Shown here: one piece after another, positions 1 to 64,000 of the stretch
Layout of the letters: every line of letters starts with the position of its first letter
Numbering within the stretch: position 1 is the first letter of the stretch
NCBI GenBank assembly: GCA_001701165.1
Contig: DAAP01000044.1
Span: forward strand, 2,008 to 66,007
DNA length: 64,000 nt
Source: Bacteroidales bacterium H4
GTDB lineage: Bacteria; Bacteroidota; Bacteroidia; Bacteroidales; Muribaculaceae
Direction of reading: 5' to 3'
Program-made: the position numbers and the translations under genes
Notes under the pieces: model-generated
Seen by the model: the letters and a program-made list of their open reading frames with translations, nothing else
Databases searched by the model: none
Told to the model about the DNA's origin: nothing

Positions 1-2157
1 TATGTACTCGACTATGGCTCGGGCTATCGAGATGCCGTCATAAGTGGACGTTCCACGTCCCAATTCGTCAAAGAGTATCAGCGAACGTTGGCTCAAGTTG
101 TTGATGATGGATGCGGCTTCGTTCATCTCAACCATGAAGGTGGACTCGCCCAGCGAGATGTTGTCACTTGCACCTACACGCGTAAAAATCTTGTCAACCA
201 CACCTATACGGGCGCTGTCGGCCGCCACAAAGCAGCCTATCTGCGCCATCAGGACATTGAGCGCCGTCTGTCGCAGCAATGCCGACTTACCGGACATATT
301 GGGCCCGGTAATCATCAAAATTTGCGCATCGTCGTTGTTCATACACACGCTATTGGCGATATATGGCACACCTACGGGCAAGCGCCTTTCGATGACGGGA
401 TGTCGAGCCTGAACAAGGTCAAGTTCAAGGCTGTCGTCCACCACCGGGCGTGCGTAGCGGTAAGCCGTGGCCGCCGCATTGAACGACAGCAGGCAGTCCA
501 ACCGCGCCACCAGCATCGCATCGGCCTGCATAGCCGGAATATACGATGACAGCGCGGCCACCAAGTCGTTGTACAATGATGTCTCCAAGGAGGCTATGCG
601 GTCTTGCGCACCAAGTATTTTCTCCTCGTATTCCTTGAGTTCGGGGCTTATATATCGCTCGGCATTGACAAGTGTCTGCTTGCGTATCCATTCCTGAGGC
701 ACCTTGTCACGGTGCGTATTGGTGACTTCGAAGTAGTATCCGAAGACGTTGTTAAAACCTATTTTGAGCGATGATATGCCAGTAGCTTCGACTTCACGGT
801 CGCGTATCTGCGCCAAGTACTGCTTGCCGCCGGTGGCTATATGTCGCAATTCGTCCAAGGTGGCGTTGACACCTTCGCGTATGACGTCTCCGTTCCCCGG
901 CTTATTGGGGCAGTTGTCCCAAATTTCGCGTTTGATACGCGAGGCTATATCGGTGCAAGGATTGATTTGCTCGCCTATGGCACGCAACTGCGGCTGGTCG
1001 GCGCCGAGGCACAAGGTCTTGACGGGCTCGAGGGCCTCGAGTGCGGCACGCACCTGTACCACCTCGCGCGGCGTGATGCGCAGTGTGGCTATTTTGGCTA
1101 CCAGTCGGCCCAGGTCGCCTATGCGGTCCAGGAAATTGCCGACAGCTTCGGCGGCCTCGCGGTCGCGGAAGAAGTATTCCACGACATCCAGGCGGTTGTT
1201 GATTTCGCGAGGGTCGCGCAACGGCATCAGTATCCACTGGTGCAGCAGACGCGCTCCCATGGGTGTGCGCGTACGATCAAGCACGTCCAGCAAGCTCATG
1301 CCTTCTTCGCTCAGCGGCGATACCAATTCGAGATTGCGCACCGTGAAACGGTCGAGACGCACATAGCGATCTTCTTCTATGCGTGCTATGGTGTTGATGT
1401 GCCCTATATGCGTATGATTGGTAACATCGAGATAGTGCAATATGGCGCCGGCGGCGATGATACCGGCGTTCATGCGCTCAAGACCAAAGCCCTTGAGCGA
1501 CGAAGTCTCAAATTGCTTGAGCAGTCGTTCCATGGCCGCATCACGCGTAAATACCCAGTCGTCAAGTTCGAAAGTCAGATAGTGTCCCGACAATTCATCA
1601 TCGAGTCGGCGCTTGAGACCGCGTTCGACCAAGACTTCCTTGGGCGCGAACTGCGCCATAAGTTTGTCGGCATAGTCGGCATTGCCCTCGGCGGCAAGGA
1701 ACTCTCCGGTGCTGATATCCAAAAATGCTATACCCAGGGTCTTGTCGCGCCCGTGGTGTATGGACGCCAGGAAGTTGTTGAGTTTGCCGTCCAATACATT
1801 ATCACTCAGCGATACGCCGGGCGTCACCAGCTCGGTGATGCCGCGCTTGACCAGCGTCTTGGCCGTCTTGGGATCTTCGAGTTGTTCGCAAATGGCCACG
1901 CGCTTGCCCGCCCTCACCAATTTGGGCAGATAGGTATCCAAGGCATGGTGCGGGAAACCCGCCAATTCGACGTATGCCGCCGCCCCGTTGGCTCGACGGG
2001 TCAGAGTGATGCCCAAAATCTCGGAAGCGGCCAGGGCGTCATCGCTGAATGTCTCGTAGAAGTCGCCTACACGGAAAAGCATTATCGCATCGGGATGCTT
2101 GCGTTTCATCTCGATGTACTGTTTCATCAGCGGCGTCTCGGCTATTTTTTTGGCCAT
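1..2157 (-). CDS. mutS: DNA mismatch repair protein MutS (N-terminal ~719 codons; C-terminus lies beyond the left edge)
   Basis: Minus-strand translation from the ATG at 2155-2157 reads [37 protein letters not shown]. Near position 300 it gives [15 protein letters not shown] (Walker A), followed by [12 protein letters not shown]. It is absent from the ORF track because the stop codon is outside the window. The 841..2247 + ORF is its antisense shadow. Confidence 0.93.
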
Positions 2158-2295
2158 GGTATAATTGTCTTGTTATTTTCCGGGGTACAAAAGGACGGCG
2201 CTTGTACATCCGCCCGTGGTCGTATGTTGCAAATATCCGGATTTTAGCTTTTTGCCAAGTCCGGGGGCATTCCTCGACTTGTCGCAATCATCGAC

Positions 2296-3021
2296 CTATC
2301 GCAAAAATTCGCGTGCTTTCTCAATGTCTCCGGCATGATCCACATCCAGGATTTTGCCCATATCGAAGGCACGAAGGCGCTGTCCGGCAGCCACAAGAGC
2401 GCGTTGGTAGTTGCGCATACGGCTGACGCCCTCATCGATGCAGCGGCGCAGGATGTCCACAGCAACGGGGCGCAATCCGTATATGCCGCCCGAGACATAC
2501 CGCACGCCATCCCACGGCGCATCGCGGAAGGCGGTGATGATGCCGTCGGCTGCGGTGTCCACATATAAAGGCTTTTCGTCATCTATGTATGTGGTGACAG
2601 CCATACATCCGTCTATATCGTCAGGCGCCTCAGCAAAGGCCTGCACATAACGGGCAAAGTCTTCCTCGCGGAAAATGGTGTCTACCGTGGTAAGTATAAA
2701 CCGTCCGTCGCCACCATCGGCATTGTCTTCGCCGAAAGTGCGCGATACTTCGTAGAAGCTGTGCATCGAGCTTGGCGTGGTTTTAACCACCAGCTTCAGA
2801 GGCACATCCAACTGCGGCTGCAAGGCTTCGACATACCGACGCACATCGGTCATATGCTCGTTGACGATGACGCTGATGCGTTGGGCGGCGTTGGCCATGA
2901 AAATATCTATGAGACGGCGTATCATAGGACGGCCGTCAATATCTACCAACGGCTTGGGCATTGGGATGCCTTCTTGTACCAGTCGGCTGCCTTCTCCGGC
3001 AGCTATAATTGCGTAATTCAT
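2296..3021 (-). CDS. Nucleotidyltransferase-family protein (sugar-phosphate NTP-transferase fold)
   Basis: The N-terminus MNYAIIAAGEGSRLVQEGIPMPKPLVDIDGRPMI matches the G-x-G-[ST]-R-L...K-P-L signature of NTP-transferase enzymes. Substrate unknown. Confidence 0.6.
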   Translation of the reverse strand: MNYAIIAAGEGSRLVQEGIPMPKPLVDIDGRPMIRRLIDIFMANAAQRISVIVNEHMTDVRRYVEALQPQLDVPLKLVVKTTPSSMHSFYEVSRTFGEDNADGGDGRFILTTVDTIFREEDFARYVQAFAEAPDDIDGCMAVTTYIDDEKPLYVDTAADGIITAFRDAPWDGVRYVSGGIYGLRPVAVDILRRCIDEGVSRMRNYQRALVAAGQRLRAFDMGKILDVDHAGDIEKAREFLR

Positions 3022-3125
3022 TGATGCGTAAGATTCTGCTTTTGATATGGAATGCGCTGTCTGCCGACTGTTGCGCGTATTTGCGCCATCGTCGACACGG
3101 CTCGTACCACCGCCGATGCGGATGG

Positions 3126-4427
3126 TTATTCGTCTTTGGTCAGGTCAAGCACCACATTGTCCGACCCTTTGTCATAATACTGGCGACGTAGAGGATTGCG
3201 GAGGGCCTCGGCATCATTGGCACGGGCGCGGAAGATGTCCAAGGCTGCATATATTGCATGCATCATGCTCTGCGGGTCGGCCTCACCCTTGCCGGCAATG
3301 TCGTAGGCGGTACCATGGTCAGGCGAGGTGCGTACATAAGGCAGTCCGGCGGTGAAATTGACACCATCGTCCATAGACATAGCCTTGAACGGCGCCAAAC
3401 CCTGGTCGTGGTACATGGCCAGTACTGCGTCAAAGTGTGTGTATGCAGCCATGCCGAAGAAACCGTCAGCTGCATACGGCCCGAAGGCCATAATGCGGCC
3501 TTCGCGGGCCTTAGCTATGGCCGGGGTTATGATGTCGCGCTCCTCAGCGCCCAGCAGCCCGTCGTCGCCGGCATGAGGATTGAGGGCGAGTACCGCTATA
3601 CGGGGATTGTATATCGCGAAATCGCGGCGCAACGAGGCATCCAGCAGTACTATTTTTTCAAGTACGCTGTCGGTAGTGATGGCAGCAGCCACATCGGCAA
3701 GAGGCAGATGTGTCGTGGCCAAAGCCACGCGCATGCGGTCGTTGAAAAGTATCATCAGTGCTTTGACGGGCACGGGCAGGCGCTCGGGCAGGCGCTCTCG
3801 GCTACGACCGCGACGTTTCGATTTGCCATCGGCGGCCTCGGGTGCGGCCTGCGTCACAGACGTTTCCTCAGTCCCGGCAAGCGTTGTCTCGGCAGTCACG
3901 GCCTCGGCTACAATTTCCGTGCCGTTGTCTGCGGCCACTATTTCTGCCTGAGCCTCAATCGCAATGTCCGCATCGGGCTCGGACGGGGCAAATTTGTGCT
4001 CCAAGTACTCCGTATGTCCGGCAAAATGAAAGTCCTCACCTTGGATGTTATGCTTGTTGATGGGAGCAGTGACCAATACGTCCACATCTCCGGCGGCAAG
4101 GGCGGCGGTGGCGGCCTCGAGTGCTTCGAAAGCAGCACGACCGGCTGCTGCTGTACTCTCTCCCGGTTCGATGGCGAGGTTATCCGCACCTACATTGACC
4201 ACGTTGACGACTCCGTCGCGCAATTGCTTGGTGTCATTGGCATGTGCAATCTGTATTTGCGACATTTGCAGTCCCTTGCGGTAGAAGGACACGGCCTTTG
4301 CATTGGCAAAAACTACCGGAGTGCATAATTCAAGTATCCGATTGTCTTCCATGGCCTTGAGAATCACCTCGAGGCCTATGCCGTTGGTGTCGCCCTGAGT
4401 GATGGCGACTCTGATTTTATTCTTCAT
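3126..4427 (-). CDS. pdxA: 4-hydroxythreonine-4-phosphate dehydrogenase PdxA, with a ~74-codon low-complexity insertion
   Basis: Contains IRVAITQGDTNGIGLEVILK, VTAPINKHNI, GHTEYL, ATTHLPLADV, LNPHAGDDGLLG, YHDQGLAPFK and VRTSPDHGTAYDIAGKG. I chose the MKNKIRV start at 4427 rather than the ORF-track ATG at 4466. Confidence 0.85.
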   Translation of the reverse strand: MKNKIRVAITQGDTNGIGLEVILKAMEDNRILELCTPVVFANAKAVSFYRKGLQMSQIQIAHANDTKQLRDGVVNVVNVGADNLAIEPGESTAAAGRAAFEALEAATAALAAGDVDVLVTAPINKHNIQGEDFHFAGHTEYLEHKFAPSEPDADIAIEAQAEIVAADNGTEIVAEAVTAETTLAGTEETSVTQAAPEAADGKSKRRGRSRERLPERLPVPVKALMILFNDRMRVALATTHLPLADVAAAITTDSVLEKIVLLDASLRRDFAIYNPRIAVLALNPHAGDDGLLGAEERDIITPAIAKAREGRIMAFGPYAADGFFGMAAYTHFDAVLAMYHDQGLAPFKAMSMDDGVNFTAGLPYVRTSPDHGTAYDIAGKGEADPQSMMHAIYAALDIFRARANDAEALRNPLRRQYYDKGSDNVVLDLTKDE

Positions 4428-5559
4428 CTTGGTATGGTGGTTGCTGTTTCTTGGCCGCCCCGGCAAGCATACCGCAGGCAGCCATAATGTCCTGTCCGCG
4501 CGAAGCGCGTATCGTGGCGGTGATACCCAAGTCGTTGAGTCCGTCGCGGAAGTTCTCCTGAACGCGTCGCAACGACGGACGCAGGCTGTCTCCGCCTATG
4601 GGATGATAGGGAATGATATTGACCCGTGCATCGGTGCCGCGCAACAGGCGTGCAAGGGCACGCATGCTTTGCGGCGTGTCGTTGACGCCGTCCCAAAGGA
4701 TGTATTCCACTGACAGGCGGCGCTGATGCGCAAAGTCGTAGTCCCGCAACAGCGCCATGACTTCGCGTATAGGAAAAGCTTTTTGCACCGGCATCAGCGC
4801 TTGACGCTGCTCGGCATCGGCCGAATGGACGCTGATGGCTATATGCACCGAGGTCTTGTCAAGCAGTCGCCGCAACCCGGGGATATTGCCCACGGTGGAC
4901 ACGGTAATGCGTTTGGGACTCCAAGCCAAACCCCACGGGGCGGTAAGAATCTCGATGGTGTTGAGCACGGCGTCGAGGTTGTCTGTAGGTTCGCCCATGC
5001 CCATGAATACGACATTCGTAAGGTCGCGGCTCTGCGGTATGGATAGTATCTGGTTAATAATCTGCGCAGTAGTCAGATTTCCGTGGAAGCCCTGACGTCC
5101 GGTCATACAAAAAGCGCAATTCATCTTGCATCCGGCCTGCGAGGACACGCACAGGGTGGCGCGGCCGTCTTTCTCGGGGATGTACACCGACTCGACATCG
5201 CGTCCGCCACAACCGCGAAAGAGGTACTTGACCGTGCCGTCGCGCGATGCCGTGGACGCCAAGGGTTCTTCGCGTCCGACGACATACCCGGCCTGCGCCA
5301 AACGGATGCGTCCCTGCTTGGACAGATCGGTCATCTCGTCTACGGACGTGGCACGTCCTACATAGAGCCACCGCGCCATCTGCTTTCCGGCAAAACGCGG
5401 CAACCCCACGGACACGGCCACCTCGGACAACTGCTCCGGTGTCAGCCCTATCAGCGGACGGCGCACATGTTCATCGATGACGGCAGCCTCGGAATCAGAA
5501 GCCTTGGCTTCTACAGCCTCGGTGACGGCTTCGGCCCGGATGTCTCGGTTAGCCGGCAT
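4417..5559 (-). CDS. rlmN: 23S rRNA/tRNA (adenine-C2)-methyltransferase RlmN (radical SAM)
   Basis: Radical-SAM cysteine triad in SSQAGCKMNCAFCMTG. Also has GMGEP and the C-terminal catalytic cysteine context ASRGQDIMAACGML. Carries a ~35-aa acidic/Ala-rich N-terminal extension. Confidence 0.9.
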   Translation of the reverse strand: MPANRDIRAEAVTEAVEAKASDSEAAVIDEHVRRPLIGLTPEQLSEVAVSVGLPRFAGKQMARWLYVGRATSVDEMTDLSKQGRIRLAQAGYVVGREEPLASTASRDGTVKYLFRGCGGRDVESVYIPEKDGRATLCVSSQAGCKMNCAFCMTGRQGFHGNLTTAQIINQILSIPQSRDLTNVVFMGMGEPTDNLDAVLNTIEILTAPWGLAWSPKRITVSTVGNIPGLRRLLDKTSVHIAISVHSADAEQRQALMPVQKAFPIREVMALLRDYDFAHQRRLSVEYILWDGVNDTPQSMRALARLLRGTDARVNIIPYHPIGGDSLRPSLRRVQENFRDGLNDLGITATIRASRGQDIMAACGMLAGAAKKQQPPYQDEE

Positions 5560-5562
5560 CGT

Positions 5563-6003
5563 TTATTCGCCGGGCACTACCTTGTCAAGATACCACTTGC
5601 CGCCGATGCGTTTAAACTCGAAAGTGTGTGTCACGTACGAGTCCACCCATCCACAGTCAAGGTATACCTGCGTGTACTGGATTTCGCCCCAAGCCTGATA
5701 GTATTCGTCATCGTCCTTGGCAAAGGGCCGCTTGGCCGTGAAATTGTCGGGCACAAGCAGCGAAGCATATTTCTCGCGCTGGTCGTCGGTAAGACGCACA
5801 CGCGATTCCATAAATGCGGAATCCGTGGAGAATTTGCCGATGAAGGTCTTGAAGGCTTCGGGTCCCTGGTTGCAGGGAGCCTTGGCGGACATAACTTTGG
5901 CCACGGTGGCATCCACTTCGGCAGCGGTCTGTCCCTTTGCATCCATGGCGGTGCACATTAGCGCCGCAAGAGCAGCTATAAATAAAAACTTGCGCATAAT
6001 CAA
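5563..6003 (-). CDS. Secreted hypothetical protein
   Basis: Signal peptide MIMRKFLFIAALAALMCTAMDAKGQ. Codon usage is consistent with neighbouring genes, and the gap to rlmN is only 3 bp. Confidence 0.6.
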   Translation of the reverse strand: MIMRKFLFIAALAALMCTAMDAKGQTAAEVDATVAKVMSAKAPCNQGPEAFKTFIGKFSTDSAFMESRVRLTDDQREKYASLLVPDNFTAKRPFAKDDDEYYQAWGEIQYTQVYLDCGWVDSYVTHTFEFKRIGGKWYLDKVVPGE

Positions 6004-6081
6004 ATTGGTTTTTATTTGATTGTTATATAACGTACTATAAATCTTTCATCATCCAACGGCACATGCCCGGCATGCAACACG

Positions 6082-6519
6082 TCAGAGGGTTTCGAGTATA
6101 TGGAGTCCGACAAACAAGGTGACAAACACCAGTGCCAAAGTCCCGGCAGCAATAACCGAAGTAATGGCGAGGTTGCGCATATTGCCGGGCCGCAGACGGC
6201 AGCCTATGGCTGACAGCACTATGGCCACCACATCAAAGGACATCGAAGCCCATTCGCTGAACACCAGGAAGGCCCAGGCCAAGAGCGTGCATACCGCACC
6301 GCCTATGGCCATATAGCGCAACGCAGGAGACCGGAATACGGGGGTGGCCTCTGTCGCCTCGGCCTGCGGCATTTCTTCTGTCTCCGACATTACCTCAGCC
6401 TGCGGCATTTCCTCGGTAGGTGCAGCTGGTGCTTCCGGCATTTCGGTCTCGGAGGCCTGTAAGGACTCGGCCGGCGTGAGTTGGTCCACGGTCTTGGGTG
6501 TGTCGTTATCGGTAGTCAT
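6082..6519 (-). CDS. Membrane protein with an acidic, repetitive N-terminal tail
   Basis: N-terminal repeats (TEEMPQAE twice, plus ETEMPEAP) are followed by about four hydrophobic helices (AIGGAVCTLLAWAFLVF, VVAIVLSAIG, AITSVIAAGTLALVFVTLFVGL). Confidence 0.5.
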   Translation of the reverse strand: MTTDNDTPKTVDQLTPAESLQASETEMPEAPAAPTEEMPQAEVMSETEEMPQAEATEATPVFRSPALRYMAIGGAVCTLLAWAFLVFSEWASMSFDVVAIVLSAIGCRLRPGNMRNLAITSVIAAGTLALVFVTLFVGLHILETL

Positions 6520-6785
6520 GCGTTCCTATGTTTGTTTTGTACAATTATCTGCGTTTTGTCAGATGGTCGGAAATGTCGCAACCGCGGCGGTCAAAGGGCT
6601 GCACGTAGCGGCGGCATTGGCATCCGGACGTTTTATCTTGCGAAGTTACGAAATTCTCGCCATATACGCTCCTTTCAACCCGATATTTCTTTTGCTGCAA
6701 CAAAAGGGAAGTGTGTGGAAAGTGTGTGCTTGCCGCCAAATCGTATGTATCGAGGGAAGCCGTGACGGATTATGACGGACAGCAA

Positions 6786-7529
6786 TCAGACTGTGGCGGA
6801 GGCAACGGCATTGACGATGACGCCGGCAAGGGCGAGGCCGAAGGCGGCAGTGGCAAAGACTACCGTACCGTTGGGACGCTTGGCGCCGTTGACGGTGACT
6901 TCGCTCTCGGCGAGACGGACGTTGGGCACTTGCTGCGGCGAGTAGGCGCAGCTGAATTTGCGCTTGGGAAAGATGCCGCTACGGCGAAAGCGTTGTCGCA
7001 AAGCACGGGCCAGCGGGTCGCCCTCTACTTTCCAAAATTCGGCAATGCGTATCTGCGTGAGGTCTGTCTTGCAGGCGGCACCCATGCTCGAGACGAGACG
7101 GGCCGAAGATGCCGTGGCATTGCATATCAGCAGGGCTTTGTCTGCAACCGAGTCGATGGCGTCGACCACCCAGTCATATGCTTCGAGGTCGAAATCAGCA
7201 GCAGTGTCGGCGGTGTATATGCCATGCACCGGCCGGACATCGATATCAGGATTTATGGAACGCAGGCGCTCGGCGGCGACATCCACTTTGGGACGTCCTA
7301 TGGTCTCGGAGGTGGCTATAAGCTGGCGATTGATGTTGCCGGGCGCCACAATATCGCTGTCCACAAGTGTTATATGGCCTACGCCACTGCGTGCCAGTGC
7401 TTCGGCGCACCACGACCCTACGCCTCCTATACCGAAGACGATGACACGAAGGCGACCGAGCCGCTCGAGGGCCGTTTGGCCCAAGAGCAGCTCGGTGCGA
7501 TCGAAGTATTGAGATGTGTCTGTGTTCAC
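6786..7529 (-). CDS. tcdA: tRNA threonylcarbamoyladenosine dehydratase (ThiF/MoeB-family, TcdA/CsdL-like)
   Basis: Rossmann motif VIVFGIGGVGSWCAEALARSGVGHITLVDSD, followed by NINRQ. The size (247 aa) is typical for the family. Confidence 0.8.
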   Translation of the reverse strand: MNTDTSQYFDRTELLLGQTALERLGRLRVIVFGIGGVGSWCAEALARSGVGHITLVDSDIVAPGNINRQLIATSETIGRPKVDVAAERLRSINPDIDVRPVHGIYTADTAADFDLEAYDWVVDAIDSVADKALLICNATASSARLVSSMGAACKTDLTQIRIAEFWKVEGDPLARALRQRFRRSGIFPKRKFSCAYSPQQVPNVRLAESEVTVNGAKRPNGTVVFATAAFGLALAGVIVNAVASATV

Positions 7530-9937
7530 TTGACAAGTACGCGGCGGCTGAAGTCGTCAACAACAACGATGTACAGACCTTTGGCAAGGTCGAGAGCATT
7601 GTCTCCGGCGTTCAGCGTACCATTGAAATATGTAATGCCGTCGATGCCGTATACTTGCACTTCGGCCTGCTCGCTAAGGCTGACAACGAGTTGACCGTTG
7701 AGACTGTATGCCGTCCAAGCGTGATAGTCGCTTTCGACGCCTGCGATACCGCCACGATAGTGGGATATGGCGATATTGTCGAAGTGTGCACGGGCGCCTG
7801 CGGTCTGCACAAAGCGCACGCGGACATCTCCGCTGACATTGGCGGTGACGGTGTACTTCTTGTAGGCTTCGCCCTTGGGCAGAGTGATGTTCGCTACTGT
7901 CTTCCAGTTGTTAGCGCCATCGCCGGAGCATTCCACCTTGAATTCGCATGCAGCATCGCCATCCCAAGCCTTGGCATAGAAGGTGATTTCGCCTACGCCG
8001 CCGGCAATGTCTTCGGCCGTCTCGAAGGACGAAGAAGCGCTCTTACCCAAGCGCATGTAATTTGAACCTTCATAAGCTTTCTTACTTTCGGCAAATACGC
8101 CTGCATCATGGAGGTTCCAGACGCACATTGTGCCTTTTACAGTATTCTTATTGTAGCTGCCGCTTGCTTCTGCCTCGAAGTCCTCGACGAAGTCGATGGC
8201 TTCGGTGACCTTGGCCGATACTTCAGCCTCATCGGTGGTATAAGTCTCGCCTTTGGCTGTCGTGGCGGTGGCTATGATGGAGCTGGCGAAGGTGCCGGCT
8301 TTGGCGCTGTTGACGCGGATGTATATGCGGTCTTCCTCTGGTTTGATGACGATTTTCTGCGACCATTCGGCCTTATCGGAGGACAGTTCGAACGGAGCTT
8401 TAACCTCAATAGTAATGTCGGAGGTGATGTTCTCGACCCCTACGAGTAGCTCCTCGGCCTCGGAAGGTATGCCCGGCTCGGCCACCAGCGACAACTCGCC
8501 GTCGTACATGAAATCGATAGATGGTATCGGGGCTGCAGTGGTGACGTTGATTTTACCTGAAGTCAACGTCTTGGATTTTACGTAATATGTGTAGGCCGTT
8601 TCGGGTGATAAGTCGCTGCAGATGTATTGCTCGTCTTTAGCCTTGACCGTACGCGGATATGAAGCAACGGCATTGCCTTCGGCATCGAGTACATAAATTG
8701 TATATGTGCCGTCAGCTGCTTCGTCGCCTACGTAAGTCCAGTGTGCGATGAAGCTTTCGTCGCTAATGTCGGTAGCAGCTCCCACGGGCAGTCCGGTCAT
8801 GGCGTTGGCGGTCAACTTGACCGTAGTCTTGGCCGTTCCGGAAGTGAGGGTGAGCGTTCCGACTGCGACACCGGCTGCAGGTGCCGTATAATTCAGGGTG
8901 AGTATGGCGCCGTCAGTAGTCATGGACGCATCGGCGGCTATGGAGGTCGTGCCGGCGGCAAATCCGGCACCGCTGACGCTGACGCTGATGGCTTCCTTGA
9001 GGCCTTCGGCCTTGACGGTCACCGCCTTGGTGCGTGCCAAGCCTACGGCCGTAACGCCGAAGTCAACAGTACTGCCATCCGTGGGAAGCAGGAAGGCCGG
9101 GTCGGCGCTGATATTGGTAGACCAGTTTTGGCCCTTCTTGTTGCCCCAGATGTATTCGGCCAATTCGGGGTGGTCGATGAAGGGGTTGCGGTTGTGCTGT
9201 GCGCCGTATACGACTTCCTGACGGTCAAGTTCCTTTTGGCTGACCGGATCTTCGCGATGCCATTTCAACAGCAGGTTGATGGCCCATGACGAGAAGGCGG
9301 GGTAGTTGTTGCCGGACAGCATCGGGGATTTCCATCCGGCGATTTTGTCATTATAGGCCGCCGCCATATAAAAATACGAGCGGGCAAAGTCACCTTTATA
9401 CTGATCGTCCGGCTCGAATACCGTGCCCGAATACCCGGGGAAGGTGCAGCTGCCGAGGCGTCCGAGAGCCTTCACACTGCCGTTTGAAGGCAAGGTCGTA
9501 CCATTGGCACATTCGCCGTAAGGGAAGTTGGAGCGCTGTCCGTTGACTTTACCATCGGTGGGATAGATGTGGAAAGCCTCGCTGTACATAGGCTGAGCAT
9601 CATTGAACCAGCTCTTGGGGAACGAGTGCTCGCGATTATAGCAATCACCTACTTTTTTGTAATTGCCGCAAGTGATGCCCGGTTTCCAATGTTTTGTCGA
9701 ATACATATCCCAGATGGTTCCATCGGAATACACATCGGAGGTTTTATAGAGGCTGAGCAGACCGTTGTAGCCCACGTTGATGTGGTCTCCGACCTTTTTG
9801 CAGAGGGCGGAGAGCAGTGCGGCCCCCGACTTGTTTTCGCAAGTGGAGTAGTAGCCCGCCGGCTCAGCGGCGAAAGCCACGGCTGTCGACGCTAAAGCCA
9901 GCGCCAGGACAGCACCTTTTAAGTACCGTAAAATCAT
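7526..9937 (-). CDS. Extracellular endonuclease I-family nuclease with Ig/FN3-like domains and a T9SS C-terminal sorting domain
   Basis: Endonuclease-I blocks: YNREHSFPKSWF, FHIYPTDGKVNGQRSNFPYGE and AQHNRNPFIDHPELAEYIWG. The signal peptide starts at the internal MILRYLKGAVLALALASTAVAFA (ATG at 9937). The C-terminus ...LAKGLYIVVVDDFSRRVLVK is typical of a T9SS CTD. A 4-nt overlap with tcdA suggests co-transcription. Confidence 0.8.
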   Translation of the reverse strand: MILRYLKGAVLALALASTAVAFAAEPAGYYSTCENKSGAALLSALCKKVGDHINVGYNGLLSLYKTSDVYSDGTIWDMYSTKHWKPGITCGNYKKVGDCYNREHSFPKSWFNDAQPMYSEAFHIYPTDGKVNGQRSNFPYGECANGTTLPSNGSVKALGRLGSCTFPGYSGTVFEPDDQYKGDFARSYFYMAAAYNDKIAGWKSPMLSGNNYPAFSSWAINLLLKWHREDPVSQKELDRQEVVYGAQHNRNPFIDHPELAEYIWGNKKGQNWSTNISADPAFLLPTDGSTVDFGVTAVGLARTKAVTVKAEGLKEAISVSVSGAGFAAGTTSIAADASMTTDGAILTLNYTAPAAGVAVGTLTLTSGTAKTTVKLTANAMTGLPVGAATDISDESFIAHWTYVGDEAADGTYTIYVLDAEGNAVASYPRTVKAKDEQYICSDLSPETAYTYYVKSKTLTSGKINVTTAAPIPSIDFMYDGELSLVAEPGIPSEAEELLVGVENITSDITIEVKAPFELSSDKAEWSQKIVIKPEEDRIYIRVNSAKAGTFASSIIATATTAKGETYTTDEAEVSAKVTEAIDFVEDFEAEASGSYNKNTVKGTMCVWNLHDAGVFAESKKAYEGSNYMRLGKSASSSFETAEDIAGGVGEITFYAKAWDGDAACEFKVECSGDGANNWKTVANITLPKGEAYKKYTVTANVSGDVRVRFVQTAGARAHFDNIAISHYRGGIAGVESDYHAWTAYSLNGQLVVSLSEQAEVQVYGIDGITYFNGTLNAGDNALDLAKGLYIVVVDDFSRRVLVK

Positions 9938-10377
9938 GATACGATTGGTTTGTTGTTTTATGTGTTTCGGTTTCTTTGTACTAATGCTCGGTTGCTCTAA
10001 GCGTATCGAATTCCGTACCCAATATGGCATCCTCCTTTACGGCGTCCTATTGCATCTATTTTGGGCAGGCGTGAACTCCTCGGTTTTTTAGGGCAATGGA
10101 CTGCAAAGGTACGCAAAATCTCCGACCCGCCAAGCACTTTGCCAAAAAAATCGCGCCGGCATCGAAATAACGGCTCGTCAGGGACGCAATACATTGCCCT
10201 CGCGCAGCAGGAAGCTAATACGCGGAAGAACTTCGCCCGTGGGAACTCCAAAAAACAGCCAAACTTATAGGTGGTAAACCAATAGCAATCAGACAAATAA
10301 CACAAATAGACAGTAAGCAAATCGGGAATGGAGAGCGAATTACGAAAATTTTTCTTTGATAATTGGAGGGGAAGTCG

Positions 10378-10385
10378 TAACTTTG
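10378..10385 (+). promoter_or_regulatory. Bacteroidetes-type -7 promoter box (TAACTTTG)
   Basis: Exact match to TAnnTTTG, about 10 nt upstream of the first riboswitch helix. Confidence 0.45.
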
Positions 10386-10394
10386 CGGCGCAAA

Positions 10395-10581
10395 CAGGTG
10401 CACGGCCATCGGCCGTGCTTAAAAGGGAATCGGGTGTGAATCCCGAACAGTCCCGCTGCTGTGAGCCTCACGCCACTGTGCGTCAGCACATTGGCACGAC
10501 CTCGGGCATACGTCACTATACCGCTGCAGGCGGTACGGGAAGGCGTCCGAAGCCGGTCGGAGGCGAGTCAGAAGACCTGCC
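10395..10581 (+). ncRNA. Cobalamin (B12) riboswitch
   Basis: Reads CAGGTG...AAAAGGGAAtcgGGTGtgAAtCCcgaaCaGtCCCGCtgCTGT...GCCACTG...GGGAAGGC...AGTCAGAAGACCTGCC. The conserved core, the GCCACTG element and the B12 box are all present. The P1 helix CAGGT/ACCTG closes the element. Confidence 0.88.
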
Positions 10582-10792
10582 TGAGAGCAAAAATGCCGAT
10601 GCTCTGCCAAGGGCGTTATAGCGACGCCGGCTTGCGAGGACGAGCTCAGAGTCTCATCAGACCCGAAATTCCTGCCGGGAATATGGGCGCATTGCGCGCC
10701 GCGCGTTCCGGAGGATGCGGCAACAGCATCTGCGACATGTTTCACCCACGCCCTTGTCCGCCACTGCGGAAGGAGCACAACACATTCGTCAG

Positions 10793-12922
10793 ATGCCACA
10801 AACATCTAAGACATTTTTGAAAGAACACCGCGTATGCCGCCGAGTATGCGTGGCGGCCGTCCTCGCATTTGCAGCCGCCACCGCCGTGTATGCACAACCC
10901 CCCGAAGGGGCTTCATCGGTCTTGGCCGAGCGCGACAGCGCCGCCACCATTGCACGCTCGATGGCATGGAGCGACAGCATCCAGTCGCTGCACGAGCTGA
11001 TAGTGACCACGCGCCGCCCGTGGGAACCCACCGAGATTATTCCGGTGCAGACACTTGCCGGCGAGGAGTTGCGCCGTCTGTCCAGCAATAGCGTGGCCGA
11101 CGCCTTGCGCTATTTCTCGGGCGTACAGGTCAAGGATTACGGAGGCGTTGGCGGCATAAAGACCGTCAACATCCGCTCGATGGGCACCAATCATACCGGC
11201 GTAGTGTACGATGGCGTAGCCTTGGGCAATGCCCAAAACGGGCAGATAGATCTCGGGCAGTTCTCGCTGGATAATATGGAGGCGCTGTCGCTGTACAACG
11301 GACAAAAAAGTCAGATACTGCAGCCGGCACGCGACTTCGGCAACGCCGGTACAATATATATGCGCACCGCCGTGCCACAATTTAAGGGCGACGAGACATA
11401 CCACGCCCGCGCGGCAGTACGCACCGGCAGTTTTGACCTCATCAATCCCTCGGCTTTGGTTCAGCTCAAGTTGTCTCGCCGCGTAAGCGCCTCGCTCAGT
11501 GCCGAATGGCTCAATTCGTCCGGTAAATACAAATTCCGCTATCGCCGTGTCAATCCCGCCGGCGAAGTAGCCTATGACACCACGGCCACGCGTCAAAACG
11601 GCGATATCAACGCCACGCGCCTCGAGGCTTCGGTCTTCGGCAAGACATCGCACGGCAATTGGATGGCCAAGGCCTACAACTATAATAGCGAACGAGGCAT
11701 ACCCGGTGCCATCGTCAACAACGTATGGCGGCGCGGCGAACGCATTTGGGACACCAACAGCTTTATCCAAGGACATTGGCGTGCCACATACGGGCGCTGG
11801 ACCACTTTGGCCAATGCCAAGTATGCTTTCTACCGCACGCATTACGTCAACAACGATGACAAGCAAATCAAGGTGGACAACCTCTACCGCCAGCGTGAGG
11901 TCTACGTGTCCACAGCCAACCAATACGACATCATTCCCGGCAAATGGGAAGTGTCGGCCAGCTATGATTTCATGTTCAACAGCCTCGATGCAGATGTATA
12001 CGACTTTGTACGCCCCGAGCGCTATTCCAATCTGTTGTCCGCCGCCACTGCCATCACACTCGGCCGCTTCAAGGGTCAGGCCTCGGCCTTGGCCACTTTT
12101 GTCCGCGACATGCTCGAAGAGGTTCAGGACCCGCCTACGAAGCACGTTTTCACTCCGGCCGTGTACGCTTCATATGCCTTTGTAGATTGTAAAACCAAGC
12201 GCGGTTCTGATATGCTGTCTCTGCGTGCATTCTACAAGCGTTCATTTCGTATGCCCACTTTCAACGACCTATATTACGCCGATATGGGCAACTCCAAGCT
12301 CAATCCCGAGCGCGTCACCCAGTACAACGTCGGCATCGTGTACGACCATGTACGCCGCCACTCGCTGCTATCGTCCATCAAATTCAGTGCCGACGGATAT
12401 TACAACAAGGTACACGATAAGATTGTGGCCTACCCCAAGGGACAGCAATTCCGTTGGACGATGCTCAATCTGGGACTTGTGGACATCCGCGGTGTCGACA
12501 TCAGCGCCGCCGCCACCGTTACCCCGCGCCGCGATATGGACATCACCCTGCGCCTGCAATACACTTGGCAACGCGCTATAGACATTACCAATCCCGAGGA
12601 CAACTACTATCGTGACCAAATCCCATACATACCGCACCACAGCGGAAGTGCCATAGCCAACATTGCATGGCGGCGCTGGAACCTCAACTACAGTTTCATA
12701 TACGTAGGCGAGCGCTACAACCAGCAGGAAAACATCCGCTACAACTACACACAGCCCTGGTACACCAGCGATGTATCGCTGACGCGCGACTTCACCCTCG
12801 GCAAAGTCGGCCTTCGCGCCACCGTCGAAGTCAACAACCTGTTGTCCCAGGACTACGATGTTATCATCAACTACCCCATGCCCAAGCGCAACTATCGTTT
12901 TACCCTAACCGTAACGATATGA
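10793..12922 (+). CDS. btuB: TonB-dependent outer-membrane transporter, BtuB-like (B12-riboswitch controlled)
   Basis: Signal peptide ...VCVAAVLAFAAATAVYAQ. Plug-domain blocks: LHELIVTTRR, ADALRYFSGVQVKDYGGVGGIKTVNIRSMG and VVYDGVALGNAQNGQIDLGQF. A barrel of about 22 strands follows, ending ...RNYRFTLTVTI. It lies directly downstream of the riboswitch. The start is set at MPQTSKTF (10793). Confidence 0.85.
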   Translation: MPQTSKTFLKEHRVCRRVCVAAVLAFAAATAVYAQPPEGASSVLAERDSAATIARSMAWSDSIQSLHELIVTTRRPWEPTEIIPVQTLAGEELRRLSSNSVADALRYFSGVQVKDYGGVGGIKTVNIRSMGTNHTGVVYDGVALGNAQNGQIDLGQFSLDNMEALSLYNGQKSQILQPARDFGNAGTIYMRTAVPQFKGDETYHARAAVRTGSFDLINPSALVQLKLSRRVSASLSAEWLNSSGKYKFRYRRVNPAGEVAYDTTATRQNGDINATRLEASVFGKTSHGNWMAKAYNYNSERGIPGAIVNNVWRRGERIWDTNSFIQGHWRATYGRWTTLANAKYAFYRTHYVNNDDKQIKVDNLYRQREVYVSTANQYDIIPGKWEVSASYDFMFNSLDADVYDFVRPERYSNLLSAATAITLGRFKGQASALATFVRDMLEEVQDPPTKHVFTPAVYASYAFVDCKTKRGSDMLSLRAFYKRSFRMPTFNDLYYADMGNSKLNPERVTQYNVGIVYDHVRRHSLLSSIKFSADGYYNKVHDKIVAYPKGQQFRWTMLNLGLVDIRGVDISAAATVTPRRDMDITLRLQYTWQRAIDITNPEDNYYRDQIPYIPHHSGSAIANIAWRRWNLNYSFIYVGERYNQQENIRYNYTQPWYTSDVSLTRDFTLGKVGLRATVEVNNLLSQDYDVIINYPMPKRNYRFTLTVTI

Positions 12923-13014
12923 CAAATCGCGACATGGACACAAAGACGATGATACCACGTGCCGCCTCTGCGGTACGCAACTGCGGCTATAATGACACAA
13001 TAATATATAGACCT

Positions 13015-14193
13015 ATGATTCATCCCCATACGTCATTCCGACTAACGGGATGTATGATTTGTTTTCTGCTACTCATGCTATGTGCCACGAGCTGTCGAGA
13101 GGACGAGCTCGTGGTGCCGGCAGAGTATGACCCCGTGCCGGCGGTGTCGGACAGCGAGGGCCGCATACGCGGGATGTATCTGCTCAACGAAGGCAATATG
13201 GGCAGCAACAAATGCACTCTGGACTATCTTGACTACGTCACCGAGCTGTATGCCCGCAACATATACCCCGAGCGAAACCCCAATGTCATCAAGGAACTCG
13301 GCGATGTCGGCAACGATATCGCCATCTACGGCAGCAAACTCTATATCGTGGTAAATTGCAGCCATAAAGTCGAAGTGCTGGATGCGAAAACAGCCGTACG
13401 CATCGCGCAAATCGACATTCCCAATTGTCGATATATCAAATTCCACCGCGGCAAGGCCTACGTCAGCAGCTACGTCGGTCCGGTACTAATCGATCCCGAT
13501 TCGCCCAAAGGTGCGGTCTACGAGGTGGACACCACCAGCCTCAAAGTCACCGGGCGTTGCATCGTCGGATACCAGCCTGAAGAAATGGAGATTATCGATG
13601 ACTACATGTACGTCGCCAATAGCGGTGGGTATCGAGTGCCCAATTACGACAACACCGTATCCGTGATCCAGCTTATAGACTTCAAACAAGTGCGTCAGAT
13701 ACCCGTAGCTATCAACCTGCACCGCATACGCAAGGACCGGTACGGACGCCTATGGGTGACCTCGCGCGGCGACTACAACAGCGTGCCGCCACGCCTGTAC
13801 TACCTTGAGCGCGACGAAGGCTCCGGCGAAATGCGCGTGGCCGGATGTCTGGACATCGCCGTGAGCGACATGGCCATACGCGACGATAGCATGTACTACA
13901 TAGGTGTCGCATGGAGCAATTTCACCGGTACCAACACTATATCCTACGGCATAATCAACGTGCGCGACCGACAGCGCGTGGCCGACAACTTCATCACCGA
14001 CGGCACCGAACAGAACATCAAAATGCCTTACGGCATAAGCGTCCACCCCGTCACGGGAGACATCTACGTCACCGATGCCAAGAATTACGTATCCTCGGGT
14101 ACGCTCTATTGCTTCAGCCCCGACGGCAAACGCCAATGGAGTGTCCGCACAGGCGACATTCCGGCTCATATATGCTTTTACGAAAAACGATGA
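13015..14193 (+). CDS. Surface lipoprotein, YncE/DUF5074-like beta-propeller (occupies the BtuG-equivalent position)
   Basis: Lipoprotein signal MIHPHTSFRLTGCMICFLLLMLCATSC. The repeated strand patterns resemble beta-propeller lipoproteins encoded beside Bacteroidetes TonB transporters (GMYLLNEGNMGSN, KLYIVVNCSHKVEVLD, KAYVSSY, YMYVANSGG, RLWVTSRG, DIYVTDAKNY). An alternative start at 12919 would overlap the btuB stop codon (ATGA). Confidence 0.72.
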   Translation: MIHPHTSFRLTGCMICFLLLMLCATSCREDELVVPAEYDPVPAVSDSEGRIRGMYLLNEGNMGSNKCTLDYLDYVTELYARNIYPERNPNVIKELGDVGNDIAIYGSKLYIVVNCSHKVEVLDAKTAVRIAQIDIPNCRYIKFHRGKAYVSSYVGPVLIDPDSPKGAVYEVDTTSLKVTGRCIVGYQPEEMEIIDDYMYVANSGGYRVPNYDNTVSVIQLIDFKQVRQIPVAINLHRIRKDRYGRLWVTSRGDYNSVPPRLYYLERDEGSGEMRVAGCLDIAVSDMAIRDDSMYYIGVAWSNFTGTNTISYGIINVRDRQRVADNFITDGTEQNIKMPYGISVHPVTGDIYVTDAKNYVSSGTLYCFSPDGKRQWSVRTGDIPAHICFYEKR

Positions 14194-15425
14194 TGCGAAC
14201 ACCGAATAAAGGCATATTATTCATTCTGACAGCAGCGATGGCCGTCATTGTCTGCGGCTGTAACGGCGGCGACACGCCCATCGTCAGCCTCGGGCTGGAC
14301 GATTACTACCGCGTGGCACGCATGACCAAGCTCGACCTTGACCCGGCACTCACCGGACAGGACTACCGCTGGACCATCACGCGCCCAGACGGCACCGACA
14401 GCATCATCGAAGGACAACGACGTCTGGTATTCCTCACCGCCGAAGAAGGACGCTACACGCTGCGTTTCGACATCAAAGACCCCTCCGTACCCATGAGCCA
14501 TACGATGACCGTAGACGTACTTCACGAAGAAGTCGAATTCAGTCCCTACATAGCCACCGTGACCGAATATTGCCCCGCCCCGGGACAGTTTGTCAACGAG
14601 ATGCCGCGATACGATGAGGGCGATACAGCCGAGGACATGGCACGCAAGGCCGGCGAGTGCATCAGCGGCACCAACGATGTGATGATTTCGCTCGGCGCCT
14701 ACGGCGGTTACGTGACCTTTGCCTTTGACCACACCGTGGTCAACCTTCCCGGCAACGACTTCCGCATTTGGGGCAACTGCTTCTACGAAGCCACCCATCC
14801 CGAAGACCGCGGCGGCAGCGCCGAGCCGGGCATAGTAATGGTGAGCTACGACGCCAATTGCAACGGCATCGCCGATGACCCATGGTACGAGCTGGCCGGC
14901 AGCGAATACTATTCGTCCAAGACACATCACAACTACACAATTACATACAGCCGGCCCGACCCCAACGCCGAGCCGGTAGAAGACGGCGCACTCGACAATT
15001 TGTACTACATCCCATGGAAGGACAATACCGGAGCAACGGGATACGTCGCCCACAACATATTCCACGACGGCGAGTACTGGCCCAAATGGATGCCGCAGCA
15101 GACGCTGACATTCCAAGGCAGTTGCCTGGCGCCCAACGCCATAGACCGCAGCGGAGTCGGCTCCTACTACATCCTGTACAGCTACGACTGGGGCTATGTA
15201 GACAATCATCCCAACGACTATCCCGAGCTCAACAGCTTCGACATCTCCAACGCCGTAGACTCCGAAGGACGTCCCGTCAAGCTGCCCGGCGCCGACTGGA
15301 TACGCGTATACACCGCCGTCAACCAATACTGCGGATGGATTGGCGAGACTTCCACCGAGTTGAGTCGCGCCGCCGACCTCCACGTCATCGCTACTATGGT
15401 ACCTACCGCCGCCCGTCGACGCTGA
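14190..15425 (+). CDS. Surface lipoprotein of unknown function (N-terminal PKD/Ig-like module plus a ~300-aa C-terminal domain)
   Basis: Lipobox in MMRTPNKGILFILTAAMAVIVCGCNGG. The ATG overlaps the upstream stop codon (ATGA at 14190-14193). The upstream part of ORF 13911..15425 overlaps the preceding gene and was discarded. Confidence 0.7.
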   Translation: MMRTPNKGILFILTAAMAVIVCGCNGGDTPIVSLGLDDYYRVARMTKLDLDPALTGQDYRWTITRPDGTDSIIEGQRRLVFLTAEEGRYTLRFDIKDPSVPMSHTMTVDVLHEEVEFSPYIATVTEYCPAPGQFVNEMPRYDEGDTAEDMARKAGECISGTNDVMISLGAYGGYVTFAFDHTVVNLPGNDFRIWGNCFYEATHPEDRGGSAEPGIVMVSYDANCNGIADDPWYELAGSEYYSSKTHHNYTITYSRPDPNAEPVEDGALDNLYYIPWKDNTGATGYVAHNIFHDGEYWPKWMPQQTLTFQGSCLAPNAIDRSGVGSYYILYSYDWGYVDNHPNDYPELNSFDISNAVDSEGRPVKLPGADWIRVYTAVNQYCGWIGETSTELSRAADLHVIATMVPTAARRR

Positions 15426-15479
15426 AATATAACGGCCGATATCGTAAGCATACCGATATATATTATAATCCTAAGTAAA

Positions 15480-16889
15480 ATGAAAAAATTCTACAACAAG
15501 AGCCTGTTGGCTGCCTTTACCCTTGCCATGGTAGCCGCACCTGCTGTTTGGGCCGAAGAAGACCTCTCGGGAGGTTTCTTCTACCTCAACGAAGACTGGT
15601 ACGGACACAACAACTCCACTATCAACTACTTGCGCCCGGACGACCCGGACGGCAACTACTGGGAGTATCGCGTATTTCAGACCCGCAATCCGGGCAAGGA
15701 ACTCGGATGTACCGCACAAGACGGTATCGCCTGGGGCGGCCGCCTGTACCTCATCTCCAAGCAGGAGAAAGACCCCGGAGCATCCGTCACCGGCGCCCGT
15801 ATCACCGTATGCGATTACACTACAATGAAATGTATAGCCCAACTGACCAATATCGACCCATCCGGTGCACGTTGTGACGGCCGCGGTGTCGTAGGTGTTT
15901 CGGCCGACAAGGTGTACATATCTTCGACCAACGGTGTATGGGTATTCGACACCCACACCAATACCGTAATCAAGCAGATTGCCGGAACCGAAAACCCCAA
16001 TGGCAATAGCGATCAGGATGCCACCAACCCCTCCGGCTCGCTGTATCACGGACAATGCGGCGCTATGGTCCTGAGCGGTAAATACGTATTCATCGCTCAC
16101 CAAACCTACGGCGTGCAAGTCGTGGATGCAGCCACCGACCAAATAGTCAAGACCATCGACTTCAAACAACTCGGCGATGACATAGGCGTAGGTTCGCTTA
16201 TAAAGGATCGCAACGGTGTCATCTGGGCCGGCGTCAACGGCAGCATTTCGTCCAGCTATGGCGAGACAATGTCATACGTCGTACGCATCGACCCGGTAGC
16301 TCTCGAGCCCGAATTCATCGAGCTTGACGCATCCGTACCCCAGCCCACCAACTCGTGGTACGCTTGGACACCCGATTGTATGTGCGCCAGCATGAAAAAC
16401 GACTACATCTACTGGAAAGGCGATGCAGGATACTTCATGTGGTACCAGTCCTCTCAGGTAGTACGCTTCAACACCGTCACCCGCCAAGCCGAAACCATCA
16501 TCGAAACCGGCGGAACATACACCAGCAAGGACCGTTACATCTACGGTTCGTCGATGCGCATCCATCCCGTGACGGACGAAATATACATAGCCGTCAATCA
16601 GGACACCGGCGTCAACAAATATTGGACACGCCGTTACAGTTCCTCGGGCGAACTTCTCAAAGAGTACAATATGGTCAAGAGCTACTGGTTCCCCTCGCTG
16701 CCCATCTTCACCGAAAATGACGATAAGAGCACTACCGGCATAGGCGACATCACCATCCCCAACACCGACATCAACGCCGCACCCGAATACTTCGACCTGC
16801 AAGGCCGTCGTATCAATCCGGAGAACGCACCCGCAGGCATATACATCGAACGCCGCGGTGCAAAAACTCAAAAAATACTACTGCGCTAA
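15480..16889 (+). CDS. Secreted beta-propeller protein (same family as 13015..14193) with a T9SS C-terminal sorting domain, paralogue 1
   Basis: Signal peptide MKKFYNKSLLAAFTLAMVAAPAVWA. Contains GGFFYLNEDWYGHNNSTINYL, RLYLISKQ, KVYISSTNGVWVFD, YVFIAHQTYGVQVVD, EIYIAV and YWFPSLPIF. The CTD ends ...YFDLQGRRINPENAPAGIYIERRGAKTQKILLR. Confidence 0.75.
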   Translation: MKKFYNKSLLAAFTLAMVAAPAVWAEEDLSGGFFYLNEDWYGHNNSTINYLRPDDPDGNYWEYRVFQTRNPGKELGCTAQDGIAWGGRLYLISKQEKDPGASVTGARITVCDYTTMKCIAQLTNIDPSGARCDGRGVVGVSADKVYISSTNGVWVFDTHTNTVIKQIAGTENPNGNSDQDATNPSGSLYHGQCGAMVLSGKYVFIAHQTYGVQVVDAATDQIVKTIDFKQLGDDIGVGSLIKDRNGVIWAGVNGSISSSYGETMSYVVRIDPVALEPEFIELDASVPQPTNSWYAWTPDCMCASMKNDYIYWKGDAGYFMWYQSSQVVRFNTVTRQAETIIETGGTYTSKDRYIYGSSMRIHPVTDEIYIAVNQDTGVNKYWTRRYSSSGELLKEYNMVKSYWFPSLPIFTENDDKSTTGIGDITIPNTDINAAPEYFDLQGRRINPENAPAGIYIERRGAKTQKILLR

Positions 16890-16901
16890 TCAGATATTCT
16901 A

Positions 16902-16942
16902 CGGGAAGACGGTCCACTGACACAACCCGGGTCGTCTTCCCG
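16902..16942 (+). other. Intercistronic stem-loop with a perfect 10-bp stem (CGGGAAGACG / CGTCTTCCCG) and no U-tract
   Basis: The inverted repeat can be read directly in the 78-nt gap between genes 15480..16889 and 16968..17918. Confidence 0.6.
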
Positions 16943-16967
16943 ATATATTCACATATACCCGATTTAT

Positions 16968-17918
16968 ATGGTTAAACAGCTACTCCTTACAGCAATCTGC
17001 TCCATAGCACTGTCGTGCGGAGCTACCACTCTCGACTTCGACAAAATCACCCATTGGGCCGGCGAGGGCGATGCACGCGCCGCACTTGTTATGCTCTTCG
17101 ACGGACAGAAGACCGCACAAGTATGGGGCTTCCGCTGGAATAGCTCCACGTCCAAGCCCTCCGGGTCCGATATGGTGAAAGCCATAGCCGGAGCCTCCAC
17201 CGACTTTGACGCAATGATCCAATGGACCAACTTCGGCTATACTCTCTCCGGCGCCGGCTTCAGCTTTGACCACGCGGTGATGAACTACCTGCGCTACGAC
17301 TTCGAAGGTGCCGTCGATGACGGCAACATCTCCTTCGGCTACTATACACCCAACACGGGTATGGGTCAGACGGGCGCCCCCGGCGCTGCCACACAGGAAA
17401 TATGCAACCGCGCCATCGAAGAAGCCAGGAAGACACACATCATCGAACATCCCCTGAGCCACCGCGAGTACGGATATAGCGCCTACGACTACGACCACTG
17501 GCAGTTGGATGCCAATGCACCCCAAAACATACTATGGCGTGCCGGATGGTACAAAGGATACTGGAGCTACTGGGTGGGAGACAAAACCCTTGACGAAATG
17601 GGCTACTCCGGTCTGGGAATGTCTTCTGTCGAGCTGCAGGACGGGGCGGTCAACGGCTGGGCCTACTACAACTTCCAAGACGATGATTACGGATCGACAG
17701 AAATCGACTGGAACGTTGAATTGGACTACGACCACCTAAGCGTCAATGCCATACAGGAGCTGAAACCGGTGATAGAAAACTCCGATGATGCGGTCGCGAC
17801 AGTATATACACTCTCCGGCGTATGCTTGGGCCGATATGCCGACCGCCGCGACAACCTCCCCGCCGGCATATACATCGTGCGTACGTCCTCGGGCGCTGCA
17901 TACAAGGTGCGTCTCTAA
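16968..17918 (+). CDS. Secreted or cell-surface protein of unknown function with a T9SS C-terminal sorting domain
   Basis: Signal peptide with a possible lipobox: MVKQLLLTAICSIALSCG. The C-terminus is ...VYTLSGVCLGRYADRRDNLPAGIYIVRTSSGAAYKVRL. The central segment is GYWSYWVGD...GLGMSSVELQDGAVNGWAYY. Confidence 0.68.
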   Translation: MVKQLLLTAICSIALSCGATTLDFDKITHWAGEGDARAALVMLFDGQKTAQVWGFRWNSSTSKPSGSDMVKAIAGASTDFDAMIQWTNFGYTLSGAGFSFDHAVMNYLRYDFEGAVDDGNISFGYYTPNTGMGQTGAPGAATQEICNRAIEEARKTHIIEHPLSHREYGYSAYDYDHWQLDANAPQNILWRAGWYKGYWSYWVGDKTLDEMGYSGLGMSSVELQDGAVNGWAYYNFQDDDYGSTEIDWNVELDYDHLSVNAIQELKPVIENSDDAVATVYTLSGVCLGRYADRRDNLPAGIYIVRTSSGAAYKVRL

Positions 17919-18024
17919 ACAAAAACGCACACACATCTTAAAATAACATCATATTATGGACCCGGTTTTGGGTATGAATCTGAATCATACTCAGGCCAAT
18001 CACTAAAACAAATTTCAAACCTTT

Positions 18025-21000
18025 ATGAATTACAAATCATTACTCATCGGAGCATTAGGCTGCTTCATTGCGCTGACAGCCAATGCCCGCGACATCGAGG
18101 TAGACGGCTTGTACTACTCGACCAAGAGCGATGGCACCGCCACGGTGCGCGCCCCTCTGTCATCCGAGACAAAGCCCTCGGGCGACATCGTAATTCCGGC
18201 ATCTATCACCTATGACGGCAAAGACTACAAGGTGACCGGCATCGATGACAACGCATTCGCCTATGGTTATCAAATCACCGGCCTCGAAATTGAGGAAGGC
18301 ATCGAGACCATCGGCAAAAACGCCTTCTTCAACTGCTCGGGATTGACCGAACTGTCGTTCCCGGCATCAGTAACAGAGATTGGTGATTATGCGTTCAACT
18401 CGTGTACAAAAGTGACTTACATCGACTTCCCTACCGGTCTTAAGGTCGCAGGCCCGATATTCCAATCGTGCATCAATCTTACAAATGTAAGATTCAACTG
18501 GAAGTGCGTCGTAACCGAACTCAACGGCACCTTCCAAGACTGCCGCGTACTTCCGCGCATATCCATCCCATCAACTGTCGTTTCAATCGGAGACAACACA
18601 TTCGACGGCTGCAAAAGCCTTGCAGAAGTCAGCTTCTCAGGCAGCAACCTGAAGACTATCGGCGACTGGGCTTTCAACGGCAACAAGTTCACGACTCTTG
18701 AAATACCCGAAGGCGTCGAAGAAATCGGCGATATGGCTCTCGGCGCAATGAACGGCGACTGGAACACCAACAAGACAATGACGTCTGTCATACTGCCTTC
18801 GACACTGAAAAAAATAGCTTACAATGCCTTCAATAACTGCGGCGCCCTGACCGACCTGACCATCAAGCCCGCCGACGAACCCCTGAAGATTGTCAGCTTT
18901 AGCGACTACTACGTTAAGATGTTCCTCTCGTGTCCGGAAGACCTGTCTTCAACGACCTGCCCGCTGAAGACCCTTGTACTGGGTCGTCAGCTTGTAACGG
19001 AGTCATCCGGCACCGATATCACCGACGATGTCTTTTCGGTAAAGAGCGCTTTGGAAGACCTGTTCTTCTGCGGCAGCGTCACAAAGACTCCAAACATCTC
19101 CAATGCAAGCAACGTAAAGTATATTACCGTTGCCACTACAGCCATACCCACTGCCGGGAACTTCAATGACGGCATCAAGGCTACGGCATTGGTGACAGTT
19201 CCTGCCGGCGGTCGCGAAGCATATTCGGCTGTCGACGGCTGGAAAGACTTCACATCGCTCGCCAATCCTTCCGGCGTCGAACTCTCCATCGCGGATCTCA
19301 CCCCTGACGCCAACGGCGTGTACGCAATCGGCCTGAAAAAATCCTACGCATTGACAGCCACAATCAACGATGAGGATACCTCCGCCAAAAACCTGACATA
19401 CACGGCAGGTGTCAACAGCGTCTTGAGCTATAGCACTTATAACGGCAAAGTCACCTCCGGGACCAAGGGCGACGCATACATCTACGTCGAAAGTAGCGAG
19501 AACCCTGCCGTACGCGGCGTCCTCGTAGCCAAAGTAGCTCCTATCAAACCCGTGACCTCCATCACCCTCGATGGCGTCGTTGACGGCGTACTGCGCGTAC
19601 CCTACAACTCGATGATTGCCGCCAACCCCGTCATCGAGCCTGCCGATGCCGACCTCACCGACTTTACAATCTCCATCGAAGACCCCACCATGTGCACCAT
19701 CTATGCAGCCAAGGCCTTCAACCCCACTCGCAACTTCTACGAGCTGACGACCTTCAAGCTCGGCGAAACCAACGTCACCTACACCGCAGCCGATGGCAGC
19801 GGCACACAACTCACCTTCAAACTCGTTGTCGAAGACCGCGACCGCGAAACTCCCATCGACTACACCAAGGGTATGTTCTGGCTCAACGAGGAGTGGTTCG
19901 GCCACTGCAGCGGCTCTATCAACTTCGTGGGCGATGACTACACCTTCACCGGCAAAGTTTACGAGCGCGAGAATCCCTTCCAAGCCTTCGGCGCTACTTC
20001 GCAATTTGCAACAGTATATGCCGACCGCCTCGTCGTAATGTCCAAGCAGCCCCGTGACGGCGGCGACCTCCGCGGCACCGAAGCCGGCGGTGGACGCGTC
20101 GTAATTGCTGACGCCAAGACCCTCAAGAAAATCGCCGCTTTCGACGAAATCGGCGGTGACGGACGTGCCGCTTGCGGCGTAGGTCCCGACAAATTCTACC
20201 TGACACACAACGCCGGCGTGCGCGTATGCCGTGCTCAGGGTGACACATACGTCCTCGATGCTGCCGACATCGCCGGTATCGGCGGAGGCACCAACCTCTA
20301 TGCCAATCAGATGGGCGACATCATTGCCGCAGGCAAATATGCCTTCGTTGTACAGCAGGGCAAGGGCCTCCACGTAATTGACACAGCCTCTGACACCTAC
20401 GTCAAGACCATCGAAGAGTCCAACGCTCAAGGCGTAGTCCTCGCTGCCGATGGCAACGTATGGTTCATGGCCACAAAGAAACTCTACTGCATCGACCCGC
20501 AGACTGCCGATGTACTCAAGGAAGTCGCTATCAACCAAAGCGTAGCCTGCCAATGGGGCTCATGGCGTCACACCAACTTCCTGGCTGCCAAGAAAAAGAA
20601 CGTTCTATACTGGATGGACGGCGGCTCATGGTCCGGCTCGGGCAAGATCTACGCCTGGGATATGACCGGCGACGTACCCACCGAACCGCTCTTTACCCTC
20701 GGTAAACGCGAAGGTATGAACGGCAGCACTCAGAGCCAATACGGCACTATCGGCTATGATGATGCCAACGACCGCCTGATGCTGGCCACAACTCACGGAG
20801 CATCTTCCAACTATCGCTACAATTGGTACTACTTCGTAGACGGCTCCACCGGCGAAGAGCTCAAGAGCTTCGCACTGACCCCGTACTACTGGTTCCCCGC
20901 TATGCCCGTCAACCCCGACCGCGCCGAAGTAGTCAGCGATATCGATAAGATTGACCTTGACAACTACAACGATCCCAAGACCGTTGACCTGACCGACCAC

Positions 21001-21357
21001 TTCACCGATGCCGATGACGTCGACTCCGAAATCTCGCTGTCCATCGTTCCGGCCAATGACACTCAGCTCGAAGACATCGCCGATGTCACCATCGAAGGCA
21101 AACAGTTGACCATCACGCCTAAATCCTTTGGCGATGCCACACTGCGTCTGCGCTCGGTATCGCGCGGCCACGTGGCTTACCACGACATCGCAATCAAGAT
21201 TGCCAAGGTAGGCGTGGACGACGTTGCCGTTGATACCAACGACTCGGCAGTCGAGTACTTCAACCTGCAAGGTGTACGCGTCGATGCAGACAACCTGACC
21301 CCCGGCATCTACGTACGCCGCCAGGGCAATAAGGCCGTTAAAGTCATCATCAAGTAA
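18025..21357 (+). CDS. Large cell-surface protein: BspA-type leucine-rich repeats, Big_2-like Ig domains, a DUF5074-like beta-propeller and a T9SS C-terminal sorting domain
   Basis: LRR_5-type repeats (ITYDGKDYKVTGIDDNAFAYGYQITGLEIEEGIETIGKNAFFNCSGLTELSFPASVTEIGDYAFNSC...). The propeller module (GMFWLNEEWFGHCSGSINF, RLVVMSKQ, KFYLTHNAGVRV, YAFVVQQGKGLHVID, YYWFPAMPV) is collinear with the two ~468-aa paralogues. The CTD ends ...VEYFNLQGVRVDADNLTPGIYVRRQGNKAVKVIIK. Confidence 0.8.
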   Translation: MNYKSLLIGALGCFIALTANARDIEVDGLYYSTKSDGTATVRAPLSSETKPSGDIVIPASITYDGKDYKVTGIDDNAFAYGYQITGLEIEEGIETIGKNAFFNCSGLTELSFPASVTEIGDYAFNSCTKVTYIDFPTGLKVAGPIFQSCINLTNVRFNWKCVVTELNGTFQDCRVLPRISIPSTVVSIGDNTFDGCKSLAEVSFSGSNLKTIGDWAFNGNKFTTLEIPEGVEEIGDMALGAMNGDWNTNKTMTSVILPSTLKKIAYNAFNNCGALTDLTIKPADEPLKIVSFSDYYVKMFLSCPEDLSSTTCPLKTLVLGRQLVTESSGTDITDDVFSVKSALEDLFFCGSVTKTPNISNASNVKYITVATTAIPTAGNFNDGIKATALVTVPAGGREAYSAVDGWKDFTSLANPSGVELSIADLTPDANGVYAIGLKKSYALTATINDEDTSAKNLTYTAGVNSVLSYSTYNGKVTSGTKGDAYIYVESSENPAVRGVLVAKVAPIKPVTSITLDGVVDGVLRVPYNSMIAANPVIEPADADLTDFTISIEDPTMCTIYAAKAFNPTRNFYELTTFKLGETNVTYTAADGSGTQLTFKLVVEDRDRETPIDYTKGMFWLNEEWFGHCSGSINFVGDDYTFTGKVYERENPFQAFGATSQFATVYADRLVVMSKQPRDGGDLRGTEAGGGRVVIADAKTLKKIAAFDEIGGDGRAACGVGPDKFYLTHNAGVRVCRAQGDTYVLDAADIAGIGGGTNLYANQMGDIIAAGKYAFVVQQGKGLHVIDTASDTYVKTIEESNAQGVVLAADGNVWFMATKKLYCIDPQTADVLKEVAINQSVACQWGSWRHTNFLAAKKKNVLYWMDGGSWSGSGKIYAWDMTGDVPTEPLFTLGKREGMNGSTQSQYGTIGYDDANDRLMLATTHGASSNYRYNWYYFVDGSTGEELKSFALTPYYWFPAMPVNPDRAEVVSDIDKIDLDNYNDPKTVDLTDHFTDADDVDSEISLSIVPANDTQLEDIADVTIEGKQLTITPKSFGDATLRLRSVSRGHVAYHDIAIKIAKVGVDDVAVDTNDSAVEYFNLQGVRVDADNLTPGIYVRRQGNKAVKVIIK

Positions 21358-21379
21358 CACCAGCAACACACTAATCCGA

Positions 21380-22783
21380 ATGACCTTCAGACATTTATTG
21401 TCTGCCTCAATCCTTACAGCCACTGTCGCCGCACTATCGGCGACAGCGGCTGCCGAGGATTTGGACGGCGGATTTTTTATCCTCAACGAAGACTGGTACG
21501 GACATCAGAATTCCACCATCAACTACCTGCGTCCGGACGACCCTGACGGAGTATACTGGGATTACCGTGTATTCCAAAGCCGCAATCCGGGCAAGGAACT
21601 CGGATGCACCGCCCAGCACGGCATCGCTTGGGGCGGACGCCTGTATCTCATAGCCAAACAAGAAAAGGACCCCGGAGCATCTATCGTCGGCGCACGTATC
21701 ACCGTGTGCGATGCCAAGACAATGGAGTGCTTAGCCCAGCTCACCGAGATTGACCCCTCGGGCAAGCGTTGCGACGGACGCGGCGCTTGCGGCGTATCGC
21801 TCGAAAAGGTGTACATATCCTCGTCCAACGGCATTTGGATTTTCGATACTCGAAGCCTGACGATTACCGGGCAGATACCCGGCACGGAGAACCCCAACGG
21901 CACCGGCGGAGCCACTACGGACCCCTCGGGAGCTCTTTACAAAGGACAATGCGGAACTATGGTGCCGGCTGACGGCCTCGTATTTGCCGCACACCAGCAG
22001 TCCGGACTTCTGATAATAGACCCGAACACGGATAGAGTCATCAAGACAATATCGATGGATGTCGTCCAAGACGGCGCCGGCATAGGCTCGATAGTCAAGG
22101 ATCGCACCGGCATCCTGTGGATTTCGACAGACAAGAACATCCGCGGCACCGGCAATCCGCTGCGCAAGCTGGTACGTCTCAATCCCAAGACGCTGGAGTA
22201 TACCATCGTCACCCTCCCCGATGACGTACTGCCGCCCAACAACTCGTGGTACGCCTGGACACCCGATGCCTTCTGCGCAAGTGCCAAGCAAGACTACCTC
22301 TACTGGCGTGCAAATTCCGGCAAAGGGCAAGCCGCTTGGTTCAACGGAGTATACCTGTATCGCTTCAACACCGTCACCCAAAAAGCCGAAGTCATACGCA
22401 ACTTCAAGGAAGAAGGCGCCGGATGGAGCATCTACGGCTGCTCGCTGCGCGTACATCCCGTCACCGACGAAATATATATGTCCCTGTATCAGGGCAACCA
22501 AAAGACCACGTATATCACGCGTCGCTGCGATGCCGATGGCAATACCATCAAGGATTACCCGATGATAGCCAACTATTGGTTCCCCTCGCTGCCGATATTC
22601 ACCGAGGACGACCCCTATCCGCTGACTGTAAGCGACATCACTATTGACGACACCACCTCGGCTCCCGTCGAGTACTACAACCTCCAGGGCATACGTGTAG
22701 CAGCCGAAGACGGCAGCTCACTCCCCGCAGGCGTGTACATCCGCCGCCAAGGCACACATACATCAAAAATTCTCGTCCGCTAA
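21380..22783 (+). CDS. Secreted beta-propeller protein with a T9SS C-terminal sorting domain, paralogue 2
   Basis: Collinear with 15480..16889 (GGFFILNEDWYGHQNSTINYLRPDDPDG, RLYLIAKQEKDPGAS, KVYISSSNGIWIFD, YWFPSLPIFTEDD). The CTD ends ...YYNLQGIRVAAEDGSSLPAGVYIRRQGTHTSKILVR. Confidence 0.75.
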   Translation: MTFRHLLSASILTATVAALSATAAAEDLDGGFFILNEDWYGHQNSTINYLRPDDPDGVYWDYRVFQSRNPGKELGCTAQHGIAWGGRLYLIAKQEKDPGASIVGARITVCDAKTMECLAQLTEIDPSGKRCDGRGACGVSLEKVYISSSNGIWIFDTRSLTITGQIPGTENPNGTGGATTDPSGALYKGQCGTMVPADGLVFAAHQQSGLLIIDPNTDRVIKTISMDVVQDGAGIGSIVKDRTGILWISTDKNIRGTGNPLRKLVRLNPKTLEYTIVTLPDDVLPPNNSWYAWTPDAFCASAKQDYLYWRANSGKGQAAWFNGVYLYRFNTVTQKAEVIRNFKEEGAGWSIYGCSLRVHPVTDEIYMSLYQGNQKTTYITRRCDADGNTIKDYPMIANYWFPSLPIFTEDDPYPLTVSDITIDDTTSAPVEYYNLQGIRVAAEDGSSLPAGVYIRRQGTHTSKILVR

Positions 22784-22819
22784 GCGCATACAGTATTTTA
22801 TTCGCTTGTCATCATTTTC

Positions 22820-22861
22820 GTAATGGCGTTCTCGTTTGTGTACGCCATTACGTTTATTTTT
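22820..22861 (+). terminator. Rho-independent terminator ending the riboswitch-led gene block
   Basis: Perfect 10-bp stem GTAATGGCGT/ACGCCATTAC with a 12-nt loop, followed by GTTTATTTTT. Confidence 0.65.
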
Positions 22862-22868
22862 CCCAAAG

Positions 22869-22884
22869 GACATTCAGGAATGTC
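22869..22884. promoter_or_regulatory. 16-bp palindrome GACATTC-AG-GAATGTC (candidate operator)
   Basis: Perfect 7-bp arms, located 19 bp upstream of the -7 box of the restriction-modification operon. Confidence 0.35.
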
Positions 22885-22902
22885 ATATAAGAGAAATTTT
22901 GT

Positions 22903-22910
22903 TATCTTTG
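22903..22910 (+). promoter_or_regulatory. Bacteroidetes-type -7 promoter box (TATCTTTG)
   Basis: Exact TAnnTTTG match, 64 nt upstream of the restriction-enzyme ATG. Confidence 0.45.
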
Positions 22911-22973
22911 CAGTATCCTTGCGCAACTTCATCAGCGCATACACAAGTCAAATCCACAAGCACACAAGCAATT

Positions 22974-23714
22974 ATGAGAGACTATAAGCTGGGGTTCATT
23001 TCAAACGAAAACATTTTCAACCATGTTAAAACCACGGTTGAAAGCTATCGCAGGGAGATAACCCTTGACCAGTTTAACCACAACATAGTAGACCCGATAA
23101 AGCTCACTTTTGACTCAAAGATTTATGGGAAGAGCTTACATCAAGCAATCGAGGATGAATGCTTCAGACAGATTGATAAGAGCAACACTAATAACATCGG
23201 CTATTTCCACCAAAATCTATTTAAGTATGCCGGCAATGGATGGTCTGTTCCAAAGCAAGGCTTTGATGTAGAAAATAAAGAATTGCATATTTTTGCCGAG
23301 TTAAAGAATAAACATAATACGATGAACTCCGCATCTTCGCAAAAGACATACATGAAGATGCAGGCAAAATTACTTGATGACGATGAGGCCACGTGTTATC
23401 TTGTCGAAGTGATTTCTAAATGCTCTCGCGATGATGTATGGAGAATATCTCTTGATAACCAACAGCGTGCGCATAAGCATATCAGAAGGATATCTATGGA
23501 CAAGTTCTACGAACTAGTCTTTGGCGACTCACAGGCATTCTATAACCTGTGTATGTCATTGCCCTCTATAATTGAGGATGTAGTGGGTGACAATAAGAAT
23601 CTTATGTATAAAAACACTGTTTACACGGAACTGTCAAAAACGCATAAAGATTTGCTTACATCATTATACCTGCTTGCATTCAGAACCTACGAAGGATTCC
23701 AAGTTTTACAATAA
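22974..23714 (+). CDS. Type II restriction endonuclease (PD-(D/E)xK; possibly Eco47II-family)
   Basis: D-x(n)-E-x-K candidate in GFDVENKELHIFAELKNKHNTMN. It lies 12 nt upstream of an m5C methyltransferase on the same strand, in an AT-rich patch. The family assignment is from memory of Eco47II-family annotations, not from a search. The start is set at MRDYKLGF (22974). Confidence 0.55.
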   Translation: MRDYKLGFISNENIFNHVKTTVESYRREITLDQFNHNIVDPIKLTFDSKIYGKSLHQAIEDECFRQIDKSNTNNIGYFHQNLFKYAGNGWSVPKQGFDVENKELHIFAELKNKHNTMNSASSQKTYMKMQAKLLDDDEATCYLVEVISKCSRDDVWRISLDNQQRAHKHIRRISMDKFYELVFGDSQAFYNLCMSLPSIIEDVVGDNKNLMYKNTVYTELSKTHKDLLTSLYLLAFRTYEGFQVLQ

Positions 23715-23726
23715 ATAACTGTATTT

Positions 23727-25067
23727 ATGCAATTAACAGACGAGTTGTCTTTAAACGTATTTGCGGATATATTAGGCGTGTCTCGTGCTACTGTTGAGTC
23801 TTGGATACGAACAAGGAAGTATACAGCACACTACTCATCAAACGGACACAAGTGTTTTTACGTAAAGGACATATGCAATGTGCCCGAAATTGAGTCAATG
23901 TTAAAGACGAAATGGTATCGGGAACTTGATTCTACACCATTGCGAGAATATACTTCAGTTGAACTTTTCGCCGGAGCAGGAGGCTTAGCGTTAGGCCTGG
24001 AAAAAGCCGGGTTTAAGCATATCCTATTAAACGAATACGACCATAACGCATGTGAAACATTGCGGACAAATCGCCCACAATGGAATGTTGTAGAAAGTGA
24101 TATACATGACCTTGATTTTAGGTCTTATACCGGGGAGGTTGACTTCCTTTCCGGAGGATTTCCTTGTCAAGCATTTTCTTATGCGGGGAAACGCTTAGGA
24201 TTTGAAGAAACGCGTGGTACATTGTTCTTTGAACTTGCAAGAGCTGTAAAAGAGATAGAACCTAAGGTTTTTATGTGTGAAAACGTTAGGGGACTTGTAG
24301 AACATGATGGAGGACGTACATTGCAGACTATCCGCAATGTAATTTCAGACTTGGGATACAAGCTAATTGAGCCACGTGTCCTTCATGCCATTCAATACAA
24401 CGTTCCTCAGAAAAGAGAAAGGCTAATACTTATCGCTGTGCGTAACGACATTATGCCATATGTGCATTATTGTTGGCCCGATGTCTGTGATTATGTGCCA
24501 ACACTTCGCGATGCATTTTACAAAGGCCGTTTATATAAAACAGATGTTCCTTTGTCGTCAGGACAGCTATATCCTGAGTCAAAACGTATAGTTATGGAGA
24601 AAGTGCCGGAAGGAGGCGATTGGCGTAATTTGCCTGAGGACGTGGCACGTCAATATATGAAAGGAAGCTATTTGTTGGGCGGAGGGAAAACTGGTATGGC
24701 TAGACGTCTTTCGATGGACGAACCATCTCTCACCCTGACGTGTGCCCCGGCGCAGAAACAAACCGAACGCTGTCATCCGTATGAGACGAGACCTCTGACA
24801 GTTCGTGAATACGCAAGAATACAAACCTTTCCTGATGATTGGTCCTTTGCAGGGCCATTGTCAGCACAGTATAAACAAATAGGCAATGCAGTCCCCGTTA
24901 ACTTAGCTTGGGCTGTGGGGCGTTCGCTTATACGGCTTTTTAATGAGATAACAGAAAGTGGACTTATGGAGGAGCGACCCAAGGTAAATAAGATTAGACA
25001 TAATTACAGACTTGATGGCATTTTTGATGGCATAGTCTGCGAAAAAGGGGATGAATACAAATCGTAA
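23727..25067 (+). CDS. DNA (cytosine-5)-methyltransferase with an N-terminal helix-turn-helix extension
   Basis: All the classical m5C motifs are present: I ELFAGAGGLALGLEKAGF, IV GGFPCQAFS, VI ENVRGL, VIII QKRERLILIAV, IX TVREYARIQTFPDDW and X GNAVPVNLAWAVG. The first ~60 aa (LSLNVFADILGVSRATVESWIRTRKY) look like an HTH. Confidence 0.92.
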   Translation: MQLTDELSLNVFADILGVSRATVESWIRTRKYTAHYSSNGHKCFYVKDICNVPEIESMLKTKWYRELDSTPLREYTSVELFAGAGGLALGLEKAGFKHILLNEYDHNACETLRTNRPQWNVVESDIHDLDFRSYTGEVDFLSGGFPCQAFSYAGKRLGFEETRGTLFFELARAVKEIEPKVFMCENVRGLVEHDGGRTLQTIRNVISDLGYKLIEPRVLHAIQYNVPQKRERLILIAVRNDIMPYVHYCWPDVCDYVPTLRDAFYKGRLYKTDVPLSSGQLYPESKRIVMEKVPEGGDWRNLPEDVARQYMKGSYLLGGGKTGMARRLSMDEPSLTLTCAPAQKQTERCHPYETRPLTVREYARIQTFPDDWSFAGPLSAQYKQIGNAVPVNLAWAVGRSLIRLFNEITESGLMEERPKVNKIRHNYRLDGIFDGIVCEKGDEYKS

Positions 25068-25135
25068 AGATGTCCGGGCAACCATAGAAGACTAATCTCT
25101 ACGCATATCAATTACGACATAAACTTTTCACTGAA

Positions 25136-26572
25136 TTATTCCTTGGGGGCGACGTAGACATAGGCGCCGAGGTCGGGGGCAGCACCGGCTGTGGCCTGTC
25201 GCGGCAGTCCGTAGGCGTCGCGTGCGGCGGCCGGCAGCATCAGCGAGGCATCACCCGCACCGATGGCCGGCGATTCGGGCTTCAGGCGGTAGTCAAAGAT
25301 GTAATCCTCTCGCACGGTGTAATAGAGAGGATCTTTGTCCCATAGGCAGGCTATGAAGTTGGCATCGTCGCTACCATTCTCTTTGATCAAGACGCGACGC
25401 AAGAATACCTTGGTGCCGGTCAAGTCGCCGTGAGAGAGCATGGAGCCGTTGCCGTAAAGAATACTGTTAGTGATATCGGCTGCCGTGTACGGAAGTTTGG
25501 AGCTGTCATCATTGTCGGCATTGAGATGCTCGAAGGCCAGCGCCGGACCATATATAGCACTGAATAAGTAGTAGTTGGCAAAGGTACAATGGTTGAATAC
25601 GTGTTGCCCGCCGTGCAGCAGCACCAGACCGTTGGAAGCCTCGGCAAATTCGCAGCCTATGGCGGTAATGTTGGCGTGGTACGCTTCGAGGACACGGTCG
25701 CCGGAGTTGCGCAGCCGACTGTTGACAATGGTCAGCATCGGAGTGTCGCCATCGTTGCGCGGCGAGCTGCCGCCATTGACGATAACCCCGTAGTCGGTGT
25801 TGCGTATACATGTGTGGCTAATAACATTGGCACGCGATGAGGGCGCAAACTGCACGCCGCGCCACTGCCGCGACATGAGGTCGAAGGTGATGTCGGTGAT
25901 GACATTGCCGGTGCGGTCGCCGGCGATATTGACGGGATTGTCGACCGTGCCTTGGCTCAACAGGGTGCCGCGCACTATCAGCGACGCACCGTCATGGAAA
26001 CGCAAGTCGGTACCCGGTTCAAGAGTAAGCGTCGCCCCTTCGGCCACTACCAGCGAGTCATACACCTGATAGGGGCGTCCGGCGGTAAGTCGGGTGTCGC
26101 TGTTGTAGGTGACAGCACGCAGACGCTTGACATCCTGACCGGTCGCATTGAGCACCACGGTAGAGCGCACGCCGTTGACGGTGAAGCAGAGGTCGGCATT
26201 GACATCTTGGGGTTGATCCTGGTCGCGTACCGGCAGGGTGGCCTCAACCATCACGAATATCGAGTCTTTGGCACGCACTTCGATGCCTTGGAAGGTCTCG
26301 CCGCTGGCGCCGTCAACATTTATGCGAAAATCCCGAGCCCCCTCGCCTTCGAGATGTATATCGCTGATAAGCATACCTTTGCTATGGCGATTGTATACCG
26401 TCAGGCGGTGCGTCATTGTCACCTCGTCCGTAAAGACTACGCCCATCTTGAGCGTATCGGTGGAAAAAGCCGGCTGGTCTGCCGCCGAAGTCGAAATGCC
26501 GTCCTCGATGCAGGCGTTGAGGCCTATCATGGCGGCTATCACTGCTATGGTGTATAGGATGTGTCGTTGCAT
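25136..26572 (-). CDS. Lipoprotein with a right-handed parallel beta-helix (pectin-lyase-fold) region
   Basis: Lipobox in MQRHILYTIAVIAAMIGLNACIEDG. Repetitive segments rich in N/G/hydrophobic residues (IVNSRLRNSGDRVLEAYHANITAIGCEFAEASNGLVLLHGGQHVFNHCTF) are typical of beta-helix repeats. Confidence 0.55.
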   Translation of the reverse strand: MQRHILYTIAVIAAMIGLNACIEDGISTSAADQPAFSTDTLKMGVVFTDEVTMTHRLTVYNRHSKGMLISDIHLEGEGARDFRINVDGASGETFQGIEVRAKDSIFVMVEATLPVRDQDQPQDVNADLCFTVNGVRSTVVLNATGQDVKRLRAVTYNSDTRLTAGRPYQVYDSLVVAEGATLTLEPGTDLRFHDGASLIVRGTLLSQGTVDNPVNIAGDRTGNVITDITFDLMSRQWRGVQFAPSSRANVISHTCIRNTDYGVIVNGGSSPRNDGDTPMLTIVNSRLRNSGDRVLEAYHANITAIGCEFAEASNGLVLLHGGQHVFNHCTFANYYLFSAIYGPALAFEHLNADNDDSSKLPYTAADITNSILYGNGSMLSHGDLTGTKVFLRRVLIKENGSDDANFIACLWDKDPLYYTVREDYIFDYRLKPESPAIGAGDASLMLPAAARDAYGLPRQATAGAAPDLGAYVYVAPKE

Positions 26573-26657
26573 AAGTCCGTGGTGTGCAAGGCATGTATGC
26601 CTCTATATAATAACGGCTCAATGGCGCGTTTATTGTCCTGCACGATCAGGCACGAAC

Positions 26658-27713
26658 TCAGCGGCGCGGAACTATGATGTACCGAACTCCATCGGCATAA
26701 CAGCCGTTTTGATATGGCTGGTATGTAACGATGATGCCGCTGCGTGTATATACCGGGCGCGGATACCACTTGCCTTCGAGTCTCTCAGCCCCGAAAGGCA
26801 ACGACCATGAGGGATCGTCCAGATCACGAACGTCCGCCGGTATACCGTCAGGGAATATGTCACGGATGCCTAAGAGCTTTCCGGAAGCAACATCCATAGT
26901 CAGGTACAGGCGCATATTTACCGGGTGTGCGCCGCCCGTGTAATACTCGCAGAATATCATCACAGTCAACAGTTTGCCATCGTCGCTACGCCATACAGGA
27001 GCCATCTCCAGATGCAGCGAGGCACGGGGACTGCTGTTGGCGCGGTCAAAGCATCGTTTGATCGACCCGAAAGCGTCGGCGGCATCCTCGGCAGGCATCG
27101 CCGACTCTATGCCATCGGACGGAACGCCCGAATATGCGTACACCGGCATCTGTGCCTCGGCAAAGAGGTTGGCGATATTCATCCCGAAGACTTCGAAAAG
27201 CCGCGCCATGTGCAATGCCCCGGAATCTGTGCCTGTGGGCAGCGTCAACATCAAGTCCAGATACACCGCTTCATTGCCGGGCGAGTAAAGCGTCTTATAA
27301 TATGTACGTGTCGGCATAGGCGCCAACTCCGCTCCGGAGCGTATATCACGAGACAGTGCCTCATTAAGACTAATTCTTACTGTATCGACACCCACAACAA
27401 GACCCAAGCGAGAGGTCGCCGTGTCCACAAGTATGTCGTCAAAAGCGCCGAGCAGGCGTGCCGTGTCGCTGCGCGAGGGGCTGCGGCGACACAGCAGGTG
27501 ATCAGCTACCGGGCTACCGTCGGCGGCAGCCCGCCACGCCTGCGTAACCAGCAGTGTGTCATTGCAGAAAATAGTGTCAGCATACAGCTCGGGGACTGTC
27601 TGTGTCGCTGTTGTTGCGGCTTGTGTCTGTGCCGTCGCCGTAACAGCTTGCGCCCATACAGCGGCAACAGCCGCCACGCACAGTGCAATCAGGGGCATCT
27701 TCTTTAATTCCAT
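26658..27713 (-). CDS. Secreted DUF3298-type protein
   Basis: Signal peptide MELKKMPLIALCVAAVAAVWAQA. Contains YYTGGAHPVNMRLYLTMDVASGKLLGIRDIF and the terminal GIIVTYQPYQNGCYADGVRYIIVP. The ORF-track N-terminal extension to 27908 was discarded. Confidence 0.55.
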   Translation of the reverse strand: MELKKMPLIALCVAAVAAVWAQAVTATAQTQAATTATQTVPELYADTIFCNDTLLVTQAWRAAADGSPVADHLLCRRSPSRSDTARLLGAFDDILVDTATSRLGLVVGVDTVRISLNEALSRDIRSGAELAPMPTRTYYKTLYSPGNEAVYLDLMLTLPTGTDSGALHMARLFEVFGMNIANLFAEAQMPVYAYSGVPSDGIESAMPAEDAADAFGSIKRCFDRANSSPRASLHLEMAPVWRSDDGKLLTVMIFCEYYTGGAHPVNMRLYLTMDVASGKLLGIRDIFPDGIPADVRDLDDPSWSLPFGAERLEGKWYPRPVYTRSGIIVTYQPYQNGCYADGVRYIIVPRR

Positions 27714-27865
27714 ATCAACGTCTTTTGTCGTTTTTATCTTTTGTCGTAACATCCGAGAGCTGCAAAGTGTTCGCAGCCCCTTCCATTCCGCAAATTTAGA
27801 CAAAACTCCCGAGACAACCGCCATCCCGGATACGCCAATCCTATCATTAATCGGCAAGTTACTCA

Positions 27866-27907
27866 TCATTCGGCCAATTTTAAGGTTGGACTTTAAATTT
27901 GTCCGCA
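27866..27907. repeat. 42-bp direct repeat, copy A (TCATTCGGCCAATTTTAAGGTTGGACTTTAAATTTGTCCGCA)
   Basis: Identical over 42 nt to 29238..29279, in the same orientation. Confidence 0.95.
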
Positions 27908-28056
27908 TTTTAAGGCTTGCGTATAGAATTTTTCTCTAATTCTCCGACCGAGATAAAAATAATTTCAAATATTGCTCCTCAATCAAGATCTTCCCCCGCA
28001 AGGGTTTATGCCACAGATAATGCAAACTTAAAGTTCGTACACAAGACGGACAATCG

Positions 28057-29211
28057 TTATTCGAGTTGCAAATTACGAAAGTTGCAATAGCCGTCTATAA
28101 GCTGCTGATTTTCTTGGTCGCCGTCATATATCACAGCTGTACGTTTCATTCGTTCGCCTATAATTGACTGTAAATAATGCAGATTTTTGAAGTATTCTGT
28201 ATGGAACGTCATACCGGCTTTGATTTCATAGGCTTCAAGCGTGTCGTCCTGCCTCAGTCTAAGGATATCCACCTCGCGTTGTGACTTATCGCGATAAAAG
28301 AACAAGCTTTCCTGCCGTCCACGGTTTAAGCCATTCTTAAGCATATCATTCACGACCATATTCTCAAACAGGCTACCTCGCAGCGGATGAGTGTCCAGCT
28401 GTTCTACAGTGTTTATACCCAATAAGAAACAGGCCAATCCGGTATCATAAAAATACAATTTAGGCGTCTTCGTGAGTCTTTTCCCTATATTGGAGTAATA
28501 TGGTTGTAGCAGGTATACGACATACGATGCCGAGAGCACACCAAGCCAACTTTTTATGGTAGGCACACTCACTCCGACCTCAACAGATAATTCCGATGTA
28601 TTAAGCTCCTGGCCGATGCGACCGGCTGCAAGACGTATGAATTTTTGAAACGCATACAAGTCCTTGATATTGATAAGTGAGCGCACATCCCTTTCTACAT
28701 ATGTTGAGTAATAACTACTTAATAGTATTTGTCGTCCCTCCATTCCGCCTCTCCAAATCGCCGGATAACCTCCGCACAAAATCAATTGGGATGTCGTAGC
28801 GTCCGGATATATAGTCAAAATTTCCTCTGTGGAAAGGGGCAATAGAGACATCACGGCTGTACGTCCGGCCATAGACTGTGTGATATGCTGCATTAGAGCA
28901 AAATTGTTGCTCCCGGTTACAATAAATCGACGATTCTTCCCTTTTATACGGTCATCATCTACAAGGACCTGCAAATAAGAAAAAATCTTCGGGAAATTCT
29001 GTGCTTCATCTATAATTGCTCCTTGCGGGAATTTTGCGAGAAATGCTTTTGAATCCATTTGAGCCTCTTCGAGCGTAGCCATGTCCTCCAAATTGGCATA
29101 AGGAAGGTCAGCAAATAAGTTGCGGCACAAGGTTGTTTTGCCCGACTGTCGTGGTCCGGTAAGAGTAATTACGGGCAAATATTTGAAATACACTTTGATG
29201 GTAGAGGCCAT
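28057..29211 (-). CDS. AAA-family ATPase with a DUF4143-type C-terminal domain
   Basis: Walker A in VITLTGPRQSGKTTLCRNL and Walker B-like AIIDEAQ. The size and C-terminal pattern (YFYDTGL, REVDIL) are typical of AAA_14/DUF4143 proteins. The region is AT-rich. The start is set at MASTIKVYFKY (29211). Confidence 0.78.
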   Translation of the reverse strand: MASTIKVYFKYLPVITLTGPRQSGKTTLCRNLFADLPYANLEDMATLEEAQMDSKAFLAKFPQGAIIDEAQNFPKIFSYLQVLVDDDRIKGKNRRFIVTGSNNFALMQHITQSMAGRTAVMSLLPLSTEEILTIYPDATTSQLILCGGYPAIWRGGMEGRQILLSSYYSTYVERDVRSLINIKDLYAFQKFIRLAAGRIGQELNTSELSVEVGVSVPTIKSWLGVLSASYVVYLLQPYYSNIGKRLTKTPKLYFYDTGLACFLLGINTVEQLDTHPLRGSLFENMVVNDMLKNGLNRGRQESLFFYRDKSQREVDILRLRQDDTLEAYEIKAGMTFHTEYFKNLHYLQSIIGERMKRTAVIYDGDQENQQLIDGYCNFRNLQLE

Positions 29212-29237
29212 CGCCCTATTTATCAGCGTGTTGTTTG

Positions 29238-29279
29238 TCATTCGGCCAATTTTAAGGTTGGACTTTAAATTTGTCCGCA
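29238..29279. repeat. 42-bp direct repeat, copy B
   Basis: Identical to 27866..27907. It lies 27 nt upstream of the ATPase start codon, counted on the minus strand. Confidence 0.95.
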
Positions 29280-29550
29280 AATTTAGCGCTTTATTTTTGA
29301 TTATGCTACCTATCACGGTTATTTTCGGGTAATTTCTTCGGCGTCATGCGTCTGCATAGCAGGTTGTTTTTCCCGACTTCGTGGCTGACAGCAGGGTCGT
29401 TTCGCGAAACGAGCGCGAAACGAGCGGATATCCGTGTTCCCTTATGTCGCGAAAAAAGCTTAACTTTGTAGTGTGATTTAACTTATCGGCTTTGGCCGGG
29501 TCTAAGAATGTAAGCACTGGATATACGAAATTTTTAATGGGAACCAACTT

Positions 29551-29832
29551 ATGCTGCTAAGTATTGCCGACGGCTTTGATACGATGAACAATGCCTGCAT
29601 AGAGATGACCTCGATGCTTGCACAGGAACTGGGCATCACTTACGGCACGATGTGCATCGTCTGCTACGTCATCGTTCCGGCGCTGTGGACCATAGCGCTG
29701 GCGGCGTCCGCATTCTTGATGATGCAAGGCCGTAAGAAGTCCGGCAAGGTCTGCTTCTTCACCGGCATCGGCATCTTGGTTTTGATGGTGTTGTACTTCG
29801 GCATCGGATGCGCCAGGATGGCGGCGGCATAA
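29551..29832 (+). CDS. Small two-helix membrane protein (hypothetical)
   Basis: Two hydrophobic helices (MCIVCYVIVPALWTIALAASAFLMM and VCFFTGIGILVLMVLYFGIG). No recognisable family. Confidence 0.35.
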   Translation: MLLSIADGFDTMNNACIEMTSMLAQELGITYGTMCIVCYVIVPALWTIALAASAFLMMQGRKKSGKVCFFTGIGILVLMVLYFGIGCARMAAA

Positions 29833-29891
29833 GCCCAAGGGCATCCGCCGCGCATCCTGCCCATAGAGATTTATTTACTAATTTTGCAAAT

Positions 29892-31355
29892 ATGATAACT
29901 CCTAAAGAAATATTAGACCTGCTTAAGTCTACAGAGTCATATCGCGTGGAACGCACGACAAGCACCGGCAATATGGACAAATTCTGTGAGGCTATTTGTG
30001 CGTTTTCAAATGATATGCCCGGCTCGCGCAAGAATGGCTATCTAATTATAGGAGCGAGTGACGATGGAAGCATTGCCGGAATGAGGGTAGATGACGCGCT
30101 GTTGAAGAAGATTGCGGGCATACGTTCTGACGGAAACATCCTCCCTTTGCCAACAATGTCGGTCGAGCGATTCCCCTTCCCCGAAGGCGACTTGTTAGTG
30201 GCCGAAGTTCGTCCTTCAGATTTACCACCTGTGCGTTATCGTAGTCGTACATTTATACGAGTTGGACCTCGCCGAGATATTGCAACTGAGGCGGAAGAAC
30301 GCATACTTGCCGAACGCCGATGCTCTTTTATGGCGACCTTTGATGCCTCCCCCTGTCTGAATGCACGAATAGACGATCTGGATATTGATTATATCAAATC
30401 CTCATATCTTCCTAAAATCTTTGACGCTGACACCATTGCGGAAGATACGCGAGACATACGAGAGCAACTTGCTTCCATACATTTATTCGACCGCGACAAC
30501 AACTGCCCCACCTATGCCGGGATTATTTTATTTGGCAAAAATCCCAGATATTTTCTCTTGGGCGATTATGTACAGTTTGTCAGATTTGCCGGTAAGGATA
30601 AAGGTGGCGAGGTCCTCAATGAGCGGATTTTTGAAGGCCCGTTATATAAGATGTTGCCGGCGTTGGAGTCCTTTGTGAAAGACGCCATAATTACACAACG
30701 CCCTGTTCCGGAATCATTATTCAGAGAACGAACCGTATGGAATTACCCTGAAGGAGCCATCCGCGAACTGGTAATGAATGCTTGTATGCACCGAGATTTT
30801 CAGTCGAATATGCCAATCCGGTTCTACCAGTTTGATGACTATGTCGAGATAATGAATGCCGGCGGATTATATGGCGAGGCCCGACCCGAAAACTTTCCCT
30901 CGGTAAACGACTACCGCAATCCCCTTGTGGCCGAAGCAATGAAAATCGGCAAATATGTCAACAAATTCAACCGCGGTGTGGCCCGCGTCCAAGAAATGCT
31001 AAAGGAAAATGGCAATTCCCGGGCAGAGTTTGATGTATCCACAATTACCGCTTTCTGTGTAAGGGCTTATGCAACAGCCGAAGTCAACTTGTCGGCAGAC
31101 AATAAGCCAAGCACAAGTCAGGGCACAAGTCGGGGCACAAGTCGGGGCACAAGTCAGAACAATATAACTATTGAAGAAAAAATCATCGAGTTCTGCATAG
31201 AACCTCACACTTTGGCTGAGATAGCCGCTTACTGCGGCTTTCAGAACAAACGAAAATTTAGAGAGCGTTATCTTAATCCGCTCCTCGGCCTACGCATCCA
31301 AAAGACGATTCCGGACAAGCCAACGAGTCGTTTTCAAAAATATGTTATAATTTGA
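29892..31355 (+). CDS. AlbA_2 (Schlafen-type) DNA-binding domain plus HATPase_c_4-like ATP-binding protein with a C-terminal winged-helix tail
   Basis: The N-terminus ESYRVERTTSTGNMDKFCEAICAFSNDMPGSRKNGYLIIGASDDGSIAG fits the AlbA_2 'divergent AAA' pattern. The central AIRELVMNACMHRDF fits the HATPase_c_4 pattern. A TAATTTTG box at 29879-29886 lies immediately before the ATG (29892). Confidence 0.65.
   Translation: MITPKEILDLLKSTESYRVERTTSTGNMDKFCEAICAFSNDMPGSRKNGYLIIGASDDGSIAGMRVDDALLKKIAGIRSDGNILPLPTMSVERFPFPEGDLLVAEVRPSDLPPVRYRSRTFIRVGPRRDIATEAEERILAERRCSFMATFDASPCLNARIDDLDIDYIKSSYLPKIFDADTIAEDTRDIREQLASIHLFDRDNNCPTYAGIILFGKNPRYFLLGDYVQFVRFAGKDKGGEVLNERIFEGPLYKMLPALESFVKDAIITQRPVPESLFRERTVWNYPEGAIRELVMNACMHRDFQSNMPIRFYQFDDYVEIMNAGGLYGEARPENFPSVNDYRNPLVAEAMKIGKYVNKFNRGVARVQEMLKENGNSRAEFDVSTITAFCVRAYATAEVNLSADNKPSTSQGTSRGTSRGTSQNNITIEEKIIEFCIEPHTLAEIAAYCGFQNKRKFRERYLNPLLGLRIQKTIPDKPTSRFQKYVII
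31111..31158 (+). repeat. Four copies of a 12-bp in-frame tandem repeat (GCACAAGTC[A/G]G[G/A])
   Basis: Read directly from the sequence. It encodes STSQGTSRGTSRGTSQ inside CDS 29892..31355. Confidence 0.9.
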
Positions 31356-31452
31356 TGCTTTCAGTCAGATGTGGCAAGATAGAGCGACAAAGAGCGTCTT
31401 AAAACACATAACAGAATAAACCGAAACAACTTAAAAACGAAAGGATATAACG

Positions 31453-31953
31453 ATGAAAAAGAAATTTATGCTGGCTGTTGCAGCCGTACTTGTAGGCGTA
31501 TTTGCAATCACCGCAGGCGTCAACATCACCAAGGTGGACAAGGTCTCGCCAAATGACGAAATGTTCATGGACATGGCCGTATCCGTGGCCAAAACAGCCA
31601 AGAAGCCTATAGGAGCTGTGGTAGTGCTCAACGGCGCCCTACGCTCGCAAGGCACAGCCACCGCCACCGCCACTGCCGAGGAGAATGCCATCAAATCGTC
31701 GCGCCGTAAGAGCCTCTATGGCGGCAGCATCTATACCATCATCCAGCCCACCACCGAGGCTTACAACGCCATCTGCCGCAGCGGTGCCGATGCGGTATAT
31801 TTTGCCGTACCCGCAGCCGATGCCGTCAGCGCCGGGGTGTACAGCATAGAGGATTATGATACATCCAAAGCAGACACGACCCTGACGCAGGTGCCCTTGA
31901 AACATCTGCCTTATGCCGATGCCACGCTTCTGGTGGTCAAATACAAAAAATAA
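31453..31953 (+). CDS. Signal-anchored cytidine/deoxycytidylate-deaminase-fold protein lacking the zinc ligands (probable pseudo-enzyme)
   Basis: MFMDMAVSVAKTAKKPIGAVVVLNGALRSQG...TAEENAI...IIQPTTEAYNAIC aligns by eye with the CDA-fold pattern. However, H-A-E is replaced by T-A-E, and P-C-x-x-C by P-T-T-E-A-Y-N-A-I-C. The N-terminal segment MKKKFMLAVAAVLVGVFAITAG is hydrophobic. Confidence 0.5.
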   Translation: MKKKFMLAVAAVLVGVFAITAGVNITKVDKVSPNDEMFMDMAVSVAKTAKKPIGAVVVLNGALRSQGTATATATAEENAIKSSRRKSLYGGSIYTIIQPTTEAYNAICRSGADAVYFAVPAADAVSAGVYSIEDYDTSKADTTLTQVPLKHLPYADATLLVVKYKK

Positions 31954-32062
31954 CTTCTGAAATAACAAGTAACATCCGACACGGCACTCGGGGTGTAAGG
32001 ACGCGGCCGCCGGTGAGACTTCACCGACGCCCACTCTTTGGCATCCCGATGCAATACGCATC

Positions 32063-33244
32063 ATGGACAAAGCCGCGCACATAGCCATTATCACCGGAAC
32101 GCGCGCCGATTGGGGACTGCTGTCTCCGGCGGCGCGACTGCTGCGTGACACCCCGGGGGTACGCCTCTCGGTGGTGGCCACCAATATGCACCTATCTCAT
32201 CGTCACGGCTATACGGTGGACGGCATTATTGCCGAGGGCTTCGATGTTACCCACCGCGTAGCCGTGCCCGAGGATTTGGACGACAGCGGTGCCGGACGTG
32301 CACATGCCGCGGCTGTCTGTCTGGCCGGAGTGGCCGATGCCTTAGCCGAACTTCGACCCGATACGGCTGTTATTCTCGGCGATCGTTTCGAAGCTTTGGC
32401 AGCGGCTCAGGCTGCCGTACTCACGGCAGTCCCGGTGACACACCTGCATGGTGGAGAGACGTCTCGCGGCGCCGTGGACGACAGTATGCGCCACGCTATC
32501 ACCAAGTTGGCCTCGCTGCACCTGTGCGCTACCGAAGAGGCACGCCGACGCATCATTCAGATGGGCGAACAGCCCGACAGTGTAATCACTGTGGGCGCCC
32601 CGGGCGTGTATAACGCCCTGAAAATGCCCAAAATGTCGTCAGACGAGCTGCGCCAAAACCTCGACGGATTCGACATCGACCCCGAGCGCACGCTCTTGGT
32701 GACCTACCACCCGGAAACCAACGACTACGCATCCACCCCGGCACAGCGCTTCGAGGCACTACTGCAAGCCCTCGACCGCTTTCCCAACTGCAATGTCATC
32801 CTGACAGGCACCAACAACGATGCCGGCGCCGAAGGAATACGCTCTCTGGCAGCCGAATATGCCGCCGCCAACGGCGGGCGCGTGCTGACTGTCGAAAGCC
32901 TTGGAGCACGCCGCTACCTCTCGGCGATGGCCCGATGCGCCGCCGTCGTGGGCAACAGCTCCAGCGGCATCATCGAGGCGCCGAGTATGCATATCCCCAC
33001 CGTCGATATAGGCGGACGGCAAGCCGGGCGCCTATGCGCCGCCTCCGTGATACACTGCGGTGCCGGAGCGGACGACATCGCCGCAGCCATCGCCCTGGCA
33101 CTCACTCCCGAGGCTCGAAATCGCGCCGCCACCGCCGCCAACCCATACTACCGTGATGACACACCGCGCATTATCGCCGAGGCCATACTCTCGCACCTGC
33201 CGCTAAGCATCGCCAAGACATTCCACGACATCCCAAACCCTTAA
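32063..33244 (+). CDS. neuC: UDP-N-acetylglucosamine 2-epimerase (hydrolysing), NeuC/LegG-type
   Basis: Contains IAIITGTRADWGLL, VILGDRFEALAAAQAA, THLHGGE, RHAITKLASLH and GNSSSGIIEAPS. Confidence 0.85.
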   Translation: MDKAAHIAIITGTRADWGLLSPAARLLRDTPGVRLSVVATNMHLSHRHGYTVDGIIAEGFDVTHRVAVPEDLDDSGAGRAHAAAVCLAGVADALAELRPDTAVILGDRFEALAAAQAAVLTAVPVTHLHGGETSRGAVDDSMRHAITKLASLHLCATEEARRRIIQMGEQPDSVITVGAPGVYNALKMPKMSSDELRQNLDGFDIDPERTLLVTYHPETNDYASTPAQRFEALLQALDRFPNCNVILTGTNNDAGAEGIRSLAAEYAAANGGRVLTVESLGARRYLSAMARCAAVVGNSSSGIIEAPSMHIPTVDIGGRQAGRLCAASVIHCGAGADDIAAAIALALTPEARNRAATAANPYYRDDTPRIIAEAILSHLPLSIAKTFHDIPNP

Positions 33245-33257
33245 TCGGGAACACATT

Positions 33258-33974
33258 ATGGACACCAATCCGATATACCTCATCCCCGCACGCGGAGGCA
33301 GCAAAGGCATTCCACACAAGAATATCAAAATTCTTGGGGGAAAGCCACTAATACACTACGCCATAGCCAACGCCCTGACGCTCACCGATGACGACACCCA
33401 CCGGCGCATCATCGTCAGCACCGATGATGCCCGCATCGCCGAGGTGGCCCTCGCCGCTGCCGCCGACATCACCATACGTCGGCGTCCCGAAGCTTTGGCC
33501 ACGGACACCGCCGCCACACAAGATGTCATCATCGATGCCATGGACTACGCCGACAGCCTCGGCATGGTCTACGACTGCGTGGTGCTGCTCCAACCTACTT
33601 CGCCGCTACGCCGCCCGGAGGACATACGCCGAGGCCTGGCGATGTACGCCGCGGCCCGAAGCACTTGCGATATGGTGGTATCCGTATGCCACGCCGCTGC
33701 CAACCCCTATTACGACCTCATGGAAAGTGACAGCAACGGCTACCTGCACGTCAGCAAGGGAGACGGCCGATACACGCGCCGACAAGACGCCCCCGCAGTA
33801 TGGCAATACAACGGCGCCGTGTACGTCATCAACCCCGAGGCCGTGCGCACCACACCCATGCTGAAAATGCGCCGCCGACTGCCACTGGAAATGGAAGCTG
33901 CACGAAGCATCGACTTAGACACTCCGCGCGATTGGGCGATAGCCGAAACCCTCATCAACGAATTACGCCAATGA
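33258..33974 (+). CDS. neuA: Acylneuraminate (nonulosonate) cytidylyltransferase
   Basis: Contains IPARGGSKGIPHKNIK, LLQPTSPLR and RRQDAPAVWQYNGAVYV. Confidence 0.85.
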   Translation: MDTNPIYLIPARGGSKGIPHKNIKILGGKPLIHYAIANALTLTDDDTHRRIIVSTDDARIAEVALAAAADITIRRRPEALATDTAATQDVIIDAMDYADSLGMVYDCVVLLQPTSPLRRPEDIRRGLAMYAAARSTCDMVVSVCHAAANPYYDLMESDSNGYLHVSKGDGRYTRRQDAPAVWQYNGAVYVINPEAVRTTPMLKMRRRLPLEMEAARSIDLDTPRDWAIAETLINELRQ

Positions 33975-35071
33975 ATACGCCAACATCCCCGGCCGATATA
34001 CAGCGTCACACCATAGACGCTCAGGCATCAATACTTACGGCTTTGCAACGCCTCAATAGGCTCTCCGGCGAGGCTATGACCCTTTTTGTGGTCAGCGACA
34101 GCGGCGCCGTCATCGGAACACTCACCGACGGCGACATCCGCCGCGCCCTGTGCGAAGGCATAGACACCGACGCCCCGGTCTCCGAAGCCGCGCACACCGG
34201 ATTTGCATACATCGATGCCGAGGCACGCCCCGACGTGCGCCGCATAGCCGGGATGCGAAGTCACGGCATCACACTTGTGCCGGTGCTGGACCGCGACAAG
34301 CGCCTGCTACGTATTATAAACCTGCACCATACTTCCACTTGTCTGCCCGTCAGCGCCATACTTATGGCCGGAGGCAAAGGCGAGCGGCTGCGCCCCCTCA
34401 CCAACGACACGCCCAAGCCGCTGCTGCACGTGGGCGACAGAGCCATCATCGACTACAACATTGACGCACTGGCCGCCGCCGGCATCACCGACATCACCAT
34501 CACAACGGGATACTTGGCCGAAAAACTGGACGCCCATTTTGCCAACGGAGCCAATACGCCCGAAGGCGTCCGCGTACGATGCGTCCGCGAAACCTTCCCC
34601 ATGGGTACAATAGGAGCTGCCGCACTTATGAACCATGCCCCCGGCGGAACGACATTGGTCATGAACAGCGACCTGCTCACCACCATATCCTTCGAGCAGA
34701 TGTACCTGCGACACATAGACACCGATGCCGACATCACCATCGCCGCAATATCCTACCAAGTGTCCGTGCCTTTCGCCATACTTGCCACCGACGATGCCGG
34801 CATGGTGCACGGTATCGAAGAAAAGCCCTCGTACACCCATTACGCCAACGCCGGAATATATCTCATCTCCAACGACATACTCGACACACTCGAAACCACG
34901 CATCGCACCGATGCCACCGACCTCGTGGCCAATGCCATAGCCGCAGGCCGCCGCGTCACCTACTATCCTGTGGACGGCATTTGGATGGATATAGGCACTC
35001 CCGCCGACTTTGCACAAGCCTGCCGCCTGATGGAAAACCACCAACGGCTCAACGACAGCCGTATGAGATGA
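33971..35071 (+). CDS. CBS-domain plus nucleotidyltransferase protein (PtmE-like sugar-1-phosphate nucleotidyltransferase)
   Basis: The N-terminal CBS pair ([21 protein letters not shown]; [20 protein letters not shown]) is followed by [26 protein letters not shown]. The ATG overlaps the neuA stop codon (ATGA). The ORF-track extension back to 33800 was discarded. Confidence 0.75.
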
Positions 35072-35117
35072 CACGCGCCTTCCAAAGACACGCACAACGA
35101 CACAATCAAGACACGAT

Positions 35118-36353
35118 ATGCCCGAATCAAACTTCATAGACTACGTAAAAATACAATGCCGCTCCGGCAAAGGCGGAGCCGGCTCACTGCACTTCCACCG
35201 CGCCAAATACGTCCCCAAGGGCGGTCCCGACGGCGGCGACGGCGGACGCGGCGGACACATCATACTGCGCGGAGACAGACACATGTGGACACTGCTGCCG
35301 CTCAAATTCAAACGTCACATATTTGCCGGCGACGGCCAACGCGGTTCCGAAAATCGTAGTAGCGGTTGCGACGGCGAAGACATAGTAATCAACGTCCCCT
35401 GCGGCACCGTTGTCTACGACGCCGACACCGGCCAATACCTGGCCGAAGTGCGCGACGACGGTCAACAAGTCAAACTGCTACGCGGCGGCCGAGGCGGTCT
35501 GGGAAACTGGCACTTCAAGAGTGCCACCAACCGCACACCGCGATATGCCCAACCCGGCGAACCGGGCATCGAAAAAAACATCGTGCTCGAACTCAAATTG
35601 TTGGCCGATGTGGGCCTCGTAGGCTTCCCGAATGCCGGCAAATCGACACTACTCAGTTCGGTCAGCGCCGCTCGTCCCAAGATTGCCGACTATCCGTTTA
35701 CCACAATGGAGCCCCAGTTGGGAATCGTCGAATACCGCGACGGACGCTCCTTTGTCATGGCCGACATTCCCGGCATCATCGAAGGTGCCAGCGAAGGCCG
35801 CGGTCTGGGGCTGCGCTTCCTGCGGCACATCGAGCGCAATGCCGTATTACTATTTATGATTCCGGCGGACGCCGATGACATCACCGAGCAATACAACATC
35901 CTATTACGCGAGTTACAGCATTTCAATCCCCAATTGATAGACAAGCACCGCGTACTGGCCATCAGCAAAAGCGACATGCTGGACGACGAATTGATGCAAG
36001 CTTTGTCCGAGACACTGCCCGCGGACGTGCCGCACGTATTTATCAGCGCCGTCACCGGCCAAGGCCTCACCGAACTCAAAGATATGCTGTGGCGTGCCGT
36101 CACCGATGATGCCAACCGCCTGGCCACGCCCGACATCGCCACTCGCGACCTCGACGAGAGCCATCGCGACCCGCAGGAAGACGCATTCATATTCGCCAAC
36201 AACGCCGACTACGTAGATCCGGAATACCGCTACTACTTTGCCGACGAATACGAAGACGAGGGCGAAGACCTGCGCACCATCAGTCCCGAAGCGTGGAACG
36301 AAGCTGCCGCCATGGACGACAATTTCGTGCCCGACACCGACGACAAGGACTGA
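35118..36353 (+). CDS. obg: GTPase Obg/CgtA
   Basis: The Obg fold begins [42 protein letters not shown]1 is [12 protein letters not shown]3 is DIPGIIEGA and G4 is SKSD. The C-terminal tail is acidic. Confidence 0.95.
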
Positions 36354-36449
36354 TTACACATCGTTCTCCGCATTCGCCCTCGGCATCCGAGGCGAGAGAC
36401 AGCCCGCCGTCACATCCACCCGAAATGTTCGCGGCGCACAAATACATAT

Positions 36450-37400
36450 ATGACTACCGATACAAAAGAAACCAATACCACGACTGAGGCCGCCAAAGGC
36501 TATGTCGGCACACAACGTCGCCCGGCCATAGCGTGCTGGGTGGAAGCCATGCGCCTGCGCACACTGCCGGTATCCGTGGCCGGAGTATGTGCGGCCTGTG
36601 CACACGCGATACTTCGCGGCACCTTCGGCACGGCACAAGCGCTACTATGTCTGGCCTTTGCTGTATTGGCGCAAGTGGCATCCAATTTTGCCAACGAGTA
36701 TTACGATTTTCGTGCGGGTCTTGACCGCCGCGGACGCCAAGGCCCGCGCCGCGGAGTCACAGAAGGCGACATTTCGCCCAAAGCCATGGCCGTGGCCACG
36801 TATGCCGTACTGGCTTGCGCCTGTGCCGTCGGTCTATGTCTGGTCCATTGGGGCGGATGGTGGCTTGTGCCGGCCGGAATAGGCATAGCCGTAGCAGCCT
36901 TGGCTTACAGCGCCGGACCTTGGCCGTTGTCCCGACATTGTCTGGGCGAAGCGGCCGTCATTGCGTTTTTCGGCATCATTCCCGTCAACCTGACATACTA
37001 CGTCCAAGCCGGAACTTTTGACGCGGAGGTCTTCCGCAGTTCGATTGCTCTCGGACTTATGGGCGCCAACGTTCTTATCGTCAACAACTACCGCGATCGT
37101 GACGATGACAGCGCCGTAGGCAAACGCACCCTGGCCGTAGTCTTGGGACGCCGGGTAACATCAAGATTATATCTTCTGTGCGGATGGGTGGCAGTACTGC
37201 TTATGTCGCCACTATGGGCCGCCATAGGCGAAGCCGCGTGGGTCGTCCCGGTGGCCTACGCCGCCCTGCACACTCTGCTCTGGGCTCTTCTGAGCGTACG
37301 CCGTGGCGCACGGCTCAACCCCCTGCTGGGTGCCACGGCAGCGCTGATGCTGGCCTACGCCTTGGGATTTGTGGTCGTGGCTGTTGCCGTCAGCTGTTAG
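36450..37400 (+). CDS. menA: 1,4-dihydroxy-2-naphthoate polyprenyltransferase (UbiA family)
   Basis: Contains RLRTLPVSVAGV, NEYYDFRAGLD and NNYRDRDDD, with about 8-9 hydrophobic helices. Confidence 0.85.
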   Translation: MTTDTKETNTTTEAAKGYVGTQRRPAIACWVEAMRLRTLPVSVAGVCAACAHAILRGTFGTAQALLCLAFAVLAQVASNFANEYYDFRAGLDRRGRQGPRRGVTEGDISPKAMAVATYAVLACACAVGLCLVHWGGWWLVPAGIGIAVAALAYSAGPWPLSRHCLGEAAVIAFFGIIPVNLTYYVQAGTFDAEVFRSSIALGLMGANVLIVNNYRDRDDDSAVGKRTLAVVLGRRVTSRLYLLCGWVAVLLMSPLWAAIGEAAWVVPVAYAALHTLLWALLSVRRGARLNPLLGATAALMLAYALGFVVVAVAVSC

Positions 37401-37986
37401 GCAATACTATGCAGTGTACCGAATTAGGGAAAGCGGCCATCATCGGGCCGTCATCCTTGCCGTCAGTGTAAATAATGCAGACCCCGGCATCGCGTTCGGC
37501 GACATACTTGCGCACACGACGAGTCTTTTCGTCTCCGCGACATTCCACGTAATCCCCGTATTTGGCCACTGCAGCCGTCTCGGTAGCCACCGCGCCGTCT
37601 ATAAGGTCTCGCAGCGGCTCAAGCACCTCGGCATACGCCGCCGTGGCGACCAAGACATGATGCCCGTCACGGTGCGACCGTTCCAAGGCCTTCAGCATCG
37701 ACGGACGCAGCATCTCCATGAAGCGGCGTGCATACTCATCACGGAATTCGGCGGCGACAGCCGGCGACAGCCCGGTGGCGGCATGCCACAACAGCCACTT
37801 GTAACGCCTATGGCTTACGATACGCAAGAGGCGCAGCCCGGCAGCCGTGGCCGTGCGCAACCACGCGATCGCCTGCCAACGTCGGCGTGCCACGCAAAGC
37901 AGCGTATCAAGGTACAGACGAGTGCTATTGCCGCGCAACAGCGTCTCGTCCAGGTCGTAAATGTCTATTTCTTCTTTTTTTGCCAT
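37390..37986 (-). CDS. HAD-superfamily hydrolase
   Basis: Motif I is IYDLDETLL. The start is set at MAKKEEIDIYD (37986). It overlaps the 3' end of menA convergently by 11 nt. Confidence 0.6.
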   Translation of the reverse strand: MAKKEEIDIYDLDETLLRGNSTRLYLDTLLCVARRRWQAIAWLRTATAAGLRLLRIVSHRRYKWLLWHAATGLSPAVAAEFRDEYARRFMEMLRPSMLKALERSHRDGHHVLVATAAYAEVLEPLRDLIDGAVATETAAVAKYGDYVECRGDEKTRRVRKYVAERDAGVCIIYTDGKDDGPMMAAFPNSVHCIVLPNS

Positions 37987-38582
37987 TGCATGTATCGTGG
38001 CGTGAGCTGGCGACGACGTGCATCCGAAGACCACGGAAAGCGCACCAATGTTCCCGGCTGGAAGATATGGTAATACGGGAACGCCACCGGATCGGGCCGC
38101 GTCAACGCTATGGATGCGCCGCGCACCTCAGCCCCGCAATCCTTCAGAGCATCGAAAACGGCACGAAGCGTAGCCCCGGAGTCAACAGCATCGTCCACCA
38201 CCAGAATACGCGTGGCATACTCCGCAGCATCAAGCATTTCCTTCACCGCCTCCGGTGTCGCTACTATGGCTCGCGGCTTGTGCTTGGCCAGTCGCTTGGC
38301 CTCGGATATGCGCAACTCATCGCCTATCCATCGAGGCAGAAAACGCGTCAAACGCATTATCGAACGCATCTTGCGCTTCCAGCCCGTCGACGGACGATGT
38401 ATGTCTACGTCTAAGTGAGGGACGTCCTCAAACATGTACTTGGCCAGCGTGACGCCGCCGCGTGCTATGGCTACAACCAGCTCCGGGTCAAACTCCCGGG
38501 CCTTCATTTCAAGCTCGCGGCCACACCATTCCACTACACCCATGTCGAGGGTCAAAACCCGCATTTCCAATTCGAAATCCAT
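37965..38582 (-). CDS. Phosphoribosyltransferase-family protein
   Basis: PRPP-binding loop ILVVDDAVDSGATL. Confidence 0.7.
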   Translation of the reverse strand: MDFELEMRVLTLDMGVVEWCGRELEMKAREFDPELVVAIARGGVTLAKYMFEDVPHLDVDIHRPSTGWKRKMRSIMRLTRFLPRWIGDELRISEAKRLAKHKPRAIVATPEAVKEMLDAAEYATRILVVDDAVDSGATLRAVFDALKDCGAEVRGASIALTRPDPVAFPYYHIFQPGTLVRFPWSSDARRRQLTPRYMQWQKKKK

Positions 38583-39004
38583 TTTGCCTTATTATATTTG
38601 TGCAAAGTAACATATTTTTTTGCGAAAATCACAGCCAACTACACAAAAAAATGCGTAACTTTGTACCGTATGCGGCCCACTGTCTTCGATGACAGTCGAC
38701 TTATGGTGCAGTCCCGAGCGCAATACATTGTGCATCAAGCGTCTGTGCCAAGCATTCTATGTCATTCACAATTTATTGTTGTGACGAACCTCCTGTTACT
38801 TCCGGCAGTTGTTATTGCCCGCACCGCCATGAAACGACCGTGAAGCCACAGCCTCTTCCGTCGGCAACTTTGCCGAACAAAAGGACTATATAACCATCCT
38901 AAGGACCATAGCCTTATGGCGTCCGGAGAACGCCAATTCCCGAACGCCCGTAAATATAAAACACATTAACCAAATATACAACCAATCCTAACAACCAGCA
39001 TCAT

Positions 39005-42000
39005 ATGGATCTGAAAACTACCTTCAGCCTCCGTGTACTCGGCTTGGCCGCAATTCTGGCAGCAACTGTCAGTGCCGGCGCTACTGTCACCGAGACACAA
39101 AAAGGCATTTCATTCTACGATGCCGCTTCGCACGGTTACGTCAGCACCATGCTGAACACTCGCGCAGGCATCGTGGTCGCCACCGAGCGTGGCAAGGACA
39201 TCTCCGTGATACGTAACGGCAAGATGGTTCCCATGGTATCCGGTCCGGGCGTCGGCATGTACATACATGCAAGCAAGGACGGCCAATATATCGGATACAA
39301 GAGCATCAACAACAACACCGACCAGGCCCCCATGGTACTCGACGTCACCACCGGCCGAAGCATCATCCTCGAGAGCTACACCAACCAGTGCGGCCAACCC
39401 TCCTTCGCCGATGACAACACCGTGTGCTACACCGTCGGCAATAAACTCGTAGTGCGCAAAATCGATGGCAGCCAACGCCGCGAGTACAACATGCCATTCT
39501 ACGTAAACATCGTCAATATCAGCCCTGACGGCACCCGTGCCGCCTTCGGCAGCATCGATGGCGACTTCTACATGATGAACCTCGCCGACGGCGACATCGT
39601 CACCGTCCCCGGAGGCGAAGGCGCATACAACCCCGTATGGAGCCCCGACGGAACTCGCCTGGCTGTACAACGTGTCAACGGCAACCTCTTCACCATAGAC
39701 GCCGCCACCAAAGTACGCCACAACATTGGCGAAGTTTCGTCCTTCAACTGGACAGAAGACTCAAAGAGCATCGTCTACACACAAGTTAACCGCATCAACG
39801 ACATGCTCTCCAGCGGCGCATCGGTATGCCGCGTCGCTTGGGACGGTTCGTCCAACACCAAAATCATCGACAATGACGCATCATGTCCCGTGGCCGTACT
39901 CGCCGATGGCAACGCTCTGATTGTGTCTTACGCCGTAGGCACACAACGCGGCCTGAGCAAGCGAGTATACCGCACCGTCTCCGACTTTGTCGGAGCACCG
40001 GCACGCACAGTGTCCCTGGTATCCTTCGGCAAAGACGAGCAAGTGGGCAACTCCCGAATCACCAACTTCAAGGGCTTCTCGCGTACAGACGCCCCCATGG
40101 CCTCCTTCGAGGACATTATGGCCGACAACGCCAAGGCACGGAAGCTTTCTCCCGAGCAACGCGCACAATACAGCAGCGGAACACGCAAAGGCAACGACAT
40201 AGGTCTGACCGCCATCCCTTACATCAATCAGGTATGGGATACCCCCGGATCGTATAGCGGCAACTACAGCGTCGGCTACGTATGCTGCGCACCCTCATCC
40301 TGCTGTATGAACCTCGGCTGGCGCGGCAAACTGAGCAAAGTAGCCGTAACATCGCGCGCCTCCGGCGTTGGCACAGTATACTACTCCTGGCAAGTACTGC
40401 GCGACTACACATCCTCCACCGGATATGCCTTCACCCAGCGCGCAAGCTACTACGGCTCGGTAGGCGGCGGCTACGGATATATGTGGGGCTTAGGTTCGCC
40501 CGCCACAATGATGGCCAGCTTCTACCAAAAAAACGGCCTTAACTCCTCTTTCGCCTCATCGTGGAGCACTTTCTGCACCCAGACCAACAATAACGACCCG
40601 TACACCATCTGTCTGGCCAACGGCACAGGCGGACACGTCGTCCTCGGCTTCCGCACCAATCAGGCAGCTGCCTCCAACGGCTCCAGCACCTGGGCAAAGA
40701 ACGGCTCGTTCATCTGCCACGACCCCTATGGCGACTACAACGGTGCCAGCTACCCTAACTGGGACGGCCGCTATTCGACATACGACTGGCCCGGATACAG
40801 CAACGGATACAAAAACATCGGAACGTTCCACTGGGGATGCATTGCCACCGGCTCCAAGCCCACACCCAGCAACCCCACGCTCACCGTCAGCCCCGCGTCC
40901 GTAAACTTCACCTGCGAACTCAACCAGCATCCCTCCGCGACTATTAAAGTCACCGGCAAAGACCTTAGCAGCGATATCACCATTGCTTCCTACACCCCGG
41001 GACGTTTCACCCCAAGCGTTACATCACTTCCCAAAACCGGCGGCACTTTCAAAATCACCTTCAATATCTCCGACAAAATCGGCACATACGGCGAAGGTGG
41101 TTCGGCCGTTAACTCCAAATTTTATGTCAAAGTCAAGAGCGGAAGCCTTGAAAAAATCATCAACATCACTGCTACCGTAACCGCTCCGCCGCTGGGCAAA
41201 CTCTCCGAAAAATGGAACCTCTCCGAAAAGAAAGGCAACAAGGACTCCAAGGGCTATGACGCCTCCAATATCCGCAACTTTGTATACAACGACGGTAAAC
41301 TCTATTGTGTATACAACCACAGCGACATACTGGTACTAAACGCCCAAACCGGCGCCAAACTCGGCTTCCTGCCCAAGAACGACATCGTCAAGGGCGGCAC
41401 TCTGACACTCTGCGATGTCAAATGTATCAACGGCAAGATTCTCGCCTGCAACATCGCAAAACAAGGCGAAGAATTCCGTGTATACGCATGGGACAACGAC
41501 AACAGCTACCCCACACTGGCACTATCTACCACAGACATCCAAGGCGCCGCTCGTGTGGGTGACTGTATGGAGCTTACCGGTACATATCCCTCGGATTACT
41601 GGTTAGCATTCTGCAACGACAACGGCACCGACACCCGCATCGTCGAATACCATATGAACGGCACCAAAATTGCTCAGGCCAAGAACACTAAAGTTCTGAA
41701 AGACGGCAAACAATGGAAGACGGGAGCCACCTCGCGCGCATATCCCAAAGGCAGCGGATGGTGGGTAGACGGTTCTCAGAGTATGCCCGCATGGACCAAT
41801 AACCCCAACAACGGCACTTGCACCGTACAATGCATCAACACCTGCGCCGACGGCAAAAAACCTTGGGGCGCCAGCCATCACGAATTCAATTGGAAGGGCG
41901 GCAAATATGCCATCAACCTCATCTTCGAAGGCACGACGAACTACACCGGAGCCAAGATGCGCATCGTCAAGGACAACGCAGGCGACTACTCCAACACCAC

Positions 42001-43663
42001 CGAAAACGGCAAGTACCCCGCCGATGGACTTGGAGACGCCACCAAGAACTCCAACAGCACCGGCGATTGCATGATCAATACAGACGGCGACTCATACTTG
42101 GAAGCCTGGGTACTCTCCACCAAGCACGGCATGGCATACTACGCCTACGGCAACCCGCCGGCCAAGAATCCCTCGGCCATCGTCGGCCCGAGCGAACCTA
42201 ACCCGACAATAAGCGCCAATCCCACCTCTTTATCCTTCTCCTCCAAGAAGAATGCGGCAGTGGACAAAGATCTCAAGATTGAAGGCGCCAACCTCAAAGG
42301 CAACATCACCGCCACTCTCAGCGGCACAAATGCCAACATGTTCAAGCTTTCCAATACAAGTCTCAGCAACTCCGGCACAATCAAGGTGACATACACCCCC
42401 ACCGCCGAAGGCACTCACAAGGCCACCATCACGCTGTCAAGCCAGGGCACGACCAACGTCACCGTAGCCCTCAACGGCACATGCGAAGCCACCATAACCC
42501 TGCTCGAAGACATTGCAGCCCATCAGGACAAACTCTCCGAGGAATGGATATACTCCACCAACAAGAACAACACCCCGAGCTGGACAACGTTTGACGCCAA
42601 ACAGTCGGCCAACCGTGACATCGCTCTGATTGGTGACAAGCTTTATGTACTCAACGGCAAAAACTGGGGTGATGTCGCAGTGAACATCATCAACGCCAAG
42701 GACGGCAAGCACAAAGGCTCGCTCTCCGTGGCCGACCTCGGAAGTGCTCTCGGCAAACTCGGCGGTCTCGCCGTAGCCGACGGCAAACTCATCGCCTCCA
42801 ACATCGTAACAGCCGCCCAAAACCTCCGCGTATACATTTGGGACAACGATGCAGCCGCACCGCGCGTACTCGTCCAGAAAGACGGCGCAGGCATCATCAC
42901 CGGTGCTTCCGTAGCTTTCAGCGGAACGCTCAACAACGGCCGTGTATGGCTCACCAAAGACGGCTCCAACGAAGTCGTATACTTCGAAATCAAAAACGGC
43001 AGCTGCGACAACAATATGCACACCATAGCGTTGAAAAACGCTAAAGGCGAAGCATATGCATACGGCAGCGACGGCCGTGGTGCTTCCAAGATCTATCCCA
43101 ACACCGACGGCAGCTTCTGGATGGCCCAGAAAGACAACCAGATAGCCAAGTTCGACGCTTCCGGCAAGATTACAGACGAAATCCTGCCCAAAGAAGCGCT
43201 CGGCGGATCCTCCTACGGCACAGCTTTCGCCCAATTCTCCATAGGCAACAAGCGATACATCGCCGCTATCACCTACAAGACCGGCAACCTGCAAGACGGA
43301 CAAGTAGCTATCATTGATGTAACCAGCGGCGTGGCCAAAGCCACGGCTCCCATCAAACGCCTGCCCGAAAACGGCTTCGGATCAAACGTGAACAGCCAAT
43401 ACATGTCCACAGTTGTCGTAAGCGCCGAAGGATCGCGCAAGGGCATCGTCAACATCTACGCCAACGTCTTCGGACAAGGTCTGGGATACTTCAAGTACGC
43501 CGGCGAAATGGCTGACGCCATCTCCGACATCACCGTCGATGGCGACAACGCCGACGTCGAGTACTTCAACCTCCAAGGCATACGCGTAGACGCCGACAAC
43601 CTCACCCCCGGCATCTATGTACGCCGTCAAGGCAATAAAGCCACCAAAGTCGTCATCAAATAA
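39005..43663 (+). CDS. Giant T9SS cargo protein: TolB-like (PD40) beta-propeller, C39-like cysteine peptidase, two copies of an Ig-like plus repeat module, and a T9SS CTD
   Basis: Signal peptide ...LAAILAATVSAGA. PD40-like repeats (SPDGTRAAFGSIDGDFYMMNL, SPDGTRLAVQRVNGNLFTI). Papain-like Cys/His candidates (GYVCCAPSSCCMNLGW ... GTGGHVVLGF). The duplicated modules begin KLSEKWNLSEKKGNK and KLSEEWIYSTNKNN. The CTD ends ...VEYFNLQGIRVDADNLTPGIYVRRQGNKATKVVIK. Confidence 0.8.
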   Translation: MDLKTTFSLRVLGLAAILAATVSAGATVTETQKGISFYDAASHGYVSTMLNTRAGIVVATERGKDISVIRNGKMVPMVSGPGVGMYIHASKDGQYIGYKSINNNTDQAPMVLDVTTGRSIILESYTNQCGQPSFADDNTVCYTVGNKLVVRKIDGSQRREYNMPFYVNIVNISPDGTRAAFGSIDGDFYMMNLADGDIVTVPGGEGAYNPVWSPDGTRLAVQRVNGNLFTIDAATKVRHNIGEVSSFNWTEDSKSIVYTQVNRINDMLSSGASVCRVAWDGSSNTKIIDNDASCPVAVLADGNALIVSYAVGTQRGLSKRVYRTVSDFVGAPARTVSLVSFGKDEQVGNSRITNFKGFSRTDAPMASFEDIMADNAKARKLSPEQRAQYSSGTRKGNDIGLTAIPYINQVWDTPGSYSGNYSVGYVCCAPSSCCMNLGWRGKLSKVAVTSRASGVGTVYYSWQVLRDYTSSTGYAFTQRASYYGSVGGGYGYMWGLGSPATMMASFYQKNGLNSSFASSWSTFCTQTNNNDPYTICLANGTGGHVVLGFRTNQAAASNGSSTWAKNGSFICHDPYGDYNGASYPNWDGRYSTYDWPGYSNGYKNIGTFHWGCIATGSKPTPSNPTLTVSPASVNFTCELNQHPSATIKVTGKDLSSDITIASYTPGRFTPSVTSLPKTGGTFKITFNISDKIGTYGEGGSAVNSKFYVKVKSGSLEKIINITATVTAPPLGKLSEKWNLSEKKGNKDSKGYDASNIRNFVYNDGKLYCVYNHSDILVLNAQTGAKLGFLPKNDIVKGGTLTLCDVKCINGKILACNIAKQGEEFRVYAWDNDNSYPTLALSTTDIQGAARVGDCMELTGTYPSDYWLAFCNDNGTDTRIVEYHMNGTKIAQAKNTKVLKDGKQWKTGATSRAYPKGSGWWVDGSQSMPAWTNNPNNGTCTVQCINTCADGKKPWGASHHEFNWKGGKYAINLIFEGTTNYTGAKMRIVKDNAGDYSNTTENGKYPADGLGDATKNSNSTGDCMINTDGDSYLEAWVLSTKHGMAYYAYGNPPAKNPSAIVGPSEPNPTISANPTSLSFSSKKNAAVDKDLKIEGANLKGNITATLSGTNANMFKLSNTSLSNSGTIKVTYTPTAEGTHKATITLSSQGTTNVTVALNGTCEATITLLEDIAAHQDKLSEEWIYSTNKNNTPSWTTFDAKQSANRDIALIGDKLYVLNGKNWGDVAVNIINAKDGKHKGSLSVADLGSALGKLGGLAVADGKLIASNIVTAAQNLRVYIWDNDAAAPRVLVQKDGAGIITGASVAFSGTLNNGRVWLTKDGSNEVVYFEIKNGSCDNNMHTIALKNAKGEAYAYGSDGRGASKIYPNTDGSFWMAQKDNQIAKFDASGKITDEILPKEALGGSSYGTAFAQFSIGNKRYIAAITYKTGNLQDGQVAIIDVTSGVAKATAPIKRLPENGFGSNVNSQYMSTVVVSAEGSRKGIVNIYANVFGQGLGYFKYAGEMADAISDITVDGDNADVEYFNLQGIRVDADNLTPGIYVRRQGNKATKVVIK

Positions 43664-43688
43664 CCACTGACCAACATCATCCTCAATA

Positions 43689-43729
43689 AAGGGAGGCGGG
43701 CCGCGCGGCTCGCCTCCCTTTCTATTTTT
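43689..43729 (+). terminator. Rho-independent terminator
   Basis: 10-bp stem AAGGGAGGCG/CGCCTCCCTT, followed by TCTATTTTT. Confidence 0.75.
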
Positions 43730-43795
43730 CAAACATCATCCACCGCCGCGTTTGACAATCTTGCCAAAACAAATAGTTATGCCTAACTTTGGGGT

Positions 43796-44407
43796 ATGAA
43801 AATGAGATACGCCACAACGGCAGACATCGAGCAAATACTGGCAATCACCGACAGCGCTCGACGGTTCCAGCGCCAATGCGGATTTCGCCAATGGGAAGAC
43901 GGCTACCCGGCATATGAGAATATCGCCGCAGACATCGCCGACCAAGGCGCATATATATTCGAAAACGAAGGCACCTCCGCCAAAGCCGCAGACATTACCA
44001 TCGAAGGCTCGAACATCGTTGAACGTGAGAATATTGTCGCTTATGCCTATCTGACCGAAGGCGATGCCGAGTACGACAGTCTATCCCGGATATGGCACTA
44101 TCCCGGGCCCTACGGCGTCATCCATCGACTGGCCATAGCCCCGAACTTTCGCGGTCAAGGTCTGGCCGCCCAAATCCTTGCCATGTCCGAAGCGCACCTT
44201 GCCGCACAAGGCACACGCGCCATGCGCATAGACACCGGCCAAGACAACATCGTGATGCAGCGCATCCTCAGCCGCGCCGACTACACCTGCCGCGGCCTCC
44301 ACCACTTCTCCTGGGGCCCCCGCCTCGCCTACGAAAAAGCCCCTGACCCAACCATCTGCGGTCCGGAGATAGAGAGAGGTAAAACGCTAATTATTTGTAG
44401 CATATAA
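43796..44407 (+). CDS. GNAT-family N-acetyltransferase
   Basis: Acetyl-CoA binding motif in IHRLAIAPNFRGQGLAAQIL. Confidence 0.75.
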   Translation: MKMRYATTADIEQILAITDSARRFQRQCGFRQWEDGYPAYENIAADIADQGAYIFENEGTSAKAADITIEGSNIVERENIVAYAYLTEGDAEYDSLSRIWHYPGPYGVIHRLAIAPNFRGQGLAAQILAMSEAHLAAQGTRAMRIDTGQDNIVMQRILSRADYTCRGLHHFSWGPRLAYEKAPDPTICGPEIERGKTLIICSI

Positions 44408-44417
44408 CACAAAATCG

Positions 44418-44425
44418 TATCTTTG
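44418..44425 (+). promoter_or_regulatory. Bacteroidetes-type -7 promoter box (TATCTTTG)
   Basis: Exact TAnnTTTG match, 64 nt upstream of the ATG at 44489. Confidence 0.45.
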
Positions 44426-44488
44426 CACTGAAAAAACAGCTGCATCTGCAACCATTTTTTCAGTTGCAGCTACTAAAAAACAGACGTA

Positions 44489-45814
44489 ATGATAATAAAT
44501 AGAGCCGATTACATAGCAAAACTTAGTGCCAAAAGCTGGAACGGCAAGGTTAAGATTATCACAGGCATCAGACGCTGTGGCAAGTCGTTCCTCCTATCTG
44601 TTCTTTTCAAACAGCATCTGATAGAGACCGGCGTTACGGAAGACTCCTTCATAGAAATTGACTTAGAGAAAAGACGTGACGTAAAATACCGCAACCCAAA
44701 CGTCCTATACGATTATGTGGTCAAAAAGTCAAGCGATATGGGTAAGCGGTATTATGTTTTCATCGATGAGATACAGCTGTCCTACAGGGTAAAAAGCACT
44801 GATATAGATGAAAAATCTGTGCCGGAAGAGGACCGGGAATTGCTTTATACGACTTTTTATGACGTACTCAATGACTTAATGGGGCATCCGAATCTGGATG
44901 TGTATGTGACCGGGTCAAACTCTAAGATGTTGTCTACGGATATTGTCACCAATTTTCGAGACAGGGGGTCGGAAATCAGGGTTTATCCGCTGTCCTTCAA
45001 AGAGTTCTGCCAAACAAAAGAGCTTGACAAAATTGATGCCCTTGAGGAATATTTGGCATATGGTGGTATGCCGTTAGCCGTGCTGGAAGATGACGAGGCC
45101 GAAAAGCGCAAATACCTTATAAATCTTTATAAGAATGTCTATCTAAAGGATATTATTGAACGAAACAAGCTAAAAGACATAACATTGCTTGATACTTTGA
45201 CAGACGTCTTATCGTCATCGGTCGGTTCACTAACAAATCCACACAAGCTGGCTAATACTGCTTGTTCTATATTGGGCAAGACAACATCGGACAGCACCAT
45301 CAAGAAATACATAAACATCCTTGAAGACGCGTATCTTTTTAGTTGTTCAAAAAGATGGAACGTAAAAGGCAGAAAGTATTTTGGGTCTATTCAGAAATAT
45401 TATGCAGTGGACTTAGGATTAAGGAATGCTCGCTTGAACTGGCGTCAACAGGAACGTTCGCACCTGATGGAAAACATGTTATACAACGAGCTGTTAATGC
45501 GCGGACTAAGTGTCGATGTCGGCGTGGTCGAAGTCTTACAAACGATTGATGGCAAACGGAAGCAATCTCAATACGAAATTGACTTTGTCGTGAACACCGG
45601 AAAAGAAAAAGTGTATATCCAGTCCGCGATGAATGTAGATGACCCGGAGAAGCGCAAACAGGAGACATTCTCGTTGAAACATAGCGGAGACTTCTACCGC
45701 AAAATAGTGGTATTAGATGGGAACCAAAGAATGTGGACAGATGAAGATGGCATCATCTATGTGGGCATTATCCCGTTCTTGCTGGATGTCGAGACACTCA
45801 AGACACTCATTTAG
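44489..45814 (+). CDS. AAA-family ATPase with a DUF4143-type C-terminal domain (second, divergent copy)
   Basis: Walker A in KIITGIRRCGKSFLL and Walker B in YVFIDEIQ. The DUF4143-like tail contains YAVDLGLRN and EIDFV. The patch is AT-rich. Confidence 0.78.
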   Translation: MIINRADYIAKLSAKSWNGKVKIITGIRRCGKSFLLSVLFKQHLIETGVTEDSFIEIDLEKRRDVKYRNPNVLYDYVVKKSSDMGKRYYVFIDEIQLSYRVKSTDIDEKSVPEEDRELLYTTFYDVLNDLMGHPNLDVYVTGSNSKMLSTDIVTNFRDRGSEIRVYPLSFKEFCQTKELDKIDALEEYLAYGGMPLAVLEDDEAEKRKYLINLYKNVYLKDIIERNKLKDITLLDTLTDVLSSSVGSLTNPHKLANTACSILGKTTSDSTIKKYINILEDAYLFSCSKRWNVKGRKYFGSIQKYYAVDLGLRNARLNWRQQERSHLMENMLYNELLMRGLSVDVGVVEVLQTIDGKRKQSQYEIDFVVNTGKEKVYIQSAMNVDDPEKRKQETFSLKHSGDFYRKIVVLDGNQRMWTDEDGIIYVGIIPFLLDVETLKTLI

Positions 45815-45863
45815 AGGCATAATAGATACAGCAGATGCCGCATAGTCTCGAGGATATCTTTTT

Positions 45864-46379
45864 CTATTTCTCATCCCAAGAGTCGGGATAGCTGCTGTGA
45901 TGGAAGAAGGAACGCGTTCTTAGGGATTCTTTTTGCTTTTCATCGTTGTAGTGAGCGAGGCCTTCCGAGAATCCGGACTCGTAGCCGGCTTCGTATCCGT
46001 CACAAAAGCGCGTGGCATCTTCGTCCGAAAACTCGTTTGCATCATCATAGCCGGCGCCGAAAGAGTTATTTGCCGCACCGGCGGCATAGCCGGCTTCGTA
46101 TCCGGCATCATATCCGGCATCGTAGGAATCTCCGGATGGCGATGATTGACTTACGTAGCTGCTGCGGCTGCCGCTCGTCGGACAAGCAATGGTCGGGTCG
46201 ATAAAAGTATCAACTATATGATTCAACATCAAATCGTACCATGTGGTTTGGGGCGTGTCCGGCTCTGACGCTACAGGCTTTTCGGTGTCTTTGCTATCGT
46301 GTACGTGCGCGCCTATGGCGATGATACCGATAATAATCACCGCCCAAAAGATTCGAATTATAGTTTTGCTACCATCCAT
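45864..46379 (-). CDS. Membrane-anchored hypothetical protein with (D/E)AGY repeats
   Basis: N-terminal helix IIRIFWAVIIIGIIAIGA. The repeats read YDAGYDAGYEAGYAAG ... DGYEAGYESGF. Confidence 0.45.
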   Translation of the reverse strand: MDGSKTIIRIFWAVIIIGIIAIGAHVHDSKDTEKPVASEPDTPQTTWYDLMLNHIVDTFIDPTIACPTSGSRSSYVSQSSPSGDSYDAGYDAGYEAGYAAGAANNSFGAGYDDANEFSDEDATRFCDGYEAGYESGFSEGLAHYNDEKQKESLRTRSFFHHSSYPDSWDEK

Positions 46380-46427
46380 ATTTGTCCGGTATAACGTCTT
46401 TTGCGCGCATATGCAGCTATCGCCACA

Positions 46428-47666
46428 TCAGGTGGGGCGGCCGGAGAGGAGGGTCGTGCGAGTGAGGTTGTCGCCGAAGGAGTATGGCAGGAAGGCGAGC
46501 GAGGGAACGGGATCGGTGATGCGGAGGTCGGCACGGAGGCCGACAGCGATGGCGCCGGTGGTCTCGGACAGGCCCATGGCATAGGCGCCGTTGATGGTGG
46601 TGGCGGCGAGCGCTTCGGCCGGAGTGAGCCGCATCTGTATGCACAGCAGCGAATTGACCAGCGACATATTCCCCGAGGGTGTCGAGCCGGGATTATAGTC
46701 GGAGGCGGCCGCAACACCCAGCCCGGCGTCAATCATTCGGCGTGCCGGGGCGTAAGGCAGGCGCGAGAAAAGCGAGCAGCCCGGCAGCACCGTCGGCATC
46801 GTCTGTGTGCCTTTGAGGACGCGTATTTGGTCGTCGGAGGTGTGTTCCAGGTGGTCTACGGAGAGGGCATTGTGCGCCACGCCCACTTCCACGCCGCCGG
46901 AGTAGTCCAGCTCGTTGGCGTGAATCTTGGGCCGCAAGCCGTGGCGGTACCCACATTCGAGTATCTGCGCCGTATGCTGCGGCGTAAAGAATCCGCGGTC
47001 GCAGAACACATCGATGTATTGGGCAAGGCCTTCGTGCGCCACGGCGGGAATCATCTCGCGACATACAACATCGACATATCCCTGATAGTCACCGGCAAAA
47101 TTGCGCGGCAATGCGTGCGCACCCAGAAATGTGGACACAATATTGGCCGGCAAGTCTTGACGCAAACGAGCAATGACACGCAGCATTTTCAATTCGTCAT
47201 GGAGGTTGAGCCCGTATCCACTCTTGATTTCGATGCTTCCGGTGCCGTACTCAATCATACGGCGTGCACGCGGCAGTGCTTGGCGGTAAAGTTCGTCCTC
47301 GGAGGTGTTGTGCAGCAGGTCGGCCGAATTGAGTATTCCGCCGCCGCGACGCGCAATGTCTTCGTAGGAGAGTCCGCGTATTTTATCCTCGAATTCCCGC
47401 TCGCGCGATCCGGCATATACGATATGTGTGTGCGCATCGCAGAACGCCGGGAGGACGGCGCCGCCACGGACATCCGTCTCGGTGTCGTAGCGGCGGTCAC
47501 GCGGCATCGAGGCCATGGGGCCGAAGTCGGCGATAAGCCCTTCTTTGATTACGAGATATGCATCGCGCATCGAGCGATCTTCGCCCATTTCCGTTCCTTG
47601 TAGGCGTGTGCGGCCTTGTGTTTCGATGCCGGCAAGCAGCCCGATATTGTATAATAGAGTGTCCAT
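46428..47666 (-). CDS. hutI: Imidazolonepropionase
   Basis: Contains FCDAHTHIVYAGSREREFE, GGGILNS, HANELD and ASDYNPGS. The start is set at MDTLLYNIG (47666). Confidence 0.9.
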   Translation of the reverse strand: MDTLLYNIGLLAGIETQGRTRLQGTEMGEDRSMRDAYLVIKEGLIADFGPMASMPRDRRYDTETDVRGGAVLPAFCDAHTHIVYAGSREREFEDKIRGLSYEDIARRGGGILNSADLLHNTSEDELYRQALPRARRMIEYGTGSIEIKSGYGLNLHDELKMLRVIARLRQDLPANIVSTFLGAHALPRNFAGDYQGYVDVVCREMIPAVAHEGLAQYIDVFCDRGFFTPQHTAQILECGYRHGLRPKIHANELDYSGGVEVGVAHNALSVDHLEHTSDDQIRVLKGTQTMPTVLPGCSLFSRLPYAPARRMIDAGLGVAAASDYNPGSTPSGNMSLVNSLLCIQMRLTPAEALAATTINGAYAMGLSETTGAIAVGLRADLRITDPVPSLAFLPYSFGDNLTRTTLLSGRPT

Positions 47667-47690
47667 AGCGCGTAGTGGGTAAAGGAGCGT

Positions 47691-47729
47691 GCCCATAATG
47701 GCCTTTACAGCTTTATAGCCATTATGGGC
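47691..47729 (-). other. Intercistronic hairpin with a perfect 12-bp stem (GCCCATAATGGC / GCCATTATGGGC) and a 15-nt loop
   Basis: Read directly in the 71-nt hutH-hutI gap. Confidence 0.6.
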
Positions 47730-47737
47730 GTGTACTG

Positions 47738-49225
47738 TCAGATGCGCGGTGCTTCGCGCTGTATGAATTTGATAGAGTTGGCAATATGCGGATACATCGG
47801 TTGGTCGTTGTCTATATAGGGGACAATGGCGCGGTATTCGGCCACAAGAGCCTCTATGGCCGGTGACGACTTGAGCGGACGGCGGAAGTCGAGGGCTTGT
47901 ACGGCATTGAAAAGCTCAATACCGAGTACGCGTTCGGTATTGAGTACCACGCGGTATAACTTTGTAGCCGCATTGGCACCCATGCTGACATGGTCTTCCT
48001 GATCCTGCGAGGACGAAATCGAGTCTACCGAGGCGGGCATACACAGGCCCTTGCTTTGGCTGACGATGGATGCGGCAGTGTATTGCGGAATCATAAATCC
48101 GCTATTGAGGCCCGGATTAGCCACGAGGAAGCGCGGCAGATCGCGCAGGCCCGAGATGAGGCGGTAGATGCGGCGCTCTGAGATGCTTCCCAGCTCGGCA
48201 ACGGCTATGGACAAGGCATCCATGGCGATGGCCAACGGCTGGCCGTGGAAGTTGCCGGCCGAAACAACGAGGTCTTCGTCCGGGAACACCGTCGGGTTAT
48301 CTGTCACCGAGTTGCTTTCGGCTTCGAAGACGCTGTCCACGTACCGTATTGTGTCCTTGGACGCCCCGTGTACCTGCGGTATGCAGCGAAACGAGTACGG
48401 GTCTTGGACATCCTTCTTCGGACGAGCCACTATCTCACTACCTTCCATAAACTTGCGGAAGAATGTAGCCGTGTCCGACTGGCCGCGGTGCGCGCGGATG
48501 CGGTTGACCGAGTCATTGAAGGGCTCGATGTGGCCGTCGAAGGCATCCAGCGAAATGGCGCCTATGACATCGGCCCATGCCGAAATTCGATGTGCCATGT
48601 GCAGCGCCCACGTGCCGTAGGCATTCATAAACTGTGTGCCGTTGAGCAACGCCAGACCTTCCTTGGACTGCAAGTCGATAGGCTCCCAGCCCATCTTGTG
48701 CATCACTTCGCCGGCATCCACCACCCTGCCCATGTATTCCACTTCGCCCATTCCGATGAGCGGTAACGACATGTGCGCCAATGGCGCCAAGTCACCCGAA
48801 GCACCCAGCGAACCCTGCTGATAGATGACGGGGATGATGTCGTGGTTGTACATGTCGATAAGTCGCTGAACGGTAGCTACTTGAACGCCGGAGTGGCCAT
48901 AGGCAAGCGATTGAACCTTAAGCAGCATCATCAACTTGACAATCTCGGAGGGCACACGTTCGCCGGTGCCGCAAGCGTGTGACATAATCAGATTACGCTG
49001 CAATGTGGACAAGTCTTTACGGTCTATAGAGACATTGCACAGCGAACCGAAGCCCGTTGTGACACCGTAAATGGGCGTGCCGCCGACGGCTTTTTTGTCC
49101 AAGTACTCGCGGCACTTGTGTATGCGCTCCACGGCTTGCTCCGATAGACGCAGCGCCTTGCCCGAGGCAACGATTTCGTATATTTTGGCAGGCGTAATAT
49201 GCCTTTCGCTAATGGTATGATACAT
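47738..49225 (-). CDS. hutH: Histidine ammonia-lyase
   Basis: MIO-forming triad in GSLGASGDLAPLAH, together with overall HAL/PAL-family blocks. The start is set at MYHTISERH (49225). Confidence 0.92.
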   Translation of the reverse strand: MYHTISERHITPAKIYEIVASGKALRLSEQAVERIHKCREYLDKKAVGGTPIYGVTTGFGSLCNVSIDRKDLSTLQRNLIMSHACGTGERVPSEIVKLMMLLKVQSLAYGHSGVQVATVQRLIDMYNHDIIPVIYQQGSLGASGDLAPLAHMSLPLIGMGEVEYMGRVVDAGEVMHKMGWEPIDLQSKEGLALLNGTQFMNAYGTWALHMAHRISAWADVIGAISLDAFDGHIEPFNDSVNRIRAHRGQSDTATFFRKFMEGSEIVARPKKDVQDPYSFRCIPQVHGASKDTIRYVDSVFEAESNSVTDNPTVFPDEDLVVSAGNFHGQPLAIAMDALSIAVAELGSISERRIYRLISGLRDLPRFLVANPGLNSGFMIPQYTAASIVSQSKGLCMPASVDSISSSQDQEDHVSMGANAATKLYRVVLNTERVLGIELFNAVQALDFRRPLKSSPAIEALVAEYRAIVPYIDNDQPMYPHIANSIKFIQREAPRI

Positions 49226-49292
49226 ATTCGAGGTAAGAATTTGTGGTTTGTAAATTTTTGAGAAGGCGGACAATATTTCCCATGAGCCAAAG

Positions 49293-51299
49293 TCACGCGA
49301 GCGCATCGCGCACCACGTCATCATCGGCGATGTTGGGCATGGTGATGATCATGTCCGGATGAAGAGCCATGGCGCGACGCGCAGCCGACATGGCTCCGTC
49401 GTTGCGAGCCCAGCTGCGGCGAGCGATGCCGTTGTTGACGTCCCACAGCATCATCTCGTCTATATGCCGACGCGCCTCGGCGCTGCCGTCGATAACCATA
49501 CCGAATCCGCCGTTGACGACTTCGCCCCATCCGACGCCGCCGCCGTTGTGCAGCGACACCCAGGTGGCTCCGCGAAATCCGTCGCCGATGACATTCTGCA
49601 CGGCCATATCCGCGGTAAAGGCCGAGCCGTCATAAATATTGGACGTCTCACGATAGGGCGAATCGGTGCCCGAGACATCATGGTGGTCACGACCCAGGAC
49701 TATGGGCGCCGAGATGCGCCCGTCGGCTATGGCTTCGTTGAAGGCACGAGCTATAGCCATACGGCCCTCTGCATCAGCATATAGGATACGTGCCTGCGAT
49801 CCGACCACCAAGTTGTTGGCGCCGGCTTCGGCTATCCAATGAATGTTATCTTCGAGCTGTCCGGCAATTTCGGCGGGAGCATCGCGGCGCATATCTTCGA
49901 GTACGCGGCGTGCGATGTCGTCACTCTGCGCCAAATCCTCAGGCAGACCCGAGGTGCACACCCAGCGGAACGGCCCGAAGCCGTAATCGAAAAACAGCGG
50001 CCCCATAATGTCCTGCACGTATGACGGGTATATAAACTTGCCTTCGGAGTCCACAATGTCAGCTCCGGCGCGCGAGGCCTCCAGCATAAAGGCGTTGCCG
50101 TAGTCAAAGAAATACATACCTCGTGCCGTAAGCTTATTTATGGCGGCCACCTGTCGGCGCAGAGACATCTGCACCTGCTGCTTGAATTGTTCCGGATCTT
50201 CGGCCATCATCATGCGCGACTGCTCGTAGGTAAGTCCTGCCGGATAATATCCGCCGGCCCACGGGTTGTGCAGCGAGGTCTGGTCGCTGCCCAGGTCTAC
50301 ACGGATGTTCTCATCGGCCAAACGTTCCCAGAGGTCTACAATATTGCCTTGATAAGCCATAGACACCACCTCGGCATCGGCCAAAGCACGTCGTATACGC
50401 GGAATCAGCTCATCCAACGAGGTATGCACCTCGTCCACCCATCCCTGGCTGTGGCGCTTCTCGACGGCCGCCGGATTGATTTCGGCGACAACGCTTACCA
50501 CGCCGGCTATATTTCCGGCCTTGGGCTGTGCTCCCGACATTCCGCCCAGTCCGGAAGACACAAACAGCATACGGCGTGTGTCGCCCGGCGCGCGACGCTT
50601 ACGAGCCGCATTGAGCACCGTAATTGTGGTACCGTGGACTATGCCCTGCGGACCTATATACATGTACGATCCGGCTGTCATCTGGCCGTACTGCGACACA
50701 CCCATGGCGTTGAAGCGCTCCCAGTCGTCCGGCTTGGAGTAATTGGGTATGACCATACCATTGGTGACCACAACACGTGGCGCGTCCTTGTGCGACGGAA
50801 ACAGCCCCAACGGATGTCCCGAGTACATTACCAAGGTCTGACACTCGGTCATCTGCGACAAGTATTGCATCGTCAGGCGGTATTGCGCCCAGTTTTGGAA
50901 CACGGCACCGTTGCCGCCATAAGTGATAAGTTCGTGCGGATGCTGAGCCACGCGCGGGTCCAAATTGTTCTGTATCATCAGCATTATGGCCGCAGCCTGC
51001 CGACACTTGGCCGGGTACTCCTCGATGGGCCGGGCGTACATCGGATAATGCGGGCGCAACCGATACATGTATATGCGGCCATAGCGGCGCAGCTCCTCGG
51101 CAAATTCCGGGGCCAAGACGGCGTGCTGTTCCTTAGGGAAATAGCGCAACGCATTTTTCAGAGCCAAGGCCTTTTGTGCGGGCGTGAGGATATCCTTGCG
51201 CCGCGGAGCGTGGTTGACAGAAGTGTCATATTCCTGCGGTTCGGGCAGTCGGGCCGGAATACCGCCCACGATGTCCTGTTGGAATTGGTTGAGGGTCAT
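49293..51299 (-). CDS. hutU: Urocanate hydratase
   Basis: Contains GGMSGAQPKA, SLHNGGGVGWGE and the long (668-aa) Bacteroidetes-type form. The ATG overlaps the ftcD stop codon. Confidence 0.95.
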   Translation of the reverse strand: MTLNQFQQDIVGGIPARLPEPQEYDTSVNHAPRRKDILTPAQKALALKNALRYFPKEQHAVLAPEFAEELRRYGRIYMYRLRPHYPMYARPIEEYPAKCRQAAAIMLMIQNNLDPRVAQHPHELITYGGNGAVFQNWAQYRLTMQYLSQMTECQTLVMYSGHPLGLFPSHKDAPRVVVTNGMVIPNYSKPDDWERFNAMGVSQYGQMTAGSYMYIGPQGIVHGTTITVLNAARKRRAPGDTRRMLFVSSGLGGMSGAQPKAGNIAGVVSVVAEINPAAVEKRHSQGWVDEVHTSLDELIPRIRRALADAEVVSMAYQGNIVDLWERLADENIRVDLGSDQTSLHNPWAGGYYPAGLTYEQSRMMMAEDPEQFKQQVQMSLRRQVAAINKLTARGMYFFDYGNAFMLEASRAGADIVDSEGKFIYPSYVQDIMGPLFFDYGFGPFRWVCTSGLPEDLAQSDDIARRVLEDMRRDAPAEIAGQLEDNIHWIAEAGANNLVVGSQARILYADAEGRMAIARAFNEAIADGRISAPIVLGRDHHDVSGTDSPYRETSNIYDGSAFTADMAVQNVIGDGFRGATWVSLHNGGGVGWGEVVNGGFGMVIDGSAEARRHIDEMMLWDVNNGIARRSWARNDGAMSAARRAMALHPDMIITMPNIADDDVVRDALA

Positions 51300-53002
51300 A
51301 GTCTTTCTTCGATTTCGGATATTAGAGTCTGTTCGCGGCTGTCCGCCTCGGCAGCCAAGGCCTGAGCCTCACCTTTGAGTGCCTTGGCCTTGTCCGTGTC
51401 CTTGAGTCCGGCAGCATTTATCATCACGTTGAGCGCCGCACCGCGCACGGCGGCACGAGCGGCAAGTATGGCTACGCCGGCGTCCGATAGCGAATTGGGA
51501 TTGCCATCCACAGCCATAACATGCGCCACGTCAAATACTTCCATGGCGGCTTTCATAGTCTTCAGCGGCACTTGGGCGGCATATAGTGTAGCCTCCTCGA
51601 GGGCGGCGGCACGTGCGGACTTTTCCTCATCCGTGCCCTTGGGCATGGCAAATACGGCCATAATGCGGTTGAAAGCTTCGGTATCCTCGTCCACCAAAGC
51701 GAGCAGACGCTGCATCAACGCATGCCCCTTCACGGCCCAGTCGGAGAAGAATTCCCAGCGGTCGTCCCATCCGGGCTTATGCGCCGACAGGTTGGCGACC
51801 ATGGTGGCCAAAGCGGCACCCATGGCACCCATATACGCCGATACGGAGCCGCCGCCGGGCGCCGGCGATTCGCAGGCCGTCTCCTCGGCAAAGCCTTGGC
51901 AAGTAAAGTCGACGAGTTTCTTGCCGCCCTTGGGTGCCAAGAGGTCTTCAATGACTTTTTCGTGAACCTTGAAAGGTGCCAAATCCTCAAGACCGAGCGA
52001 CTTGACAGCTATCTTGATAATCTCGTCATCGCTGATACCCAGCGAGCGGCATTGCTTGCGCAGAAAATATTTGCCGGCATCCAGCAGACACGAACGCGGC
52101 ACCAGACCCACGATTTCGGTTCCGGTGACACGCAATCCGCGGCGGTCGGCGGCGCGGCACACCTCCTCGAAAGCCACGTGCAGCGGCGTGGCGCGTATGT
52201 CCGTAATATTCATCGACACCTGGGCGATGCCGTATTCTTCGATGTACCATCCTATGGCCTTGCAACCCTTGAGCGTGCCCGGAATCATCACCGGATTACC
52301 CTCGGCATCGCGTATAATCTTGCCCGTGATGGGATTACCCTCGCGGCGCGGACGTCCTTTTTCGCGGACATCAAAGGCGATGGCATTGGCGCGGCGAGTG
52401 CTGGTCGAATTGAGGTTGAAATTGACAGCAACCAGAAAGTCGCGAGCACCGACGACGGTAGCTCCGCTGCGTGCAGCCTGCTCGGTGAACTCTCCGCCAC
52501 CGAAGTCCGGCATCTCCGCCGGGTCGGTGATACGCTGAGCCAGAGCCTCGTACTCACCCTTGCGGCATACAGCCAAGTTACGGCGCTCGGGACGCAAAGC
52601 CGCCGCCTCATAGCAATACGTCGGTATCGCCAGCTCATCAGCTATACGTTTGGCAAGAGCACGAGCCATCTCGGCGCACTCCTCAAGGGTGACGCCGCTC
52701 ACCGGCACCAAAGGCAAAACATCTGTGGCGCCTATGCGCGGATGCTCGCCGTGGTGCGTACGCATATCGATAAGTTCGGAAGCCTTCTTGACAGTGCGGA
52801 AGGCCGCATCCACCACCGCCTCCGGCGTACCGGCAAAGGTCACGACCGTGCGATTGGTCGCCTTTCCGGGGTCCACGTCCAGCAGTCGGACGCCCTCGAC
52901 GTCCTCGATGCTCTTGACTATCTCTTGTATAACTTCAGGGCGGCGTCCCTCGCTGAAATTGGGGACGCACTCAATGATACGTTTCATGTTCGGGTCTGGC
53001 AC
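51296..53002 (-). CDS. ftcD: Bifunctional glutamate formimidoyltransferase / formimidoyltetrahydrofolate cyclodeaminase
   Basis: The N-terminus IIECVPNFSEGRRPEVI and HPRIGATDV are formiminotransferase blocks. The C-terminal ~200 aa helical domain (PAPGGGSVSAYMGAMGAALATMVANL) is the cyclodeaminase part. Confidence 0.9.
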   Translation of the reverse strand: MPDPNMKRIIECVPNFSEGRRPEVIQEIVKSIEDVEGVRLLDVDPGKATNRTVVTFAGTPEAVVDAAFRTVKKASELIDMRTHHGEHPRIGATDVLPLVPVSGVTLEECAEMARALAKRIADELAIPTYCYEAAALRPERRNLAVCRKGEYEALAQRITDPAEMPDFGGGEFTEQAARSGATVVGARDFLVAVNFNLNSTSTRRANAIAFDVREKGRPRREGNPITGKIIRDAEGNPVMIPGTLKGCKAIGWYIEEYGIAQVSMNITDIRATPLHVAFEEVCRAADRRGLRVTGTEIVGLVPRSCLLDAGKYFLRKQCRSLGISDDEIIKIAVKSLGLEDLAPFKVHEKVIEDLLAPKGGKKLVDFTCQGFAEETACESPAPGGGSVSAYMGAMGAALATMVANLSAHKPGWDDRWEFFSDWAVKGHALMQRLLALVDEDTEAFNRIMAVFAMPKGTDEEKSARAAALEEATLYAAQVPLKTMKAAMEVFDVAHVMAVDGNPNSLSDAGVAILAARAAVRGAALNVMINAAGLKDTDKAKALKGEAQALAAEADSREQTLISEIEERL

Positions 53003-53429
53003 TTATGTGTTTATTTGTGTTTGGTTTCGATATAGTCTGTTGTATATTCGGTATCGTTCGGTCTTGATATTACCCCCGTCGCTTACGGGAGTTCGGTTTC
53101 TCGGGTTCGGTATTTTGCCGCCATCCTCCGCGCCGAAGCCTCACGATGACATTCGGAGCACTCGGATTGCAACATTTGAGCGTCGGAAGGCGTATCAGAG
53201 GCGTCAATGTGTCACCACCGCTTCTCCTATCCTTGGCTATCCCGCCGCTTTCACTGGCAAATATAGCACTTTTCCGCCAATAATCCCGCATCATCGCCGA
53301 AAATGCCGCCGCCGTTAGTTCGACTCGCAGCTCGCCCCACATCGAACGACTCACCGCACCAATCACGTCATCCGAAAAGACGAAAAAAAATAATACGGCT
53401 GAAAATCATTTGGATATAAAAATAATTTG

Positions 53430-53437
53430 TAATTTTG
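53430..53437 (+). promoter_or_regulatory. Bacteroidetes-type -7 promoter box (TAATTTTG)
   Basis: Exact TAnnTTTG match in an ORF-free region. It would place a transcription start near 53444. Confidence 0.4.
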
Positions 53438-53509
53438 CAGCAAGGCGCAAGCGAGTGCCTTGATATTGTGATAGGATTCTAATCCTGTTCTCCGTAACAT
53501 AAATAAAAA

Positions 53510-53719
53510 GCGTTTCGTGCTTTATCCTTTAACGGAAATCGCCAAATTTCAAAACTACGAGGGATATAGGCAGTCAAAGGAACGCCATGCTTGTCGCATA
53601 TCCGCTCCCCGGCAAGGGGGAGTATATCCGATAAGGCGTGGGAGTGGACTGTTTATTTCGTAGTAGGCGTTTGGCGATGCCTCCGTTAAGATAAACTGAA
53701 CATGCTCCACGCTTTTTTT
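53510..53719 (+). ncRNA. Candidate structured RNA of ~200 nt (extended rod), ending in a U-tract; family not identified
   Basis: Nested complementary segments:
- 53510-13 with 53709-12.
- 53521-26 with 53690-95.
- 53527-36 with 53682-90.
- 53538-46 with 53670-78.
- 53554-60 with 53658-64.
- 53571-75 with 53647-51.
- 53582-86 with 53635-39.
- Apical hairpin CTCCCC-GGCAA-GGGGAG at 53605-53621.
TTTTTTT follows at 53713-53719. No ORF is listed on either strand between 53366 and 53782. Confidence 0.4.
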
Positions 53720-53781
53720 ATATAGCTAACTCTAATCAGGCCGGTCGGAGCATACTGCCTTAAAACTAATGTTCTAATCAC

Positions 53782-56700
53782 ATGTTCAGATTTACTTCTT
53801 TGCGGTATGTGCTATTGGCACTTGCTGTGATGGGACTGTTCGGTGTGCCTGATGTGTCGGCTCAGTTTTCCGGCGCCGGCGCGGGCACAAAGGATGACCC
53901 ATACAAAATCTACAATCCGGCACAGCTGAACCAAGTGCGTAATTACACGGGGAAAACAGACGTGTATTTCACGCTTGGCGCAGATATCGACCTGACCTCA
54001 TGGATTTCCTCTAATTCGCCGGAACAGGGATGGAATCCTATCGGCACGGATGCCAATCCGTTCAAGGGTACTTTTAGCGGCAACGGACACACCATCAAAG
54101 GCATGTCTATCTTACGAGGATCGACCGATGATGTGGGCTTCTTCGGTGTAGCATCGGGTGCCACCATCTCCAACTTGACAATCGAAGGCTCGGTCAACGG
54201 AGGGAATAATGTCGGCATCCTTGCCGGATACTTCACCGGCATAATAGAAAACTGCCGTGCAAAAGGCTCGGTCAACGGATTGTCAGACTGTGTCGGCGGA
54301 CTTATCGGAAAGTCCGGGAACTCGGACATTAAGACCTGCCGGGCAGACGCGACGGTAAAAGGCACTGACTATGTCGGCGGACTTATCGGATATGTTCTCG
54401 CTGGAAAAACATCATCCAATAAAGCTATAGACAATTGCTTTGCAAGTGGAACTGTAGATGGTCGCTCAAATGTCGGCGGCCTCATAGGCGCTATGGATGC
54501 GACGGTATTCGTTCAGTTTGAGCCTTACAATTCTAGTTCTGATTACCATCAAAGCGATTATTACAGTACCGTAGCACTATATAAATACAGTATATCCAAT
54601 TGCGGCGTGAAATGTGCTGTTTCTGCGCAGTCAGCTTCAACGGGTGGATTGATAGGCAAACTCTCTGGCGGTGCGTATATATACAGGTACAATGGTTCTA
54701 GCGTTTCTATTTATAATGGTAATAGCAGCTCCATTTCAGACTGCGTAAATCTTTCAAAATGCGTAAGCGTCAAAGGCTGCTTTGCTTTGGCACAGATTAA
54801 TGCAAAAAGAGACAACATTGGCGGCATCATTGGCGATTGCGAATGTGCCGATATTATGGATAGCTATTTCAATGGCTCTATAATCGGAGGTAAAAAAGTC
54901 GGCGGAATTTGTGGCACTAATGATGCCGTAACAACTGTTACAGTAAAAACGCTTGACGGCAAAACATATCCCAACAAAGCGCGGCCCAAAGAAATAACTA
55001 TAAATTGGACAGGTGTCTCGACTATCTCGCGTAATTACAGCCGTGGCACGATTGCAGGCAGCGAATACGTGGGCGGTATCATCGGCAATATCACGTCAAA
55101 TGCGACCGTAACATCCAACTTCGCCCTCAATCCGGTATTGAGCGCATCCGTAGGCCCTGTGGCACGTATATCACCCACGACAACCGACGGCTTCGGTGCT
55201 ATAGGCAGCCTGACAACCAATTATACCCTTACCGGCGCCAAGGTATCGAAGAATGGTGTATCGCAAACCTACTCGACAAAACTCAGCGAAGGCGAGTCCG
55301 GAGGTGAGGATATGTTCAAGCTACGTGCGACATACCAGGGTCTTGGATGGGATTTCGATAAGGAATGGGCGATACAAGAGACCGAGTGCCTGCCATACAA
55401 GAGCGGGCAGTGCGTTCCGCCGCTAATCCAGTCGGAACCGGTGTCGGGAAGTTTTATCATCGTAGGCAAGAGTATGTCCGGCGGACGTGTATTCATGGAA
55501 TATGCCGGACAGACTTATTCGGCCGAATGTAAGGATAATACATGGACGGTACGAACCGATCCGATGAAATCCGGCGAGAGCATAACTGCATGGGTCGAGG
55601 CCGACGACAAGCTCCCGAGCTACAGCGTAATGACTTCTGTCGGCTATCCCGGCAGCGGCACACAGGAAGATCCGTATCAGATATATACTGCAAATGACCT
55701 ACAAAACATCAACGGCCATTCGTGGTACAAACTGATGAACGATATCGACCTCAATGGCGTGAAATGGCAACCGATAGGACGTAACGGCGCGACTATGGCC
55801 AACCTTGACGGCGGCGGTTTCACCATTAAGAATCTCAATGTCAAAGATTCCGCATCTGACTTCTGCGGCTTGTTCTCCACTCTCCAAGACGCCACGATTA
55901 CCAATCTCACGCTGGAAGGATGCACCGTTGACGGCGGCAGCAAAACGGCAGTACTTGCCGGAGATATGACTTCGTGTACCATATCTAATGTCACGATAAT
56001 CAAGGCCAACGTCAAGGGCGATGCCAATGTGGGTGCTCTTGCCGGCAATGCCTATTATTGCACTTTGCAAAATGTGCAGGTACTGGAATCCACTATCGGA
56101 GGAAGCTCCTTGGTCGGCGGTATCGTCGGCACGGCAGACCGTTTGGACATCACACTTTCCTCGTTCAACGGTGACGTTACAGGGTCCGGAAATGTCGGCG
56201 GCATCTGCGCCAAGGCAAATTCCGCAACAAAAATTTCGCGCAGTTGTACCTCCGGAACGGTGACGGGTACAGGCACGGACACAAAGGCCGCAGGTATCGT
56301 AGCCGAAAGCCGAGCCTATGTCACGGACTGTTTCACAACGGCAAATATCTCCGCTCCGGGATATGTCGGCGGTATTGTCGGTCTAAATTACGCCTCGGTT
56401 TCCAATTGCTATGCGTCCGGAACATTATCGAGCGAAACTCTCGCCGCAGGCATCGTTGCATATAATGACGGCGCTTCGGCTACGCTGAAAAACTCGGCGG
56501 CCGCCAGTGAGAAAATATCGGTATCCTCGCAGTCGGGTAATGCCATGCGCGTTCTCGGCGGTTTCCGTAATGGCGCTCCCGAACCTGTAACAGCCGAGAA
56601 TCTTGCGCTCGAAAAGATGATAGTATCTATTAACGGCGTGGCACAAGAAGTATACGATGACCCGATGAATGGCACTGCCACCTCCGGCGACAAGCTCCGT

Positions 56701-59199
56701 CAATCAGCCACCTACAAGACTCTTGGCTGGGATTTCGCGACAACATGGCAGATTGGCGAAACCGAAATGCCTCAACTTATCGGTCTCGATACAACCGGAG
56801 GAGCCGAACGCCGTGACAATTATATGTATGTAGACAAAATGAGTGCCGCAGCAGGCGAAACCTTTGATATCATCGTCAATCTACATAACGGTGACGCCGT
56901 CAACGGCTTCCAGTTTGATATTCAGCTGCCGACAGGTGTTTCTCTCGTTTATGACGAAGATTTTGAGGAATATGACTATACAAAGGGCACACGTCTGACA
57001 CGCAATCACTCTATATCTTTCCGTAAACAGCCTGACGGTTCGGTACGATTCTTGTGTCTTCCCAAGGACGCCACATACAACCTCCTCGGCGATGACGGAC
57101 AAATCTTGATATTGAAGGCAAAGGCAGATGACAATGCAATAAACGGCTCTTATGCTTTCTTACTCAAGAACTGCTTCCTCTCTCGCGGTGTCGCCGAGAA
57201 TGTTGTACTCAATAAGGTTTCCGGCAACATCTACATTGTCAACGATGTAATATCTATACCGGCTGTTACCGCCATGGCCGGAAGCAAAAGTGATTTGGTC
57301 GTCAATTTGGACAACAAATCGAAAATCAACAGCTTCCAATTTGACATGACCCTTCCTGCCGGCGTGAAAATAGCCGACAACGCTCTCGGCGAACCTGATA
57401 TCCGCTTGGGCGACCGTATCGATAAGTCAAAGTATACATTGACATATAAGGCACAACCTGACGGCTCGATGCGTATCGTGGCCTTTGGCGCCGGAAGTGA
57501 TGCTGTTATTACCGGCAATACAGGCACAGTTCTATACGTCACACTCGCTGTAGACAAACAGACCAAGCCTTTCAACGGACAAGTTTCGTTCCGCAATATT
57601 TATCTTGCAGACAGTGAACTGCGCAGCTTTACGTGTGAGGATATAGACGCACAAATAGAGGTGACACAATTCCGTCGCAAAGGCGATGTCAATAAGGATG
57701 GAACCATTACAGGCGTAGATGCCGTAGGCACTATTAATCTATCCCTAAACAAATCGTTGGACATCCTGGACTTCTGGGCCGCTGATGTCATAGAAGACAA
57801 CATAATTGACTCGCGTGATGTTTCATCAGTTACATCACTCGTCCTCGATGAAAATCTTACGACTTATGCAGCCGCAAAATTCGCAAAAATCCGTAAGGCA
57901 GACGATGTATGGGGCGATTACGAGTACACCAAAGACATCTGCATGTGGGTGAAACCCGTAAACGTTTCGCCGGGTAATACCGCCGATTTTATATTCTATC
58001 TCAACAACACCAAGGAGCATCGTCCCAGCGCTACGCAATGGGCCATTGATTTGCCGGAAGGATTCAGCTTTGAGCTGAACGAAAACCCGGTAGATGCAGA
58101 CGACCTATGGTATGAGAATACGCGCCGTTGCAGCGAGTTCCTGTTTGTCGCACATGTGCAAGGACAAAAAATCGGAATGTTCCACAACGATATGAATGTT
58201 AAGGGCTATAAGCTAACGACAGGCGAAATTATGCGTCTGCATATCGTGGCCGACAAGTCTGTCAAGCCCGGTGTCTATACGGGCTGGTTGCGAGATTATC
58301 AAACCACATGCCCGGTTGACGCTCAGGGATTTCACGCCAGCTTCTATATCGACGATGAGCCCTTCACTATTGTCGTGGGAGACATCGCTAATGTGGAGAA
58401 TTTATCCCTTGCCGGTCGCTTCGATTCTGACGATATGGCTCTTGTGGATGCAGCACTGCACAACAACTCATCACTGCTGACAGTAGATCTGACTGAGAAT
58501 AGGGCAATCCCCGAAGGCACTTCAATCGAAGGACTTAACCCCAATACAATTGTTTATGCCAACGCCGCTACAACAATTGAGAAGTCCGACAATTTGGTCG
58601 TTGACGGGATTTGCAAATCGTTAAAACTGGAAGACGGACATCCGTTTGGCGTTACAACAGCGTTTACGGCGACATCTGCTTTATACTCACGGCAGGTCGA
58701 AGCCGGAGCGCACGAATCTCTGTATCTGCCGTTTGCAGCAGACCCGATTGAAGGTGTTACGTACAAACAGATTGCGGGAGTTTCAACGGACAACTTTGTG
58801 CTTGAAGATGCAGTTCAATCAGCCAATACTCCGGTCTTGTTCAATTCGGAATTTGGAGGTGCGCTTAGATTTACCGCAACAAATGTCACTATAGAACCCG
58901 CTACAGAAACAGTACATAACGAGCTTGTCGGCAACTATAGAATTGTCGACACCGATAAGGTTTATTATGGTTATAGTGCCGGTTCATTTGTGAAAACTTT
59001 GCGCTTGATGCCGTTCAGAGCATACACAACAAACGCCGAGCTGGACGGAAAACACGAGACCGTTAATGACTTGCTTTATAATACCGATTCTGATAATGAC
59101 GTAATATACAATCTGCAAGGCATCCGGATGCATACGGATAAAAAGAACCTTACAACCGGGCTGTATATCATTAACGGACAAAAGGTTTATATCAAGTAA
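53782..59199 (+). CDS. Giant T9SS cargo protein: two GLUG-repeat regions, two or three cohesin-like modules, a dockerin module and a T9SS CTD
   Basis: Signal peptide ...MGLFGVPDVSAQ. Many GLUG-type repeats (VGGLIG, VGGIIG, VGGICG, VGGIVG); each region opens with DPY-x-I-x(4)-L. Cohesin-like modules contain FQFDIQLPTGV and FQFDMTLPAGV. Dockerin EF-hand pair: GDVNKDGTITGVDAVGTINL ... ADVIEDNIIDSRDVSSVTSLVL. The CTD ends ...VIYNLQGIRMHTDKKNLTTGLYIINGQKVYIK. Confidence 0.8.
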   Translation: MFRFTSLRYVLLALAVMGLFGVPDVSAQFSGAGAGTKDDPYKIYNPAQLNQVRNYTGKTDVYFTLGADIDLTSWISSNSPEQGWNPIGTDANPFKGTFSGNGHTIKGMSILRGSTDDVGFFGVASGATISNLTIEGSVNGGNNVGILAGYFTGIIENCRAKGSVNGLSDCVGGLIGKSGNSDIKTCRADATVKGTDYVGGLIGYVLAGKTSSNKAIDNCFASGTVDGRSNVGGLIGAMDATVFVQFEPYNSSSDYHQSDYYSTVALYKYSISNCGVKCAVSAQSASTGGLIGKLSGGAYIYRYNGSSVSIYNGNSSSISDCVNLSKCVSVKGCFALAQINAKRDNIGGIIGDCECADIMDSYFNGSIIGGKKVGGICGTNDAVTTVTVKTLDGKTYPNKARPKEITINWTGVSTISRNYSRGTIAGSEYVGGIIGNITSNATVTSNFALNPVLSASVGPVARISPTTTDGFGAIGSLTTNYTLTGAKVSKNGVSQTYSTKLSEGESGGEDMFKLRATYQGLGWDFDKEWAIQETECLPYKSGQCVPPLIQSEPVSGSFIIVGKSMSGGRVFMEYAGQTYSAECKDNTWTVRTDPMKSGESITAWVEADDKLPSYSVMTSVGYPGSGTQEDPYQIYTANDLQNINGHSWYKLMNDIDLNGVKWQPIGRNGATMANLDGGGFTIKNLNVKDSASDFCGLFSTLQDATITNLTLEGCTVDGGSKTAVLAGDMTSCTISNVTIIKANVKGDANVGALAGNAYYCTLQNVQVLESTIGGSSLVGGIVGTADRLDITLSSFNGDVTGSGNVGGICAKANSATKISRSCTSGTVTGTGTDTKAAGIVAESRAYVTDCFTTANISAPGYVGGIVGLNYASVSNCYASGTLSSETLAAGIVAYNDGASATLKNSAAASEKISVSSQSGNAMRVLGGFRNGAPEPVTAENLALEKMIVSINGVAQEVYDDPMNGTATSGDKLRQSATYKTLGWDFATTWQIGETEMPQLIGLDTTGGAERRDNYMYVDKMSAAAGETFDIIVNLHNGDAVNGFQFDIQLPTGVSLVYDEDFEEYDYTKGTRLTRNHSISFRKQPDGSVRFLCLPKDATYNLLGDDGQILILKAKADDNAINGSYAFLLKNCFLSRGVAENVVLNKVSGNIYIVNDVISIPAVTAMAGSKSDLVVNLDNKSKINSFQFDMTLPAGVKIADNALGEPDIRLGDRIDKSKYTLTYKAQPDGSMRIVAFGAGSDAVITGNTGTVLYVTLAVDKQTKPFNGQVSFRNIYLADSELRSFTCEDIDAQIEVTQFRRKGDVNKDGTITGVDAVGTINLSLNKSLDILDFWAADVIEDNIIDSRDVSSVTSLVLDENLTTYAAAKFAKIRKADDVWGDYEYTKDICMWVKPVNVSPGNTADFIFYLNNTKEHRPSATQWAIDLPEGFSFELNENPVDADDLWYENTRRCSEFLFVAHVQGQKIGMFHNDMNVKGYKLTTGEIMRLHIVADKSVKPGVYTGWLRDYQTTCPVDAQGFHASFYIDDEPFTIVVGDIANVENLSLAGRFDSDDMALVDAALHNNSSLLTVDLTENRAIPEGTSIEGLNPNTIVYANAATTIEKSDNLVVDGICKSLKLEDGHPFGVTTAFTATSALYSRQVEAGAHESLYLPFAADPIEGVTYKQIAGVSTDNFVLEDAVQSANTPVLFNSEFGGALRFTATNVTIEPATETVHNELVGNYRIVDTDKVYYGYSAGSFVKTLRLMPFRAYTTNAELDGKHETVNDLLYNTDSDNDVIYNLQGIRMHTDKKNLTTGLYIINGQKVYIK

Positions 59200-59262
59200 A
59201 GACCGCATTCGGATTTCACAGTATTAATCACTGTGGATGAGACTCTTTTAGTGCTAATCTAA

Positions 59263-59296
59263 GCGGCCCGTATCGTAAGGTTCGGGCCGCTTTTTT
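59263..59296 (+). terminator. Rho-independent terminator
   Basis: 8-bp GC stem GCGGCCCG/CGGGCCGC, followed by TTTTTT. Confidence 0.75.
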
Positions 59297-59488
59297 CATT
59301 CGCGATAGTCGCGCAATTTTACGGCGTATAGGTCTTATTTCGCTATTTTACACCGAAGCATCTTGACTGCATGTATGCACATATTCACCAGTCCATTACA
59401 TGTGATTTCACCCTGCAATTTGACCTATAGGCCGGTTTCTAAGAGAAAAAAACTCGATCCTGTATCGCAAAATGATATAGGGTGCGGC

Positions 59489-59496
59489 TACCTTTG
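59489..59496 (+). promoter_or_regulatory. Bacteroidetes-type -7 promoter box (TACCTTTG)
   Basis: Exact TAnnTTTG match, 31 nt upstream of the ATG at 59527. Confidence 0.45.
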
Positions 59497-59526
59497 CGGT
59501 GTAATTCACCAATAAACAAAAAGATT

Positions 59527-59745
59527 ATGGCATTATTCAAAGTAACCACAAAACGCCTCATTCTCAGCGGAGGCAAGCGTCTCGAAGCCGGTATGACGGC
59601 CGAAGTCCCGTTCAATGACTTTACCCTTCCCCTGTACAATTCATCGGTAAAGGAAACAATACGTCATCAATTCGCTATAAAGTATGCCGTAGATTTCCCC
59701 GCTTCTCAGATTAACCTCTCCAACCTGACGGTTGAAAAGATCTGA
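59527..59745 (+). CDS. Small hypothetical protein (72 aa)
   Basis: Begins MALFKVTTKRLILSGGKRLEAGMTAEV. It has its own promoter box and is followed by a terminator hairpin. The start is set at the internal ATG of ORF 59482..59745. Confidence 0.5.
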   Translation: MALFKVTTKRLILSGGKRLEAGMTAEVPFNDFTLPLYNSSVKETIRHQFAIKYAVDFPASQINLSNLTVEKI

Positions 59746-59769
59746 TTGCAGCGCGAAGCACAACACATT

Positions 59770-59808
59770 ATGGCCGTAATTTTTTATCGAAAGTTGCGGC
59801 CATTTTTT
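59770..59808 (+). terminator. Rho-independent terminator
   Basis: Stem ATGGCCGTAA/TTGCGGCCAT with one G-T pair, followed by TTTTT. Confidence 0.65.
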
Positions 59809-59842
59809 AGCCGCGCCTGCTAATTTTCTCGAAATTAAGCGG

Positions 59843-59850
59843 TATCTTTG
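59843..59850 (+). promoter_or_regulatory. Bacteroidetes-type -7 promoter box (TATCTTTG)
   Basis: Exact TAnnTTTG match, about 95 nt upstream of the ATG at 59945. Confidence 0.4.
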
Positions 59851-59944
59851 CAGCCGCCGATGTATAGTACGGACACTCGGATGACAACTGCCTCGAATTA
59901 TTTGACTACAAACAAATCAGCACATACTTTTTACTATTAATGAT

Positions 59945-61249
59945 ATGGGAAGACACTACGCTAATGACAATTGGCTGAATGAAATGGCCAAGACGGACGA
60001 GTACGCCTGCCGCGATCTCGCAACCGAAGTGAACGAGATGACTGACGGGCGGCAGACCTATAATGCCGTCTTCGGATTCTTGCCGGGCGGCACTTCGACC
60101 CGGCCTCGTAACGTCTCGATTGCTTCGTTAATGAGGCTGTACTGCGCCGAACGAAGCGGACACAAGGAGGACGCACGGCGTGAAATAAAACTCCGTTTTC
60201 ATTACCTGGATTATACGATTCAGAAAAAGATTTTGCGGCTGTTTCTGGACGGCTCGAAGCAAGACAGATTATTCTGTTTCAAGCAAATAAGGCATAGTTG
60301 GGATAAAGTGTTCGAGCCGAAACTTATTGAGCTGTGGGAGATGCACTGCGAGCCGGAGTGTGCTAATCTTTTGGTCAAGTACGGCAATATCGACTATGTA
60401 CGCCGGCATCAAGAGGAGTTGGCTAAATCGGCAGGGTATTATCCTACCGGCAAAAGGCTGGCGCTCGAGGACAGAAATTTTGTCATCGAAAAGGAAAAGT
60501 TAGAGGGTCCGGCTATGTATGTCCGGCTGTTGTATGAAACCAAACGCACTATCGGAACGGACGAAGCGACGGACATCTTATGGTGGGCGATTGATCGGTC
60601 GCTGCTGCAAGGCATACGTCACCAATGCAATATTGCGCCGTACTTTCTTGTATACGATGGTCGTTTGGACAGCGATGGATTGCCGCTCGAAACAATTGTG
60701 CCGTCCATTGTATGGGACGACAATGTAATGGAGTGCATGCGCTACCTGTATCACATTGCGCCGAAGGCTGTTGTGGCCGAAGCATTGCGCCGGGACATGG
60801 AAGTGCGCAAATTGTTTTATCGTCTTGTCGGCGGAAAGTGCTACAACAATTCAAGTGACCCGAGTGCGGATAGGCGGCATGATATGCAGATGTTTTGCAA
60901 ATTGGCTTACGCGATGTTTCCCGAAGATAAGCGAAAGTATGCTGCCGAAAACGACTGCCGGACAGATACATCCGGTCCTTCTGCAGCGTCTTGGGATAAT
61001 TGTGGTTGCCACGAAGATGAATCAAGCTTATTGGATTGGAGAGTTTATGCCAACCGTTCGAGCACAAATCTACTTGAGACCATCCGGGAATATCGTCTGA
61101 CCGAAGAAATGACGCCGGAGGAATGGAAAACACTATACATCGAAAAAAATATACCGAATAACTCGGCATTCACGTTACTTTCCAAACGATTAAGCCTCGA
61201 ACCTGACTGCCCAAGCCGGGAGGAGTTTATCGCAAAGTTGCTGAGCTGA
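59945..61249 (+). CDS. Hypothetical cytoplasmic protein (434 aa) with no recognisable family
   Basis: Long uninterrupted ORF with no signal peptide. It is Cys/His/Trp-rich, and I can recognise no motifs. Confidence 0.55.
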   Translation: MGRHYANDNWLNEMAKTDEYACRDLATEVNEMTDGRQTYNAVFGFLPGGTSTRPRNVSIASLMRLYCAERSGHKEDARREIKLRFHYLDYTIQKKILRLFLDGSKQDRLFCFKQIRHSWDKVFEPKLIELWEMHCEPECANLLVKYGNIDYVRRHQEELAKSAGYYPTGKRLALEDRNFVIEKEKLEGPAMYVRLLYETKRTIGTDEATDILWWAIDRSLLQGIRHQCNIAPYFLVYDGRLDSDGLPLETIVPSIVWDDNVMECMRYLYHIAPKAVVAEALRRDMEVRKLFYRLVGGKCYNNSSDPSADRRHDMQMFCKLAYAMFPEDKRKYAAENDCRTDTSGPSAASWDNCGCHEDESSLLDWRVYANRSSTNLLETIREYRLTEEMTPEEWKTLYIEKNIPNNSAFTLLSKRLSLEPDCPSREEFIAKLLS

Positions 61250-61487
61250 TGGTCGTGTTTTAGTCGTGGTGTCTGATGTAAGTTTGTTCAAACTTGTAGA
61301 CCTTGGATAATGGTGCAAAATTAGTCGTTTTCGACATATAGGTCGGATTTTGCTGATTTTGACGGGAAGTTGATTATTAAGCGGCAGTATAATAAGATTA
61401 TAGCATATAGACCGAAAAGTGCGACGTTCCAAGTCGTTTTGATGACGGAACGCCGCATATTTTGGACTAATTGGAGGCAGATGCCGC

Positions 61488-62399
61488 TTAGGGCTCGTTG
61501 TTGCAGGTGATGGTGAGGGTGGTGATTTTGCCGGCGGCGATGATGTCGTTCTCGTTGTAGCCGCTGCGGAAGGCTTCGACAAGGGAGTAGGTCTTGTTGC
61601 CGTTGATGCGGATGTATTCTACATTGGAAAGGTGGACAATCTTTCCCGAGGCGGAGACGTTGGAGAGTTCGTCGGGCACCACGGCTGCCTGCCAGAATGT
61701 GCCTGTGGGGGTCACGTGTTTCTTGGTCCTGATATATCCGTAGCCACCGAAGGGGCGCACATGGAAGCCTCGTTCTTTGGTGATGCGGACGCCGGCCTGT
61801 TTTTTGCTGTCAAATTCGATGGTTTCGACTTTGTCGGCGTATGGGCCGGTGACGTATACGCGCAGGATGCCCAGGCCGTTATGGAAGTTGAAGTCTACCC
61901 GGCCTTGGTTTTTTGCGACGGTCGCGGTGTCCGAGATGAGCAGGTATTTCAGCCCTTTGGTTTGGTCGGTGATGTCGAAGGTGTTGGGGGTGAAAGCGAT
62001 GTATTTGTTAGCTTCGAGGTCACGGTAGGCCATGATGGGCTTATTTATTTGGACTTTCTTCCGGCCGTCCGGCTCTGTCACCAGGGTGATTTCGCCGATT
62101 CCGTCCGGTTTTGCCTGCACGCAATCTGCTGCATCGTCGCTGAGTTCGCGCACGATGAATGTCTCCGTGCCGTCCCATTCGAGCAAGGTTGCCGACAGGT
62201 CGTCGTTTTCGGTCATCCTTGACCCCGGCTTGTTGTTCCAGGGTGTCTCGGTGTAGTCCGCGAGGGTTATGTTGCCGACCTCTAAGGCGTATCGGGGCCG
62301 TTCGTTGGCTGTCGGCTCGTCCGAGGCGCAGGATGCCGCCAATATGCATACCGGCAGCGCCGTCAGAGATAATGCTATGTATCGTATGGTCTTTTTCAT
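61488..62399 (-). CDS. Lipoprotein, last gene of a pilin-like cluster (possible type V pilus accessory or anchor subunit)
   Basis: Lipobox in MKKTIRYIALSLTALPVCILAASCASDEP. It lies 51 nt downstream of a fimbrillin-like gene on the same strand. Confidence 0.5.
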   Translation of the reverse strand: MKKTIRYIALSLTALPVCILAASCASDEPTANERPRYALEVGNITLADYTETPWNNKPGSRMTENDDLSATLLEWDGTETFIVRELSDDAADCVQAKPDGIGEITLVTEPDGRKKVQINKPIMAYRDLEANKYIAFTPNTFDITDQTKGLKYLLISDTATVAKNQGRVDFNFHNGLGILRVYVTGPYADKVETIEFDSKKQAGVRITKERGFHVRPFGGYGYIRTKKHVTPTGTFWQAAVVPDELSNVSASGKIVHLSNVEYIRINGNKTYSLVEAFRSGYNENDIIAAGKITTLTITCNNEP

Positions 62400-62450
62400 C
62401 TGCTTGGTGTTGTGCTTGTTGTCACTGTTTTCTGAGGCTTGACCGCGGCA

Positions 62451-63440
62451 TTAAATCGTGAGCGAATAGTCGTTGCTGTTCTTGGCCCACGGCATAGATG
62501 TTGTCGTAACTTCGACATCATCCTTGCTGCTGCCGTTGATGGTGATATTGAATGTATAGACATATCCGCTCTTAAACTCGAACTCAGAGGCGGTGACAAA
62601 TTTGGATAGGTCGATATTGTGCGTTATTTGCGGACCGACGCCCGGTACGGGACGGTATTCCATCATAATGAACGGCTTGTTGGTGGCCCGTTTTTGTGCA
62701 ACGATTATTGTTTCATACGAATATGCGGCCTCCTCGGTCACCGAACCCCATTTGACGGTGTTTGCCGGATTTAGACCCTTGTGTGGGGGTGTCTTGTCTT
62801 CGGTGTTGTATGACTTGATGAGGTCAAGGGTTATCTTCTTGTCGCTTTTGTTGACGTTGTATTCGGCTGTCTGGTCGATGTCCCGGAGTAGGACGAGCCA
62901 GCAGTTCTGGAACAGGTTCTTGATGTACTGCGTATTGCGGATGTTGACTACGATTTTGACCTGAGTGTGGTAGAAATCGAGTTTACGGCCGTCGCGACCG
63001 ATGTCGTTGGAATAGGCGAGCATGAGGTCGTCGCTGATGGTGGATGAGTGGCAGGTAGTCCACATGATTGTGTCTCCTACGGGATGGTAGCGGTTGGGGA
63101 AGCGCCCTATGACTTCGATTTTACCACCCGGCTTGACTATGAATGGGTTGGAGGATGTGAGCAGCGCGGTGGATGCGTTGTCCAATGTGTCGGAGACGAT
63201 GTATTTGCGTAGTGCGCCGTTGGCCTGTATTGCCACGCCGCCGGTGTCCACTTCCAGCCACGCTGTGCGCGAGCTGATTGTACCTTCGGTGCTTATATTG
63301 AGGCCGCTGGCGATAAACTCGAGTGGTGTGCCGACAGTGTCTTGTGGCTCGATGTCGTCTGACGCGCAGGCCGCGAGTAGCGCAGCCGGCAGTATGCCGC
63401 CGAGTATGGCGTAGATGTATTTCTTGATGCTTTTGTTCAT
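62451..63440 (-). CDS. Fimbrillin-family (type V pilin-like) lipoprotein
   Basis: Lipobox in MNKSIKKYIYAILGGILPAALLAACASDD. The C-terminus ...KSGYVYTFNITINGSSKDDVEVTTTSMPWAKN resembles the G-x-Y-x-Y-x-(I/V)-T-(I/V)...W ending of Mfa-like and fimbrillin proteins. The start is set at 63440. Confidence 0.55.
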   Translation of the reverse strand: MNKSIKKYIYAILGGILPAALLAACASDDIEPQDTVGTPLEFIASGLNISTEGTISSRTAWLEVDTGGVAIQANGALRKYIVSDTLDNASTALLTSSNPFIVKPGGKIEVIGRFPNRYHPVGDTIMWTTCHSSTISDDLMLAYSNDIGRDGRKLDFYHTQVKIVVNIRNTQYIKNLFQNCWLVLLRDIDQTAEYNVNKSDKKITLDLIKSYNTEDKTPPHKGLNPANTVKWGSVTEEAAYSYETIIVAQKRATNKPFIMMEYRPVPGVGPQITHNIDLSKFVTASEFEFKSGYVYTFNITINGSSKDDVEVTTTSMPWAKNSNDYSLTI

Positions 63441-63495
63441 GTCCGTATGTATGTCCGTTGTTGGATGTGTGTGTTGTTCGGTGCGGGCTTGGCTG

Positions 63496-64000
63496 TTATT
63501 GCTCGGCAAAGTACTCGCCGCCGTCATTCCAATCCTTTATAGTTGCGGTGACGCTTAGCTCGGAAGGTTTGATGGTGACGGTGTATGTATAGACGTTGCC
63601 GCGATATAGATAGCCGAACAACGGGCCGTTGCTTTGATATGATTTGCCGTTGATTGTCAGCGTGAGATAGGTGCCGGAAGTCGGTTGTGTGGCTACGATT
63701 GCCGTATAGACTACGGCTTGTTCTGTCTCGTTGTCGATGATTTGTTGTATGGTGTTGTCCTTGAGCGACCAGTCGTTGATGGGTGCCCAGTTGTCAAAGT
63801 TAAACGAATTCCACGTCGTGCTGAAATTGATGCCGTTGTGTACTATGCCGCCCAAGGTACATTCGGCATTGGCTATGTCGTCGAGGGTGATGCCGGTTGC
63901 CGGGTCTGCCTTGATTTTCACGACAATTTTCGACATTTGGTGTTCGAAGACGAGACCGTCGATTTTGCCGCTGCTTATCCAGTCGGCCTGTATTCCTTTT
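63496..64000 (-). CDS. Fimbrillin-family protein, C-terminal part (N-terminus lies beyond the right edge)
   Basis: The reading frame stays open upstream of the ORF-track ATG as far as position 64000. The C-terminus is ...YRGNVYTYTVTIKPSELSVTATIKDWNDGGE. Confidence 0.5.
   Translation of the reverse strand, partial: KGIQADWISSGKIDGLVFEHQMSKIVVKIKADPATGITLDDIANAECTLGGIVHNGINFSTTWNSFNFDNWAPINDWSLKDNTIQQIIDNETEQAVVYTAIVATQPTSGTYLTLTINGKSYQSNGPLFGYLYRGNVYTYTVTIKPSELSVTATIKDWNDGGEYFAEQ

Follow-up and report, generated by a model that had tools for sequence, protein, structure and literature searches.

Within the window, by which we mean the whole 64,000-nt stretch of DNA that was analyzed, seven genes on one strand probably form an operon by which an uncultured Muribaculaceae species of the human gut takes up corrinoids (the vitamin B12 family), and the most likely explanation of the locus is a B12-responsive operon with a T9SS-tailed candidate capture layer. 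Sequence comparison showed that the first layer (genes 1-3) is a Bacteroides-type outer-membrane core, consisting of a BtuB1 orthologue with BtuG-like and BtuH-like lipoproteins. The second layer (genes 4-7) comprises two free BtuK-type propellers, one propeller fused to LRR and Ig-like domains, and one DUF4430-like protein. A first-pass annotation of this DNA had described one promoter, one cobalamin riboswitch, seven same-strand genes and an end terminator, and Rfam, a pattern scan and RNA folding located every one of these elements where it had placed them.

The block is headed by a Bacteroidota-type promoter on the + strand (10355-10385), recognized by reading the sequence and by pattern scan, with a -33 TTTG at 10355-10358, a 19-nt spacer and the -7 box TAACTTTG at 10378-10385. 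The cobalamin riboswitch aptamer (10379-10598, +) was a full-length match to Rfam RF00174 (91.8 bits against a gathering score of 31.5; E 1.8e-21), and it was the only Rfam match in the window. The presumed expression platform region occupies 10599-10792, between the aptamer and the start of gene 1, and a sequence and fold scan found no terminator-like site between the aptamer and the start codon. Genes 1 and 2 overlap by 4 nt or lie 65-92 nt apart, according to which start is used; genes 2 and 3 overlap by 4 nt, and the remaining junctions measure 54 nt (3/4), 78 nt (4/5), 106 nt (5/6) and 22 nt (6/7). An intrinsic terminator closes the block at 22819-22861 (+), with a GC-rich stem of 10-11 bp (~22819-22852) followed by GTTTATTTTT (fold dG -18.7 kcal/mol).

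The riboswitch might govern btuB only, or btuB-btuG-btuH, leaving genes 4-7 as a separate, B12-insensitive unit. The 54-106 nt gaps before genes 4, 5 and 6 could house non-consensus promoters, and operon 1 of B. thetaiotaomicron contains a strong internal promoter. However, TAACTTTG was the sole + strand TAnnTTTG box between 6527 and 22903, and the next one, at 22903, lies beyond the block end, bearing out the earlier claim that the block holds no further box; even with one mismatch allowed, none of the block's intergenic gaps contained such a box on the + strand. The stable hairpin 3' of gene 4 (16902-16942, +), already noticed in the first pass, is real, with a 14-bp stem and an RNA fold dG of -22.2 kcal/mol, and it could terminate transcription. 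Yet it lacks a T-run, and no such hairpin was present in the BtuH-gene 5 spacer of a sister species without gene 4 (L008). A weak terminator and an RNA-stabilizing element that came with gene 4 are both conceivable, and the hairpin could attenuate transcription of genes 5-7. A separate downstream unit is also at odds with the gene order, which is kept in ~80 species, and with related loci in which the downstream module stands apart from btuB and has its own cobalamin riboswitch. We therefore regard a riboswitch confined to the first genes as very unlikely, and a single B12-responsive operon as the better reading.

The conservation data come from a locus survey by tblastn and nhmmer covering ~80 species-representative genomes, mostly labelled as Muribaculaceae or Porphyromonadaceae MAGs. 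The surveyed loci share the one-strand order riboswitch, TonB-dependent transporter, BtuG, BtuH, gene 5, (LRR)K and K. In 39 surveyed loci the sequence reached more than 450 nt beyond the 5' end of the transporter gene, and all of these had the riboswitch; Rfam confirmed it in 8 related loci. Cobalamin riboswitches directly in front of T9SS-tailed genes, for which the first-pass annotation had proposed a survey, were found in the relatives: one locus (L006) has a second riboswitch ahead of btuH-gene 5-K-K, and in another (L020), where an MFS gene lies upstream and btuB is missing, a 90-bit riboswitch directly precedes gene 5-LRR/K-K. The layout is the standard Muribaculaceae B12 locus and not a one-off.

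The core genes resemble their B. thetaiotaomicron counterparts closely. Gene 1 (10793-12922, +; alternative start 10715; 709 aa by independent gene call) carries the Pfam domains Plug and TonB_dep_Rec_b-barrel of a TonB-dependent corrinoid transporter, and it matched BtuB1 (PDB 8blw_A) over residues 63-707 with an E value of 5.2e-127. Gene 2 (13015-14193, +; alternative starts 12919 and 13075) encodes a BtuG-like seven-bladed propeller surface lipoprotein, in which a lipobox and export signal could be read by eye (LMLCATSC, then the acidic REDE). It matched the propeller part of BtuGH (8blw_B residues 48-363, E 5.6e-37), 8ptf and 8ptd (9e-37), BtuG2 entries (~1e-16) and DUF5074 (2.7e-18). Several BtuG homologues were named 'surface layer protein' by their PDB depositors. 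Gene 3 (14190-15425, +), a BtuH-like surface lipoprotein, combines an Ig/PKD-like N-terminal part with a BtuH B12-binding domain, and it matched 8blw_B residues 394-660 (E 9.5e-61) and 7biz (2.3e-39), which we take to be BtuH2; PKD_3 is present in its orthologues. On these matches genes 1, 2 and 3 are assigned as the orthologues of BtuB1, BtuG and BtuH, in agreement with the first reading of a BtuB-like transporter, a propeller lipoprotein and a second lipoprotein.

Genes 4-7 encode proteins with ordinary signal peptides and no lipobox, and all four end in a shared C-terminal tail. Three of them are DUF5074 propellers, which with gene 2 make up the four related propellers that had been recognized in the locus. 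Gene 4 (15480-16889, +; DUF5074 E 6.9e-111) codes for a BtuK-type propeller that starts with a Sec signal peptide and ends in a short T9SS-type tail; its identity to gene 7 is 56 %, and its LNEDWYGH...CTAQ...SKQ motif fits the BtuK1 contact residues. It was absent from L008, the sister species (91 % identical), and is a lineage-specific extra copy. Gene 7 (21380-22783, +; DUF5074 E 8.8e-133) is the second free BtuK-type propeller and likewise has a Sec signal peptide and the short T9SS-type tail. Gene 6 (18025-21357, +; 1110 aa; LRR_5 E 1.1e-42, DUF5074 E 5.5e-121) is the copy fused to an LRR module, as the first reading had it. Its signal peptide is followed by BspA-type LRR_5 repeats and Ig-like domains; then come the BtuK-type DUF5074 propeller (residues 615-963), one more Ig-like domain and the short T9SS-type tail, an architecture that recurs in most related loci. 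The gene 6 propeller shares 26 % identity with gene 7 and retains LNEEWFGH, TSQ and SKQ.

In sequence, genes 4, 6 and 7 come nearest to BtuK1 (PDB 9S6C), a lipoprotein that binds B12; gene 7 matched it with E 7e-12 as a single sequence and 1.5e-18 as a family profile. The accessory binders had been thought to be duplicated; related, tailed propellers are indeed there, but they are of BtuK type and did not arise by recent duplication of the BtuG in this locus, genes 2 and 7 being only 24 % identical. The proposed structural relation to BtuG was supported by the predicted structure of gene 7 (AF2; pLDDT 85.5, pTM 0.81), which places the tailed propellers closest to B12-bound BtuG2 and BtuK1. B12 propellers of B. 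thetaiotaomicron accounted for all of its 12 best Foldseek matches, with E values from 1.5e-17 to 5.6e-12 and, for chains consisting of the propeller alone, TMt 0.71-0.80; generic Kelch propellers ranked after them (E ~1e-9, TMt <0.65). The BtuK1 positions E23, W25, H28, T60, 62 and K76 correspond to E37, W39, H42, T77, Q79 and K93 of gene 7 (+12 offset), and BtuK1 E77 to Q94. All mapped contact positions were invariant across 60 family members, and they cover both corrin and nucleotide contact residues.

The fourth tailed protein, gene 5 (16968-17918, +), is not a propeller but a secreted protein of a different, unnamed family resembling DUF4430. Gene 5 itself had no Pfam or PDB sequence match. 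Foldseek ranked the beta-domains of transcobalamin and intrinsic factor, together with 3u7z, at the top for its AF2 model (pLDDT 85.3), with E 0.18, probability 0.9 and TMt ~0.7. An exhaustive HMM search found 1137 relatives; among 54 that were scanned, 21 contained DUF5074, 14 Por_Secre_tail (canonical CTDs, best E 2e-14) and 3 DUF4430, the last abutting or overlapping the gene 5 N-module. These lines of evidence, individually weak, point to a divergent DUF4430 (transcobalamin beta-domain-like) fold with a ~100-aa insertion, and make gene 5 a candidate new corrinoid binder.

Genes 4-7 could instead be B12-co-regulated adhesins, structural or vesicle-related factors that do not bind corrinoids. 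BtuK2 and BtuL sit in B. thetaiotaomicron B12 operons without binding B12; the BspA-type LRR adhesin module of gene 6 and the 'surface layer protein' label of the deposited BtuG homologues fit such a role as well. On the other hand, BtuK1 binds B12 and all proteins of its operon are B12-repressed, and the tailed propellers have a complete binding loop where that of BtuK2 is truncated. The invariant contact positions, the nearest structures, all of them B12-bound propellers, and the predicted fold of gene 5 with its frequent fusion to DUF5074 likewise argue for corrinoid binding, and we consider a non-binding role unlikely.

The first-pass annotation had assigned T9SS CTDs to all four proteins and had named failure in CTD models as evidence against this. 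Homology stood at the profile level, but none of the four tails reached the curated cut-offs of TIGR04183 (23 bits) or PF18962: in scoring against these models gene 5 obtained 15.5 bits and gene 7 13.1-14.6 bits (TIGR04183), and the tails of genes 4 and 6 had no match to either. The tails are ~45-55 aa long with only four predicted strands, lacking the first strand(s) of the canonical CTD, including the N-terminal PNP strand, and are shorter than any CTD that we know to have an experimentally shown function. No T9SS core genes were found among the window ORFs scanned, and no published description of a Muribaculaceae T9SS in the literature searched. The tails might thus be degenerate remnants or another C-terminal module, the proteins being periplasmic or exposed by another route with no T9SS capture layer, an explanation that we find improbable. 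The tail profile aligned with canonical, Pfam-passing Por_Secre_tail domains (hhalign 95.7 %, E 8.7e-9), and T9SS CTDs made up 6 of its 10 top PDB matches, including HBP35, RgpB and the 75-residue endonuclease I chain 8glk_D, presumably a T9SS cargo CTD. Some tails in the alignment match TIGR04183, DUF6383 or PF18962, and long and short tails alternate among orthologues, some of which, at ~75 aa, have full CTD length. Within the window the tail ends only 7 of 187 stop-to-stop ORFs of at least 100 aa, all 7 being large proteins with N-terminal signal-like sequences. Besides genes 4-7 these are a cohesin/dockerin protein and a 1552-aa protein, both giant and secreted, and the adjoining endonuclease I, whose tail passes TIGR04183 (24.5 bits). 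In the related loci, spanning ~80 species, 149 of 152 K-type ORFs have retained the tail; its presence there and on unrelated cargo speaks for a functional sorting signal. The tail is thus homologous to canonical type-A T9SS sorting domains at the family or profile level only, and that of genes 4-7 is likely a shortened type-A T9SS C-terminal sorting tail. T9SS tails on B12 binders are already in print: the sorting domain IPR026444 was reported on 229 of 824 BtuJ-family B12 binders (Juodeikis et al. 2025), which is prior art for a link of which the first-pass annotation knew no description.

Taken together, these data suggest the following model. Low intracellular corrinoid would permit expression of the whole block through the riboswitch. 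By analogy with B. thetaiotaomicron, BtuG would cap BtuB as a lid. The proteins of genes 4-7 would have their tails cleaved and would then be anchored at the cell surface or set free. The propellers would bind corrinoids through the conserved loop NE(D/E)W(Y/F)GH and the positions T..Q and K.Q, as in BtuK1, and hand them to BtuH and BtuG, and onward to BtuB. The LRR module of gene 6 may tether its binder to other surfaces, a possible parallel to BtuL, the L-domain-like lipoprotein of the B. thetaiotaomicron operon. Whereas BtuK of B. thetaiotaomicron has a lipid anchor, genes 4, 6 and 7 combine a plain signal peptide with a T9SS tail, which would thereby replace the lipid anchor and N-terminal PKD stalk used by the same binder family in Bacteroides, a genus that, to our knowledge, has no T9SS. 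The tailed propellers, with invariant BtuK1 contacts and under a riboswitch, are candidate B12-capture proteins, and so is gene 5.

The cobalamin riboswitch (RF00174) was located by Rfam at 10379-10598 on the plus strand, scoring 91.8 bits against a gathering score of 31.5 (E 1.8e-21). Its aptamer was complete (model positions 1-189 of 189), and it was the sole Rfam family matched in the whole 64-kb window. The aptamer lies 194 nt upstream of the first gene of the block, a BtuB1 orthologue in the same orientation, and no terminator-like site was seen between the aptamer and the start codon. A -7 box of the Bacteroidota type, TAACTTTG (10378-10385, plus strand), overlaps the 5' edge of the riboswitch, and a TTTG lies 19 nt upstream of this box. 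Promoter matches of the sigma-70 type were disregarded because Bacteroidota use different boxes. A pattern scan found the next plus-strand TAnnTTTG only at 22903, past the block, and the intergenic gaps inside the block held no such box even when one mismatch was allowed. A 4-nt overlap joins genes 2 and 3, and the gaps thereafter are 54, 78, 106 and 22 nt. The block is closed by a terminator at about 22819-22861 (plus strand), a 10-11 bp hairpin followed by GTTTATTTTT (dG -18.7 kcal/mol); it was verified by folding, a consensus terminator scan having missed it, presumably because its loop exceeds the 8-nt limit of that scan. The layout proposed in the first-pass annotation, with one riboswitch, one promoter, seven plus-strand genes, their junctions and one end terminator, was therefore borne out in all particulars. 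The hairpin that it had placed after gene 4, at 16902-16942 (plus strand), is also real (14 bp, dG -22.2), though it lacks a T-run.

Directly after the operon terminator we found an Eco47II-type restriction endonuclease and a C5 cytosine methyltransferase (22836-25067, with the likely genes at about 22975-25067). This pair is absent from L088, a strain with an identical gene 7, which marks it as a strain-variable island. Other neighbours are a plus-strand gene with Schlafen AlbA_2, HATPase_c_4 and Fic-like C-terminal domains (29808-31355), truncated in strain L089, and a minus-strand histidine-utilisation cluster (47738-53002) of aromatic amino acid (histidine) ammonia-lyase, urocanase and formiminotransferase-cyclodeaminase.

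The first three genes correspond to known B12 uptake proteins. Gene 1 contains Plug and barrel domains in Pfam and matched BtuB1 (PDB 8blw_A) over its whole length (residues 63-707, E 5.2e-127). It scored far under the cut-offs of the proteobacterial equivalog models TIGR01779 and NF007926 (95 vs 599.7 bits), as expected because it is a BtuB of the Bacteroides clade. Gene 2 matched the propeller half of 8blw_B (residues 48-363) at E 5.6e-37 and the BtuG2 entries of the PDB at E ~1e-16. It lies directly downstream of btuB and, read by eye, has a lipobox (...ATSC) followed by an acidic REDE, so that in sequence and placement it corresponds to a BtuG, a propeller surface lipoprotein. Gene 3, also with a lipoprotein-like signal when read by eye, matched the other half of 8blw_B (394-660) with its residues 119-398 (E 9.5e-61) and matched 7biz, which we take to be BtuH2, at E 2.3e-39; its orthologues match PKD_3. 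The 8blw_B chain is the BtuGH fusion protein of operon 1 of B. thetaiotaomicron. Because genes 2 and 3 match its two halves, the window splits into two overlapping genes what is a single BtuGH in B. thetaiotaomicron.

Genes 4, 6 and 7 encode DUF5074 propellers (E 7e-111, 5.5e-121 and 8.8e-133, respectively). The first-pass annotation held that the propellers of this locus are structurally related to BtuG, and this was checked on the AlphaFold2 model of gene 7 (pLDDT 85.5, pTM 0.81). The model passed the check, since its 12 best PDB matches in Foldseek were all B12 propellers of B. thetaiotaomicron: BtuG2 entries (E 1.5e-17 to 1.7e-16, TMt 0.75-0.80), BtuK1 in entry 9S6C (E 3e-15, TMt 0.76) and BtuG1/BtuGH entries (E 2e-12 to 6e-12, TMt 0.44-0.71). 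Generic Kelch propellers came next (E ~1e-9, TMt <0.65). The same annotation also derived the tailed propellers from duplication of the BtuG of the locus, and that part failed. Gene 2 and gene 7 share only 24 % identity and the tailed propellers are closest to BtuK1 by sequence, and the reading of them as recent copies of the BtuG of the same locus was rejected for these reasons. The only solved relative found by sequence was 9S6C, at E 7e-12 with gene 7 and at E 1.5e-18 with a 60-sequence family profile. Genes 4, 6 and 7 are thus BtuK-type proteins, not copies of the locus's BtuG. Among themselves, genes 4 and 7 are 56 % identical and the gene 6 propeller is 26 % identical to gene 7.

Entry 9S6C is BtuK1 (BT_1486) with bound cyanocobalamin, and the contacts reported for it are E23, W25 and H28 in the loop 22-32, together with T60, residue 62, K76, E77 and N102 (2026 review, PMC13616437). 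With an offset of +12 between chain index and residue number, six named contacts fell on the correct letters in the 9S6C chain. Under this offset, the residue that the review calls Asn-62 is Gln in the deposited chain A. Mapped onto gene 7, the contacts, N102 excepted, became E37, W39, H42, T77, Q79, K93 and Q94; six are identical, E77 is replaced by Q, and all are invariant in the 60-sequence family alignment. Genes 4 and 6 have the same contact residues as gene 7. The binding loop is full length in the tailed propellers, and in BtuK2, a non-binder, it is cut to four residues (PMC13616437).

The tailed propellers depart from BtuK in how they would be anchored. None of the signal peptides of genes 4 and 7, or of the 120 relatives closest to them, had a lipobox cysteine for the lipid anchor expected of a BtuK. 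In these proteins the propeller begins right after the signal peptide, and a C-terminal tail stands in place of the PKD domain and lipid anchor. Gene 6 also carries three stretches of LRR_5 (PF13306, BspA-type), at 145.3 bits against a gathering score of 27.7. Gene 4 is an extra copy restricted to one lineage. Neither it nor the hairpin after it occurs in L008, a sister species that is 91 % identical (spacer at 5704-5764 of L008), and the 16902-16942 hairpin probably arrived together with this extra propeller gene.

We then considered the tails that end genes 4-7, which the first-pass annotation had called T9SS C-terminal sorting domains (CTDs). These genes and 120 orthologues have ordinary N-terminal signal peptides and no lipobox, and the four proteins end in the pattern ...(Y/F).L.G..V...L.(A/P)GIYI.R.G....K(I/V)...., which resembles the ...Y.L.G..V...G.Y...K... 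of type-A CTDs. The curated models TIGR04183 and PF18962 have cut-offs of 23 and 27 bits. With single tails, TIGR04183 gave 15.5 bits for gene 5 and 13.1-14.6 bits for gene 7 (cut-off 23) and no match for gene 4 or gene 6, and PF18962 matched none of the four. Scans of single tails against NCBIfam and Pfam at E values up to 10 likewise gave sub-threshold matches or none, so the question of the tails was decided at the profile level. When 32 tails were searched, TIGR04183 matched 7 (best 1.1e-5) and DUF6383 (for which P. gingivalis PG2216 carries the annotation of a putative domain for T9SS targeting) matched 3 (2.9e-5). Against the PDB, six of the ten best matches of the tail profile were T9SS CTDs: HBP35, four RgpB entries and 8glk_D, a 75-residue endonuclease I chain that we take to be the CTD of a T9SS cargo. 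Alignment of the tail profile by hhalign with seven canonical CTDs that pass the Pfam model gave a probability of 95.7 % (E 8.7e-9), covering template columns 17-74 of 75. The CTD assignment therefore stands as homology at the profile level, but all four proteins miss the curated cut-offs.

The tails are about 45-55 aa long and, compared with type-A CTDs (TIGR04183/PF18962, DUF6383; RgpB, HBP35), are without the N-terminal PNP strand and one strand in the middle. Some orthologues have tails of about 75 aa, and the short tails align to these with gaps at the N-terminal and middle segments of the long ones. Like type-A CTDs, the tails sit at the extreme C-terminus of unrelated proteins that carry a Sec signal, and they seem to be shared as modules among cargo genes. 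Exactly 7 of the 187 long ORFs in the window end in the tail, namely genes 4-7 and three others. One of the three, an 834-aa protein with endonuclease I and fn3 domains (7526-10030, minus strand), lies next to the B12 operon and is transcribed divergently from it, and has a longer tail that passed TIGR04183 with 24.5 bits; the curated models would call no other protein in the window a T9SS cargo. The others are giant secreted proteins with short tails on the plus strand, one of 1552 aa with weak propeller matches (39005-43663) and one of 1805 aa with cohesin, dockerin, GLUG and M26-like matches (53782-59199). The final ~110 nt of gene 6 (21248-21357) and of the 1552-aa gene (43554-43663), which encode the tails, are ~87 % identical, and the DNA upstream is unrelated. 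The tail thus behaves as a portable module, which suggests that recombination or gene conversion moves tails from one cargo gene to another. From these results we concluded that the tails of genes 4-7 are, by homology, shortened type-A CTDs. No T9SS core gene was found among the ORFs scanned in the window and in flanks of up to 10 kb, and literature searches for T9SS machinery in Muribaculaceae or Muribaculum returned nothing specific. The tail profile retrieved only 25 short fragments from a set of 5.8 billion proteins, which gave nothing on the cargo repertoire or on PorU/PorZ.

Gene 5 (16968-17918, plus strand) had no Pfam, NCBIfam or PDB sequence match of its own. Searching its profile against PDB sequences gave chance matches to ribosomal S16 and, for the tail only, weak matches to the RgpB CTD. 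The AlphaFold2 model (pLDDT 85.3) best matched in Foldseek beta-domains, those of transcobalamin (human and rat) and of intrinsic factor, together with the bacterial entry 3u7z. These matches score weakly (E 0.18, probability 0.87-0.91, TMt ~0.7), with about 100 residues inserted. The domain shared by such carriers, DUF4430 (PF14478), is the C-terminal domain of vertebrate B12 carriers; it was not matched in gene 5 or in its 31 close homologues. A word-indexed search suggested an orphan family of 34 members for gene 5. This was an index artefact, since an exhaustive HMM search with the domain alone returned 1137 cluster representatives, 123 of them at E <1e-30. Many of these relatives are large proteins with 2-7 copies of the N-terminal module. 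Relatives P0155-P0301 show the domain of gene 5 to be a widespread module with neither a name nor a Pfam family of its own.

We scanned 54 of the HMM relatives of gene 5 against Pfam. DUF5074 was present in 21 of the 54 (best E 6e-121) and the canonical CTD, Por_Secre_tail, in 14 (best E 2e-14). Big_2 was found in 8 (best E 1.2e-59), LRR_5 in 7 (best E 2.3e-166), DUF4430 in 3 (best E 1.5e-15) and SQHop_cyclase_C in 1 (best E 2.7e-07). The three relatives with DUF4430 contain repeats, and their DUF4430 matches abut or overlap the N-terminal module of gene 5. The single SQHop_cyclase_C match may parallel the alpha-barrel domain of transcobalamin. Gene 5 resembles the beta-domain of transcobalamin, intrinsic factor and haptocorrin in the best alignment of its predicted fold, in the DUF4430 of its relatives and in its B12 context, and differs from it in the missing DUF4430 match, the insertion, the T9SS-type tail and the poor Foldseek E-value. 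These data are suggestive of a divergent DUF4430-like protein. Gene fusion, synteny and the riboswitch are likewise suggestive of a functional link between gene 5 and the BtuK-type propellers. We also considered gene 5 as the equivalent of BtuJ (DUF4465) by homology; this was rejected, as it had no Pfam or PDB sequence match and its predicted fold is different.

The closest homologues are labelled Muribaculaceae. The best genome match was the human-gut MAG UMGS259, labelled 'uncultured Porphyromonadaceae bacterium', with 99 % amino-acid identity for gene 7, and 235 blocks in the assembly collection contained the exact gene 7 protein. Scanning one genome per species gave 411 relatives, and the best 80 loci were examined with tblastn and nhmmer. 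The dominant order among these 80, all on one strand, was riboswitch, TonB-dependent transporter, BtuG, BtuH, gene 5, a BtuK-type propeller with or without LRR, and a further BtuK-type propeller. The riboswitch was matched in each of the 39 loci whose sequence extends beyond 450 nt upstream of the transporter gene, and Rfam confirmed it in eight related loci. The tail was present on 149 of the 152 complete BtuK-type ORFs of the related loci. In the locus L006 a second riboswitch (3803-3952) lies between btuG and btuH, and in L020 a 90-bit riboswitch (1867-2050) directly precedes gene 5, the LRR propeller and the second propeller, with an MFS gene upstream and no btuB. These two layouts suggest that the tailed genes are B12-regulated even when uncoupled from btuB. 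Four public MAG contigs that bear the locus (L010, L037, L067 and L071) go under the names Roseburia faecis, Staphylococcus sp. or Pseudoflavonifractor sp., probably through mistakes in binning or labelling.

The nearest known system is Btu operon 1 of B. thetaiotaomicron (BT_1486-BT_1491), which encodes BtuK1, BtuK2, BtuH1, BtuB1, BtuGH and BtuJ1 (Abellon-Ruiz 2023; Juodeikis 2025; PMC13616437). The two share four protein families, control by a cobalamin riboswitch, a BtuB1-type transporter, a BtuG propeller with a BtuH B12 domain, and DUF5074 BtuK-type propellers with the BtuK1 contacts; both have several paralogous binders in one operon, and the relay would work alike. The Muribaculaceae locus differs in its host and gene order and in having BtuG and BtuH as two genes overlapping by 4 nt instead of one fusion. 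Its BtuK-type proteins number three, one of them fused to LRR_5 and Ig domains, and they carry a Sec signal and a T9SS-type tail instead of a lipobox and PKD domain. It has no BtuJ (DUF4465) and has the DUF4430-like gene 5 instead. The LRR fusion of gene 6 may parallel BtuL, an 'L-domain-like' lipoprotein of B. thetaiotaomicron, which we note as a lead.

Juodeikis et al. (2025) proposed that the BtuJ family (DUF4465/IPR027828) is extracellular, and among 824 members they counted IPR026444 in 229 and a lipobox in 275, never both. The idea of T9SS-tailed B12 binders is thus not wholly new, given these 229 proteins. The first-pass annotation knew of no described T9SS-dependent B12 scavenging system. 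Literature searches for a link between the T9SS and B12 uptake also found nothing specific, but tailed binders of the BtuJ family had already been counted, so that the claim of novelty holds in part. The tailed BtuJ proteins and the tailed proteins of the present locus are alike as known or candidate extracellular B12 binders of Bacteroidota and in a swap between lipid anchor and CTD. They differ in fold, a jelly roll in BtuJ and a propeller or DUF4430-like fold here, and tailed BtuJ is known as a count of domain co-occurrence, without locus context, riboswitch link or described system. The new elements here are the BtuK-type cargo, its setting in an operon, the conservation across the family and the family of gene 5.

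A mechanism can be proposed in which low corrinoid would derepress the whole block. Genes 4-7 would be exported first by Sec and then by the T9SS, after which the tail would be removed and the proteins attached to the surface or released. The outer binders would capture corrinoid and hand it inward to the BtuG, which would act as a lid on BtuB. We consider it possible, if rather doubtful, that in Muribaculaceae as a family the lipoproteins and vesicles used by Bacteroides have given way to a T9SS-exported corrinoid capture layer, in which the BtuK-type propellers and the gene 5 binder act as corrinophores. Released or surface-attached, these proteins would collect corrinoids at a distance, may strip them from host carriers or competitors, and would deliver them to BtuG-BtuB. 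Such a layer would resemble hemophore-like capture (P. gingivalis HusA and HmuY; BtuJ-decorated vesicles), where a binder outside the cell or on its surface feeds a TonB-dependent transporter; it would differ in ligand and folds, and its binders may be released or may stay attached to the surface. Juodeikis (2025) likened the vesicles of B. thetaiotaomicron to siderophores. If the corrinophore proposal were true, it would establish a first role of the T9SS in acquiring a nutrient vitamin, along with a new family of proteins that bind B12.

Gut communities are shaped by competition for corrinoids, and the system of B. thetaiotaomicron, which depends on lipoproteins and vesicles, is the only well-studied one in Bacteroidota. 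Muribaculaceae are dominant in the mouse gut and common in humans. At the level of sequence, our data show that members of this family appear to use the same BtuB-BtuG-BtuH core, coupled to T9SS-tailed candidate binders and to a transcobalamin-beta-like protein. Because curated T9SS-CTD models miss the short tails that are widespread in Muribaculaceae, T9SS cargo in the family is probably under-annotated. If confirmed, these results would give the T9SS a role in vitamin acquisition, would make the enigmatic BtuK family an outer capture or relay layer with an interchangeable mode of anchoring, and would make the gene 5 module a new and widespread candidate B12 binder.

Follow-up and report, generated by a model that had tools for sequence, protein, structure and literature searches.

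A multicopy RNA family with two conserved alternative folds precedes surface and secreted protein genes in gut Bacteroidales

The surface of gut Bacteroidales is constantly remodelled, and the known controls comprise DNA inversions, NusG-like antiterminators, sigma/anti-sigma pairs and a few small RNAs (sRNAs). UpxY proteins exert NusG-like antitermination at the 5' untranslated regions of Bacteroides capsule loci; these systems are locus-specific, with the factor encoded by the first gene of the operon. Trp-type attenuators, T-box leaders and riboswitch platforms switch between folds that exclude each other, and one of these closes with a stem and a U-tract upstream of a gene. A related design is cATTpLS20, a zipper-type attenuator of the Bacillus subtilis plasmid pLS20 and related Gram-positive conjugative plasmids, in which a rod acts as antiterminator and is the default state in vitro, and for which a protein stabilizing the upstream hairpin has been proposed (Gonzalez-Alvarez et al., NAR 2026, PMC13401043). 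Multicopy RNAs linked to the outer membrane and the cell surface have been described in Bacteroides thetaiotaomicron as FopS/GibS, of which the FopS RNAs act in trans, measure 65-70 nt and carry a single-stranded seed (PMC11697453).

Here, we analyze a structured RNA in a 64,000-nt stretch of DNA from Bacteroidales bacterium H4, a member of the Muribaculaceae (henceforth termed the window), and its relatives across the order. The RNA resembles cATTpLS20 in having a long, imperfect central stem-loop capable of extension, a weaker upstream hairpin, a downstream hairpin predicted to be an intrinsic terminator, and complementary arms of these two hairpins whose zipping abolishes both. The two share no sequence relationship, however, and differ in several further respects. 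The family studied here resides on Bacteroidales chromosomes, with no plasmid match, and occurs in multiple copies before some 50 or more unrelated genes, mostly for exported proteins, whereas cATTpLS20 belongs to Gram-positive plasmids and serves one conjugation operon. Here the entire 5' and 3' halves alternate between self- and cross-pairing, an extra downstream hairpin pairs its loop with the leader, and the rod exceeds the local fold in stability by ~11 kcal/mol, whereas the two states of cATTpLS20 are isoenergetic. The genetic context differs as well: cATTpLS20 lies upstream of conAn1 in conjugation operons, while surface, lipoprotein and small helix-turn-helix (HTH) genes follow the copies examined here. 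Given these downstream genes and the lack of a plasmid match, the RNA would work like a zipper-type attenuator without being a member of the cATTpLS20 family.

The other precedents are more distant. Like the UpxY systems, the present RNA is predicted to control Bacteroidales surface genes after initiation through a long 5' leader, yet here it is one conserved RNA that stands before many single genes at unlinked loci, and the copies examined have no NusG-like gene beside them. It shares with classical terminator/antiterminator leaders the exclusive folds and the stem plus U-tract, but has no conserved leader peptide, specifier, T-box sequence or unpaired pocket; no aminoacyl-tRNA synthetase or biosynthetic genes follow it, and it has no Rfam match. 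6S RNA (RF00013, RF01685) is similar in size and overall rod shape; it is a housekeeping RNA, encoded once or twice in essentially all genomes irrespective of the neighbouring genes, and has a large central bubble that imitates an open promoter, with which it binds RNA polymerase and templates pRNA.

The leader and its two folds

The interval from 53430 to ~53781 is best explained as the promoter and the ~335-nt 5' leader, of predicted transcript extent, of a gene for a GLUG-repeat surface protein (Table 1). A first-pass annotation, made from the sequence alone, had proposed a structured RNA candidate at this locus, unannotated and equipped with a promoter box and a U-tract of its own. All of its components are present: the promoter box, both small hairpins, the ~200-nt paired segment, which is a ~210-nt imperfect rod around an apical CUCCCC/GGGGAG hairpin, and the run of seven T behind it. 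From the promoter, transcription is predicted to start at ~53444-53447. A TAnnTTTG box lies 35-75 nt 5' of the rod in nearly all of 97 Muribaculaceae copies and in 54 of 74 order-level copies. Between promoter and rod, most family copies carry one variable hairpin and the lineage of the window copy carries two, P0a and P0b; in orthologous copies L011, L012 and L084, the P0a stem has undergone a compensatory change to CGAAAUG/CGUUUCG with the loop unchanged. Immediately 5' of the rod, a conserved (G)ACAUAU motif is present in most Muribaculaceae copies and in about half at order level (36/74); pairing of this motif with (C)GUAU 3' of the U-tract may lengthen the base of the rod. The earlier judgement that the gap upstream of the gene holds no convincing open reading frame (ORF) stands, as no conserved ORF was found in it. 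A leader peptide was considered and rejected: the rod has a single ATG frame, which opens at 53587 and runs for 15 codons, and short family members lack it, with ACGCUCACGC in its place.

Table 1. Features of the leader region and the downstream gene, in window coordinates
Feature	Position	Strand	Sequence or partner	Remarks
Possible -33 element	53409-53412	+	TTTG	same promoter as the -7 box
-7 promoter box, Bacteroidetes type	53430-53437	+	TAATTTTG	read directly from sequence
5' hairpin P0a	53441-53462	+	CAAGGC/GCCUUG, loop GCAAGCGAGU	from sequence
5' hairpin P0b	53473-53487	+	AGGAUU-CUA-AAUCCU	from sequence
Local form of the (G)ACAUAU motif	53497-53504	+	ACAUAAAU	immediately 5' of rod
Rod (fold A)	53505-53719	+	5' half 53505-53591 with 3' half 53634-53717	pairs around the apical hairpin
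Alternative 5' hairpin (fold B)	53510-53585	+	basal stem GCGUUUC 53510-53516 / GGAACGC 53579-53585	competes with rod
Apical hairpin	53592-53633	+	CUCCCC/GGGGAG	common to both folds; pairs covary; absent from ~165-nt members
Alternative 3' hairpin (fold B)	53635-53713	+	basal stem GGCGUGGG 53635-53642 / CUCCACGC(U) 53705-53713	putative intrinsic terminator
Local hairpin	53665-53682	+	AGGCGUU-UGGC-GAUGCCU	inside alternative 3' hairpin; excludes rod helix AUCGCCAAA/UUUGGCGAU
5' partner of loop interaction	53702-53708	+	AUGCUCC	overlaps 3' strand of putative terminator
U-tract	53713-53719	+	seven T	from sequence
Hairpin P4	53738-53760	+	stem AGGC 53738-53741 / GCCU 53757-53760	3' of U-tract
P4 loop	53747-53753	+	GGAGCAU	complementary to 53702-53708; ~30 nt beyond U-tract
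GLUG-repeat protein gene	53782-59199	+	1805 aa; signal peptide MFRFTSLRYVLLALAVMGLFGVPDVSAQ	Pfam Glug; ATG at 53782; predicted to be controlled by the leader

The rod is far more stable than shuffled sequence, with a minimum free energy (MFE) of -87 kcal/mol compared to -57.5 ± 4.4 kcal/mol for 200 dinucleotide shuffles (z = -6.6). Folding is better on the + strand than on the - strand (-87 versus -71.5 kcal/mol), and the covariance model scores 211 bits forward versus 28 bits reverse; an advantage of this kind is expected if G-U pairs matter and points to an RNA read from the + strand. The first six sequences, each folded singly, all give the same rod, and MFE folds of growing prefixes reveal progressive zipping into it. 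The advantage of the rod over the best local-only fold averages 11 kcal/mol. Its central internal loop measures 9 x 5 nt and lies within a segment that has an alternative partner.

The first-pass annotation had named covariation in homologous regions as a check on the structure. In an alignment of 98 distinct Muribaculaceae copies, pairing extends to 87.6% of cells and both-sided change to 43 of the 75 rod pairs; in the order-level alignment A7 (86 rows, 84 forward copies from across the order), the corresponding values are 87.7% and 71 of 75, and the covariation score reaches 0.399 as compared to 0.152 for shuffles and ~0.05 for slid controls, all counts that favour the rod because the alignments were fitted to the rod model. 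Pairing persists even where sequence does not: a hypervariable rod helix is still 98% paired, with one of its pairs appearing as CG in 41, AU in 31 and UA in 21 of the 98 Muribaculaceae copies. Together with the folding energy and the TAnnTTTG box, this covariation bears out a structured RNA with its own promoter.

Each half of the rod can also fold on itself, giving an arrangement that we term fold B, and RNAalifold on six sequences returned this fold, not the rod. The 5' half folded alone has a mean z of -2.8, with 80% of copies below -2, and the basal stem of its hairpin is paired in 91% (alignment A4) and 97% (A7) of cases. The 3' half folds more strongly (mean z = -3.7; 98% of copies below -2), its hairpin reaching -30.7 kcal/mol in the window copy. 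The basal GGCGUGGG/CUCCACGC stem of this 3' hairpin, which is G+C-rich, 8-9 bp long and placed directly before the U-tract, is paired in 97.7% of cases in 98 copies and 90.6% at order level. Inside it, the local hairpin (GGCGUU/GAUGCC) is 97.8% paired in A4 (98 copies) and covaries at order level (pair 312/323: UA 47, CG 17; pair 314/321: UA 58, CG 15), with pair 312/323 lying outside every rod pair; the rod helix AUCGCCAAA/UUUGGCGAU, incompatible with this hairpin, covaries as well. The other fold-B helices are nearly invariant, such that their support comes from conservation, not from compensatory change, and the inner ones are just 64-71% paired at order level. All columns conserved at 90% or more fall in segments with a partner in each of the two folds, and none is unpaired in both, so that dual partnership explains the strong sequence conservation without a ligand pocket.

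By its anatomy, fold B would be an intrinsic terminator, with a predicted transcription stop at the U-tract. Of the 8 nt that follow ACGC, five or more are T in 96% of the Muribaculaceae copies and in 90% of those at order level, and the tract is richer than the A-run it faces in the rod (6.1 T versus 4.4-4.9 A of 8). A simple terminator scanner detected neither of the long hairpins because of its loop limit.

Conserved pairing does not end at the U-tract. Further downstream, hairpin P4 presents a loop complementary to a segment of 8-9 nt that adjoins the closing strand of the rod on its 5' side and overlaps the 3' strand of the putative terminator. The downstream partner is enclosed by a local stem of 3 bp or more in 62/80 and 30/47 copies, and the stem itself varies among copies (UUGCCUUU/AAAGGCAA, GUCUG/CAGAC, CUUUCC/GGAAAG). 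The loop pairing exists in compensatory variants (CAUUCC/GGAAUG, CGUUCC/GGAACG, CGUCCC/GGGACG, AGUCCC/GGGACU), and duplexes between the two partners of one copy are stronger than duplexes across copies, both in Muribaculaceae (-8.9 versus -6.6 kcal/mol; Wilcoxon p = 1e-12) and at order level (-8.4 versus -6.5 kcal/mol; p = 1e-6). Conserved, covarying pairing extends ~45 nt past the U-tract in this way, and since an sRNA ending there would have no need of it, we take the element to be a leader.

Family distribution and downstream genes

The window's genome holds a second copy with 83% identity (contig C15), and a DNA profile of order-level copies detects at least eight superfamily copies in it, seven of the eight with a TAnnTTTG box and each followed by an ORF. 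For all covariance-model searches, we used model R1, built from six copies and the rod structure; the genome tallies are lower bounds because every search relied on this six-sequence model. Full-length, strand-specific matches to R1, between one and six per carrier, were present in 67 of 121 genus genomes; in the other 54, R1 detected no copy under stricter search filters. At order level, strict filters retained matches in 71 of 301 Bacteroidales genomes and in 55 of 209 genera. A 26-base pattern hit more than 120 loci in species-representative genomes, nearly all of them Muribaculaceae; the carriers include the cultured Duncaniella muris (DSM 103720), Lepagella muris and Xylanibacter rodentium. 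Members come in three sizes, ~165, 200-220 and 265 nt, distinguished by the apical extension.

The first-pass annotation could not place the RNA in Rfam by eye, and a cmscan of the whole window with Rfam 15 at the gathering threshold agrees, its sole match being a cobalamin riboswitch at 10379-10598. A permissive scan (E <= 10) of 52990-53800 returned chance-level miRNA and snoRNA matches only, 12 distant family copies had zero Rfam matches, and no description of the leader RNA family was found in the searchable literature. The leader is a member of a multicopy RNA family across gut Bacteroidales that is absent from Rfam and precedes genes for surface and secreted proteins. The family is uncatalogued and order-wide, and the zipper-type logic proposed for it was not described until 2026, on Gram-positive plasmids. 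With the covariance model from this work, hundreds of intergenic regions in gut metagenomes that now stand empty could be annotated.

Orientation and spacing tie the RNA to the next gene. The next ORF lies on the same strand in 88 of 99 copies, and the median distance from rod to ATG is 53 nt. Judged by N-terminal export signals, 64 of 86 downstream proteins (74%) are exported, compared to 30% of genome ORFs (p = 6e-17), and the same heuristic assigns a lipobox to 30% of downstream proteins versus 7% of genome ORFs. These proteins form 54 unrelated clusters, with Pfam domains that include PEGA, GLUG, DUF5036, BspA-LRR, BACON and LysM as well as T9SS tails. Small Cro/C1-like HTH proteins make up ~12% of the downstream genes, and lipoprotein genes often come next after these.

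The GLUG gene of the window is accessory, with an ortholog in only 2 of 61 genus genomes, and the leader stands directly upstream in both. In L084, which is another metagenome-assembled genome, the same leader and GLUG gene occur in a different neighbourhood, and homology begins ~55 nt upstream of the -7 box, which indicates that the unit includes the promoter. Searches with blastn against GenBank phages and PLSDB plasmids gave no matches. In one IMG/VR contig there is a copy whose 3' end is degenerate and which adjoins no same-strand gene.

Proposed attenuation and competing explanations

The leader probably decides the expression of the downstream gene. As to how, we lean towards a two-state transcription attenuator of the zipper type, with read-through when the rod is formed, a model that draws on the two folds, the U-tract and the likeness to cATTpLS20. 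The arrangement described above has the long imperfect stem-loop, able to extend, and the complementary arms of upstream hairpin and downstream terminator that characterize zipper attenuators. In fold A, the two halves would zip downward from the apical hairpin and sequester GGCGUGGG as soon as it is made; only a weak A-U/GCGU closing stem would then be left at the U-tract, and RNA polymerase would read on. With the halves folded on themselves in fold B, the GGCGUGGG/CUCCACGC stem would adjoin the U-tract and transcription would stop before the gene. On read-through transcripts, the P4 loop pairs immediately 5' of the 3' strand of the putative terminator, which would hold the leader in the rod state shortly before the start codon. 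Prefix zipping and the 11 kcal/mol advantage of the rod together suggest that read-through is the default, i.e., that the rod is probably the ON state. As the rod wins widely at equilibrium, termination would need a kinetic trap or a factor: whatever stabilizes the 5' hairpin, be it a factor or a kinetic effect, would block zipping and act as the OFF switch, and the holder of the hairpin might be a protein, another RNA or kinetics. The first-pass annotation had offered a terminator-containing leader for the gene starting 62 nt downstream, which it called a T9SS gene, as its alternative reading, and this is where fold B with its U-tract, the cis linkage in 88 of 99 copies and the P4 pairing now point.

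The same RNA could instead act after transcription, with the rod, fold B and the P4 loop governing translation initiation or mRNA stability and the U-tract being nothing but the 3' strand of the rod base. The position of P4 and its loop pairing, 20-40 nt upstream of the start codon and confined to full-length transcripts, suits such control, as do the thermodynamic dominance of the rod and the pairing of the U-tract with a 5' A-run in it; the P4 loop pairing can form only after the termination decision and fits translational or stability control at least equally well. We nevertheless regard a purely post-transcriptional leader as unlikely, given that the T-tract exceeds its A-run partner in both richness and conservation and that a G+C-rich stem of 8-9 bp stands right before it in 91-98% of copies, an anatomy typical of terminators for which translational control has no need. 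A free-standing, trans-acting sRNA of ~275 nt running from promoter to U-tract, with its gene-proximal position incidental or reflecting a dual-function leader, seems less likely still. It would account for the RNA's own promoter box and U-tract, it has a parallel in paralogous sRNA families with similar multicopy members such as FopS (PMC11697453), and the hypervariable sequences of helix 5 could confer specificity; against it speak the covarying pairing ~45 nt beyond the U-tract, the fixed orientation and spacing to the next ORF and the lack of a conserved unpaired, seed-like segment. That the outcome depends on a small-molecule ligand of the rod or of fold B is improbable. Two alternative folds with a terminator in a large conserved RNA are what a riboswitch would present, but no evident pocket exists among the highly conserved columns, the 54 functionally unrelated downstream clusters share no metabolic theme, the apical third is dispensable in ~165-nt members, and no Rfam riboswitch or other model matches.

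Two further readings fare worse. A DNA-level element, either a palindromic MITE or a site of inversion or recombination close to genes for surface proteins, would explain a long inverted repeat that is multicopy and sits beside accessory genes in varied neighbourhoods, including the reappearance of leader and GLUG gene in another context in L084. We consider it very improbable in view of the much better fold and model score of the + strand that G-U pairs bring about, the fixed orientation to the gene, covariation that keeps RNA pairs with G-U intermediates included, and the conservation of two alternative RNA folds. A divergent 6S RNA, to which the first-pass annotation had likened the long rod, can be set aside with near certainty. 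The ~200-nt rod with internal loops, own promoter and U-tract invites the comparison, and RF00013 has no match elsewhere in the genome. However, neither the window nor the whole genome matches RF00013 even at E <= 10, nor does any other 6S or Rfam model match the RNA; the genome has at least eight copies, 54 of 121 genus genomes have none detected under the stricter filters, the copies are cis-linked to downstream genes with structure extending past the U-tract, and the central loop is only 9 x 5 nt and engaged by an alternative partner.

Returning to the zipper-type attenuator, a more tentative possibility, which we hold well below even confidence, is that promoter and leader together form a portable, order-wide checkpoint. 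In one version, termination at every copy would be under the simultaneous control of a single trans factor, whether a protein or a leader RNA that has terminated; in the other, kinetic partitioning between the folds would amount to phase variation at the RNA level. A trans factor would recognize the invariant segments of the 5' hairpin and terminator, and gut Bacteroidales would thereby have a regulon, acting after initiation, for surface and secreted proteins that they have newly acquired; kinetic partitioning would diversify the cell surface without DNA inversion. If the mechanism is as proposed, with several genes per genome under such leaders, it would constitute a major unrecognized layer of surface control and extend zipper-type attenuation to another phylum and to chromosomal accessory genes.

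Two groups of B. thetaiotaomicron RNAs were considered as candidate relatives. FopS/GibS share with it the multicopy state, promoters of the sigma-ABfr type and the link to outer membrane and surface (PMC11697453), but identity was rejected, as those are unrelated 65-70-nt RNAs, while the leader element here is 165-270 nt long, fully structured and cis-linked. BTnc020, BTnc054 and BTnc213, set apart by their description only, are near-identical, 184-194 nt long and located beside transposases, and look IS-associated and unlike leaders.

Apparent mobility and further copies of the leader

Locus L084 (DLLT01000053.1) carries the same leader and GLUG-repeat protein gene as the window in a different genomic neighbourhood. 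The similarity between the two (window 53380-53445 compared) already begins ca. 55 nt before the -7 box, so that the promoter, leader, and GLUG gene appear to move together as a single unit.

Besides the window copy, the window's own genome contains seven more members of the leader superfamily, which fall into three size classes of ca. 170-180, 215, and 265 nt. All seven adopt the rod fold, six are preceded by a TAnnTTTG box, and in five cases the product of the ORF behind the leader has a hydrophobic export signal at its N-terminus.

Coordinates of leader superfamily members in the window's own genome (C, contig), of sRNAs from Bacteroides thetaiotaomicron, and of the region upstream of ftcD
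Feature	Position	Strand	Remark
Superfamily member	C15:132010-132230	-	
Superfamily member	C46:1447-1617	-	
Superfamily member	C9:82085-82256	+	
Superfamily member	C15:122432-122612	-	
Superfamily member	C23:7685-7946	-	
Superfamily member	C27:6364-6631	+	
Superfamily member	C62:2350-2612	-	
BTnc020	NC_004663 600281-600474		RbpB-bound sRNA family (PMC11697453 supplement)
BTnc054	NC_004663 1551169-1551352		RbpB-bound sRNA family (PMC11697453 supplement)
BTnc213	NC_004663 4930650-4930838		RbpB-bound sRNA family (PMC11697453 supplement)
TATATTTG box and stretch to ftcD	window 53003-53270	-	Box ca. 250 nt upstream of ftcD start (53002)

Small HTH genes and an IMG/VR copy

The commonest non-exported products behind leader copies are small Cro/C1-like HTH proteins of 72-87 amino acids, a recurrent family encoded directly 3' of the leader at L040, L049, L055, L059, L061, L070, L077, L033, L038, and L028. 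They share the motif M(I/V)HIG..IK..F...NC.R.N(I/V)Y.IF, their Pfam and NCBIfam matches are weak and solely to HTH_26 and HigA, and the next gene often encodes a lipoprotein. Genes for phage-like HTH regulators surround the single IMG/VR match to the leader family, L160 (IMGVR_UViG_3300045988_114140, 5897-6108, minus strand), which has no adjacent same-strand gene and aligns poorly at the 3' end of the covariance model, i.e., the closing strand and terminator region.

Other RNAs and candidate RNA elements

A six-member family of RbpB-bound sRNAs in B. thetaiotaomicron (184-194 nt; BTnc020, BTnc054, and BTnc213 among them), mentioned without characterisation, adjoins transposases or invertases (PMC11697453 supplement).

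On the minus strand of the window, GCTATATTTGCC (the reverse complement of 53257-53268) contains a TATATTTG box. Conservation of the stretch between this box and the ftcD start is strong in two other species (L011, L012), and no Rfam family, e.g., THF, matches it. Together, box and conservation suggest that the ftcD/hut operon has a long 5' leader that is conserved.

At L166, on contig C1 of another genome (G329), a TPP riboswitch match (1965-2054, plus strand; 53.8 bits, just below the gathering score of 54.3) lies ca. 265 nt from the leader copy on the opposite strand.
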